Source of the DNA: Nemertoderma westbladi | Lineage: Eukaryota > Animalia > Xenacoelomorpha | Direction: 5' to 3' | NCBI GenBank assembly: GCA_032718475.1 | Contig: JAUCBJ010002408.1 | Span: 1 to 62,587, forward strand | Length of the DNA stretch: 62,587 nucleotides | In this document: piece after piece, positions 1 to 62,587 of the stretch | How positions within the stretch are numbered: position 1 is the first letter of the stretch | How the letters are laid out: every line of letters begins with the position of its first letter | Made by a program: the position numbers and the translations under genes | Notes under the pieces: generated by a model | Seen by the model: the letters and a program-made list of their open reading frames with translations, nothing else | What the model was told of the DNA's origin: nothing | Database searches by the model: none

Positions 1-453
1 CTCACTGCTCAATCACAACGCACCTTTACAGAAATAAAAATTACATTAACTGTAATAAATCACAATTAATATGTAACACAACAAATATAAAAACTACATA
101 TAAAATATTGACAGTTTTAAATTTCAATTCTATGGTCAATTCAGCTAGATCAGAAAATAAATTATTGAAATACTATCTCCTAGACTTTAGTTTGTTAAAA
201 TACTTCGCAAACTGCTAAATTTGTATTAAAAAGCGATTTTTTAATTATATTTATGGAACAGAACTTATTTATGGAACACGAAATTAATTATTGCGGAAAA
301 ACAATTGGATCGTCAACTGGTTCGAAACTAATAAAGGGATTATATTTAAAGTTTAATTTTATAAAAGTATCTTAGTCATCATATAATTATTTTGTATTGC
401 ACTTAATTACAATATAATCGGAATATTCCCATATATTTCGCAACCACCATGTA

Positions 454-1266
454 CCGGGTGCTCCGTAATGATTGCCCCCCCCCCCCCCCCCTGGCCAGCT
501 GCGAGACATGCACCTTAGTGTAATATATCATTCGAAGGAGAATTTAATTTTGAGTTTGCATGCAAAAATTTAGGGTCCAATACAAAAGTATAAAATTTTA
601 TAGGCTATTCTTTAAACCTATCTTACTTTTCAATATATGTGATTTAATCACAATTAAAAAAATATATAATTTATCCAGCGTTAGTCATCAGCTTTGCAGG
701 TGAGCCCTGTTTAAACAGTTATTACTGCCTGACTTTTGCTGTATTGCAATATATTACAGTATTCAGTTACCGGTATTAGTGTTTCTTTGGTAATTTTACT
801 GAATTAGGCCTAACAGAAGTAATTAAAATGACAAGTTCCAGTGCAATCTTCGATGACTCTGAAGAAAAACGTATGGTTGACAGGATCAGAGATGTTACTT
901 TTAGAGAGGGTCGTGATTCTGTGGCATAATCAAACTGAACTCAAACCAAAACGGCCCTTTTAAGGGCCAACATCCTTTGCCACTATCGAGGAGCTCCCCG
1001 TGCTGCAAAGGGGAAACATGGCTGTAAATCTGATGACTAACGCTGGATAAATTATATTTTTTTTAATTGTGATTAAATCAAAAATATTCGAAAAGTAAGA
1101 TTGGTTTAAAGAATAGCCTATAAAATTGTTATACTTTTGTATTGGACCTAAATTTTTGCATGTAAGCTCAGAATTAAGTTATCTTTCAAATGGTATATTA
1201 TACTAAGGTGCATGTCTGGCAGTTTTGCCTGGCCAGGGGGGGGGGGGATCATTAGGGAACACCCGG
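454..1266. mobile_element. Non-autonomous Tc1/mariner-type element with ~250 bp TIRs
   Basis: TA|CCGGGTG ... CACCCGG|TA; 454-700 mirrors 1021-1266. A short internal remnant (MTSSSAIFDDSEEKRMVDRIR..., about 828-930) may be a transposase N-terminus. Confidence 0.85.
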
Positions 1267-2364
1267 TACTTTAAATTGTAATTTATATCACAATGAATAA
1301 AGTCCGTGGGACCAAACTTTACAGGTTATATAATAACCAGTTTACTGTTAATTATTCGGTGAAACTAAACGACAGTTTTACAGTTTGGGAAGCAAAATAT
1401 AAAAAAAACAGGTGGAAACAATTATTTTGGAAACATCAAATCGACACAAAATACCATAAAGGGGCTGAGTAAATAAAAATTATAGCTGAATACTTTTTAC
1501 TAAAAATAATAGAAACTGCTATCAGTTTAGGTATAAACAATTAAAATAATTGTTAATTTTCTTAATTTTTCGCTTAATACTTGTTGAGCTATTAATTACT
1601 GTTACCTGGAAATATATTCTCAGAAATTTATAATCTTCACAAAACACAACAAAAATAAACTTAATTACTCATCCAAATAGTTGTGTTAACCATCCCTCGG
1701 AATTTCATTCGAACTTTCCGACGGCTATAGATGTTCAAAATTAGTAATTTTTATAGATTTCCTGGGCAAAAAATGAGAAAATAACGAAGACCAATTTATT
1801 ATATAATAAGATAAGAATAATTCTACATTTATTCAGTTGCTAAAGAATCGCCACCGAAACTAAACAATTTTTACACCAAAAAGATTCATCATCAGTCGAT
1901 TGGTAATGTAAACAACTTAGTAACGGAAACTAATTGATGCAAAGTAGGGCCACTTTAAATTCTTCTCACATCTACGTGGCTGTTTTATCAATATCACAAA
2001 ATTTATATCGAATTAAATAGTTAATAAATTTTATAAAAAGTTAAATGTCGGTCACTTTGTGATATTATTATTTTATCGCAAGATGGAAGTAAAGACGCAA
2101 AATTATTGAAACTTAGTAAATAATAACCAATTCCTCGTCGCTCAAGATACGATCGATCGCACACATTAATTACATACAATAATGAAAATTACGTTAAATT
2201 ATATTTTTTTTTGACAATTAAATATTAAATTACATTTCTATTTACAAAGTTGGAGGGATTAAACTGAGACGTCTAAACTACAAAAACGAGAAGGACGAAT
2301 GTTAAAAGGGAACCTGGATGAGTTCGAGTTCAAACCAGTTAAGTATCTATGGCGTCGCGGTACA

Positions 2365-2378
2365 GTTGCCTTGGTTAC
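2365..2378 (-). promoter_or_regulatory. X-box (RFX site) match GTAACCAAGGCAAC
   Basis: Fits GTNRCC-N2-RGYAAC; about 40 nt past the RFX stop codon. Confidence 0.45.
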
Positions 2379-2419
2379 CACCGCGAGTTGTTAAATTATA
2401 ATAAAGCTCAATTACTTAA

Positions 2420-3205
2420 TTACCTATTAATGGTTGAATTGCCAGTGGAGACTTGGTTTATAATAACGCCACGTGGCGCAATAGAGACGGGTTGAGCTGC
2501 GTGTGGCGCGCCGGGGTAACTGGGACCCTCGACCTTACCTTGAGTCATAACGCCGGTCGTCGTGGCCACAGGGAACGAGTACGGTACCTCCAAACGAGCC
2601 GAACCCTCGCTCGGTTCCGTCTTGGTTCGCTTCCCCCCGCCGACTGTCTCTATAGCGACGGTGCGTTTCGTGGGGACCCGCTGGGCGGCTTCGATGTCCG
2701 GGGGCATGACGTCACCGGAAGGAGGTATGACGTCACCGGAAGGTTGGATTACGTCATCTGAAGGTTGTACTAGACTGGTCGGGGGAACGTAGGTAGTGCG
2801 ACGCGCTTCTGTCAAAAGTAAATCGTCTGGTTGCGTGGCAACGTTCATTCTGGAATGTTGAGGAATCTGAGCAGTAGGAAACACCTTGTTGGCTGTGAAC
2901 GCGGGTGTAAGAGGCGGCGCAGGGGGAGCCGTTGATTGGCTGCGCGCCGCCGACACCATGGACGGCGCCAACCCCGCCGCCACAGCAGCCGCAGCCGCCT
3001 CCATTTCCTCTTCCATCTCCCGGGACGCCTCGATATCGTCCTCCTCTACGTCTTCGTCTACGACCTCGTCCTCGGGTTTGACCTCCTCCCCGTTCACGGC
3101 TTCCTCCGTGGGTTGGTTCTTTACGAGTCGAGCCGAGATGGGCGAGCCGAGGATTAGTTGCGAGTGGAGGTGATCCTCAGGGAGGTCGAGCCCCAAACCG
3201 GCGTA
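2420..3205 (-). CDS. RFX: RFX C-terminal exon: acidic tract, Ala/Pro-rich region and possible basic NLS (KRT...KRTK)
   Basis: TTTCAG acceptor in frame with the ORF-track ORF; D/E-rich stretch as in RFX1-3 C-termini. The TAA overlaps a donor-like GTAATT, so the true end is uncertain. Confidence 0.85.
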   Translation of the reverse strand, partial: YAGLGLDLPEDHLHSQLILGSPISARLVKNQPTEEAVNGEEVKPEDEVVDEDVEEDDIEASREMEEEMEAAAAAVAAGLAPSMVSAARSQSTAPPAPPLTPAFTANKVFPTAQIPQHSRMNVATQPDDLLLTEARRTTYVPPTSLVQPSDDVIQPSGDVIPPSGDVMPPDIEAAQRVPTKRTVAIETVGGGKRTKTEPSEGSARLEVPYSFPVATTTGVMTQGKVEGPSYPGAPHAAQPVSIAPRGVIINQVSTGNSTINR

Positions 3206-6200
3206 CTGAAAGTAAAACACAAGACTATTTCATTAGGCATAAATTACTTTACGTTTCAGAAAAAAGTAGCTGTCATTATGTTCGTCGATGACACGAATTT
3301 GAGCCTCATTATATTATAATAAACCGTGTTTATTATATATTATGGAACGGCGGGGGGTAGCTCGCAGTTGGTTGAGCGCCGGGCCTGCAATCTATTGGTT
3401 GTAGGTTCAGCCCCGCCAGTGGTCCACTCAGCCTTTCATCCACTGGGGTCGATAAAATGAGTACCAGTTAAATAACTGGGAGCAAATCTTGGGATAGGAG
3501 TAGCGCCCACCCCTACCTTCGGGTAGCAGATAGGAGTAGCGCCCACCCCCTACCTTCGGGTAGCAGATAGTAGTAGCTTCTACCCCAACCTTCGGGTAGC
3601 AGATAGGAGTAGCGCCCACCCCTACCTTCGGGTAGCAGATAGGTAGTAGCGCCCACCCCTACCTTCGGGTAGCAGATAGGAGTAGCGCCCACCCCTACCC
3701 TCGGGTAGCAGATAGGAGTAGCGCCCACCCCTACCTTCGGGTAGCAGATAGGAGTAGCGCCCACCCCTACCTTCGGGTAGCAGATAGGAGTAGCGCCCAC
3801 CCCTACCCTCGGGTAGCAGATAGGAGTAGCGACCCACCCCTACCCTTCGGGTAGCAGATAGGAGTAGCGCCCACCCCTACCCTCGGGTAGCAGATAGGAG
3901 TAGCGCCCACCCCTACCTTCGGGTAGCAGATAGGAGTAGCGCCCACCCCTACCTTCGGGTAGCAGATAGGAGTAGCGCCCACCCCTACCTTCGGGTAGCA
4001 GATAGGAGTAGCGCCCACCCCTACCTTCGGGTAGCAGATAGGAGTAGCGCCCACCCCTACCTTCGGGTAGCAGATAGGAGTAGCGCCCACCCCAACCCTC
4101 GGGTAGCAGATAGGTGTAGCGCCCACCCCTACCTTCGGGTAGCAGATAGGAGTAGCGCCCACCCCTACCTTCGGGTAACAGATAGGAGTAGCGCCCACCC
4201 CAACCCTCGGGTAGCAGATAGGTGTAGCGCCCACCCCTACCTTCGGGTAGCAGATAGGAGTAGCGCCCACCCCTACCTACTTTTGGGTAGCAGATAGGAG
4301 TAGCGCCCACCCCAACCCTCGGGTTGCAGATAGGAGTAGCACCCACCCCAACCCTCGGGTAGCAGATAGGAATAGCGCCCACCCCTACCCTCGGGTAGCA
4401 GATAGGAGTAGCGCCCACCCCTACCTTCTGGTAGCAGATAGGAGTAGCGCCCACCCCTACCTTCGGGTAGCAGATAGGAGTAGCGCCCACCCCTACCTTC
4501 GGGTAGCAGATAGGAGTAGCGCCCACCCCTACCTTCGGGTAGCAGATAGGAGTAGCGCCCACCCCAACCCTCGGGTAGCAGATAGGTGTAGCGCCCACCC
4601 CTACCTTCGGGTAGCAGATAGGAGTAGCGCCCACCCCTACCTTCGGGTAACAGATAGGAGTAGCGCCCACCCCAACCCTCGGGTAGCAGATAGGTGTAGC
4701 GCCCACCCCTACCTTCGGGTAGCAGATAGGAGTAGCGCCCACCCCAACCTTCGGGTAGCAGATAGGAGTAGCGCCCACCCCTACCTTCGGGTAGCAGATA
4801 GGAGTAGCGCCCTCCCCTACCTTCGGGTAGCAGATAGGAGTAACGCCCACCCCTACCTTCGGGTAGCAGATAGGAATAGCGCCCACCCCTACCCTCGGAT
4901 AGCAGATAGGTGTAGCGCCCACCCCTACGTTCGGGTAGCAGATAGGAGTAGCGCCCACCCCTACCTTCGGGTAGCAGATAGGAGTAGCGCCCACCCCTAC
5001 CTTCGGGTAGCAGATAGGAGTAGCGCCCACTACTACCTTCGGGTAGCAGATAGGAGTAGCGCCCACCCCAACCCTCGGGTAGCAGATAGGTGTAGCGCCC
5101 ACCCCTACCTACGGGTAGCAGATAGGAGTAGCGCCCACCCCTACCTTCGGGTAACAGATAGGAGTAGCGCCCACCCCTACCTTCGGGTAGCAGATAAGAG
5201 TAGCGCCCACCCCTACCTTCGGGTAGCAGATAGCAGTAGCGCCCACCCATACCTTCGGGTAGCAGATAGGTGTAGCGCCCACCCCAACCCTCGGGTAGCA
5301 GATAGGTGTAGCGCCCACCCCAACCCTCGGGTAGCAGATAGGTGTAGCGCCCACCCCTACCTTCGGGTAGCAGATAGGAGTAGCGCCCACCCCTACCTTC
5401 GGGTAACAGATAGGAGCAGCGCCCACCCTTACCTTCGGGGAGCAGATAGGAGTAGCGCCCACCCCTACCTTCGGGTAGCAGATAGGTGTAGCGCCCACCC
5501 CTACCCTCGGGTAGCAGCTATATCGAAAGAGGAGCCTTCGGGTCGCCTCCGGCTTCGGCCGACTGTTTGCTTTGCATGATATTATGAAAATAAATTAGAA
5601 ATCATTGTAATTATTATGATACTATCTGACATTTTTAATATGGTAGGTTTGATATTATTAAGATCGCCGATTAAATTATGTATGGAATTATTTCTTATAA
5701 ACTCACCTGTTTAGCGTCTCCCATAACGGCTATGGGTGTGAGAGACATTGCCGCTGCCACCCTGTGCTCCACCAAGTAGAACATGTACTCGTCGTATAGT
5801 AATCGTATGAGATGGAAAGAGCCGAAGCTAGCGGCGCTACGAAGGGTTAAATCGCGAATAACCATAGAACTAAAAAATAATTAAACAAAAGTTAATATTA
5901 GTTAAATAAATTAGCCGTCTGATTGATACAACTAAACTGGAACTAAATCAATGAGGTGGTATCATCTCTCAATTCTTGACTTATAGAAGGAGCTTATATG
6001 AGATTGGTGGCACTAATGATTGAGGCAATTCCAGAGATCGCTAGTAGAAATCACATCCGAAAGGACCGACAGGTAGTAGAACAGACACAACTATTCACAG
6101 ACAACAGAACATTAACAGTAGATACATAAACGAACGCCATCAATACAAGCTCATCGAGATAAAACGAACAAGGGATGCAGGCAGATGAAGAATAAGATCG

Positions 6201-9200
6201 ATTACAACAAGCTGAAATATCACCCTGGAGTTTTAATCCACGTCGCAATGGCAGTTGCAACTGCCGGATTCCACTTGAGGAGTGGAAGTCGCTTTTTGAG
6301 AATTTGTTGAACTTTGAAAATTAGCTAAAGAAGCAACTCTAGATCTCGACCCTGAGTCTGAACTAAACAAGCCTTTTATGGAAGAGGACAATTTTAATGT
6401 TCTACGATCCAATTAGTTCAGTAAATTATTTTATGTACAATACTTATTATACATTATTATTTTATTTACTATTATTTTATTAAATAAACTTAAACAAATT
6501 TAAATTAATTTACGAAAAATAAACTAAAACAAATGTAGTTATAAAAAAAACCAATCACACAGACATTCTTCCATGTTACATCACACTACGTAACCCCTGC
6601 CAACCAATCAACCGCCCCCACTCATACAACTCAACCAATAACAAGCGAGGACTAACCTGTAGAAACTCCACTTCAATAGGAATTGTTTGGCTGCGTGAGC
6701 GTAGTTAGGCGAGTTCTCGTAGGGTTTAAGTATGCTGGATACCACGCCCTCCAACCAAACAGCCCACTGCTCCAACGAGTTCTGCTGCTGTAGAGTCACC
6801 TTGAAGTCCTGCTCCAACCGTTGAACAATAGAGTCCTCGCACTGACAGACCCATGATGCTTGTTCCTGCAGTTATATGAGAAAGTATTTAGTATTTGTAT
6901 CAATTAACAGTTGAGTAGTATATCTAATTATCTATCTATAATCGGCATTCTGCTTTGCAGTTGAATGAATGCTGTACCGGCTTGTCAACAAAATTGCGCC
7001 GCCACAACTTCCTATCACCCATGATTTTATCGAGATTATACGCATCGTCAAGGCCTGTATCCTTTTACAAACGTCTCAAGAACGTCAAGGGCTGTAAAGC
7101 GCAACATCGATAATGGCGAGTCGTGTCCTGTTAAGCGGAGGCGGTGTTTCGTATTGTATGGAATAAGTGGACAATTGGTGGAGCTGCCTCAATTATTGTG
7201 TTCGATGATATCCACCACCCGCCCATATCGCATGAACAATTATGCCTTAAGTAAGTGAAAATCAATACCTTTGCTTTCAATTAAATACAATATATTTACC
7301 CAATAACGGGTGTAGAGAGAGCTGCTGGCTTCATTTTGTAAATTGTGATTTTTAATTCATTATGACACGAGTTTATTTACGTACCGAGCGAGCGCTGCGA
7401 GGGAGGTTTACATAAATAAACAAGGGTCTTTAACGCTGAAAAGGGACCTTTACAAGCAATGATGTATGTAATTTTGTTACATTATGTCAACGTATTAGCG
7501 TTCGGTTTGTGAATAAAGGATTTTATGGATACTCATTTATACATTTTAATCTGTACTATATCGAATAGAAGTGAAATTGATTAACAGGTACACAGTATTA
7601 ATTATACATTTAAATCTAATTAAAGTTTATTGGAAGTTATCTCCTGCTTGGATGTGATAAATCATTAATCCATCTTGACTATAGTCGACTGAAGCAAACT
7701 TAGTCACTGTCTGAGTCCGTTCAGTTTTACTGAACACTGTCGTCACTTTCTTTGGTTATTTTAGTGTCTTCTATTGGACGTTTCGCCATAATGGATTACA
7801 GTACATGTTAAACAATTATTTACATACAGTAGCTAGTCCCGTCACTGCAAACTGGATAATAAAGCAGCAATCATTAACATAAATGGAAATAATACATTCT
7901 GGAATACGGTAACTTAAGTTTTTTCTATGGCATTGATTACTTTGCAACGTTCCGACCTATAGGCCGCAACGCGGCAAAGTGGATCTTTGCAGCGTTACGA
8001 GTAATTCACCAGAACGCTGTTGACATAATCTAACAAAAGTTATTTATGGTTGTTCAATTCTCCTAACTTAGTAAATATTAGAGTTTTAGAGCTTTTAGTT
8101 AAAGATAGAGTTAGAGCTTTTACGCATATTTAAAACAAAAATAAATTATTTCAATTTCAAAAGAACTTGATAAAATTGTGTGGTTGAGAAGTACAATACC
8201 AACCTGGACATTATGAAAGTCCACTCGGTTTAGGTCAGTCAACATCTGACTGATCTGTGACGTATTCTGTAGAACAGCACGAGCAGCCTGGGCTAGGTGA
8301 TTCAATGATGTGTAACGGCGGAGTGTCTGAGCAAGAGCGTTAACGCTGGAAACCTAGGCAACAGAAAATTGTATCATTGTGTATCAGAATAGTTTCGTGA
8401 TCGGATATTTAGTGACAAGGTATTTTGTGAACAACTTCTTTATGACCAGTTTTTTGTGACCCGCTTTTTACGACCAGTTTATAGTGAACCGGTGATTTGT
8501 GTCCAAGGATTTAGTGATCAGTATTTTTGTAACCAGCTTTTTAGTTAACGTTTTTATTTGTAACAAAGCTTTTAGTGACCAGGGGAAATGTGATCACCAG
8601 GGGAAATGTGATAACTTTGCAAGAGGATCTCCTGTCCACATTGCCAGTCACTGGACTTAAAGTCATTAATAAATACCCAAACGGTTCCCACCTACTGCTT
8701 ACCTATTAAAGCACCTGGTCAACACAATTAATACATAAATTGTTAATTCCCTCCCTTTGTATTGTTTGATATTGTGCCAAAACGGATATTAGTTTTATAA
8801 TTACGCTTAGCTCGAACCGAATTAGCGGGGCAACATAAATATTTACAGTAAATCTTACGCGCCTGTCACCTTCGATACCAATTTGTACACATAGGCAGAT
8901 AAATCTCTAAAAGGTTTTATGATATTTTTATAATTTTAGGTTGTAGTAAAGGGATAATTTACGACAATGAAGTGAAGCGCAGACAGTATGACTTAACTTT
9001 GTAATGGCAATTAATATACTCCAAGATATGACTTTGAGATGCAGATTAAAAAAATATATTATTTTATTTGCATTTAAATATTTAATATTATTAAACTTAA
9101 ATACAAGTTGACTAAATATATAAAATATTAGATGAAGCAGCCCAGTGTCTTCATTGATTAAGATAGATCGAGATACAAAGAAAATAATTTCAGACTTATG

Positions 9201-11498
9201 AACCTCGATTAGGTGTGCAAACTGAAACTATTACTACAAATAACAGCGACGAAACAAAAACTTAACTTTGTGTAAATGAAGACAAAACAGGTGGTTTTGA
9301 AATTTGAGAAATTATTTATTTTATATTATAATTAAAGCGGGTTGGGTGAATTCTTAGCCCGCGAGTATTCTTAGCCCGCGAGTATTCTTAGCCCGCGGGT
9401 ATTCTTAGCCCGCGGGTATTCTTAGCCCGCGGGTATTCTTAGCCCGCGGGTATTCTTAGCCCGCGAGTATTCTTAGCCCGCGAGTATTCTTAGCCCGCGG
9501 GTATTCTTAGCCCGCGAGTATTCTTAGCCCGCGGGTATTCTTAGCCCGCGGGTATTCTTAGCCCGCGAGTATTCTTAGCCCGCGGGTATTCTTAGCCCGC
9601 GAGTATTCTTAGCCCGCGGGTATTCTTAGCCCGCGGGTATTCTTAGCCCGCGAGTATTCTTAGCCCGCGAGTATTCTTAGCCCGCGAGTATTCTTAGCCC
9701 GCGGGTATTCTTAGCCCGCGGGTATTCTTAGCCCGCGGGTATTCTTAGCCCGCGAGTATTCTTAGCCCGCGAGTATTCTTAGCCCGCGAGTATTCTCAGC
9801 CCGCAAAAAAATAGAGTTTATTGTTTTGGTTCCCCCAATACGCCTTGAAACCTGGTCCTTTACTAACTCGCGGGCTAAGAATACTCGCGGGCTAAGAATA
9901 CTCGCGGGCTAAGAATACTCGCGGGCTAAGAATACTCGCGGGCTAAGAATACTCGCGGGCTAAGAATACTCGCGGGCTAAGAATTCATAATACCTTAAAG
10001 CGTATTATTTAGTATATCTTAATATATTTTTTGGTATTTATTTAACATTAATATATAACGATTCCACTTATCCTATTATTATATACTATTAATAATTATA
10101 TAATTATTTTATATTAATACTTTTACAATGTCATTCCAAACCATCAAATTTAGTGACGTAGAAGGTTTATTTAAATCGGGAAGTAAAAGTAACTCTACCG
10201 TAATGATAATGGAGATAATACGGATAAGTAGCCAGGAATGCATTGCAAGATATAAGGTAAGTAAAGTAAAATATATAAAATAGTTAACGTTACTAATATT
10301 AGTACCTACCTACCTCTAGTGTAAAAATAACAGAATTAGAAATAAATACAATAATGGGAAGTAATTAACTATTTTATTCAACATTAATTAATTAATGCCA
10401 TTGAGTACGGACAGCTCTAGATATTATATTCAAATTATAAAACGAATACACTATATTGCAATACATTACATCCCTTTACGATTTAACTTTACAATGACCT
10501 GAATGCCTAAAAAGTTTCAAATCTAAACGTAATGTTCTAAATATTCGACTTATTTATTTAATTAATTAATTATGAAAGTCTATTTTTATGGCTACATGTT
10601 GAAACTTTTACAATTAAGAAAAACGTGTTCTACTTATCGTGCATTAAATAAAGTTTGAAAAATACTGACAAAATTATTGCGTTCCTTTAAACAATAAAAT
10701 TCATATGCGATTTTCATCAGAAGTCGTTTCGGAATGTTAAGATTTTGGAATACAAATATCTTGCAATTTACTTTAAGTTTAAACTGTTCTGATACTCGTG
10801 GGTTTATTTTCACTAACTCATTTCATTACGTTTGTTCGTGTGACAAACAAACAACTTGGATCATCACACTGTAAAATTCTACTTTGCACACATTGTCACC
10901 CACTAAGTATTAAATTAATTACGCTATATTTTTCACTTAAAAAACAGTATTCCCACACCACCAAGAAACACGCAGAAGATCTTCTCCTCCAGGATTTGGA
11001 GCGGAATTATCCTCAGAACCGCGATTGGAGAGACCGCAGGATAGAGTGTCTCAGTAGTTGTTCCCCCTGTATAGGGTGTATCGACAAACTAACAGCTTAT
11101 ATAGGTGAGCACAATCACAAAAATAAATAACGAAAAAAATGAAAGCGGAAACAACTAAAGCAAAATCAACCAGATATAAATCCGAAAAGCGATATAATAT
11201 CGTTGCACTTTACAGATCCCACAGCCATGGAAACAACGTTTTGTTAACTTTAATTCGGCGAAATTCAATTTTTTTATGTCTTATTATGGGAAAGGAATAA
11301 AGATGTTAGTGGTTGAGGGCTTTGCTAACCGATGGTTACAATTTAATATTTGCTCATAATTGTAAATGTTATGTAAAATAGTTCTAAAATAATACAAATT
11401 AGTTTTCTATAGACAATTTATTATTATAAGATCAGAAGAAAATAAAACATAAGTTCTTGTATTTCTGTTCCATGTCTGTCTGTCTGTCTGTCTGTCTG

Positions 11499-11582
<84 letters not shown>

Positions 11583-14500
11583 CGAATGATGTGTGTGAGT
11601 GTCTGATCTTCCCGTTTATACGAACTTTTAAATAAATAACCTATGTCATTTAGGAAAGAGACTGTTTATACATCTTATACTACGGGTCGCTAATATCGAT
11701 TTAAATGAAGGAACTGCTAGTCGTGAAGCCGCAAATAAACTCTGTTCCTACCAAAACATAGAGGTTAGACCAACAACAGCTGAGGATTGGATGAAAGCCA
11801 CCTTAACGTCATGCAACTTGGTAAGAAAATTAGTTCAGAAGTAGTTACGAGCCATCTGAGAAAGGAATCTAATAAAACTAATCATATAATAATTTGAAAC
11901 ATAATTTTCTCCAGGGTGATGCATGGTTTCGTTACTAAATTAAAATGTTTAATAGCGAAAATTCGAATATGAAAGTAAAATATATAGTATGGGGGGCATA
12001 TTTTAGAGCCTTAGACCTTAGACGCTTTGAATCAACTAGGTCGAAAATTACATATGGGGCGATATACAGAAAAGTGGCCAAACCCAAACCAGAGTCATTT
12101 TTGTGTAAAAAATAAAGTTTCTCAAAACTCTTCTTGTTTTATGGTACAACTGACACTGCCAAACACACATTATAATCAATTATGAACAGTATATATCAAA
12201 TAAAACCATTTCAAGGGCGATTTCAGAACTGTTACTGTTTTACCGAGGTACCAATTATATATGCGATTTTATCAGCTTTAACGTTGGTTACAGGAAGGGA
12301 CAGTTTATGGTTTTCCCTCCCGATCTGAGGCTCTTCAAACCCACATATCTAAATATCTAAAGTTTTCGATGAATTTGTACAATTGTTTTTGTGTGTTACA
12401 GCTGAGTAATTACAGATTCTTAAAAAAGAACTGTCAAGGTGTGCCTGTAACCATAATTGCCGTTATTCAATTTTCGCCATTGGGGGGCATTTTTAGTGGT
12501 GTAGTAGAAAACAAAATGTTCCAGTATCTCCTATATGCTAACTATTATAGGCCTACATTCTACAGACTAACGATGTTTCTTAAAATTTATAGACAAATTT
12601 ACTGCTTTCATTTGGTATATAACATATTAACTTTTATTGATATCAGATAGAAACTAGAGCTCCTTATTTAACTGGGACTCCTAATCATTGTTTTTGTCAA
12701 AACATCACGTTTTCCGTGGTTTTTGTCGATATCAAGCAAAATTTAATGCGATTTATTTACAGTAGCGTTTAGCAAAAATATGGTTTCCTAGATTCCTAAT
12801 GAAAATGTCTACCTGTAACATTATATTTCATGAGATTTCATTCAGTAGAAATGGAATTACATCATGGTCTCACTTTTTTTTTATGTTTTGGCCACTTTTC
12901 TGTATATTGCTCCCGGTGTATTATTAATGTGTTAAATAGCAATGTATTATTTCTTAGCATTGTATCCTATGCCACAAACCCTTGATAAACTTAAATATAA
13001 TTACAAACAATAGTGTCAGTTACCCAGGCGACTGGCTGAACCAATGAATGAAGGATCAGTCAGTGAATGTAGGAACTGCGCCCCGATTGGTGCGTTAGTA
13101 TTCGAGACCGTAAGCATCTATTGGCTATAATTAATTAACCAATAAACGACTCTGGGCTCGGGAATAGAGACTATTAAACAATAATTGATAAGGTAAATTA
13201 ATCACAACACTTTTTATGAAATGATAAAAAGGTAATCGTTAATGCGATTTATTTACAGTAGCGTTTAGCAAAAATATGGTTTCCTAGTCGACTATTGTGT
13301 CATATCGACCATTACCATGACAATTGAATTATCTTTACCATTGAATAAATAATTAGTTTAATGTTTTTTAGATTAATAAATTAGTTTAATGTTTTTACAT
13401 TTATTCAGGCGGTGACGTACGCACAGTTAACCAAACCGCAGTGTGGCTGGTGCGAGATGTTGGCGAGATTGTTTCGAAGCCTATTGTTAAAAACAACAGG
13501 TGGGGCCGTCTCTATGTTTCCAAGCCATCACCAGACCATAATATTCGGTCTTCGGGTGGAGGAAAGCCAACGCAATACTCTTTGGGTCCCACATATATAT
13601 GTGTCAGGTAGGTTCGTGGATATGTGTCCGACGAATGTCTGTTTATTTGTACGGTAATTATGTGTTTATTTGTCCGTCGAATGTCTGTTTATATGTCCGG
13701 TAATTATGTGTTTATTTGTCCGACGAATGTCTGTTTATTTGTCCGGTAATTATGTGTTTATTAGTCCGGTAATTATGTGTTTATTTGTCCGACGAATGTA
13801 TGTTTATTTGTCCGGTAATTATGTGTTTATTTGTCCGTCGAATGTCTGTTTATATGTCCGGTAATTATGTGTTTATTTGTCCGACGAATGTCTGTTTATT
13901 TGTCCGGTAATTATGTGTTTATTAGTCCGGTAATTATGTGTTTATTTGTCCGACGAATGTATGTTTATTTGTCCGGTAATTATGTGTTTATTTGTCCGAC
14001 GAATGTCTGTTTATTTGTCCGGTGATTATGTGTTTATTTGTCCGACGAATGTCTGTTTATTTGTCCGGTAATTATGTGTTTATTAGTCCGGTAATTATGT
14101 GTTTATTTGTCCGTCGAATGTCTGTTTATATGTCCGGTGATTATGTGTTTATTTGTCCGACGAATGTATGTTTATTTGTCCGGTAATTATGTGTTTATCT
14201 GTCCGACGAATGTCTGTTTATTTGTCCGGTAATTATGTGTTTATTTGTCCGACGAATGTATGTTTATTTGTCCGGTAATTATGTGTTTATTTGTCCGACG
14301 AATGTCTGTTTATTTGTCCGGTGATTATGTGTTTATTTGTCCGACGAATGTCTGTTTATTTGTCCGGTAATTATGTGTTTATTAGTCCGGTAATTATGTG
14401 TTTATTTGTCCGGTAATTATGTGTTTAATTGTCCGACGAATATTGTTTAGTTGACCGGTTGGTTCGTTCACGTGTATCGTATAAATTTAACAATCTGCAC

Positions 14501-17500
14501 ATTATTACAGGAGAAAAGACGGCTGAAGAACAATTCCTGAAAGATATAGAGAAGAGAGGATTACCGAGTTCGAACACCAACCTCCACGTGTGCGCAACAC
14601 GGATCGGTAGATGGGACCAACTTGTTGACTTTATGTCTCTAGGAGACGAGAAACGACGGGGATTGGACCGTCTTATCGTCCATTGCATACACAACGACCT
14701 CAACGAATCCAACCCATTCCCCAGACTCGTCGTTAAGTCTATGGAACCGTACGAGGTTCTAGAATGCGCCTTACATCTCGCTTCCGTTTACCACGGTTAC
14801 CCTAGCAACGCACTCCCCCACGATAAAGTTCTTAGACGAGAGAAAGGTGACAGAGGGGTGGACTTTCAGCTCGCAGAAATTGTCTCAAAAATATAATTGC
14901 CAGAGATTCTTCCTACGCACAGTAACAAAGTTATTCCGGACATGGGATTAAGGTTAAACAACGCTATGTTCAAAACATTGATAAACACTTAAAGGAAATG
15001 AAATTACATTACAAGCAACTCTGTTTCTGTGTTGGTTAAGTTCTGTATTGTTATAATGTTATTTGTTAAAAGGTAGCACGTTATCGCCTTTCTTAAAATA
15101 ACATCCACGTCATTTTGGCTGCAGATTTCACTATAAAATAAATCAATTTTACACTAAAATCTTCGTCACTTAAACTTAAATCATCAATCGCCATAAAAAA
15201 TTTGAGTCACAATTTTTATTTCCTAACCAAGCGAGTTTAAGGAATGTCACAAGTCTGGGGACACGTGACTTTCAAATAAATTTACCAGCTGAGAGAAAAA
15301 TACGAAAATTACAGATAAGGAAATATCTAACCAAAACAATAAAATATACTGTTAGAACTTTAGGGAAAGGAGAACGACACAGATGTGGCATTTCCAATAA
15401 ATTATTTCCAAATGGGAAAAAGTAGCACTGGGTGGGTGTTAGTGTTAGAACTACCCCCTCTACGTAGTAGAATAGGTGTACAGACAAAATTGTCAAGCTC
15501 TACTGCTGCAGAGAATAATGAGATCATTTTGTGAGGAACAACAAGTTATCGGTATATTCGAGATGGGATTCCCGCCAATATATCCCACTTATCTCGTACA
15601 ACTATAAGAGATGGCTTCATAGATAATAAATGGACCATTTATATAACTCACCTTAGCTTTGAGCATCTCAGCAGGGATAACTTTCAAAGAATTCTTCAAC
15701 CAATTTTCCAAACTCTTCGCGAAGTTTCGAATGGCCTGTGTGAGAGTGCTTGGTATGGGGCGTAAAACATCGGGAATTAAAACCTCAACAAGAGCCTAAA
15801 ATACAACAGAATTAGCAGATGATACAGACAGAAGGTGGACTGACTGACTGCATGGAATTAAAGTTAAATTAAAACGTGAAAGTTATGAATTAAATCAAAG
15901 TTCGATAAAAAAAAAAACTACTTTCCTAATTGACATATTTTAAAGGAATATTGTTATAAACATAGTGCAGCATAATACAGCATAGAGAGATGCAGCATCG
16001 GTATAAAGAACTATCTAAAATAACAAACCTGATACAACAATGTATCACAGACACGGAAATATTCAATAACTGGTGTAGAAGCAGCGAAGGCCATGAGTTT
16101 AACCTTAGAGAGTCGGGGTTCAGAATCCTCAGTAACCTCGTCAGACCTCCAGAAGGTCTGCCACAGAGCCTCGATAAGTGGAAACTGGAGATTCACAACT
16201 ATATCGACAATCGATTCACAATGTTCTCTGTGGGGAGTAATAATGTGGTGCATTAGGGGGGGGATTAAATCGCGGTTTACAGTATATAGGGTCCCCGGTT
16301 TTCAGGACCAAGATTTTAAATTTTGAAAATAAAAATTGAATTAAATTTTTCTTTAACAGTAAATATATTTTCTTGAGAACTAAATGTAATTGGCGTTTTA
16401 TCGTAACAAAAAAAAACGGGATTACATTTTATCCAGGGATCCTTTTTTGGGATCGAGATCCTTATTGAACAAAAATAATTTGGACGCTCGCCACCACACC
16501 AATAATATGACATAACGGCTAATAGACCCCCTAACCTGTAGAGATTTTGGAGTGCAGCTACATCCTCCTCCGTGCAACCCTCAGGCATCTTATCAGCTGG
16601 TATAGTCAGGGCTGGGAAGGTTGGCATAGCGTCGGCGGGATCACCGAGGTATTGCTGGTGACTCATCGAAGAATCACCGCCCATTCCAGGGCCGCCACCT
16701 GGGCCTTTAGACCTAGTGAGATGTGAGTAGACAGATAGTACGCAACGCATACATATAGATACAAGGATACGCGCACACAGTAAATATATATCGCTGGTAA
16801 TCCTGTGAATTTTGGATCAAGGTAGAACACCAACACATTATATATCAAAGTCAGAAACCTCAGAAAAGCTCAAAACTACGTTAAACTAATAGTGGAAATT
16901 GTTTCAAGTCAAATGTGTTAAACCATCTTAACAATTTACAAAGGAAATTAAAGCAAAAGTCATGATGTCAGTAAAGTCAGTAAGGTGTGTCAGGTGACCA
17001 TGGTAACACAGAACAAACACGTCATGATCGTGGTAAGATTCTAAAGGTTTTAGGTTTTATTAAGGTATAATTTATTATTGTTAATAAATTAAATACTAAC
17101 TTTTTGGTGGGTATCGGCTGTTGTCTCATAGGAACTGTGTGCATATCATCCTGCAACTGATTTAGAGGGGAACCTGGCTTGATACGAATTCCGTAGTAGT
17201 GGTATTTCGAGTTACCTCTAAGTAACATAATAATCAGGTTAAAGAAAAGGAACATTTGGTTAATAAGACTAAATCATAAACATCGTATTCATACCTCTAT
17301 TATTGGGAAATGGATCTGGGATGGGCGCGGAACATGGAGGTATGGTAACCTGGGATGGGCGCGGCACATGAGGTATGGTAACCTGGGATGGGCGCGGAAC
17401 ATTGAGATATGGTAATCTGAGAGGGGCGCGGCACATGGGGGTATGGGGATCGGGTATGAGTGTGGCACATGGCGATGGAGATCTGGGATGGTTGTGACAA

Positions 17501-20500
17501 TGTGGGTATCGGGATCTGGGATTGGTGCGGCATTTCAAACGGTATAGCTAACTAATTGTAGTACCGTTAAGGTAAATTTAACGGGAAGTCAAGTTCTGTA
17601 ATTAATGGCGATATTAGAAGAAACAATCAATTATAATTTGCTAAATAATATATAATTTGTTCAACAACAAAAATCAAAACAACAATGGGGTTAGTAATGT
17701 TGAGAGTTAGTAATGTAATAATAATTAAGTATTTGCCGTTAGTTGTTAAGATTAAGTCATTATGGTTAGTAAGATTGAGTGTTTGTGGTTAGTAAGATTG
17801 AGTGTTTGTGGTTAGTAAGATTTAGTGTTTGTGGTTAGTAAGATTGAGTGTTTGTGGTTAGTAAGATGGGGTGTTTGTGGTTAGTAAGATTGAGTGTTTG
17901 TGGTTAGTAAGATTGAGTGTTTGTGGTTAGTAAGATGGGGTGTTTGTGGTTAGTAAGATTGTGTGTTTGTGGTTAGTAAGATTGGGTGTTTGTGGTTAGT
18001 AAGAATGAGTTTCTGTGGTTAGTAATATTGAGTGTTTGTGGTTAGTAAGATTGAGTGTTTGTGGTTAGTAAGATTGAGTGTTTGTGGTTAGTAAGATGGG
18101 GTGTTTGTGGATAGTAAGATTGAGTGTTTGTGGTTAGTAATGGTTAGTAAGATTGAGTGTTTGTGGTTAGTAAGATGGGGTGTTTGTGGTTAGTAAGATT
18201 GTGTGTTTGTGGTTAGTAAGATTGGGTGTTTGTGGTTAGTAAGAATGAGTTTTTGTGGTTAGCAATATTGAGTGTTTGTGGTTAGTAAGATTGAGTGTTT
18301 GCGGTTAGTAAGATTGAGTTGAGTGATTGTGGTTAGTAAGATTGAGTGTTTGTGGTTAGTAAGATTGAGTGTTTGTGATTAGTAAGATTGGGTGTTTATG
18401 GTTAGTAAGATTGAGTGTTTGTGGTTAGTAAGATTGAGTGTTTGTTGTTAGTAAGATTGAGTGTTTGTGGTTAGTAAGATTGAGTGTTTGTTGTTAGTAA
18501 GATTGAGTGTTTATGGTTAGTAAGATTGAGTGTTTGTTGTTAGTAATATTGAGTGTTTGTGGTTAGTAAGATTGAGTGTTTGTTGTTAGTAATATTGAGT
18601 GTTTGTGGTTAGTAAGATTGAGTGTTTGCGGTTAGTAAGATTGAGTTGAGTGATTGTGGTTAGTAAGATTGAGTGTTTGTGGTTAGTAAGATTGAGTGTT
18701 TGTGATTAGTAAGATTGGGTGTTTATGGTTAGTAAGATTGAGTGTTTGTGGTTAGTAAGATTGAGTGTTTGTTGTTAGTAAGATTGAGTGTTTGTGGTTA
18801 GTAAGATTGAGTGTTTGTTGTTAGTAAGATTGAGTGTTTGTGGTTAGTAAGATTGAGTGTTTGTTGTTAGTAACATTGAGTGTTTGTGGTTAGTAAGATT
18901 GAGTGTTTGTTGTTAGTAAGATTGAGTGTTTGTTGTTAGTAAGATTGGGTGTTTGCGGTTAGTAAGATTGAGTTGAGTGATTGTGGTTAGTAAGATTGAG
19001 TGTTTGTGGTTAGTAAGATTGAGTGTTTGTGATTAGTAAGATTGGGTGTTTATGGTTAGTAAGATTGAGTGTTTGTGGTTAGTAAGATTGAGTGTTTGTT
19101 GTTAGTAAGATTGAGTGTTTGTGGTTAGTAAGATTGAGTGTTTGTTGTTAGTAATATTGAGTGTTTGTGGTTAGTAAGATTGAGTGTTTGCGGTTAGTAA
19201 GATTGAGTTGAGTGATTGTGGTTAGTAAGATTGAGTGTTTGTGGTTAGTAAGATTGAGTGTTTGTGATTAGTAAGATTGGGTGTTTATGGTTAGTAAGAT
19301 TGAGTGTTTGTGGTTAGTAAGATTGAGTGTTTGTTGTTAGTAAGATTGAGTGTTTGTGGTTAGTAAGATTGAGTGTTTGTTGTTAGTAATATTGAGTGTT
19401 TGTGGTTAGTAAGATTGAGTGTTTGCGGTTAGTAAGATTGAGTTGAGTGATTGTGGTTAGTAAGATTGAGTGTTTGTGGTTAGTAAGATTGAGTGTTTGT
19501 TGTTAGTAAGATTGAGTGTTTGTGGTTAGTAAGATTGAGTGTTTGTGATTAGTAAGATTGGGTGTTTATGGTTAGTAAGATTGGGTGTTTATGGTTAGTA
19601 AGATTGAGTGTTTGTTGTTAGTAAGATTGAGTGTTTGTGGTTAGTAAGATTGAGTGTTTGTTGTTAGTAAGATTGAGTGTTTGTGGTTAGTAAGATTGAG
19701 TGTTTGTGATTAGTAAGATTGGGTGTTTATGGTTAGTAAGATTGGGTGTTTATGGTTAGTAAGATTGAGTGTTTGTGGTTAGTAAGATTGAGTGTTTGTT
19801 GTTAGTAAGATTGAGTGTTTGTGGTTAGTAAGATTGGGTGTTTGTTGTTAGTAAGATTGGGTGTTTGTTGTTAGTAAGATTGAGTGTTTGTTGTTAGTAA
19901 GATTGAGTGTTTGTGGTTAGTAAGATTGGGTGTTTATGGTTAGTAAGATTGGGTGTTTATGGTTAGTAAGATTGAGTGTTTGTGGTTAGTAAGATTGAGT
20001 GTTTGTTGTTAGTAAGATTGAGTGTTTGTGGTTAGTAAGATTGGGTGTTTGTTGTTAGTAAGATTGGGTGTTTGTTGTTAGTAAGATTGAGTGTTTGTGG
20101 TTAGTAAGATTGGGTGTTTGTTGTTAGTAAGATTGAGTGTTTGTTGTTAGTAAGATTGAGTGTTTGTGGTTAGTAAGATTGGGTGTTTGTTGTTAGTAAG
20201 ATTGGGTGTTTGTTGTTAGTAAGATTGAGTGTTTGTGGTTAGTAAGATTGGGTGTTTGTTGTTAGTAAGATTGAGTGTTTGTTGTTAGTAAGATTGAGTG
20301 TTTGTGGTTAGTAAGATTGGGTGTTTGTGGTTAGTAAGATTGGGTGTTTGTTGTTAGTAAGATTGAGTGTTTGTGGTTAGTAAGATTGGGTGTTTGTTGT
20401 TAGTAAGATGGGGTGTTTGTTGTTAGTAAGGTTGAGTGTTTGTGGTTAGTAAGATTGAGTGTTTGTGGTTAGTAAGATTGGGTGTTTATGGTTAGTAAGA

Positions 20501-23500
20501 TTGAGTGTTTGTGGTTAGTACGATTGGGTGTTTATGGTTAGTAAGATTGAGTGTTTGTGGTTAGTAAGATTGGGTGTTTGTGGTTAGTAAGATTGGGTGT
20601 TTGTTGTTAGTAAGATTGAGTGTTTGTGGTTAGTAAGATTGAGTGTTTGTGGTTAGTAAGATGGGGTGTTTGTGGTTAGTAAGATTGAGTGTTTGTTGTT
20701 AGTAAGATGGGGTGTTTGTGGTTAGTAAGGTTGAGTGTTTGTTGTTAGTAAGATTGAGTGTTTGTTGTTAGTAAGATTGGGTGTTTGTGGTTAGTAAGAT
20801 TGGGTGTTTGTTGTTAGTAAGATTGAGTGTTTGTGGTTAGTAAGATTGAGTGTTTGTGGTTAGTAAGATGGGGTGTTTGTGGTTAGTAAGATTGAGTGTT
20901 TGTTGTTAGTAAGATGGGGTGTTTGTGGTTAGTAAGGTTGAGTGTTTGTGGTTAGTAAGATTGAGTGTTTGTTGTTAGTAAGATTGGGTGTTTGTGGTTA
21001 GTAAGGTTACATACACCGACCTGGTGCCAAGTCGACGTGTTCTCAACCCCAGGAACACAGATCGGATGAGCTTCCCGAAGGATGCCGCGTTTACTGGTTC
21101 AATCTGCTGCTCCTGGCAGTGCAGCAAATAATGATGATACAATGTGCATCGGGGCAACGACACACCTTCAGCAGTCTCATAGTTGTCTATTAGCCATTGG
21201 ACCTACCGTAAAGAATTAAATTGATTTTCAGTTGATTGGAAAGCAATAAATAAATTAATCAAAATAATCATTGAGGAAGTTAATCAATTAATACAGTAGT
21301 TAGAAGCGGTATGATTTAAATAATTACAACATTTTTTACCCCACAATCAAACACAATATCATGGAATACGGTGTGCTATTTCAGGTACACGACTAACCCC
21401 ACCCCCCCCCCCCCCCAAATTTTTTCTAAAAATTTTACTGAGATCGCGTGAAACACAAAAAAGTTTGCCCTCCCGACCAATTAGTGGCTGAGTAGAAAGG
21501 ATTCTTTTCGCTCACACTTTCGATACAAGCCTGTGTAAAAGTGTCTCCTGTTAATGCACTCAGTAGTAAAAGCGCAAAAAATCCTGTCAAACTGTAATCG
21601 TTGCCCCAGTTCGAGTTTATCTGTTTCTATTTCAAATTTTCATGCGATCTCAACAAGTTTACTTTCGTGTACCAGAATTAGGATACTATATTCTGGGATA
21701 TGGAGAATATTGGTGGAGAAGAGAAGTTTACAGTAAATGCAAGAATATTAAACCATTGGAAACATAAAGAGCATGATTGTGAATTCCTGCAGAGGTAATT
21801 TTATTACGTCATTGATTGCTGATGACGTCATTGATTGCTGATGACGTAGATTATAACCTGGTGCCAAGACGTCGAGTTTTGAGGCCGGGGAATACGGATC
21901 GAATAAGTTTACCGAAACTGGCGGCGTTAACCGGCTCCAGCTTGTTAACGTTACAGTGCTGGAGGTAGTGGTTGTACAGTAGCGACCGCGGCAGGGACAC
22001 ACCCTCTGATGTCTCGTAATTGTCCACCAACCACTGCACCTAATCCAACAGAAAGCTCTCTAAACCCCCAACAATAGATAGACCCAGTCATTATTACTTA
22101 TACATTGTGTTTCAAGTCAGTTACCGAAATTTTCAGAAAATAATTATAACTTTATTCGAAAATTAAAATGTTTTGTAACTCAACAGTAGGTAAGTAGAGG
22201 ATGTAATAGGTAGAACTTTTTACGGCTGAAAATAAATTGTTTTTACGGCGCGTGGGATTCCCGTAGCGTCCATAGTACACTGACAATCAATAAGCACTTT
22301 ACCGGTACACCCGGCACAGGTCAAACACCACTTACTTTCATTTTACAGATCTTCTGCAAACTGTACCGGTACAGTGGTAGGCCTAGCCCTAGCCCACATA
22401 TATTAACTAGACATAGGCCTCATGTCAAAACGGTATATTAACGATTAGAAAAATAACCTATTTAGTATATTGAAAATTAATTTTTAGCCTATAATTTTTA
22501 ATAACAATATAGACATTTTTTTATTTAAATAAATATTTCAATTTTCGAATAAAATTACTTACTCCAGGTCATAGTCTACCACCACTTAATAAGATTGCAT
22601 TTCTCGTTAGTTACTATGGGAAATAGTGTGATAAAGACATTACATCACTACTAGTCTTGTGAGATAAAAAGTTTCCAACAATACCTTAAGTAATGAAAGG
22701 ACTTTTTATTATTTTTATGATTTATCAAATTTAATTAAAATAACAAATTTGTATTATAGATGTAAATTCATTTGAGAAAAAATGTAAGGGAAATAACTCA
22801 TCTCTAGGCTTAGTTGTCAGAAATTCAGATGTTATGCATATTATTCATTATTGAAATGTGCCGTTATGTTATGTGCCAAAACTCATACAATGTGCCAATA
22901 CCATGGCTTATTTATTTAATAACAAAACGCCTACAAAACTCAATAGGCAATTAATACCCAAAAAGGGTACGTATAACAGTTGAAACTTTGCTACATATAT
23001 AAATGGCCACCGATTAGCATATTACTACGTATAATTTACGTTACAATATGAAAAATGATCAGTCCGTAACATTTACAGTTGCACATAATTGTATAACTTC
23101 ATGCATTCGGCGAAGATTTATCCCTCAGAGATAACCGACCATTACGGGAAACTCATTTCATCAATAAATTGTTTTATAACATTGGACTGTTATACTGTAG
23201 GAAAGGTACATGCACGGTAAATTTGAATATGAGTTGTTTAAAAACATCGATAATAATACATCATGCGAATAAAAGATGTGGTATTTTGGTAAATAAATCT
23301 TTAATTCCTAACTTTCTAATTGTTTATTATTATTGCTTAACGCCTTTGTTTTAATTTAATTGATACACCAAGTTAAGTAAATACATAGCGGATTTTAATT
23401 GGACAAATTTTAACATAACTTAGCTTGTTTTATTAATTCAATTAAAACAATCATTAAGAATCATTAATATTAATTAAGTGCTTGGATCCTTCACATATTA

Positions 23501-26500
23501 ATTAATTAATGAAAAATGTGAGAAGAATGTGTTTTGAACGAGGATTAATATTTCCATTTATTTTAGAAAACACAAAACTAACTAAAGAAGTAACATTCAA
23601 ACAGAAATAGAGATGGCCTCGCATGCAAACGCCGTAACCTATCTGCGGTGTCCGGCACAAGGGTCGCCTGAACTGCGATAGATTGGATGGGATATGGATA
23701 AGCCATTATAAAGGTAAGCAAAAAATCAGACGTGATACTGAGTTATTAAATAGGCCTAACTTTAATTTCAATTTAAAAAGGTTAAATTGTTTTTGTTTTT
23801 TATTGTTAGAAGGCCGTAGGGCTTATTGCTGTCTATAGTCAAAAAACGTTTAAGTTTGTCTGTATGTTTGTTTGTGAAGATTGATATTGGCTTGAAATTG
23901 TTTTGGTAAAGTCTGATTTCAACGGTACCTGTCATCTGAAATATGATTTTATATCTTTGGATGCAGTCTACTAAACTAACTGTACAATCACATTAAAAAA
24001 AAGGGCGATGATCGGTTTTCGATATAGCTTATAGCATCCAGCTTGCTGTCTCTATAGAGTTTTATTATATAAACATAAACCTTTCAGATTACGATGTTTT
24101 CATTCGAGGCCATCAAAATAGCTAAATTTTTAATGATTCTCTCAAATTTAACTTCTTCTAGATTACGACATTTACATACTGAGGCTATCGAATCAACACA
24201 AAGTGCATTGAAACGGAAAACAATAAACATCTAAAGGGAGTCTAACACATGGATGGAGGCTTACAGTGGCGGGCGAGGCGCAACTGGCTGGCGTGCGTCC
24301 GACGTGGACGGTGGTGGTGAGATGGGTCGCGCTAACCGGCCCCCCTGTCCCATCCATCTCGGGGGCGCTCGCCGTAGCCACGCCGGCTTGCGTCGCGTAA
24401 ATATACGCCGCTCCGATTGCGTCAATGGGCTGGTACTGGTGCTGTTGCTACGCAACGTATACAGAGGGCAGGTGGAAGAAAGAAATAAATAAACCGTGAA
24501 ATAAAGAGTCCCGCAACCTTTTAGTTTACCCGTAACCAAGGAGACACAATAGGACATCCACCAGTATTAATATAAAAATAAGTACGATAACAACAAATAG
24601 TTGGTAAATAACATCTATAAAAAGTAACACAAATTAAACGAACATGTAAAAGATATAAAAAATTCATTATACTATAATAATAAAAGGTTGTTTGTCTGTC
24701 TCTTTACCAAACGATTTATCAGAATTTTCCAGCAGAATCCCTCCCGCTGTATATTAAATTAAATCACAAAAATGTTTTCAAATTGCCTATAAAAACCTTT
24801 TAAAATTTGTAAAAGAAATAAATAATATAATTTTGAGGTTCTCAACCAAATTAATTTCTCAAGTGTTTCGGTTTTTTAATACTTCGAGTTAGTTTATTAG
24901 TTATATAAATTATTTATATCCAAGCTGGGTATATTATATAGTTGAAACAGAGACTTGTCACTGATCTCTGATCTCTGGAATCTCCGGTCAGTTTTTTGGT
25001 CTCCGGATAGGTCTCTGGTTCCCGGGTATTGAAAACATACATATTAACCAGAGATCAGTGATTTTCAAATTAAAATTATATATTTATCTTGTACAAGATA
25101 ACATGAAAAATGACGATTTTATCACAAAAACTTGTTTACTATAAAAATAATTACTTTAATTTTCAAAAATTTTGATACACCGCTTCAACAAAATTATATA
25201 GCAACTTATGTAAAAGTAAAGACAGCGCTTTTCACCTTGTTGTAGGCTATATATTACGGCCCCCAAATGAAGATAACGAGCGTAACGAGACTTGCAATAG
25301 GGTCGAGTAGAGTTCTGCACCTGTGCACTTTATTGCACCAAATTATAAGTACAAAAATAAGCCAAGTCTCTGATCTCCGGCTCTGGTCTCCGGTATTTTT
25401 CAAAATAATTCTCTGGGAAGGTATCTGGTTCACCGGGATTAAGAAAAGGTCTCTGTTTCAACTCTAGTATATTATTTAGTTTTGTTACGAAATTGTGACG
25501 TCACTAACTACCCCCCCCCCCCCCCCATTTCCCATGCGAGAATATGTTATTATTATAAAACATAATTGTCTTTTTTTTCCAATCTGCTGACTCGACATGT
25601 AACTTAGCAATTAACAGTAACACCCGCGACCACCGGTCACAAACGATTGACCGTACAAACTCATACGAATGGGGGCGAGCCTCGCATTAAATAAACTAAT
25701 CAGCATCGATGATATGTTACGTGGATTCATAATGTTTCGAGGTTTAGTCTAATGTTGCTCCAGCTGTTCATGTGGCCGTACGTAATTCCACTTCCGAGTG
25801 ATGTGAACAAGTCGTTGGTACATAGTTTAAGCTTCAAAGTAAAAAACATCTCGAACACAAATTTAAAAAACAAAGATATATTGTAAGACTGAATTAAATA
25901 ACTAATTACGTAGAATAAACTCACAGTAGCCGGCGACGCACGCGTTGTGTGAGTTATAGGAGCGCCCTCTGCCGCCATGGTGGAGCCTTGCAGTAAGTAG
26001 GTGGTCTCTCCTTGCGGCACGGCCACTGTGGTTCCACCGGGACTGGTCTGGTAGTAAGTTGTTGTGTTCCCCGACGATAGCTGCTGTTGCTGTTGAGGTT
26101 GTTGGTATATACCGTCGGCAGTTGTTGTGTAATTCCCGTTCGCCCTAAATATAAAAAAAACGTATATAATTGGAAACAGTTATCGCTTTAGTTTCATTTA
26201 CATTGTGGCTATCTTACGTACTTACAATTAGGCCAAGGGATTACCCGTGCGCTCCCCCCAGAACTAAACTCCCCCAGAGGAAACTAACTCATTTAGCTAC
26301 CAATGCAAAGCAGAAACGCCCCCCTTGGTTATTCACTTTAAAACATTCGCACCGAAACGAAAACAGCCCTGGCCCCTACGCGGGGATCGAACCCACGACC
26401 AATGTGAATTTAAGGCAACGGATTTAACCACTGCGCCAAAGTGCGCTAACACTAATTACTTACCGTGTTATGTAAAAGTAAAATTGTTAAGTATATTCAT

Positions 26501-29500
26501 GATATAAATAACAATTTGAATATTTTTTAACTAAGTTAATTTATTGGTATTAAATAATGTGATTGTAAAGTTACGAAAGGCGGGATAGTAGTTAAATAAT
26601 ATAGGGTTTGATATTCCAGTTGAAAGTGTAATTATCTGTAAAAAAAACTAAAAAAATTAGAAATGGTCGCATGATAGACTCTTAAGGTTACTTTCTATAA
26701 TTCACATAGACATTAATAGATACACACAGAGTCACACAATTAATTAATAAAACTAACATGTTCGGATTAGTGTAAACAGTGGTGGTCCCATCGCTATTGT
26801 GTTCGATGTACTGGACCTGGGCGTGGACGGGCGGGGGTTGCTGGGGCGCCGAGTACAACTGTTGGGGGGTCACCTGGAGGGTAATGACCTGGGTGCCGTC
26901 TGGCCGTTGCTCCACCGTAGCACCGCCGGCACCGGCCGCGTTCAACACCGCTGCAGCTTGTTTCTGATCGACTAGAAAAGATATTTAAATAAGATTACTA
27001 GTTTCAGTTTGTTAGCGCAAAAAGTAGACAAACCGTTGCAAAAAATACAATTCGCTACAGTCAGGCAAAAGAGTGATAGAGATAAAAAAAACATCCAACA
27101 ATTTTGGTGCCCTAAAAGTTTTGCCTAGTTAATAAAAATTTATTATATTCTGAAGACGAAAGGAAAAGTTTTTTGTTGGTCATGTAGCTATATTTATGAG
27201 ACCAAAATTCTTGGAGTCATGTTTGACTCAAATATGTCCTTTGAATTTCATCTCAGGTCACTATTGCAAAAATTCTGGAGTATTTGGGATCTCATAAGTA
27301 AATTTGTGAAGCCATCCAGCGGAATAAACCTACTAGCAGCAACAAAGCTAATACAGTCGGTACTACTACCAAGACTATTGTATGCATCACCAGTATGGAT
27401 GAATCGGGAAGCCATAAAAATTCTTAATGATCTATGGGGCATAATGCTAAAACAATCTGTTGGTGCTTTATATAACCCTCACAGAAATAAACTAGAAGTG
27501 ATATGTGGCATTCCGCCTCCCGAAATATTTTGTCAGGTAATCAGGACCAAATATCTGTTGAAATCATTGTCGAGATCGGAAGACATTACAATGTCGTTGA
27601 AAGCGATTTCCGAACTGTCCTTAAAAAACAGTTTTGCCTCACACTTGAACGATGTGAAAACATATATTGCGTGGTTAAACAATGAGAGATCTAGTCGTTT
27701 AATTGAAATCGAGAATATAGACTCACGGCAATTGCACTACACTCAAGGACAAATGAAAATGTATACACAGGATGTATGGAAAAAGTCTCTCAATTTGAAC
27801 GATTCTCTGATCAAAACAAACCAGCTGCCGTCACTTACACCCATAAATCTAGCCTGTGGTAAAGCTCATGAATCCTTCATTCTCGGTTTGATGCTCGGTC
27901 AGGGCAACCTGGCTCTTATGAGAAGCAGATATGGTGACATTGATGATTGTGCCTGTTTATGTGGTGAGCCTGAATCCGAATCGCATTTTCTAATGGATTG
28001 TGTTCTTAGATTAGATCAATCGACTTTGTTAAGAGCTGCAATGTCCGCCTATGGTGTTGCGCAACTTGACGATTTTATGTATATTAGATCACCTGTAACT
28101 CTTAAAGCTCTGGTTAAATACTCTATATGAACCCAATTTGAAGCGATACACATATCATTAATTATTTTAGTTATCGATGCTTATCGATATTTTTACTGTA
28201 TGTCTATGTTATTAGTTTGTGCATCCATTTCAGCATGCAAAAATATGGTTTTTATTAAAGAATTATATATATATATATATGGTCACTAGGGTAGATACGC
28301 TTGCTAGGGGATATACCGTTACTTTAGAGAAAGAGTTTAATATGTTGACAGTGTTGTGATAGTGATATTATCATGTCCTGTAGATTAAAAAAGTGAGTGG
28401 GGGGGGGGGGGGGGGGGGGGTGGAGAACGCCCAAGGCGGAATCAAAAGGAGAAGGGGGCATCCTCAGTGTTGTTGAGGCATTACAAATAATAAATTAGAA
28501 CTTAGAGAAACTTCATGTTTGCTAATTTATGGAATAAGGTGATTTGTTAGGTAAATAAAGCGGCAAGCCGGTAGATAAATTCTAATTAATTACTAATTGC
28601 ATGGAAGCAGACAGGAGAGAGTGCGTTGGTGCACTGGTTACCATTCGATTGGCATTCAACTGACATTTAAACATAACCGGCGAGTTAATGGGATTCGTAA
28701 AACAAATCGACAAGAGTTAATAAATAAATGAGTTTTTGGAGCGATGGTGGGTGTATCGTATAGCCAGCCGGCCTTGTGTGTGCAGATAACTCAGTAACCC
28801 AGCAGCGAGCTGTAACCGTAGTGCAAGGGCAACCGAGGGGGATTGCCCTGGTGAGCGGGATATCTCCATGGTAACGAACCCGTCGTAGCAACACAAGGGT
28901 GGGCTCTGTACCGGGTAGGCCTACCTACACCTTCGCTATTATTAATCGGGATTGTTAGCTTGGCGCACCACCGATGCCGAGGTAATTTGAGTCCCTATGC
29001 CAGCGCCAATGATAACCCGGTAACCCACTGCAACAATGATGGTTAACAATGTCACCAAGATAAATAAATAATTCATATAGGAGGGAACTTTTTATGAGAA
29101 ATGAATAAGCAGCCATATGCTTATAGCGCAGCAAGTAAATCTATCTAATTCTGAATGGATAAACTGCACTTGTGATTGCTTGCTTGCTATGGGACTGGGA
29201 CATTAAATACTTTTATTGACAGGATAGCTGCTGCAGTCTGACATCCGGTATAAACGTCATAGTTATAAAGATTCCTATATAAAGAATTCTCAGCCTAGTC
29301 TGAGACGACTGAGGAGTGTTCTCAGCCTCGGCTGAGACGACTGAGGGGTGTTCTCAGCCTAGGCTGAGATAACTGGGGAGTGTTCTCAGCCTAGTCTGAG
29401 ACGACTGAGGAGTGTTCTCAGCCTAGGCTGAGACGACTGAGGAGTGTTCTGAGCCTAGGCTGAGATGACTGAGGAGTGTTCTGAGCCTAGGCTGAGATGA

Positions 29501-32500
29501 CTGAGGAGTGTTCTCAGTCTAAGCTGAGATAACTGGGGAGTGTTCTCAGCCTAGTCTGAGACGACTGAGGAGTGTTCTCAGCCTAGGCTGAGACGACTGA
29601 GGAGTGTTCTCAGCCTAGGCTGAGATAACTGGGGAGTGTTCTCAGCCTAGGCTGAGATAACTGGGGAGTGTTCTCAGCCTATGCTGAGATGACTGGGGAG
29701 TCATTACAAGAGGGAGTTATCTCAGCCTTGTACACCGGTAGCCAATGAAAGGCGGGAAGTTTGGAGACAGGTATGATATGAAGGAGACAGTTATTTATTT
29801 TTTTTTATTAACAGGTACACCGGTCGAGCCGGCATTTATATTGATAATGTTGTTCTTTAAAATTACAAGTTATTTAAAATTACACTTCACTGTTGTTACT
29901 CTTCTAAAATTACACACCATAGTACAATAATACGGTACAATCCTCAACAATTAATTTCATGGTCAATTTAAGACATGCGTAGCAAGGTACGGAGTAAAAC
30001 ACTAAAATAATTTAAGCAGTGTTCAAACAAAGGATGGGCTTAATCACGAGGCAAGGCACCAATGGTATGCGTACCGAAAAACACAGTCCTCAACAGAACA
30101 TCAAGGTAGTAAATACCAACTCTAAAAATATCAGGGCATGGTTAAAATCTAATATAAAAAAGAATATAATTAATACAATCGTTCGGGCATATTATGAATT
30201 AAACGATCCTCAATCGCATATGTTACAGAATAAAAGGTTTAAGGGGTGGATAACAGGATTAGGGTTGAAGGAACTAGGCGATCCCAAAAAAATCCCTAAT
30301 TCTCTGCCGCTTGTGAGCAAAAGGGATTGCGATAGTACTAAAGCATCCTCTGACGAATTCAGCGTTCACTGTATCCCTATGGCTATTGAGCCGTTGATGT
30401 CAATTCGCGCCATTAGGTCTGCACCAGAGTAATTATATAACAGGGTAGAGCAAAGATGCGGAAGTGGAAAGGAACGGGAAGCCTTGCTGTACGAGCAATG
30501 ATTTCCAAATGTCAAGAGTGTGATTGAACGTCGTGAGGCGCTGAATGACTGGAAGTGTTGGGTTAGGACACCTGAGTAGTCTAGTGAAAATACCAACAGA
30601 CTGACGCAGGGCCTCTACGGAGACAGGCCTGAGGCCAGAAAGGAGATACAGATAGTGGTTATTGATGTACGTACCCACGTTTAGGAGCCCCCGTAGGGCC
30701 TTCCGATAAGTAATGTCAAGTTTCTCTGTGTCAGTCTCAGTATCATTAAGTGATCCTATATTTAGTCTCAGGGATAATAGAATTACTGGCATAGCCATGG
30801 CCTGCCATAACCTAAAGGTCGTTTCCACATTCAACCATCTAGTGGTCCACCCCTTGGATTGGAAAATTTGGGACACCATCGCGATGGTTTGTAAGGACTC
30901 ATTCAGGGCGTTCGAAGGCTTAGGGTTGAGTTTGTACCCAAGAAAAGTCAAGTGCACACTACAAGGCACGAGTATACCGTGTAGGCCGAGAAAGGTTGGT
31001 TTGTGGCTTCCCCTTTTGTCAATGCATATCCATTTCGTCTTTGACTGTTCGATGCGGAGCTTCAACACACTTGCCTTGCTCTGTAATACTTTAACCATAT
31101 CCTCAATATCGCGAGCAGAAGTGGAGGATAAGATGAAATCATCTGCGTACACCATGGTCCCAAACCACACATTGCCAACAGAACAGCCAAGCCCAGATTT
31201 AGAAAGACCATTAGTAATGCTGGCGGTGTACAGGTTAAATAAATCGGGCGAAAGGAGTGAACCCTGTCTCAGACCCTTGAAGGCCCTTATGCTCTTACTG
31301 TGGATAATATCCCCAAACTTCAGGAAGATTTCACTCGATTGATAATAGGATAGGAGAGTTGAAACAACCCAGGGGTTTACTTCTAGGGATATTAGCTTAT
31401 TAGCCAGGATTACGTTAGTTACAAATTGGATTCTTATGGTGTAAATCCATGTATGCCACTCGTTATGCCGAAATAAATACACTCGTGAAGTTCTGATAAA
31501 CTCCTTTTAGGTTGTTGATATGTTGTGAGGAGAAATGTGTTTGGAATCATTTTAAGATAATAAAATTGGTTGAATATTAATTAATGGTCATCTAAGACTT
31601 CTGATTTCAACCAATTGCGCCTAATTCGCCCGTATTGTATAAGTTCGGACAACAAAATTAAAATACTGAAAATTACATTTCGTTTAGAAAAACATTACGT
31701 CTTCATTTTTAGTAGGCGAGGCAAAACAATTATTTGTCAAGATGACTCACATTCTAAGAGGCGCCCAGATGCCAAAACCTTTGTCAAAAATATAAAATGT
31801 CCATATATCAAATGAAAATATTGTGAGTTTGGGAAATATTCCTCATAAAACCCTTAATTTAAAAATATCAGGATTATGTCTCGCAAACAGCTGAATTGGT
31901 CGAAGTAAACGGATATTGGCAGTTTATTAAAGAATATTTTAGTAGATTTAAACTTCCTTTCTATACGATTATGACTCACAGACCACCTGCGCTGAATTCT
32001 AACTGTTATGTAATTCTTGTAGAATTACAAACAAACTTTCACCGTATAAATTTGACCAATAAGCAAAGCACTATGGGATTCAAACGTTCTGTATTAAACC
32101 CCGTTCACATCCAACGGTGCGTGAACGGTAAAGTAGTCTGGCGGTTCTGCGGTATTGAAGCGGTAAGCCAGCGGTACACTACCCGGAATCCGTTCACACC
32201 CAACGGTACCGTTGCGGTAACTGATTGTCTATCTGTGGACTGTGAATTCAACAGGAAATTACATTAATTATATTAACATTGTTTAAATGGGCTGCGGTAA
32301 ACCGCGCGGTTTAGCGCACAACTACCTGTTGGGTCGTTCACAGTCAGCGGTTCACCGCGCGGTGTACCGTTCCGTTGAACGGGCCTTAAGGTTGCTACTT
32401 TCCACCAAATACGTACTGATACCACCACCCCACCCCCCCCCCCCCCCCCCCCCCCAGTCTGTATAAGGTTGTTACTTACCAATTACATACTGATGTCCTC

Positions 32501-35500
32501 CAGCAGTCTGTATAAGGTTGTTCTGATAAGGTTGTTGTTGACTTTTGACACCAGAAATGACCTGACCTCCAACATTGGAACCAACCTAAATAAATAATAA
32601 TACAACTTGGTAATTAATAAAGAAAGTAATTATATACTTCACTGTACAAGTTTCGAATAACATATTATTTATTTTTAATTTAATAGAAGTGTAAATAATT
32701 ATTGCTGCGCTTGGAATTTCGACAATAAGATCTTCATTTCGAACCGGTACCGGTACCGGTACTAACTAAAATCTAAATAACGATACTATATACCTTTGTG
32801 CTTTGTGCTTATATACCTTCTCTATTTTATAACAACGCGCACTTTGTTGTTTATATTACTCAATTTTCTAAAAGCGTCTCTTTTTTATTATTCTTCAACT
32901 TGCTAGTATGCGCGCGAACAGAGCACTTTCAAAACCATAACTGGCGCGGTTTGACAATTTAATTAAACATTTTTTTCTAAAAGTTCCTAGCTAGTAAATA
33001 TACCATATTAATAATTTTATAAACCCTACTCTACACATCAAGGCGTCCTAAATTATTATCTATTCATTTTGTATGTTCGAGGTGAAGGAACAAAATTTAA
33101 TTTATCTGAAATTTCTAAGCGTGGACATGGACTAGTGTTTAGGATACATTATATAGAAATAAAAAGAATAACAAAAACCTCGTGATATATTTGCAATCCT
33201 TATTTCCCGCACCCAGGCGGGATACGAGGATATAATCTATGAACATAAGAATTTGTTTAAACACTATACTCTGATAAACAACACATATTTCCAAATTCAG
33301 AACCTGTCGGTTAAAGTGAAACACGGAACATAGGAGGAAAATCGGAAGCTATATATATACTACACATACTATAGGGCGCCACGTATACAAGACAGGGAGG
33401 TCGCCACGCCACATGAACTCCCAGGGTTGAACACTCATTCAAACGTTTGCTTTACTCCCACAAAGGAAGGTGATAAATCATTTGAACCGCAATGGCAGAA
33501 GCCATATCATTAAGTGGACGCACTAATTAACGTATTTATAACTGGCCCGGATGTGATGGATTTAAGATCCCAGCTAGAAGCGAAAGTAACTCAAATCCAT
33601 TCACCAGCGTGGCTGCGGTAGCTCCCACCTAATTCTGACAAAGTATTATATAAACCAGCGGTTTCCTGCATACAGATGAAACACGTTCGTGGGGGGCTTC
33701 GCGTAGAACAATATAACCAAGCTTAGCAGACGGGTACCACTCAAGGCGTCCTTTAATACAGTATTAAAGTAATACATTACTGTATTAAAGGACGCCTTGG
33801 TACCACTATTTCAACCATTAGTCGCCTTATAACGGGTATGAATGTATTATACTGGGGATTTTAGGGGGGACTCGTGACGCAAACAAAATTCATCCCTCTC
33901 CAAGAGAAACTCGACGCAAATAACATCTGAATATTCTCAAAATAAAACTGTAACCTGTTCTATTGACCATCGTTTATTGTTGTGGTTAGAATAACGTGAC
34001 ACTGTAACCTGCCCATTTATTTTAATTAATAATTAAACATTGAGAGATATTACTTAAATACTTATGACCTATAGTGCCATATCCAGTGTTTGTTGGGGCA
34101 TTCTATCCAATCCAGTCATATATAATTTATATTATTATCGTCTTAAATAAATATAACACTATACCGGTAATAGCAATATTTCCACCTAACACATATTGTA
34201 TTAGATCGTTTCTCTCAAGTTCAGTATCCCTTTCAAGTTGATCTATATATGTTATGGCCGGTCGTCCACGACTACGCTTTCCTTGAGTTGGTTGCCAGAG
34301 AAGTAGACCTGGTATGACCTCGTCTTTACTTCGCCAGCAGTGCCCACTGAATCTTAATCTGCGTTCACGGAGGTGGTTGATACAGGTGGTATTGTACCAT
34401 AAAGCTCGGCGTTTGTCATGTGTTGTCTCCAGCTGATGTTTAGGGTTGCCCTTAGTAGTCTTGTGTAGCAACCATCAATTCGTTGTTCAAATGATTTAGT
34501 CAGTGTCCAGGTCTCACCCCCGTATAAAAATACACTTTCCACTGTGGCTCGAAAGAACTTAGTCTTCAGGTGCCTGGAGAGATCTGATTTCCAGATGGTA
34601 TCCATTTTTGATAGAGCTACCCAAGCCTTTGCTTTCCTAACTTCTATGTCCTTTTTGCTACTCTCTATCCATGATCCAAGGTACTGGAAGTCGTCGACCT
34701 TCCTTAGTTGATTATTATTAATGGTTGTCAAGTTTCCATCAACATTAAAAGTCATGAATTCGGTCTTTGTAGCATTTATATGCAATCCAACCTCCTTAGC
34801 AGCCCTCTCCCCTTTATTTAGTAGAAGCTGTGCATCTGCTAGCGTATTAAAGAGCAGGGCGATGTCATCCGCAAAGTCGTTGTCCGTGACTTTAGTTGCC
34901 GGATATTTGCTACCTCTGCGTTTTTGTGTTATAAATAAGATAACTGCATGCGACTTGATTCATTTTAAGTCTGAGTATTCGATTAAAGCAGGTATTGTTA
35001 ATTAAGGTGTTGTGTGTGCTTTCAAAATGGCATTACTTGTGGTGGGGAGAGCTTATTATGAATATTATTACTTTAGGTTTTAAATTTTTTTTTTTTGGGG
35101 GGGGGGGGGGGTACAAATACCACGCCTTGGCATGCACGCAGTCGAACTGTTACAATATCCAACACATATACTACCGGTACCGTAAGTATGTAACAGAACG
35201 GTTTACATACCCCTCCTGCTAAAATTTATTATTATAACAAAATAGGTCGTGTTTTATTAATATAAAGCCCAAGGAATAATCTCATCTGCACTATTGTCGG
35301 ACTCTTCCACACTATTGTCGGACTCACCTGCACTATTGTCGGACTAATAACTGAGTTTTCGCCCACGGACACTGTCTGCTGCGTCGGGGTCCTTGCGATG
35401 GCCACCGTGGGAGCTGCGGACCCCGGATGGTGCTGCGGAACGGATCCGACAACTACGACCTGTCGGGGTTGTTGGTCCGACGCGGGGTGCAGACCGGAGT

Positions 35501-35576
35501 GGAGGCCGGGGTCCACACGGTGGGCTACAACCCCCTGGGGATGGGCGGGGGAGGTCACGAACTGTGTGGTTGCCAT
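2420..35576 (-). CDS. RFX: RFX1/2/3-family transcription factor (daf-19/dRfx-like), spliced gene of about 971 aa (about 1032 aa with cassette exon)
   Basis: Exon chain 35576-35328, 32585-32480, 26971-26758, 26144-25925, [24447-24265], (22039-21858 or 21202-21021), 17217-17101, 16712-16536, 16227-16029, 15795-15652, 8353-8204, 6865-6657, 5869-5707, 3205-2420. All junctions are GT-AG with consistent phases. Encodes [54 protein letters not shown], the B and C regions and the dimerization domain. Confidence 0.95.
3349..5575 (+). mobile_element. tRNA-derived SINE with Deu/Nin-like domain and an internally expanded minisatellite
   Basis: tRNA-like head with A-box-like and imperfect B-box motifs, then CACTCAGCCTTTCATCC..GGGTCGATAAAATGAGTACCAG (Nin/Deu-domain-like). 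Imperfect flanking repeat ATATTATG(G/A)AA. Confidence 0.7.
3493..5517. repeat. 36-bp minisatellite, about 56 copies (GATAGGAGTAGCGCCCACCCCTACCTTCGGGTAGCA)
   Basis: Directly visible; explains the 12-aa periodic ORFs. Confidence 0.98.
5707..5869 (-). CDS. RFX: RFX exon ([38 protein letters not shown]...PIAVMG)
   Basis: TTTTTAG acceptor and CAG|GTGAGT donor; 163 nt, phase 2->0; highly conserved RFX motif. Confidence 0.96.
6657..6865 (-). CDS. RFX: RFX exon, dimerization domain (EQASWVCQC...[13 protein letters not shown])
   Basis: TGCAG acceptor and AG|GTTAGT donor; 209 nt, phase 0->2. Confidence 0.95.
8204..8353 (-). CDS. RFX: RFX exon, dimerization domain ([23 protein letters not shown]...[11 protein letters not shown])
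   Basis: CTAG acceptor and CAG|GTTGGT donor; 150 nt. Confidence 0.95.
9340..9994. mobile_element. Foldback-type element built from 17-bp repeats (GAGTATTCTTAGCCCGC)
   Basis: Direct run about 9349-9804 and inverted run about 9866-9985; 8-bp TSD TTAAAGCG at 9332-9339 and 9995-10002. Confidence 0.88.
11473..11582. repeat. (TCTG)n microsatellite
   Basis: Directly visible. Confidence 0.97.
12056..12912. mobile_element. Non-autonomous DNA transposon (MITE-like)
   Basis: TIR GGGGCGATATACAGAAAAGTGGCCAAA ... TTTGGCCACTTTTCTGTATATTGCTCC; no clear TSD. Confidence 0.7.
13620..14442. repeat. 23-bp two-monomer tandem array with 161-bp higher-order period
   Basis: Units GTTTATTTGTCCGACGAATGTCT and GTTTATTTGTCCGGTAATTATGT; ORF starts 13670/13831/13992 are 161 bp apart. 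Confidence 0.95.
15652..15795 (-). CDS. RFX: RFX exon, region C ([33 protein letters not shown]...)
   Basis: TTTTAG acceptor and AAG|GTGAGT donor; 144 nt. Confidence 0.95.
16029..16227 (-). CDS. RFX: RFX exon, conserved region B ([27 protein letters not shown]...CDTLLYQ)
   Basis: CACAG acceptor and CAG|GTTTGT donor; 199 nt, phase 2->0. Confidence 0.94.
16536..16712 (-). CDS. RFX: RFX exon (SKGPGGG...[16 protein letters not shown]...LQNLYR)
   Basis: CTAG acceptor and AG|GTTAGG donor; 177 nt, phase 2->2. HQQYL motif as in RFX1-3. Confidence 0.9.
16994..17007 (+). promoter_or_regulatory. X-box match GTGACCATGGTAAC
   Basis: Full consensus 14-mer in an RFX intron. Confidence 0.5.
17101..17217 (-). 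CDS. RFX: RFX exon completing the DBD wing ([21 protein letters not shown]...)
   Basis: TTAG acceptor and AA|GTTAGT donor; 117 nt, phase 2->2; single copy. Confidence 0.95.
17310..17535. repeat. Degenerate ~34-bp GC-rich tandem repeat
   Basis: Recurrent GGATGGGCGCGG(A/C)ACATG..GGTATGGTAACCTG. Confidence 0.8.
17763..21006. repeat. 23-bp satellite array, about 140 copies (sense strand CACAAACACTCAATCTTACTAAC)
   Basis: Directly visible; fills most of the intron after DBD exon b. Confidence 0.98.
21021..21202 (-). CDS. RFX: RFX DNA-binding-domain exon, copy b ([61 protein letters not shown])
   Basis: GTAG|GTC acceptor and CAG|GTCGGT donor; 182 nt, phase 0->2. From memory it is the closer of the two copies to the vertebrate RFX1 DBD. 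Confidence 0.94.
21858..22039 (-). CDS. RFX: RFX DNA-binding-domain exon, copy a ([61 protein letters not shown])
   Basis: TTAG|GTG acceptor and CAG|GTTATA donor; 182 nt, phase 0->2, intact RFX winged-helix motifs. Confidence 0.92.
24265..24447 (-). CDS. RFX: Putative RFX cassette exon (QQHQYQPID...[12 protein letters not shown]), 61 aa
   Basis: GC-rich island with pyrimidine tract and TAG acceptor, ACT|GTAAGC donor; 183 nt, phase 0->0, no stop, ends in ASPAT like exon 4. Confidence 0.7.
24937..25466. mobile_element. hAT-type MITE
   Basis: TIR TA(T/G)AGTTGAAACAGAGAC; perfect 8-bp TSD GTATATTA at 24929-24936 and 25467-25474; subterminal TCTCCGG/TCTCTG repeats. Confidence 0.88.
25925..26144 (-). 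CDS. RFX: RFX coding exon 4, ending [10 protein letters not shown]
   Basis: ATTTAG acceptor and ACT|GTGAGT donor; phase 2->0. HTTRASPAT is the conserved pre-DBD motif of RFX1-3. Confidence 0.93.
26200..26447 (-). mobile_element. tRNA-derived SINE or tRNA pseudogene
   Basis: TGGCGCAGTGGTTA A-box and GGTTCGATCCC B-box followed by a non-tRNA body; anticodon arm does not pair well. The 3' boundary is approximate. Confidence 0.65.
26758..26971 (-). CDS. RFX: RFX coding exon 3, Q/P-rich activation region ([10 protein letters not shown]...[20 protein letters not shown])
   Basis: CTTTTCTAG acceptor and AT|GTTAGT donor; phase 1->2. QVQY.E...VYTN resembles the RFX1-3 N-terminal region. Confidence 0.88.
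27195..28280 (+). mobile_element. 5'-truncated non-LTR retrotransposon (RT C-terminus plus Zn-finger)
   Basis: [42 protein letters not shown]; (TA)n tail. Confidence 0.85.
29286..29728. repeat. 32-bp tandem array with an 18-bp internal palindrome, about 13 copies
   Basis: TTCTCAGCCTAGGCTGAGACGACTGAGGAGTG. Confidence 0.95.
29860..31410 (-). mobile_element. 5'-truncated non-LTR retrotransposon RT
   Basis: [23 protein letters not shown] and FLGY motifs in ORF 30433-31482; boundaries approximate. Confidence 0.9.
32480..32585 (-). CDS. RFX: RFX coding exon 2 ([35 protein letters not shown])
   Basis: TTTAG acceptor and G|GTAAGT donor; 106 nt, phase 0->1, fits both neighbours. Confidence 0.8.
34200..34920 (-). 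mobile_element. RTE-like LINE fragment, near-identical to 42515-43225
   Basis: [31 protein letters not shown]. Confidence 0.92.
35328..35576 (-). CDS. RFX: RFX first coding exon ([15 protein letters not shown]...SPTIVQ)
   Basis: ACCATGG Kozak-like ATG. Acceptor TTTGTAG ends at 35629; donor CAG|GTGAGT. Phase 0 matches the next exon. Confidence 0.75.
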
Positions 35577-37222
35577 GGTACGATACGAAGTGAAATAAAG
35601 CGATTATTCGATATAAATCTGAGGAAACCTACAAACAATAAAATATTAAATATTAGCAAAGTCATAATTAGAAATTAATAAAATCATATTGACATTCATT
35701 TCATAAATATTTCATATATTCCTTTTTTCATAACATTCATAAAATAGGGATAAATACGGGTCCTGGGGTGGGGGGATTCCATGTTCTTCGGGAAAACCAG
35801 CGGGAAATAGAAGCAAATAACAGTTGATTAGGAGCATAATTAAACCTTAGCCCGTGCTATTTACTCTTGTTTAATGTTTTGATTAGTATAACAGGGACCA
35901 TACCCTGGTCCTTTCCAATAATTGATGTTTAACATTGCAGGATGGCCGCCATGTAATCTGTATCATAATAAAGCAATTGGCAAAGGCCAACAGCATCAGC
36001 AAGAAGGGAAATAATTTCGAGAAGTGGTCCTTGTTCATTGTTGTAGGAGTGAGAAACTTAATTGGACTGAAAAAATATTAGTACGATACTTAAGGTTTGT
36101 ATATATATCAGTATATTATATATACCAAACATTAGGCCTACATTTCCACAGATATACTGACATAACGATGATATAGGCCTATAGACCTATCTTCTAAATC
36201 TATCATTCATATAGGCCCTATAGATACCGTAGCCTAGTGCCCAGCCCAGCTATATATAATGGATTACTAGTCATATCTCTTAGTGCTGCCGCATTCTTAG
36301 TATGGTTTTGGTGAGGATGTCAGTTTTAATTAAAATTCTGGAGCCCAATATAAATCGATTTGAGATTCCACTATCCTGCAAATTGGCACGCTGAATGCTG
36401 CCGGGCCTCTAGGCCTTACTGCCTTAGAATCAAGCTGGCAAATGCGGTATTTAGCAAGATATTGTTACAGATTGTTGCATCAGTGCTGCAGTGTGTTGCC
36501 TGCGAGCCAGCCGAACTGTCGGCTGCAATGTTATGAATAATCAGATATTGAGCAGTTGGGCCATGCCATCGCCTATACCGGGACTGGTTATTTGGCATTG
36601 CCACATGCACACATGTCAGCATGAGCATGCACAATATCAGAATATACAGGACAGGGCATGGCAAATGGGGTAGGAAGCAGCTAGCAGGACATCAAGCAGT
36701 CAAGTTAGTGGACGTTTGTAGTTAGGAAGTTAGCCAGTTACGTAGGCCTACCGGTACCCATACTACCGGTCAGCCGGTACCATGTGCTATCGGTATAAAT
36801 ATTTTACCGCTGTCAGGCCTGCAGGCTGTCGTGAACGGGTAGGCCTACCAGCCTACCAGTACCGGTACTGCGTTAAGGTGGTGCGGTACGCTGGTACCGA
36901 TCCCGTCCCCGTAGCCGTACCCTGGTTGCCTGGTACCGTGCCGTGCTGTAAGGTCTGAAGGTAGGTAAGTAAGGTAGGCCTAATGCAGTAATCAGGTAAT
37001 GACAAACCACCAAACTGCAGGACCGGTCAGCCGGCTCCCGGTTGTCAACATGCAGACATGAAACCTGTCATACCATATAGGCCCTACAGGAAAGTTGATG
37101 GATATGTGTAACAGTGTAATTGAATCCCAAAATACGGATATTATACAGGTAGAACTTCATATAAGAATACAACTAAGGTTTCTAAGACATTAAAAAGGGC
37201 TGCCAAGCAACTCAAAACTTAC

Positions 37223-37560
37223 CTAGGTGCTTCAACGGTCACCGGGATACTGTGTCTATGGAATCAATTCTCTCTGACAACTGTCACTAACCATATACCC
37301 TTGTAACTAATGCATATTCATCCGCATGAAAAATCTCTTTGTATTACAATAAGGAATATGGTTAAAATATCAACCAATTTACATATAACGCATAGAAAAA
37401 TCACGTTTACCCATAAATATTGTACCAGATTTTCGAACTACGCTGATACTACTTCAAATTTTGGTATAGTTACCGTCCTATATTTTAATGCTGGAATGGC
37501 GTAACATTTCTCACAGTTAGTTATTGTCAGGGACAACGCATGACGCAAACAATCCTCTCT
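37223..37560 (-). promoter_or_regulatory. Probable RFX non-coding first exon and proximal promoter
   Basis: Perfect donor TAG|GTAAGT at 37223/37222, next to a GC-rich first-intron segment (about 36380-37070). X-box-like GTTGTCCCTGACAAT and CRE-like TGACGCAA lie near 37523-37550. The TSS cannot be determined. Confidence 0.45.
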
Positions 37561-38379
37561 ACAACAAATTTGGCGGAAAATTCAAATCTCTAGATACAGA
37601 TGAAACCAAAGCATTTTTAATCAATTATTTGATTTAATTAAACTACTTTTACCCGGCAAAACGTGTCCAATTTCAAAGCGAAATTTCACAACTATACTGT
37701 TGCATAATTGTGTAGAGATGAGGACACTAAACGTTGCCTCAAATTCCCTCTTAAATTGTTATATCTACAAAAAAATTATCGAAAAATAATTGGGTTGTTT
37801 CCAATGATGTCGAAAATCAAGTAATCACATTAAAGCACGGGTTGACAAACTCATTCCGAGAATTATATTTTACGCAATTAAAGCAGTTCACAACATTAAA
37901 GTCTTCATCTCATATGGCCTAACCTGAAACCAAAAGATTTCAACAATGGATTTATTTTCAAACAAAATTAAAGCTTTCTGTAATACGGTTATTTAAGCGA
38001 GCAAGCAAGTAATTATTCTCTATACATTGATCATATCAATCATGATCTACATGAAATATCAAGAAAAATGATTAAATTCCAAGCGCGTTTTGTAATTCCC
38101 CCGACATGTCTGTTGGAGTTGGACTTGACATAAAGCAGCTATAAATCCAGACAGGTGGTGACTCGAATTTTCGTTATTGCATTGAATTGTGTCCATTGCA
38201 TCAATTATCCTTTTTTAGTTGAATAGTTTTTCCATTGTTTTCCCAGCACAAATTTGGTTCAAAATATACAAAAAGTAAAAAAATAATAAAAAAAAACATT
38301 TTAATTCAATTTTCGGTATTGTATCAAATATGCTACAGCATTTGAATAGCCTTTCCTAAATTTAAAAATAAACGGCGAC

Positions 38380-41300
38380 CTACTGTGAAGACGCTTGTAG
38401 GAGTTGCGACCACAAGCGGTTTACTCCCGCAACTGAAACATATGAGTATGAGAACCCTCCACCTCCAGGAGAAATACCGGCTCGGTCGTCGCCCGGATCA
38501 ACAAGGACCGCGTCCCTCAGTGGTACACCAGGCTGGGGTCGATAAATTGGCTACTGGAACAGAAGACAGAGAAGAAAGAAGAACCAACCTGTTGAAATGT
38601 AAAACGACACTAAAGATTGCTACAATGAACGCACGCACGCTGAAAGCACTTACCAAACAGGGTGACATGGTCGCTCTGGCAATGGAATATAACATCGACA
38701 TCATCTGCATCCAAGAACATCGGATTTGTCATGAAGACACTGCCATGAAGTACAATGACATTGGAAAGGGATGGACGTTAGTAACAAGCTCAGCAGTAAG
38801 AAACTCGGCCAATGCATCAATTGGTGGAGTAGGAATTCTGCTAAGCCCATTTGCACTTAAGACCCTAAACAACATCGAATCTATAAATTCCAGGGTTATG
38901 ATCGCAACATTTGATGGGAATCCCAAGGCAACAGTTATATGCTGCTACAGTCCAACCAATGCTTCAGAGCCAGAACAATCAGTCAAGTTTTATGAAGTTC
39001 TGACTGGACTTATAAAGGACATTCCGAAACACAATGTTAAAGTCATTGCTGGTGACCTGAATGCGCAAATTGGCTCAGAAGACATCAAGGGTTACACCAG
39101 TTCTAACAGAAATTGGTACTTACGTTTAGACCTAATGGAAGAATGTGAATTGATACCAACAAACAACACATTCGAAAAGGGTAAGGGGAAGCTATGGACC
39201 TTCCAATACCCTAATGGAACCAAAAGCACAACTGGATTACATCCTTATAAACAAAAAGTGGAGAAACAGCATGATCAACTGCGAGGCATACAGCTCGTTC
39301 AACCTAATTGGTTCGGACCAGATAATTGTGACTGCAGAGATCAGACTCAGTTTGAGAGCCAGCAAACCCAGGACAAGCAAGCAAATCAACTATGACTGGG
39401 GGAAACTCAGAACTGACAATGCTGTAAAGGATGCTTATACAGTAGAAGTTCAAAACCGCTTTGAAGCACTTCAGTCAATGGATGAAGACGAATCCACCGA
39501 TTCAATATACCAGAATATAATAACAGCCCACAAGGAATCAGCTAAGAGGCATATCCCCCAAAAACCCAAACGAAAACAGTATGTGCCATGGCAAAACTCT
39601 GAGGTTACTTGTAAGAGAGAAGATCTTAAGATAGCCTACAAAGTTAAAACCGAACAACCAACAACCGAAAACATTAACAAGGTTGAGAAAGCTAAGGACG
39701 ATCTTAAATTGGCCTACAACATCAGCCAGGAAAAGTACATACAGGATAAAATTGAAGCAATTACAACTGCTCACATACAGCAACAATCAAGACTTACCTG
39801 GCAAACTGTAAATGAGGTATCTGGTCGGAAAAGTTATGCAGAGGGGCGCCTCAAAGCCGATAGTCCTGAAGAACGTGTTGGGAAGTGGAAAAATCACTTC
39901 AGCAAATTGCTTGGGCAGCCACCAAACATCGAGGTCAGCCCTACAAGGAAAATATATGACAAGACACTACCTATAGAAACAGGGGACTTCACACCTGCCG
40001 AACTCCAAAGACGCATTAAAAGCATGTCCAATAATAAAGCGAGTGGATTATATGAAATCCCAGCGGAGGTATGGAAAACAGGAGTGCTAAACAGACCATT
40101 ATTGAATGTTTGCAACCGGATGTTAAAAGGGGAAAAGCCACCACCAATTTGGACTAAAGCCTCTCCCCAAGAAAGGAGACCTCGGCATACCAACAAACTA
40201 TCGTGGGATCTGTCTGCTTGTAGTAGCTGCCAAAATATACAATAAAGTGATTCTATATAGGATTAGGCCTCACATAGAGAAACTACTGCGTAAGAGCCAA
40301 AACGGATTTCGACCAAGTAGATCAACAATAGCTCAGATACTTGCACTACGGAGACTGATTGAAGGAATTAAGTCAAAGAATCCCCCGCAGTCATGACAAA
40401 ATTGTGCTAGGATTGAACTTTCGAATATCAGCTTTGATTTCGCTAAGATTATGGCGGGACTTAGTCACTTTTGAGAAAACACCAACTTGTCCAATTAAGG
40501 TAAAGTACGGATTCGTACGAAAGGGTTTTTTTTATTTTATGATTTCAATTCTAAAATTTAGCGAATTGTGCGCAGGCACGGTGTTGAGTTGATGTTTAGG
40601 ATAAAGCTGTATTATTAAGCTTAAAAAAAATATAAATATCAGACGAATTGCTACATTGCTAATTTTTTTACATTGTGGTGTGTGTGGTAAAGTATGGGAC
40701 ATTGCTAGGTAAAGTACGGGACCTGTACGAATTTTATGGTCGAAATGGTCTCTTACACTTAACCTAACAGTAATTTCTGGATAATTAGTGATAATAAAGT
40801 ACAACTAAGTATTTCCAACCAAGATATGGATGCAAAATGTGGGGCGACTCACAAATTGACCCGAAGTCTTAGCATATGGGCCCCATTGAAGAGTTCTATG
40901 TTATCTGTCATCTGTCTCATTTTTGATCGCTAATACTGTATAACTCGGTCATTTATAGATGAAATTAAACCAAACCTGGTACGTATGAAGTCTGTCAAAA
41001 GTTTGGAAAGAATCTGAGGTTTAAGGAATCAAAGGTCACATATCAGACAGTCTGTATGTTGGTACCGATAGTTTCAAAATTTTGATAAAACCGAAATAAG
41101 TCCACCAATCATTGATGAAACATAACCAAACTTGGTACACATGTAGTCTGTGAAAAGTTTAGAAATTCTTTCAATTTTTCTGAAAATGTATCAATTACTG
41201 TACTTAACCGATCTTATTATCTGCTAAAAAACTAAATTTTTTTGAAATTTGTTGTAAAGTACGGGACTTTACATGCATAAACTCAAAGATTAGTTAATGA

Positions 41301-43300
41301 TTCTTAGTTCAAATGCATACTTCTATGCTTCCCCCTACTACAGTACATATCACCCTAAACCATTATAACACTCCTGCCCTCCAGGTTTCATATACAGTAT
41401 TACAGTACATTAATACAGTGCACTATTGTAATTGCCATTATGGTAAAGTATTGGACAATTTTCAATTGGCCGTTATGATGTTTCTGAGGGAGTAGATTAT
41501 GAAACTAATTGTTTCTTAAGATGACGCAACACAAACGTGCTTTGCATTCCACTGGGTGATTGGGCTGAGTTATGTAGACTACTTATCTGTGTATAAATTA
41601 AAAATTTCACTATTTTTTGGTATAGTATGGGACTTTACATGCATAAACCCAAAGATTTCTTGACTGAGGATTAATTTTCAGTTAAAATATAGACTCATAT
41701 TCTTACGGCCGACTATGACCTTAGAGTATTATAACACTCCTGGCTTCACATATTACATTAATACAGTGCACTATTATAATCGCCATTTTAATGGTAAAGT
41801 ATGGGACAATTTTCAATTGGCCGCCATGATATTTCTGAGGGAGTGAAAATGAAACTAATTGTTTTATACGATGACGCAACACAAACGTGCTTTCATTCCA
41901 CTGGGTGATTTAGGCTGAGTTACATCTCTGTGAATAAACTAAATATTTCACTATTTTAAGTAAAGTATGGGACATCACATGGATTAACTTTATCGATTTC
42001 ATTACGGAGGAATGAAACACTGGTGAAATGAAATGAAACCAAAAAAATTCGAAAATGGGTTTGTTTTTGATTTGGTACATGCTCAGAAATATTAATTTAT
42101 TGCTCATAGGAAGTGCCTACAGGAAACGAAACTTTTGCACAATTTTATTCACATTTTGTGCAGGAATTCATGAAGTGCGATAAATTTTGACCTAAAATAA
42201 GTATAAATTCAAAGCTACATCTCATTTTTCGAAATTAGTGGGGAGGTTGACCTTTTCATGGAATGAGCCTAAAATGCTTGAAATCCTAAGAGCTTATGGA
42301 ATACCAGAATTAATTGTTGCTGGCATTGGATTGTTATATTGTGACACAGAAGCGCAGGTACTCTCACCAGATGGGGAAACTGAGTTTTTCTCAATCCTGG
42401 CTGGCGTACTGCAAGGTGACACATTAGCACCATTACTATTTGTAATTGTGCTGGATTACGCAATGAGGACGGCCACAAAGGGAGAAGATCTGGGATTCAT
42501 ACTACAAGAACGCAGAAGTAGTAGATATCCGGCAACTACAGTCACAGACACCGACTTTGCGGATGACATAGCCCTGCTCTCTAATACGCTAGCAGATGCA
42601 CAGCTTCTACTAAATAAAGTGGAGAGGGCTGCTAAGGAGGTTGGATTGCATATAAATGCTACCAAGACCGAATTCATGACCTTTAATGTTGATGGAAACT
42701 TGACAACCATTGATAATAATCAACTAAGGAAGGTCGACGAATTCCAGTACCATGGATCATGGATAGAGAGAAGCAAAAAGGACATAGAAGTTAGGAAAGC
42801 AAAGGCTTGGGTAGCTCTATCAAAAATGGATACCATCTGGAAATCAGATCTCTCCAGGCACCTGAAGACTAAGTTCTTTCGAGCCACAGTGGAAAGTGTA
42901 TTTTTATACGGGGGTGAGACCTGGACACTGACTAAATCATTTGAACAACGAATTGATGGTTGCTACACAAGACTACTAAGGGCAACCCTAAACATCAGCT
43001 GGAGACAACACATGACAAACGCCGAGCTTTATGGTACAATACCACCTGTATCAACCACCCTCCGTGAACGCAGATTAAGATTCAGTGGGCACTGTTGGCG
43101 AAGTAAAGACGAGGTCATACCAGATCTACTTTTCTGGCAACCAACTCGTGGAATTCGTAGTCGTGGACGACCGGCCATAACATATATAGATCAACTTGAA
43201 AGGGATACTGAACTTTGGAGAAACGAAATAGCGACAACTATGGAGAATCGGGAAGCCTGGAAGGATCTCATTTCCACTGTCCGAGTTCGCTCGACCTAGT
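38380..43300 (+). mobile_element. Near full-length RTE-clade LINE (APE endonuclease + RT), frameshifted and interrupted at about 40398-42270
   Basis: IATMNARTL, ICIQEHR, CYSPTN, GDLNAQIG, QLDYIL; [38 protein letters not shown]; ends with TAGTAG. Confidence 0.95.
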
Positions 43301-44392
43301 AGTTCCTAAATTTGTAGCAAATATTCCGTAAAGTATCCTATTGGAGGATGTGCTATCGGCATACTGCATTGGATAGGAGCACTATATATATAGTCATATA
43401 TATGAGGATGCTAGGCCGGCTGGTTAACAAAATTGCGCCGCCGCAACTCCCCATCCGAGACAGGGGGGAATCTGGACGCAAAACCCGCCTTGGCGAATTA
43501 TATCCCGCCTCAATGTTAAATTCTCAATTTAGGGAAAGGAGCAGGTTAAAGTGGAACGTTATATTAAGCAAAACAATAAACTAAACACAATAGAACAGGT
43601 TACAGTTATATTTTTTAGAGTAATCAACTGTTATTTGCGTCCAATTTCCCCAGGTAGAGGGATTAATTTTTATTGCGTCCAGTCCCCCCCCCCCCCCCCC
43701 CACCCACCCCCCCCCCCCTTCTTCCCCATCCCCCATAACTTGGGTGTGTTTTTCCGCAACTAAGTTCAGCGTCCTTTTTAAGAGGCGTCTCAACTCATCG
43801 ACTATACGCCATGCTTATTCTCTCAATGATTCGCTCAATCACAAGACGTGCTCTAACTGTCCTCACGGACAGTTAAGATGTCCTGCTATGATGAGTTGGC
43901 TCTGTTCTAGTGTCAAGCTTGGGTGGACCAATGAGACACTTCCAATGTTACATAGTGTCTGGTTGAGATGTGTGCAATGTACTAGGCATAATAAACCAAG
44001 TGAACTATTCTTGTTGAGCAGTTAGAGCCCGGCGTGTTGTACACAAAAGTGGAAAATATTGATGGAGTTCCACCATTTTAGCTGATTCTGATAATCGAAT
44101 TCACATACAGTTGTACCACATGTGCTACAATTACATTTTGGCATCTAACGAGTGCAAAATATAAATTTATTTTAAAATTTTTAAAAGAAAAATAAAAGAA
44201 AAATATGAATGCCATTCGGTGCTATAACAACCCTGCAACATTTTTATTTGGAAAAAAATTCATAATAATATAGCATTTTTTGCTTATCAATCACGTTAAA
44301 TTTTTCTGTAAATGAATTAAATTGTTGGAATTATCTAAAACATTGATTCTATTAGTGTACACTAGGTGGCATCGCTTTATATTGTTGTATTA

Positions 44393-45566
44393 CACCATGA
44401 CCCGTAATATAGTGGGTAGGTACTAAAATGCACAACATGCAACAATGAGCAACAACGAGCAACAATGAGCAACAACGAGCAACAATGAGCAACAACGAGC
44501 AACAACATAGATACTCCCTATGGGGTGTTGACAGAATTTTGATTGAGTGAATTCTACGATTATGATCGGTCAATCTAAAATTAATTTCACTGTCCGATAA
44601 TTGTTGCTGGTTGTTGCTCATTGTTGCTCCATTGTTGCTCGTTGTTGCTCATGGTTGCTCGTTGTTGCTCATTGTTGCTCAGTGTTGCTCGCTGTTGCTC
44701 ATTGTTGCTCGTTGTTGCTCATCGTTGGTCATTGTTGCTCGTTGTGCATTTTAGCACCTACCTAGTGGGTTCAACTCACCGTGGTTGTTACCATGAAGCC
44801 GGAATTTTCGATTTCGCCTTTAAATTTTTTCTATAAGCGTTTTAAAAAAGTGTCTTTGCGAAATCGCACCATCCGTATCGTGGCCATTCTTCACATTAGT
44901 CGTAATTTTTCATATCAATAGAAAGCTTGCGTTGCAAGGATTCCAAATATGTAACAATATCTGAATTTCGTTGAGAAACAGCTGAGAAATAGGCGTTCAA
45001 AGATTGCAAGAATTATTGTTCGCTGCAGGCCATTTATTCTATTTAATAAATACACAAAATTCTAGAACGTGTTATTTATTTTATGAGTTGGTAGGCAACA
45101 GCGGTATGCCTATACAATATCTATATTGCATAGCTAATCATACATAAACAAATTGTTCCAGAATATTGTGTATTTATTAAATAGAATAAATGGCCTGCAG
45201 CGAACAATAATTCTTGCAATCTTTGAACGCCTATTTCTCAGCTGTTTCTCAACGAAATTCAGATATTGTTACATATTTGGAATCCTTGCAACGCAAGCTT
45301 TCTATTGATATGAAAATATTACGACTAATGTGAAGAATGGCAATGATACGGATGGTGCGATTTCGCAAAAGACACTTTTTTAAAACGCTTATAAAAAAAT
45401 TTAAAGGCGAAATCGAAAATTCCGGCTTCATGGTAACAACCACGGTGAGTTGAACTAGTTGTGTTTCAAATTTCAAGCAATATGATAAAGATTTGTAGAA
45501 AAATTTGGGGGGGGGGGGGGGGGGTCCGTGTCATCAGAAAATGACACTATATTACGGGTCATGGTG
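44393..45566. mobile_element. Non-autonomous TIR element with nested inverted repeats
   Basis: TA|CACCATGACCCGTAATATAGTG ... CACTATATTACGGGTCATGGTG|TA; internal GCAACAATGA repeats in both orientations and a long palindrome at about 44770-45455. Confidence 0.85.
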
Positions 45567-47534
45567 TATTGTATATGTATATATGCAACAACATTTTTGA
45601 GGATAATTGTTTGGTTTCTTACAAAAGTGGGAATAATTTATGACAAGAAAAGTAATTGTAGCATTGTAATTGTATGTAAATGAAAATAAAAAATGTAATG
45701 TATGTAATGTGCCCCTTTACGTACTCGCAGCGCCAATGTTGTTGTATTACGTAATAAAGATAATGTCCATCTAGCACATTCACTATTATATTCGATGATA
45801 AAACATTATAAAAATTATTCTAAACTATACTTCAATATATATTTGAATCACACAGAAGTTAGTTAGTTTCATTGATTGGTTACTAGTAACTATAATTCAC
45901 ATGCGACATCAAGCGGTTAATGTAAGAACTATTTACATGACAAGGTCTAACATTAGCATTATTATGTTAAGTTTAACGTTATAGAGGGTTAACGGCTTTC
46001 ATCACCGTATCTGCGCCTCTACACACTTCCACTTGTCGACACAGAGTTGCATATGTAATCTTTGTGACACCCCCACCAGCACCAGTGAACTATATCACCT
46101 AATACATCTAATTCTTTCAGTGGGCTACTACTTTACAGTATCTAATAAAATAATTAATATTTCTCGTGGATTAACTTTTTATCATACCTTATTTAAAGGG
46201 ATGGGGGGGGGGGGGGGGGGGTTGGGATACTCGGTATGTTGGCATATTTTACTTTTAGAATGGAAGATTGAAACTAATTAAAATTTTTTGTCTGTGTAAT
46301 AATTATGCCAGTGAACATAATTTGTAAACAAACAAATTATTAATTGAAATTAATTAACGACTTAAAACTGAAAATAAAAAAAACACCAAATGGCAGCACT
46401 AGAAATTGATATTTTTTCGCATTTTTAATAAACAATCCGATAAAAGTAGTAAAATAAGACTGTAAGACTGTGTTTGCAATAAACGGGAATAAATTACAGC
46501 AGAAACGGTTCATAAATACGGGGAGCGGGGCAATGATTTTTTTTGTGCAAAATTTACATTTTAAGAAAAACGCAGTTAAAGTTTGAACTGATCCGCGCAA
46601 AAACTCTTTGTCAATATGTAAGAATATCTGTCAATATATATCTAGCAACAAGAAAGCACAAAACCATGCTAAGATTTTTGCTGTGGGGATTGTCGCTGAT
46701 TTCATTTATGGGGTCGGATTTCACTTTTAATGAAATTTAGTTTGTCTGTATGACGGTATGTATGTCTGTCGGTGTAACTTACTGTCCGACAATCTGTCAG
46801 TCAAATATAAGAGAAGGCAAGATAAAGATAATCTAGATAAGGCCATCTAGATAAAAGTTTAGCTATAGGGGTTTTCCTGATTTTCCTTACAGAATTCATT
46901 TGGAGTGTCAGTTTTAAATTGTGATGACTTCCCAATTGTTAGGCTGTCAGACGACGAGGCCAAATTTGAATAGTAACATCGGAAACGAAGTCACCGACCT
47001 AGAAAACCCATATAGGGATTTTTTAGATGGATAGTAAGCATTATATTGTTTTGGTGACATTCTGATAGACAAACCGACAGTCAAACGAACAGACAAACTT
47101 TTCTCGAAAATGAAAAGAGATATTGCTAAACGGTTTTCAACGTGAAATCTTGATAAAAATCTTCTCTAGATAAAATAGAAAAAAAATTGAAGTTTTCTAA
47201 AATTTACCCCTTTTTTACTTTAGGCCTATAGTTTGACAAACATAACATGCCCATTTTTCTATTATTCCCCGTCTTAAAATGTAAAAATACTTAACTTCAA
47301 GATCCTACTAGTAAACTTAATGGATACGATATACTCTTACTGTATTTTTATGACTATCTTAGGGGTTCCATAAAATGCTGATTGCAGGATTGTATGCAGA
47401 CGATATCCGAGATTTTCCACCACAACTGCTGGACCACGCAATAATGGCTGGACTGTGTTACACTGGACTTAATGTGGTGGACGGTTGTTGGCATACCCAC
47501 CATATTACATATAGTAAAGTACACGTACACGATT

Positions 47535-47694
47535 ACCGAAATAAGTCGGTCAATCACAGATAAAATTAATAAAACTTGGTGCGTATGGAGTCTTGTGCTG
47601 CGCGAAGGAAGGCCCCACGCCTTCGCGCAGCACAAGACTCCATACGCACCAAGTTTTATTGAATTTTATCTGTGATTGACCGACTTATTTCGGT
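47535..47694. repeat. Near-perfect hairpin with ~74-bp arms and ~11-nt loop
   Basis: ACCGAAATAAGTCGGTCAATC...GCGCGAAGG mirrored by CCTTCGCGC...GACCGACTTATTTCGGT. Confidence 0.93.
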
Positions 47695-48160
47695 TTTTAT
47701 CTATAGACTGAAACTAACCGACTGACGCACAGTCTCATTTTCGACCGAACTTCAGATTTTTTCTAAACTTTGACGAGCTGCATACGTACCAAGTTTGATT
47801 TAATTTCAACAATGATTCTTTGCTTTCAAGAATTAATTGTTAAAAAAAAACGTGCAAAATAATTATTACCGCGTGTAGGATTCGAATCTACGCGGGAAGT
47901 TCTCATTGGAATTCTAATCGGCCTTAATGTAATCTACAGAAGGAGTGACTACTGTCCGTGCCTGTCTATTATCCTATAGATCTCTTACTATAACGGTGGA
48001 ACTTTTATATTTTTTAATGCAACTGCAGATCGATTATAATAATATCTCCGTTTATCAGCAGTGTTTAAGCGGTTTCTATCAGCAATGTCTGCATCTTTTT
48101 GCCACTCGCTACAATAGGATCGTCAATGAGTCATCGTAAGGGATGACCGAATACGAAATG

Positions 48161-51100
48161 TTACGCTAGGGATAATTTATCTTCATTTGGAGTATTTCGT
48201 AATTCTAGCAGACCGGCTAGAAAATCATCTGAATTTATATTGCCGCCAGTTTTAGCCAACAAATATTTTATCTTTTTCACATTCACCTCTGCGTGTCCAT
48301 TACTTTTTGGATATCCTGGGGTTGATGGTTGCCACTTGACTCCCCATTCCCTAAAAAATTGCTGTGTTTCTTCAGCTGCGAATTGAGACCCATTGTCTGA
48401 TGAAAAGATGTTAGGGACTCCCAACATTGCGAAATATTGTCTCAATACCTTTATATTATCAGATGCTGTAGGTGCATTCTTAAACTTATCAACAAGGGGG
48501 TATCCCGAAGTGCGATCAACATATACTATATAGTATGCTCCACCATACTGAAAAAAATCTGCTGACACAGATTGAAAAAGTCGAGCCGGAATGATGTGTT
48601 GCAACATTGGTTCAGTTGGAAGGGATGGGCGGAAATGTTGACATTCTAAACAAGTTTCAACAGAATTTGTGATATCAGAATTAAATACAGGCCAATAAAC
48701 GGACTGACGTGCCCGTCTCTTAGTTCTTTCTATACCCTGGTGACAATGAGTCAATTTATCTAGAGAAATATCTGGAATATCACCATTTATGGCTGCCTCA
48801 TTAACTGGATTTAAAAATATAGCAGACTGTTGCCCATAAGGGTCACCCTTTCGCGTGTGCGTGTGCATTCCTAAAAAATTGCTAAAGCTGTCTATGTGAG
48901 TGTTTACCTCTGTGTGTGAGTGTATAGCTCTGTGTGTGAGTGTTTACCTCTGTGTGTGAGTGTATACCTCTGTGTGTGAGTGTATACCTCTGTGTGTGAG
49001 TGTATACCTCTGTGTGTGAGTGTATAGGCCCATAAGGGTCACCCTTTACGTGCGTGCACACAAATGACATTTGATTATTGGAGGGTAATTTAAATATCTT
49101 GTTTTTACCTACTACTGAATTAACTGTACCGGTACCTACTGCAGTACTGACTTATTGGATATTACTGTATTACACTAATACTATTACACTAATACAGACT
49201 AATACTGCAGTACCTGAGTCCTGTATGGAATCCAATAGGTCAGTCTGTCAGTAGGTATTAGTACTGCAGTAGGTACGGTACAGTTAATTCAGTATCAGTA
49301 CAGCAATACGAAGGCCCTGGTAGTAGGTAAAAACAAGATAGGCCTATTTAAATTACCCTCCAATAATCAAATTTCATTTGTTTGCACGCACGTAAAGGGT
49401 GACCCTTATGGGCCTATACACTCACACACAGAGGTATACACTCACACACAGAGGTATACACTCACACACAGAGGTATACACTCACACACAGAGCTATACA
49501 CTCACACACAGAGGTATACACTCACACACAGAGGTATACACTCACACACAGAGGTAAACACTCACACAGACAGCTTTAGCCATTTTTTAGGAAAGAACAC
49601 GCACACGCGAAAGGGTGACCCTTTTGGGCCTATACACTCACACACAGAGGTAAACACTCACACACAGAGCTATACACTCACACACAGAGGTAAACACTCA
49701 CATAGACAGCTTTAGCAATTTTTTAGGAATGCACACGCACACGCGAAAGGGTGACCCTTATGGGCTTCCGTAGGATCTGAAATCGGGGCTCTTGATAAAG
49801 CATCTGGTATTAAATGTTTCATTAAATTAAAATTAAATTTTTCCTTTTTTCCATACAACATTGAAGTTATAACTGGACAATTTAGAACGGTAATTTAATA
49901 CCCTGGTATTCTCTATATCAATCAGACCATATCGGTTGAACATTGTTTCTAGGGGTTTGTGATCTGTTATTACAGTGATTGATTCTAATCCTGCTAAATA
50001 AACATGACATTTTCGAATCGACCATAAGATTGCCAAGGCTTCCAATTCAAATATAGCATCTGGTTTCAGCTTCTTTTAAAAATCTGCTTCCACACTGTAT
50101 AAGTTTCCAATATCCTAATTGTTTTTGCAATAAAACAAAACCAATGCCTTGTAAGCGAGAAACATCCGTTTGCAAACAGGTATCTGCATTCGGGTCAAAC
50201 ATTCCAAGAACAGGGGGTCTTAGTAATACAGAGCAGCTTTGACTTTTTTGAAAGACTGGTTATGTTCTGGTAACTATATGAATTCGTTTCGCGGACTTAA
50301 TAATCCACGAGGGGGACTAGCTGCAGATGCAACTTCCGAACTAAAAGAACCCATTTGGTTCACGAGACCTAGGAAGCTTCGGAGGTCAGTCCGAGTGGTA
50401 GGTATTGGAAAGTCTGAAATGGCATTCACTTTGTTAGGGTATGTTTCCTGCTGCTGATATGTTTCCATGTGATATTTTATACCCAACAAAATCAATCTCT
50501 TTGGATATAAGAATAGATTTATTTTGGTTTACAGTAAAATTCTAATATGCACATCATTATAGGACATCACAGACGATGCTCACAAGTTTTCTGATAGTTG
50601 GAGATCCCATAGCAATGTCATCTGTAACTTTCTGTACATTTAATCCTATGAAAGCCTGATCACCACGGTATGAACACATGTTGAATTTAATGCAGGGCAC
50701 TTATTCATTGTCTGATGACCACGTTGACCACACTGGCCACATCGATCAGTATTAATAAAATCTTTTTTCTTTATTTCCTTAATTCTAGGTTTAGTAAGTT
50801 TGCGGGATTTGTTATCACTTTGTTTTACATTCAATTTTCTCTTATTATATTCAGTTCTATTTATATTAATAGACGTATCAACACAATGACTTACCTTTCC
50901 TAAGCTTTTAGAAGCTATTCGTGAAGATTCTAATGTAATTATAAATTTTCGTGATGCATTGAATTCTAGTGGTGGATCCTGGTGATTAATTTTTCGTGGT
51001 CTTGATCGTTGGATATCACAAGTATTAATAATGCAGTATGCAACCTATCTGCTGTAACAGTTGATGTACTGGCATACTCTCCCAACTCGATTATTTTGTT

Positions 51101-51290
51101 ACACACAGAAGTATAACTTTGGCTTTCTTTCTGTCCTTTTGAAAGCAATGACCGCCATTCCAAATTTGCGTTACGGAGTGAACAAAGATATTCTTGAATA
51201 TGATTATGAATTTCTTCAATATCTAAATCAGTATAACGCACTCACCCTCAATTGCATCCATAGACTCAACAAAAATCAGAACACATTTCG
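48161..51290 (-). mobile_element. Decayed Ty3/Gypsy LTR retrotransposon (gag Zn-knuckle, RT, RNase H, integrase)
   Basis: CGQCGQRGH...C; LRSFLGLVN; EALAILW, TDHKPLE; HQGIERTKRRARQSVYWP, SADFF, SDNGSQF, SNGHAE. RT-RH-IN order; LTRs not identified. Confidence 0.92.
48832..49765. mobile_element. Palindromic foldback element with 20-bp subrepeats, inserted in the Gypsy pol
   Basis: TIR GCCCATAAGGGTCACCCTTTCGCGTGTG...; TT duplicated on both sides. Removing it restores ...DPTEQSAIF. Confidence 0.9.
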
Positions 51291-51329
51291 ATAACTTATT
51301 AGAAGTCAGCAATGGTCACCTGGATACTG

Positions 51330-54300
51330 TTCCAACTACAGAGCGAAAGTCGAGCGAAACTAGCCATCATTGTATAATTCGCCGATTACTATAAAGCGGA
51401 AGTAAAAACTGCAATAGATGACTTCACTACCAATAAGGCAAGAGGACCCGATCGTAAGTTTTATGAACACCTAAAACATGCTGCACCGCTAATAATTGTA
51501 ATATTAACAGTTCTCTTCAACACATGTTTGAACATCAGTAAACTACCACAGATATGGAAGTTACGTATTTGTCGACACGCCGACTTTAGGGAGTGATTCA
51601 TCAAAGCGAGTTGTGTATCCTTGAAGAAGGTCGCTAAGACAGAAATCGATTGGACGTTAAAGTCATAACTTTTTCATAGTTTATGGGAGGTGGACCCCAG
51701 GACCCATCATTAAACAGACAATCAATTAGGGAGGCGATTCGTAAACTTTGAACTCTTCTGTAAGGTGTTTTTTGTAGGTTTAATGACCTTACATTATGCG
51801 GTATTTTATTATGAACATTTATTGGTGCTTAAATTAATATACATTTTATACTTCCTAGGCCTCAAATTATTAGAAAAGTACAGTAATTTGTTAACAATCT
51901 TTTGGGCGCTTTTTTCAATAGTTTATTTTTCTCCATACTTTATTTTCCTCTGTATATTTTTCATTATTTTTATTACATTTTGTAGACTGTATGAAATTGC
52001 CTACCGAACACTATGCTTTCCAACTACTGAATACAGAAACTGGGATTAAACAGTTTTAGCGCTATTTCTAACCGCACATTTAGTTCCTTTATAGAATTAG
52101 TTTATTCGCATATTATAATGACCACTACAATTTCTAACTACGCGTAGTCTTAGGCCCAAAATTAATTCAGTACAGTACTCCAGTAGACAGTAGTGCCTAT
52201 TCCTCTACCGGTACCTCTTTTAGTACATAGGCCTGCAGTTGTAGTGTATTTTGTATTTTATACATTATCTCGTGTATCCCTGAAGAAGGCCGCTAACGAT
52301 CGGACGTTAAAGTCATAACTTTTTAATAGTTTATGGGTGGTAGAATTAGTACTGTAGTATTAACAGCGAGTTGTTATTTATCACTTTACAACTTCAGAGG
52401 ACATTACAGTATTGTATTGGCATGTACGTACATTTAGTATTATATTGGTGTTGTAATGTCCCTTTGATTATTTGGTAACCAATGTCGGCGAGCTGTAAGG
52501 TTACGGTGTCATTGGTTACCATGTAAACAATAGGTGGTATTTAATATTAATTGCCTGACAGCAAGATAGGCCTGCTGCATTACCTACCAGTAGCTATTAA
52601 TAATCAGTAGCGATAAACTATTAACATGGCTCCAAACGCCACCATAAATATAAGCTAACTTTTTATAACATAATTTAGGTCATTTTTATATTTATTTTAT
52701 ACAGCAACTAATTTAATTTGTGCAGTTTCTATCGCTTATAATGAATGGGAGAATCTTTTAGGCTCGTTAAGCCAAGGAATGCCTGTTCACCACCATGGGT
52801 GATCTTCCACAGTAAACCCTTCCACTTTCACTTATAATATATATACAATCATTTCATAATGTTACAATTTTAGAATAAAACTACATCAATACTTGTTACA
52901 AAGTACTTTACAGTGTTCTGATCCTCGGTGCTTTATTTTCACTCACTCACTACGTTCGTTCGTGTAACAAAGCTACTCGGATCATCACACTATAAACTTT
53001 ACTCACAAGTATGTAAATAGTTATTATTCTAAAATAGTAACATTACTCAACGCCGTTAGTATTAACAGCGAGTTGTTATTTAGCACGTTACAACTTTAAA
53101 GGACAATACAGCATTGTATTGGCCTGTACATTTAGTATTGTAGTGGGTGTTGTAATGTACCTTGTTTATGTGGTAACCAATGACGGCGAGCTGTAAATTT
53201 ACGGCGTTATTGGTTACCACGTTAACAATAGGTAAGAAATTTGTCTAACAGCCAGAGATAGGCCTACTGAAATACCTACCGGTAGGCGGGATATAACTAT
53301 TAATAAGCAGTAGGTAGGGCCTAGCTATATTATTATAACATGGCTCTAAAACGCCACCATAAATATAAGCTAACTTATTTATAACATAATTTATGTCATT
53401 TTTACATTTATTTATACAGCAACTAATTTAATTTATGCAGTTTCTATCACTTATTATATATTATAAGTGATAGAAACTGCATAAATTAAATCATTTCGTA
53501 ATGTTACAATTTTGGAATAAAACTACATACATATTTGTTGCAATAACTATTTACATACTTGTGTGTAAAGTAGCACTTTACAGTGTGATGATCCGAGTGG
53601 CTTTGTTACACGAACGAACGTTAGTGAGTTAGTGAAAATAAAGTTAAGTGAAGTGAAGTACTTTACAGTGTTCTGATCCTCGTGCCTTTATTTTCACTCA
53701 CTCACTAACGTTCGTTCGTGTAACAAAGCCACTCGGATCATAATACTGTAAAGTGCTACTTTACACACAAGTATGTAAACAATATAAACAAACGAGTTCG
53801 GTTATGTCTCCTAAGCACCAATGGGATTCCAGCCGACAAATCTGGTTTATCTATTTGGAAAGTCTACTGCTGGTGCATTACGTAAGCTGCTAGCGGACAT
53901 ATAAGTGGCTTTAAATAGTTCAACCAAGCGAGACAGGTTAATGTACGTTGCCTTTCTCGATATGGTAATACGGTCGAGACTACCACGAGACTACGAGATG
54001 ACATCATGAAAAACCTTCACAACAATAGGGTTAAAATATTCGATGGCCTGCGTTTATCCAGTTCAATCACTTAACTGCGAGGAATATTACAGGGAGACAT
54101 ATTTTCACCTACGTCCTTCAACATCTTCATTGCGGACCTAGCGTCAGCTTTTAACCGCGCTATCGCCCTCCTTAAATATATTTTCTAAGCTGATGATCTC
54201 GCGTTCTAACCATGAAATTAAATGTGGTCTGAACGTCCTCCAAACTTGGTTTAAAGATAACGGAATGGAAGTTAATATGGTAAAAACAAAAGTAGTTAAG

Positions 54301-55060
54301 TTTAGAAATAACCGGCGTCTCGCTCAAAATGACACTTTCACACAAACCCGTTACCATTTCTAATGAGTATGAATACCTCGGTGACACCTTACAAACATCG
54401 CTGTGCTTCACCAACCATATAAAATCCAAAAGAAGAAAATGTTATGGTGCAATCGCGGCTCCCTTTATCACCTACATCTGATCTCAACTGAAACTGGTTT
54501 ACTTGTTTTTTATTCGAAAGTTGCCCCAATTATAACGTATTCTCTTGCAGAACTTGGCCCTTTCCTAAACTTAACGCACCTTAAAGACATCGACAAAGTA
54601 AAGTCCACCTTTATTAAACGCATGTTAGGCCTTCTTATAACTGCTTCATCTACTCTAGCATTTTAAACACGTTAAGGTAAATACATTTATTAACAATATA
54701 GTGGATAAATCCCCAACAGTTATCACCCAGCGCATGATGGACCAATATAAACTGTTCCGCGGCGACCGCGAGAACAACTTAGTCGAGGAAGGTTACACCG
54801 CGGGGTCAGCGTTCTCAAATTCAACATGAAAACGCCCGGGGTAATCGCTATATTACCACCCGGTTAACGGCCCACGGGTACCACCATAAACTCTGTAAAA
54901 TAAACAGCAGGTCCAACCGCTTTCACGTTCTTATCTGCCCAAACCGCCCATCTCTACAGGAACTATTGGCCTCTTAGGTTTTTATTATCTTTTTAAATAA
55001 ATATTAGTTTACAGTAACCTGTGTGACACTCACCCGTTTGCCCCGACTGGGGGCGTATAT
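51330..55060 (+). mobile_element. Degenerate non-LTR RT remnants (51330-51560 and about 53790-55060) split by other repeats
   Basis: KARGPD, LFNTCL..LPQIWK; QGDIFSPTSFNIFIADL and YLG-like fragments with stops and frameshifts. Confidence 0.6.
52350..53780. repeat. Rearranged cluster of a dispersed repeat in direct and inverted copies
   Basis: About 52350-52745 is duplicated at about 53055-53455; about 52840-53040 recurs inverted at about 53490-53645 and direct at about 53657-53780; related copy at about 10785-10890. Confidence 0.8.
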
Positions 55061-56429
55061 ATATTATTAATATATTATTTAGATAAACTACAAGTCAACC
55101 ACATGTTTTAGTATCAAATGTAATACAAGGGTTGACTTGGCGTAAGTCTCAATTAATATCACTTCTCGGTGAATTAATAATGTTTATTTATCAATCAAGG
55201 GAAAGAAACAGCTTACTGTAGATAATTATACTACAATTTCGTATTCATTTGGCTTTTTTGTTTTATTTTTGATATTCTAACCATAATAATAAGCGAGAAT
55301 CAATACAGTCAAATTGTTATTGTAATCAGCTGTTATTTGGGGCTCAATCACCCCACTAGTGTTGTCGACATGCACAGAACTAAGATAGTCAGACAAAAAT
55401 GAAAATGTATAAGTTGGTGCCTCTGCGGACCTTTTCGTGGCACAAAGCGAAAGCGGGGGCAATAACAAGATAAAATATTGAATTGTATTACATCCCCCAC
55501 TACCGCAATTACACCAAGGCAATCACCAATAATCAGAAACGTGATTGGCGCTTGTTTGCGGTGCTGCTTCCCAGTAGGGTGTTACTAGTTAGTAGTAGTT
55601 AGTGAGGTAGTCAGTAGTACTCCCAGTAAGTAATTCACTACACCTAGTTTCATAGTGCATGTTTATTCTCCCTCTGGAACTACCGATCTCAACTGATCAA
55701 TGATTTCAGCATGCATCTAATATTGTAAAGTTGCCTTTTTTTTAGTTTGTGTTGTTTTTACATTCCCGCCAAGTATGTACTTCTTGCTTGCTTCAACAGA
55801 TAAAAAAAATAAAATTTAAATAATAATTACTTTTTGTGCTGTACACTGAGAGATATATGTGTTAATAATAATTTATGTTGGTGCTGAATCATTCAGGTAC
55901 ATTGACTCACGCACATTATTCTTGGTTCTCATGAAAATATCGTATAATTAGTTTTTATTTCAATCTATTATTTATTGTGTAATTTATTGCAGTATTAAGA
56001 ATGCTCCCCTCAATGAATTGAATGACAGCCGTTTTAGGGTACCGTTAATAGGTTTCTGCTGGTGAAACTCTTATAGGTTGATGAGCTAGTTTAGCGCAAT
56101 GATACACGCCATACGGTAGGTACGGTGCATCTATTACTACATGTAGTTGTGCCGCATGCGAGGGAATTTCATTATACTCACGTGTCTCGTTACTTTCTGA
56201 ATTCATTCAAAGTTTTTAATTTAGTCACATTAGGTTTCCATTTTTCTAGAACGTTTAGCAATAGTTATTTCTATCTATCTATAATCGGCAGGCTGCTGCA
56301 TGGGATTGCTATGCCGGCTAAAAACGCCGCCACAAAACGCATCTTGACTTCCTCGAGATTATCCGCATCTTCAAGGCCAGTGCCCTTTAAGATGCGCCTC
56401 AAAGAACTTAAGTGCTGCCAACCATTTCT

Positions 56430-57150
56430 ATGCACTTACGGCGAAAGCAATGTACTGCGATGCGGAGGCGGCTTTGTTCATGTGTCAAGCTTGGGGGGAC
56501 CAATGAGACACCTCCAATGTTAGATAGTGTCTGGTTGGAGGATGTGTTCATTGTCTTTGACACTGTGAACCCGACGTAGCATTCTTGTGAATGTGCCTTC
56601 CAGAGAGCTTGTGTCCTCGGCAGTTGGAGCCCAGCATGGACTCCCATAGAGGAGTACTGGAACTACTGCTGCTCTAAATAATCGGACCTTAAGTTTCCGA
56701 TTAATTCTCAGTGACTTCCAAATCATGGAAAGGCTGCCCATGCCTTTCCCTTACGTATTCGTTAGGTCCTAGAATGTTAATGAGATCCTTATTCCTCTAA
56801 TTTATCTTCCAAAACATACCCAATATTTGTTATCATTCAGTTATGATAATAACTGAATGCCAAAACACAGGATTATGCACTGGCTTGTCCTCACGGCGAA
56901 AGCAATGACCTGCAAAGCGGAGGCGACTATGTTCTAGTGTCAAGCTTGGGGGAACCAATGATACACCTCCCATGTTATATAGTGCCTGGTTGGAGATGTG
57001 TGCATTGTACTTGACACAATGAACCCGGCGTAGCATTCTTGTGAATGTGCCATCCAGAGATGTGGTGTCCTGAGCAGTTAGAGCCCAGCATGGACTCCCA
57101 TAGAGGAGAACTGGAACTACTGCTGCTCAAAATAATTGTACCTTAAGATT
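56430..57150 (-). mobile_element. Two tandem RTE-like LINE 3' fragments (related piece at about 43860-44030)
   Basis: KVRLFRAAVVPVLLYGS, FTRMLRRV, RLRFAGHCFRR. Confidence 0.8.
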
Positions 57151-57789
57151 CCAAATATCTATATTATATGAGACTTATAAATACTGGACAGTGGACAGAC
57201 AGCCCATTAAAGCTGCACATGCATCGTCTTATGTATTTTGAAGGCTTTCCCATGATCCCATGTTGCAGAAATCATCCACATGCTCAAGCACGCCATCTTC
57301 AGAGCTTATGCTCATACGATGAGACATTTCCAGAGGACTGTCGAAAATATCTCTTAAAATTGTTGTCTTCTTGGAGTTAACAAAACGATCATCACGAGAA
57401 GCAGCCTTTTTTCTAATGGGCTGCTGAACCATTGGGTTCCCTAATTCTGAGAGTTCTCCTACGTCATTAGCAAAGTCTAGATCAGTTAGGTACTTGGCTG
57501 GATTTCCTCGACTTAGTCGGTAGTGGGTGTTACCATCACAACGTCATCATTATGGTTGTCTAAGGACATGCGTAGAACATAGTCAACCATAATTATGAAT
57601 AATAATGGTGCAAGTAGGCCACCCTGGAGGACTCCCCATGATACTTCGAATTAATTTGTGTCACCATCAATGGTAGACGCAAATATCGTCGAACCATCGA
57701 CGATTCCCGCAACAATTTCCTCAGGAATCCCCTATAATGCAAGTAATAAATTGCATGAAATTTGAAACGGTGTTAGTTTCACCTACCTC

Positions 57790-58432
57790 ATCCTTAGTGG
57801 GTGAGCCAGAATTTATATTTTCGCTTTCAATGTTTAGCTACAAAAAATTGAAAAAAGAATCTCCAGCGATATTGCACCAGTCGTTCTTCCACAGTCAGTC
57901 ATTCAGTTCGTTCCAGCAGTTATCCTTAAATTTTATCGTATTTTGTTAGAAAGCTGGCAGTGCAAGGATTCCAAAAATGTAAAAATATTTGAATTTGATT
58001 GGGAAATAGCTGATATTTGGCCATATTATTGCATGTATTTGCTTCCCCTGCAGGCCATTTATTCTATTTAATAAATACACATTCTGGAACATTTTGTTTA
58101 TCTCATAATTGCTTGGCAACATACATTAATATTCATACCTAAAGAAAATATTCTAGAGCATTAAAGATAATAAATGGCCAGCAGCGGAAGCAATGACATG
58201 CAACATTCGAATGCCCATATCTCAGCTATTTCCCAACCAAATACAAATATTTGTACATAATTTGGAAATTTTCTATTGCAAATTACTATAAAATTTAAGA
58301 ATAAATGCAGTACAACTGGTGCAATATCGATGGAGACACTGTTTTCAAACGCTTGTAGCTAAAGATTGATAGCAAAAATAAAAAATCTTGCACACCCACT
58401 TCCACACCCGAGTATTCTGGGACATGGTGTAT
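57790..58432. mobile_element. Diverged palindromic MITE related to the 44393-45566 family
   Basis: Shared GAAAGCT..GTGCAAGGATTCCAAA and GCAGGCCATTTATTCTATTTAATAAATACAC; ends CATGGTG|TA. Another fragment at about 61410-61570. Confidence 0.65.
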
Positions 58433-61400
58433 TAGTTTTCATTTCTTGCAGGATTCATTTAGTTCTGTACATGTCTATTAGGATGGGGTGAATGAGCACC
58501 AAACATTTAGGCATTTTAAAAACCTCAACGGGGGACACTATCTACTTTACTGGCACGATCATCTGGTGATTCAGCCTTAACCTTGGTGGTTGGTTGGCTT
58601 TTCAGCCCAGTAAGCAAGTTGATCGATTTCCATGCCTGGGATGATTGCCTGCTGTCTGTTGTCGTCGGCATCATTGATGGCATCAACCTGTTGGTTTATT
58701 AGCTCCTGTAGATTAACAGAGTAATGCCTGTTCAGGGACCTAGATGCAGCCTTAACTGCATTCTTGGCCGCTGTACTGTAGTACCGGTACTCATTCTACG
58801 CATTGTGTGCCTCTCGGCACTTCCTCAGTACGTCTGTGAAGGCAGTATGGCCATCGCAGTCATCTGCTGCCCCTGATGCAAGGGGTCCATATCTGTTGCT
58901 CAGCTCCAGTGAGTTTGAGAAAATACATTAGAAAACTGCTTGAGGATTGAAATCTCTATTAAATTCCGCACATGATAGGATTAAAATTGTTTTTACAATT
59001 TCCAAAATAGGGCAGTGCTACCCCCCCTCCCCCCCCCCCCTTTAAGTTCTCTTCTTAAGGTTGATACCATTCGAATCCGAAGTCCATTCGAGATATCCCT
59101 TACTACTCCAGTCCCTGGCCTTAGACCGGGTAGGAATTTTGGGGTGGACGGGATTGCTCACCGAATCCCAGTAGGACATACATATATGAGTGTAAAAATC
59201 CTTGGGTAGACTTTCTGCTCCCTGAGCATAAGTTTTTTATAGCCATTTGTTTTGTGTGTCCGTGAGTTGTTCACAATCTCAAGAATTTGTGGTGATTTGA
59301 GTATTTACTACGTCAGTTTCCACGGCAACTACAGTATTATACATATTTTATACTAATTTACTGTATAGATTGTGGTGAAAGTGGTAAAGATTACCAGGGT
59401 ATTTTTGCGTTATACGCCATATATAGCTGTTTTTATTACATTGTTAAAAGACACAATTATTTCATGTAATAATGTTAACTGTACTTCTTTTCTATCCTGT
59501 GGGCGACGATTACTTGTTTCAGCAAGAAGTGCAATACTAAGCGATGATGCAGATGCCGGAAAGATATCGTTTCTTGCACATGATTTTGCAAATGCAATTT
59601 TGAAATTGAGTGCGAGAATATTCCATAATTACAACATTTAGTTCAAAGCATTTAATTAACATTATATAACATTTAATAATAAATTAACTCAGTGTTCATA
59701 CCAATATCACTATTTTACTGTGCCCTCTTTTCTTTATAGCTCGCTTCGATCGGTTTATGGTTAATTGGATTCATCGTAAAACCGTTATACTTGGTTAATT
59801 CTGGTAACAAAAGCTAAATAATAATATCATTTTTGTTGTTTTTTTGTTTGTGTCTTGATTTGGAAAAATGATGAGAACACAGATGATTATTTGCATTTTT
59901 ATGACGTCATAAAATGACGTAAGGGCGTAAGACGTATGACTTAAGGCCAGGGACTGGATTATACAAGAGATGAGAAATCATGGAGATGGATTGAATTCGA
60001 TTGACACTATAGTTGTATACCATTGTCGATGTTGTAGATTGATATATATATATGTGCAAAATGAAATAATTTTTAATCATCGAGGGAAACTAGTTTTTCC
60101 CAACCCCAGAATAGAGTAGCGATTGGAAATCGTAACAACGGGTACCGGAAGTGCGAAAACTACTTTTTCTAAGTTGGATTACTTTATTTTAATCTTAATT
60201 TATTAAATTTTCCGTCATACAGGGTCATTGTATGAATATGACCTGCTTACATCAGGATTACAATGTATGGCAGATTTTTGTAATGATATTGTTAGATTAA
60301 ATATTATATTTCAATTAACTATTTATTTGATTATTCACGGACGTTAAGTAAAAATTTTTACCTCAGTAGTAATGTAAAATGCAACTAACCTAGACGTTAT
60401 TGCATGCAATCAGTTGACGGCAGTCTGCGTATCGGTAAATCTCACCCCGCTTCAGAAGGCATTATCAAGAGGCTAAGCCAGGAAATGTCACTAGAGAGAA
60501 ACTCAAAGGGAGAGTGAAATGGAGCTATAACCGCACGATATAGTGACTGTAACCACTGGGAAGCAGCACCAAAAACTTGCTCCAATCATATTTCTGCTTG
60601 TTTATGACTGTCTTGCTTGTGCGTATACAATATTTTTGCATAGCAGAAATATTTTAGTTGAGCCACCATAGCATCTCAATATGCAGCTTCAATGCGGCAG
60701 GCCGATTATAGTAGTAGTCTAAGCTGTATTAACCTTCATAATTGTTCTATAAAACTTTATTTACCTGTTTGTGTCATCGAATACTTACACTGTATCTCCT
60801 TTAACCCTGCCTGAGGGTGTACATATATATATATATTATAAAACATTTCAGGCTTTTGGAAAACAAGCCGTCCACCTAGAATGGTATTGCATAACTAATG
60901 ATGCTCGATTTTTTCATTAACGAGGTAGATTAATTAAATAAATACGCAAGTGATTAATTAATGTTCCCTCAAGCTTTTACCATAAATAAATATTTATAGT
61001 TATATTTATTTATTTATTTTATATAATTTATATTTATAGTACAAGTTAAGAAATCATGTCTTCTTTTCTGTTTAGACACTTCTTAATGCAGCGGGTATAT
61101 ATAATATATATATATTAGATACATCGAAATATATTTGTAAGTTGCATTTTCTCAATTTCTGGGTCTCCTAGAATCACACTTCTGAAGGTTCGGTTATGGC
61201 AGCAGTAACTATGGTTACTGGTAAGAGTAAACTGCGAAATTCCTGGAATATATAAAATCCATAATCCCCAATTTATTTAATATTCTAGAATATTACAACA
61301 CTTTCACTTTAGCTATTTCACAATGGAATAAGATGCTATGGACGACATTATTTATGTTTTTAAAAAATACTAAATACAACCTTAAAACGAATTGTAGATC

Positions 61401-62587
61401 ATGTTATGTTAGAAAGCTGTCCGTGCAAGGATTCCAAATATCTAACACATCTGAATTTCGTCCTAAAATAACTGAGGTATAAAAGCGTTAAAACGTTGCA
61501 TGGTTTTGCATCTGCGCGAGGCTATTTTATTCTAATTAATAAATACAATAAATATATTCTGGAACACATTGCAACATGTACGAACAGCAATCTACATAAT
61601 TATGTTGTATGGAAATAACTGAGAAATTGAAATATCAGGCCAGCAGTAAGAAAAGGTGTCGATATATCATCATACCAAATTTTATAGCATTTTATTGAAA
61701 TGACTTGCTAAAAATGGTTGTTGTATTAAGGGTGATGGTGTATCCATTTAATTAAAATTTTATTGCAAAGATTAAATTATTATTAAAAGTATTTAATATT
61801 TGCCCAGCTACGCTCACTGACACTGTATTCCTGGTGATTGTGTAGCGAGTATTAGTAGACTGGCAGTTGGCGTCGTAACAATAAATGAGGTTCAAAGGCA
61901 AGTGGCCTTACGTCTTAAGATTATTCAATCTTAATGGATGTGTTTAATTTATGTGTTTATGTGTTGTTCTCTATATCCTGGCAGGATATTAAACAATTTT
62001 ATATAATTTTGTATAATTTTATATGGTAAGGAGACTTCCGTCATAGGGCATGAGAATATTGAAAGTCCCTTACCCGATTCCTGAGTGCTCCTCTAGTAGA
62101 ATATATACCTCCCTTCCCACTAGACCTCTGTTTTCGTTCAGGAAACCTGCTGTCGGACAATTCGTACCAGTCGTGGATATGTAGTAGATATGTAGTAGTA
62201 AAGTACGGAATAAGTATGTTTGGTTTGACTTACTATGTATATTGGATACCTACTAGTTCAATAACTACTATTCTCACTAGTAGGAGTTATTGCACGTACT
62301 TTGCGAATAACGTATACACCAATAATACACAGTAATATAACTGTAGAAAGTAATATAAAGAGAAGAGGTGACATTTAATGTATAAGTTGTCACATTAATT
62401 ACACAGAAATATTGCTAATAACTACTAAACATCTGGCCGGACTAATATTATCACTTCAACTAAGGCCCTGCATGTACACTTTCAAAACGCCAGTTACTCA
62501 TCTCGGCTGTGAGTTGTTGCGAATTCACAGCCAAGTCCCCTTTGTTCCAAACCTTGCTCTAATCCAACTGTTTTGCCACTGCCAAAT

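What the first reader, a model, noticed from the sequence alone, without database searches (positions are those of the whole stretch)
21021..22039. Tandemly duplicated, apparently mutually exclusive DNA-binding-domain exons in an RFX gene
Seen: two 182-nt exons 655 nt apart, each with AG/GT ends, phase 0->2 and no stops. They are 48/61 aa identical, but synonymous positions are heavily diverged (e.g. CTT ATT CGA TCC GTA vs CTC ATC CGA TCT GTG) and the flanking introns are unrelated, which argues against an assembly artefact or recent duplication. Splicing in both or neither shifts the frame, and the downstream GNSKYHYYG exon is single. The 13 substitutions cluster in the helix-2/loop region ([16 protein letters not shown] vs [16 protein letters not shown]) and before the wing (FPGLK vs FLGLR); NAASFGK and TRRLGTR are invariant. 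Known: swappable DBD exons exist in FOXP1 (18/18b) and Drosophila FoxP; I do not recall one for RFX/daf-19. Inference: one locus encodes two RFX DBDs, diversifying by splicing rather than by paralogy.
Basis: partly seen in the sequence, partly recalled or inferred. Interest (0 to 1): 0.92.

Follow-up and report, generated by a model that had tools for sequence, protein, structure and literature searches.

The report
Twin DNA-binding exons in RFX gene
An animal gene for RFX, a regulator of cilia genes, carries two old, intact copies of the exon for most of its DNA-binding domain, and it likely uses one or the other to make two versions of the protein; a similar pair sits in the same gene of two other invertebrates.

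Summary
Observation confirmed. Two 182-nt exons (22039-21858 = A, 21202-21021 = B) each encode positions 5-64 of the Pfam RFX DNA-binding domain and are 47/60 identical. Synonymous sites are saturated (6/23 four-fold sites match), pN/pS is 0.20 and the flanks are unrelated, so both copies are old and selected. Including both or neither gives a stop within 2-4 codons, so mutually exclusive splicing backed by NMD is the best reading (0.8). It is inferred: no RNA run was listed. New evidence: 2 of 16 metagenome loci (mollusc-like) hold a tandem pair of the same exon, their extra copies orthologous and conserved. Shared or independent origin is unresolved. Against a FOXP1-like specificity switch: helix 3 and the wing start are identical, and differences fall mostly in columns that vary in the family anyway. 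Copy A does have Pro51, seen in 0/144 RFX1/2/3-type domains but present in RFX5. A 3.3-kb array with 133 TACTAAC starts 18 nt after B, a possible Quaking/SF1-type element. Five targeted paper searches showed no RFX case. The scan had noted twin DNA-binding exons in other factors, not RFX.

The parts
21858..22039 (-). DBD exon copy A (upstream), 182 nt, phase 0 to 2; rare residues Ser11, Leu20, Val31, Pro51
   Evidence: (PF02257, 88.9 bits, cut-off 27)
21021..21202 (-). DBD exon copy B (downstream), 182 nt, phase 0 to 2; closest to lamprey RFX (55/60) and RFX1-type domains (54/60); rare residues His23, Gln33
   Evidence: (85.4 bits)
21203..21857 (-). 655-nt intron between the copies; AG-free for the last 175 nt; too long to force steric exclusion by length alone
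17747..21005 (-). 23-nt tandem array in the intron after copy B, with 133 TACTAAC on the sense strand, the first 18 nt after the donor; candidate Quaking/SF1-type element (inferred)
17101..17217 (-). single shared exon that completes the wing of the DNA-binding domain
   Evidence: (AG/GT, no stop in the nine-exon model)
25925..26144 (-). upstream exon U1, ending in the conserved RASPAT motif, phase 0 donor
24265..24447 (-). candidate extra in-frame exon U2 (phase 0-0, GC3 0.74, ends CASPAT); cassette or alternative pre-DBD exon, unproven
   Evidence: no BLASTP alignment to U1; weak match to scorpion P0014, E 0.026
5707..16712 (-). six downstream coding exons of the RFX1/2/3-type gene (B, C and dimerisation regions), single copy

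Best explanation
An RFX1/2/3-type gene holds two old tandem copies of its main DNA-binding-domain exon, both kept intact by selection, which are likely spliced one at a time into otherwise identical proteins. Shown: anatomy, age, selection on both copies, and that both-in or both-out transcripts hit a stop at once. Inferred: cells choose A or B through weak 3' splice sites and intronic regulators, with ACUAAC-binding STAR/SF1 proteins a candidate; NMD would remove the errors. Both isoforms would likely bind the same X-box, since the recognition helix and wing are unchanged, but would differ in affinity or partner contacts through helix 2, the helix 2-3 loop and the helix 3-wing junction.
For: Equal length, phase and AG/GT ends. 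pS 0.85, pN 0.166, pN/pS 0.20 with bootstrap range 0.11-0.31. 6 of 23 four-fold sites identical; neutral decay of one copy never kept 47/60 identity in 10000 runs at each of d = 0.3, 0.5 and 1.0. Both copies keep 31 of 31 invariant columns among 68 distinct family domains. A+B and skip-both stop within 2-4 codons. A and B have the two lowest pyrimidine fractions (0.53, 0.59) of 12 acceptors examined. The same arrangement occurs in L012 and L014; their upstream copies are orthologous (98/97 support) with pN/pS 0.17, and double inclusion stops at codon 65 in both. In C. elegans, 14 of 19 non-3n mutually exclusive clusters rely at least in part on NMD (PMC4165533 passages).
Against: No transcript shows either junction. 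In 19 protein clusters (169 of 199 members listed; echinoderms, chelicerates, corals, bivalves, octopus, prawn, lampreys, moth-like), no named isoform pair differs in this exon. None of these clusters is close to the window's lineage or to L012/L014. No protein over 80% identical to the L012 upstream copy was among the 120 best of 3388 hits, so that copy is not seen as an annotated product. No convincing docking/selector pairing was found. Tandem arrays are common in this window (37 rows), so the TACTAAC array may be incidental. It follows the downstream copy here, whereas the conserved CTAAC in L012/L014 follows the upstream copy.
Confidence: 0.8

Rival explanations
1. One copy is effectively constitutive, and the other is a rarely used cassette whose co-inclusion makes a stop codon and lowers RFX output through NMD (a poison exon), so its protein product hardly matters.
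For: A+B gives a stop four codons into B. No annotated isoform with a second version of the exon was found in 19 clusters or among the top hits for the L012 upstream copy.
Against: A poison exon needs no amino-acid constraint. Yet synonymous sites are saturated while both copies keep all 31 invariant columns, and the L012/L014 upstream copies show pN/pS 0.17.
Confidence: 0.1
2. The two exons belong to separate transcription units: each is tied to its own promoter or upstream exon (U1 with one copy, U2 with the other), or copy A ends a short transcript. The choice would then be made by promoter or 3' end, not by a free splicing switch.
For: There are two candidate upstream exons with similar ends and phase 0 donors. 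Human RFX diversity is reported to come mainly from start sites (PMC5838959 passages).
Against: U1-U2-A also reads through in frame, and U1 and U2 do not align. A transcript ending at A would lack the second half of the wing. Both copies keep a GT donor in the right phase, as do all four L012/L014 copies.
Confidence: 0.07
3. Assembly artefact, recent duplication or decaying pseudo-exon.
For: None found. The long tandem array next to B could disturb an assembly in principle.
Against: Only 120/182 nt are identical, third positions are saturated, the flanks are unrelated, and the neutral simulation gave 0 of 10000.
Confidence: 0.02

Closest known systems
FoxP / FOXP1 alternative forkhead exons (Santos et al., PMC3002244; abstract and section 15 read)
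   Same: Winged-helix transcription factor; tandem duplicate of an exon for part of the DNA-binding domain; one gene, two domains.
   Different: In FoxP both isoforms were shown by RT-PCR, the pattern is pan-bilaterian, and residues critical for DNA binding differ. Here splicing is inferred, the pair is patchy among animals, and helix 3 and the wing start are identical.
Tandem duplicated exon substitution events (PMC8373072 and PMC9741552, passages; the one supplement of the first searched)
   Same: Homologous exons of equal length and phase under purifying selection; such events are reported to arise repeatedly in the same gene families.
   Different: RFX occurs 0 times in the main text of either paper and 0 times in the supplementary table of PMC8373072, where FOXP1 occurs 5 times.
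RFX1/2/3 subfamily: human RFX1-3, C. elegans DAF-19, hRFX1 structure 1DP7
   Same: PF02257 domain, E 1.1e-28 to 1dp7_P; same exon borders as in coral and lophotrochozoan-like loci; B, C and dimerisation regions present.
   Different: Reported RFX isoforms differ in start site or N-terminus, or lack the domain (PMC5838959 passages). None with an exchanged domain was seen in the passages read.
RFX5 DNA-binding domain (8zjr_M)
   Same: Copy A has Pro and Lys at positions 51 and 54, as RFX5 does in the alignment.
   Different: Copy A is otherwise an RFX1/2/3-type domain (up to 53/60 to that group; E 4e-08 to RFX5). The match is two residues and probably convergent.

Membership tests
RFX1/2/3 transcription factors | RFX winged-helix DNA-binding domain above the Pfam cut-off | tested here: met
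   88.9 and 85.4 bits, cut-off 27
RFX1/2/3 transcription factors | B, C and dimerisation regions downstream, in one open frame | tested here: met
   nine-exon model, 520 codons, no stop, 55-68% identical to 27 RFX proteins
RFX1/2/3 transcription factors | Nine DNA-contacting residues conserved | tested here: inconclusive
   The papers mark them only in figures. Helix 3, Arg18 and positions 55-60 are identical in A and B and invariant or nearly so among 144 domains.
Tandem duplicated, mutually exclusive exons | Adjacent homologous exons with the same length, phase and canonical splice sites | tested here: met
Tandem duplicated, mutually exclusive exons | Both copies under coding constraint | tested here: met
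Tandem duplicated, mutually exclusive exons | Transcripts contain exactly one of the two exons, and each is used | not testable with these tools
   no RNA holder listed
Tandem duplicated, mutually exclusive exons | A mechanism of exclusion (steric, competing RNA pairing, NMD) | tested here: inconclusive
   NMD-compatible stops shown; intron 655 nt; best docking candidate reached by 5 of 150 shuffles, one of six tests
FOXP1-type DNA-specificity switch | The alternative exons differ at residues that read DNA bases | tested here: not met
   Predicted helix 3 and the wing start are identical; the differences are at 5, 11, 19, 20, 23, 27, 30-34, 51 and 54. Judged from secondary structure and paper text, not from contact coordinates.
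FOXP1-type DNA-specificity switch | Isoforms bind different motifs or are tissue-regulated | not testable with these tools
   needs SELEX/PBM and RNA data

The most novel reading that the evidence does not exclude
Twin DNA-binding exons are a hidden, recurrent or ancient feature of animal RFX1/2/3 genes: this lineage, a mollusc-like lineage, and possibly corals, where an unplaced variant exon shares Ser11, Gln27, Asn32 and Lys54 with copy A. A Quaking/SF1-type switch, here amplified into a 133-site array, would select a domain with an RFX5-like helix 3-wing junction, so that one gene runs two cilia programmes.
Probability: 0.2. Interest if true: 0.8.

Novelty: new member of a known kind. Interest (0 to 1): 0.62.

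Why it matters
RFX domains are among the most conserved DNA-binding domains, and RFX factors control cilia genes across animals (PMC10530576, abstract and passages). Vertebrates diversified the subfamily by gene duplication (RFX1-3). A splice choice between two domains would be a second route. Finding the same exon duplicated and retained in at least two distant lineages suggests repeated benefit, or an old state lost many times. The pair is also a clean natural experiment: two proteins identical except for 13 residues outside the core DNA contacts would show what helix 2 and the helix 3-wing junction do. Gene annotation may be missing this exon in other invertebrates.

Tried and rejected
RNA evidence: no RNA holder listed, so no reads were laid; this blank is no evidence either way. 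No whole genome is held, so RFX paralogue number is untested. Competing RNA pairing: six docking/selector tests in the window, L012 and L014; one gave 0 of 20 shuffles, then 5 of 150 on retest, with irregular pairings; not accepted. Origin of the duplication: AU tests rejected neither A+B as a clade (p 0.19) nor A with the L012/L014 upstream copies (p 0.19), nor those three with the coral variant (p 0.26); 60 columns are too few. Species placement: the window protein has no close relative (best 72%) and falls outside the protostome groups in a quick tree without firm support. The tree used wrong exon borders (11 stops) and was discarded. The two-domain eel protein P0001 repeats part of the domain and the next exon almost letter for letter, so it looks like a recent duplicate or model error and was not counted. 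Scans of genome contigs (3 weak bacterial matches) and viral contigs (none) gave nothing. The 50%-cluster search with copy B gave a best identity of 90%, no close relative. The third cluster look-up gave no named relative of L012/L014. No paper giving residue-level contacts of 1DP7 was found. The skip-both frame was not properly tested for L012/L014. bioRxiv supplements were closed and subscription journals are mostly not searched, so catalogues of invertebrate mutually exclusive exons could still list Rfx.

Full report
Observation. The two exons are as described: A at 22039-21858 and B at 21202-21021 on the minus strand, 182 nt each, AG/GT ends, phase 0 to 2, no stops, 655 nt apart. They are 47/60 identical in protein and 120/182 in DNA, with 46, 53 and 19 of 60 matches at codon positions 1, 2 and 3. 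Each matches Pfam RFX_DNA_binding positions 5-64 of 79. A six-frame HMM search finds only these two copies in the window. The flanks are no more alike than shuffles.

The gene. A nine-exon model from 26143 to 5707 reads 520 codons without a stop and is 55-68% identical to 27 RFX1/2/3-type proteins. It has no close relative: the best identity in the tree alignment is 72%, and a quick tree puts it among non-protostome animals without firm support. No genome is held.

Age and selection. Between A and B, pS is 0.85 and pN 0.166, ratio 0.20 (bootstrap 0.11-0.31). Only 6 of 23 four-fold sites match, which is chance level. Neutral decay of one copy never kept 47/60 identity in 10000 runs at each of three divergences. 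Both copies keep all 31 columns invariant among 68 distinct family domains. So neither is an artefact, a recent copy or a dead exon.

Splicing logic. U1-A-17217 and U1-B-17217 read through. Including both stops four codons into B, and skipping both stops two codons after the junction. In C. elegans, 14 of 19 such non-3n clusters depend at least partly on NMD (PMC4165533, passages). A and B have the weakest pyrimidine tracts of 12 acceptors examined (0.53 and 0.59 against 0.65-0.76; small sample). Actual use of either exon is inferred, not shown (see Tried and rejected).

The same pair elsewhere. Their best matches are mollusc proteins. Their downstream copies are 60/60 identical. Their upstream copies are 48/60 identical with pS 0.85 and pN/pS 0.17, group together at 98/97, and give a stop at codon 65 if both are included. 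Two loci that span from the RASPAT exon to the GNSKY exon have one copy (L002, lophotrochozoan-like; L007, coral-like), and L001 has no introns there. The other 11 do not span both neighbouring exons. All four L012/L014 copies carry Pro39, shared with lophotrochozoan RFX proteins and absent from both window copies. That favours a separate duplication, but AU tests reject neither history. In 19 clusters of proteins (169 of 199 members listed), no named isoform pair differs in this exon. The Acropora cluster holds two unplaced genomic ORFs (P0158, P0165) with a variant exon that shares Ser11, Gln27, Asn32 and Lys54 with copy A. Whether that is a tandem exon, a paralogue or another coral species is untested.

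What differs between A and B. The model of A (mean pLDDT 80) has helices at 2-5, 18-32 and 39-49. The differences are at 5, 11, 19, 20, 23, 27, 30-34, 51 and 54. RFX reads the major groove with its wing and the minor groove with helix 3 (PMC2533330 and PMC4333399, passages). Helix 3 and positions 55-60 are identical, and the rest of the wing is in the shared exon. The differing columns are mostly those that vary in the family (mean entropy 1.42 against 0.23 bits). Some residues are rare among 144 distinct domains: in A Pro51 (0), Val31 (1), Ser11 (2) and Leu20 (2); in B Gln33 (1) and His23 (2). Pro51 and Lys54 match RFX5 in the alignment. Net charge is +3 for A and +1 for B. I therefore expect the same X-box with different affinity or partners (inference). 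A new motif is possible, but I put it at about one in four.

Possible regulator. A 23-nt array fills 17747-21005. It has 133 TACTAAC on the sense strand, the first 18 nt after B's donor. UACUAAY downstream of an exon is linked to tissue-specific inclusion and is bound by Quaking and SF1 (PMC13004596, abstract start and passages). L012 and L014 keep a CTAAC 23-24 nt after their upstream copy in otherwise diverged introns. Against this: the motif follows the other copy here, arrays are common in this window (37 rows), and I chose the motif after seeing it. It is a lead only. Competing RNA pairing was not supported.

Comparison with what is known. The kind is known. FoxP has a tandem duplicated forkhead exon across Bilateria (PMC3002244, abstract and section 15), and such events are reported to recur in the same families (PMC9741552, passages). 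For RFX, five targeted searches showed no report in their listings: 1 unrelated paper; 25 of 118 listed; 25 of 34 listed; 4 listed; 0. RFX is absent from the text of two human catalogues and from the supplement of one. 'daf-19' and 'RFX' are absent from the C. elegans survey, and 'mutually' is absent from the human RFX isoform survey. PMC2873420 and PMC10530576 were seen as passages only. Earlier scan notes describe twin DNA-binding exons in Tbx2/3, Pax2/5/8 and pangolin, none in RFX; I did not test them.

Verdict. The feature is real, old and selected, and probably spliced mutually exclusively (0.8). It appears new for the RFX family and occurs in at least one other lineage, but it belongs to a known kind, lacks RNA proof here, and leaves the core DNA contacts unchanged. 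Interest 0.62.

Noticed in passing
window 24265-24447 (-): GC-rich open exon candidate U2 between U1 and the twin exons, phase 0-0, with an internal ATG, ending like U1 in SPAT. Scorpion RFX proteins also end a pre-DBD exon with CASPTT (weak match, E 0.026).
   Followed up: partly
window 17747-21005: 3.3-kb minisatellite whose 23-nt unit holds the branch-point/Quaking motif on the sense strand, starting right after exon B.
   Followed up: partly
L012 958-996 and L014 7514-7546: Conserved in-frame micro-exon (39 and 33 nt) with a conserved 24-nt acceptor stretch, 74-90 nt before the upstream DBD copy; not seen in any of 509 fetched proteins.
   Followed up: partly
proteins P0158 and P0165 (Acropora cluster): Unplaced genomic ORFs with a variant RFX DBD exon, 83% identical to window copy A; may be a second exon, a paralogue or another coral species.
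   Followed up: partly
window 30436-31506 (-): Reverse-transcriptase ORF (PF00078). Further long ORFs on + at 27129-28127, 38346-40242 and 42196-43296 look like LINE fragments by eye.
   Followed up: no
window 3493-5517, 9350-9984, 13621-14459, 29287-29701: Several other minisatellite arrays (periods 36, 17, 46, 32) in or near this gene's introns.
   Followed up: no
window 2423-3229 (-): Long acidic, Ala/Pro-rich open frame, probably the last RFX exon; no Pfam match.
   Followed up: no
window about 26370-26450 (-): tRNA-like stretch in the intron before U1, seen by eye; possibly a SINE head.
   Followed up: no
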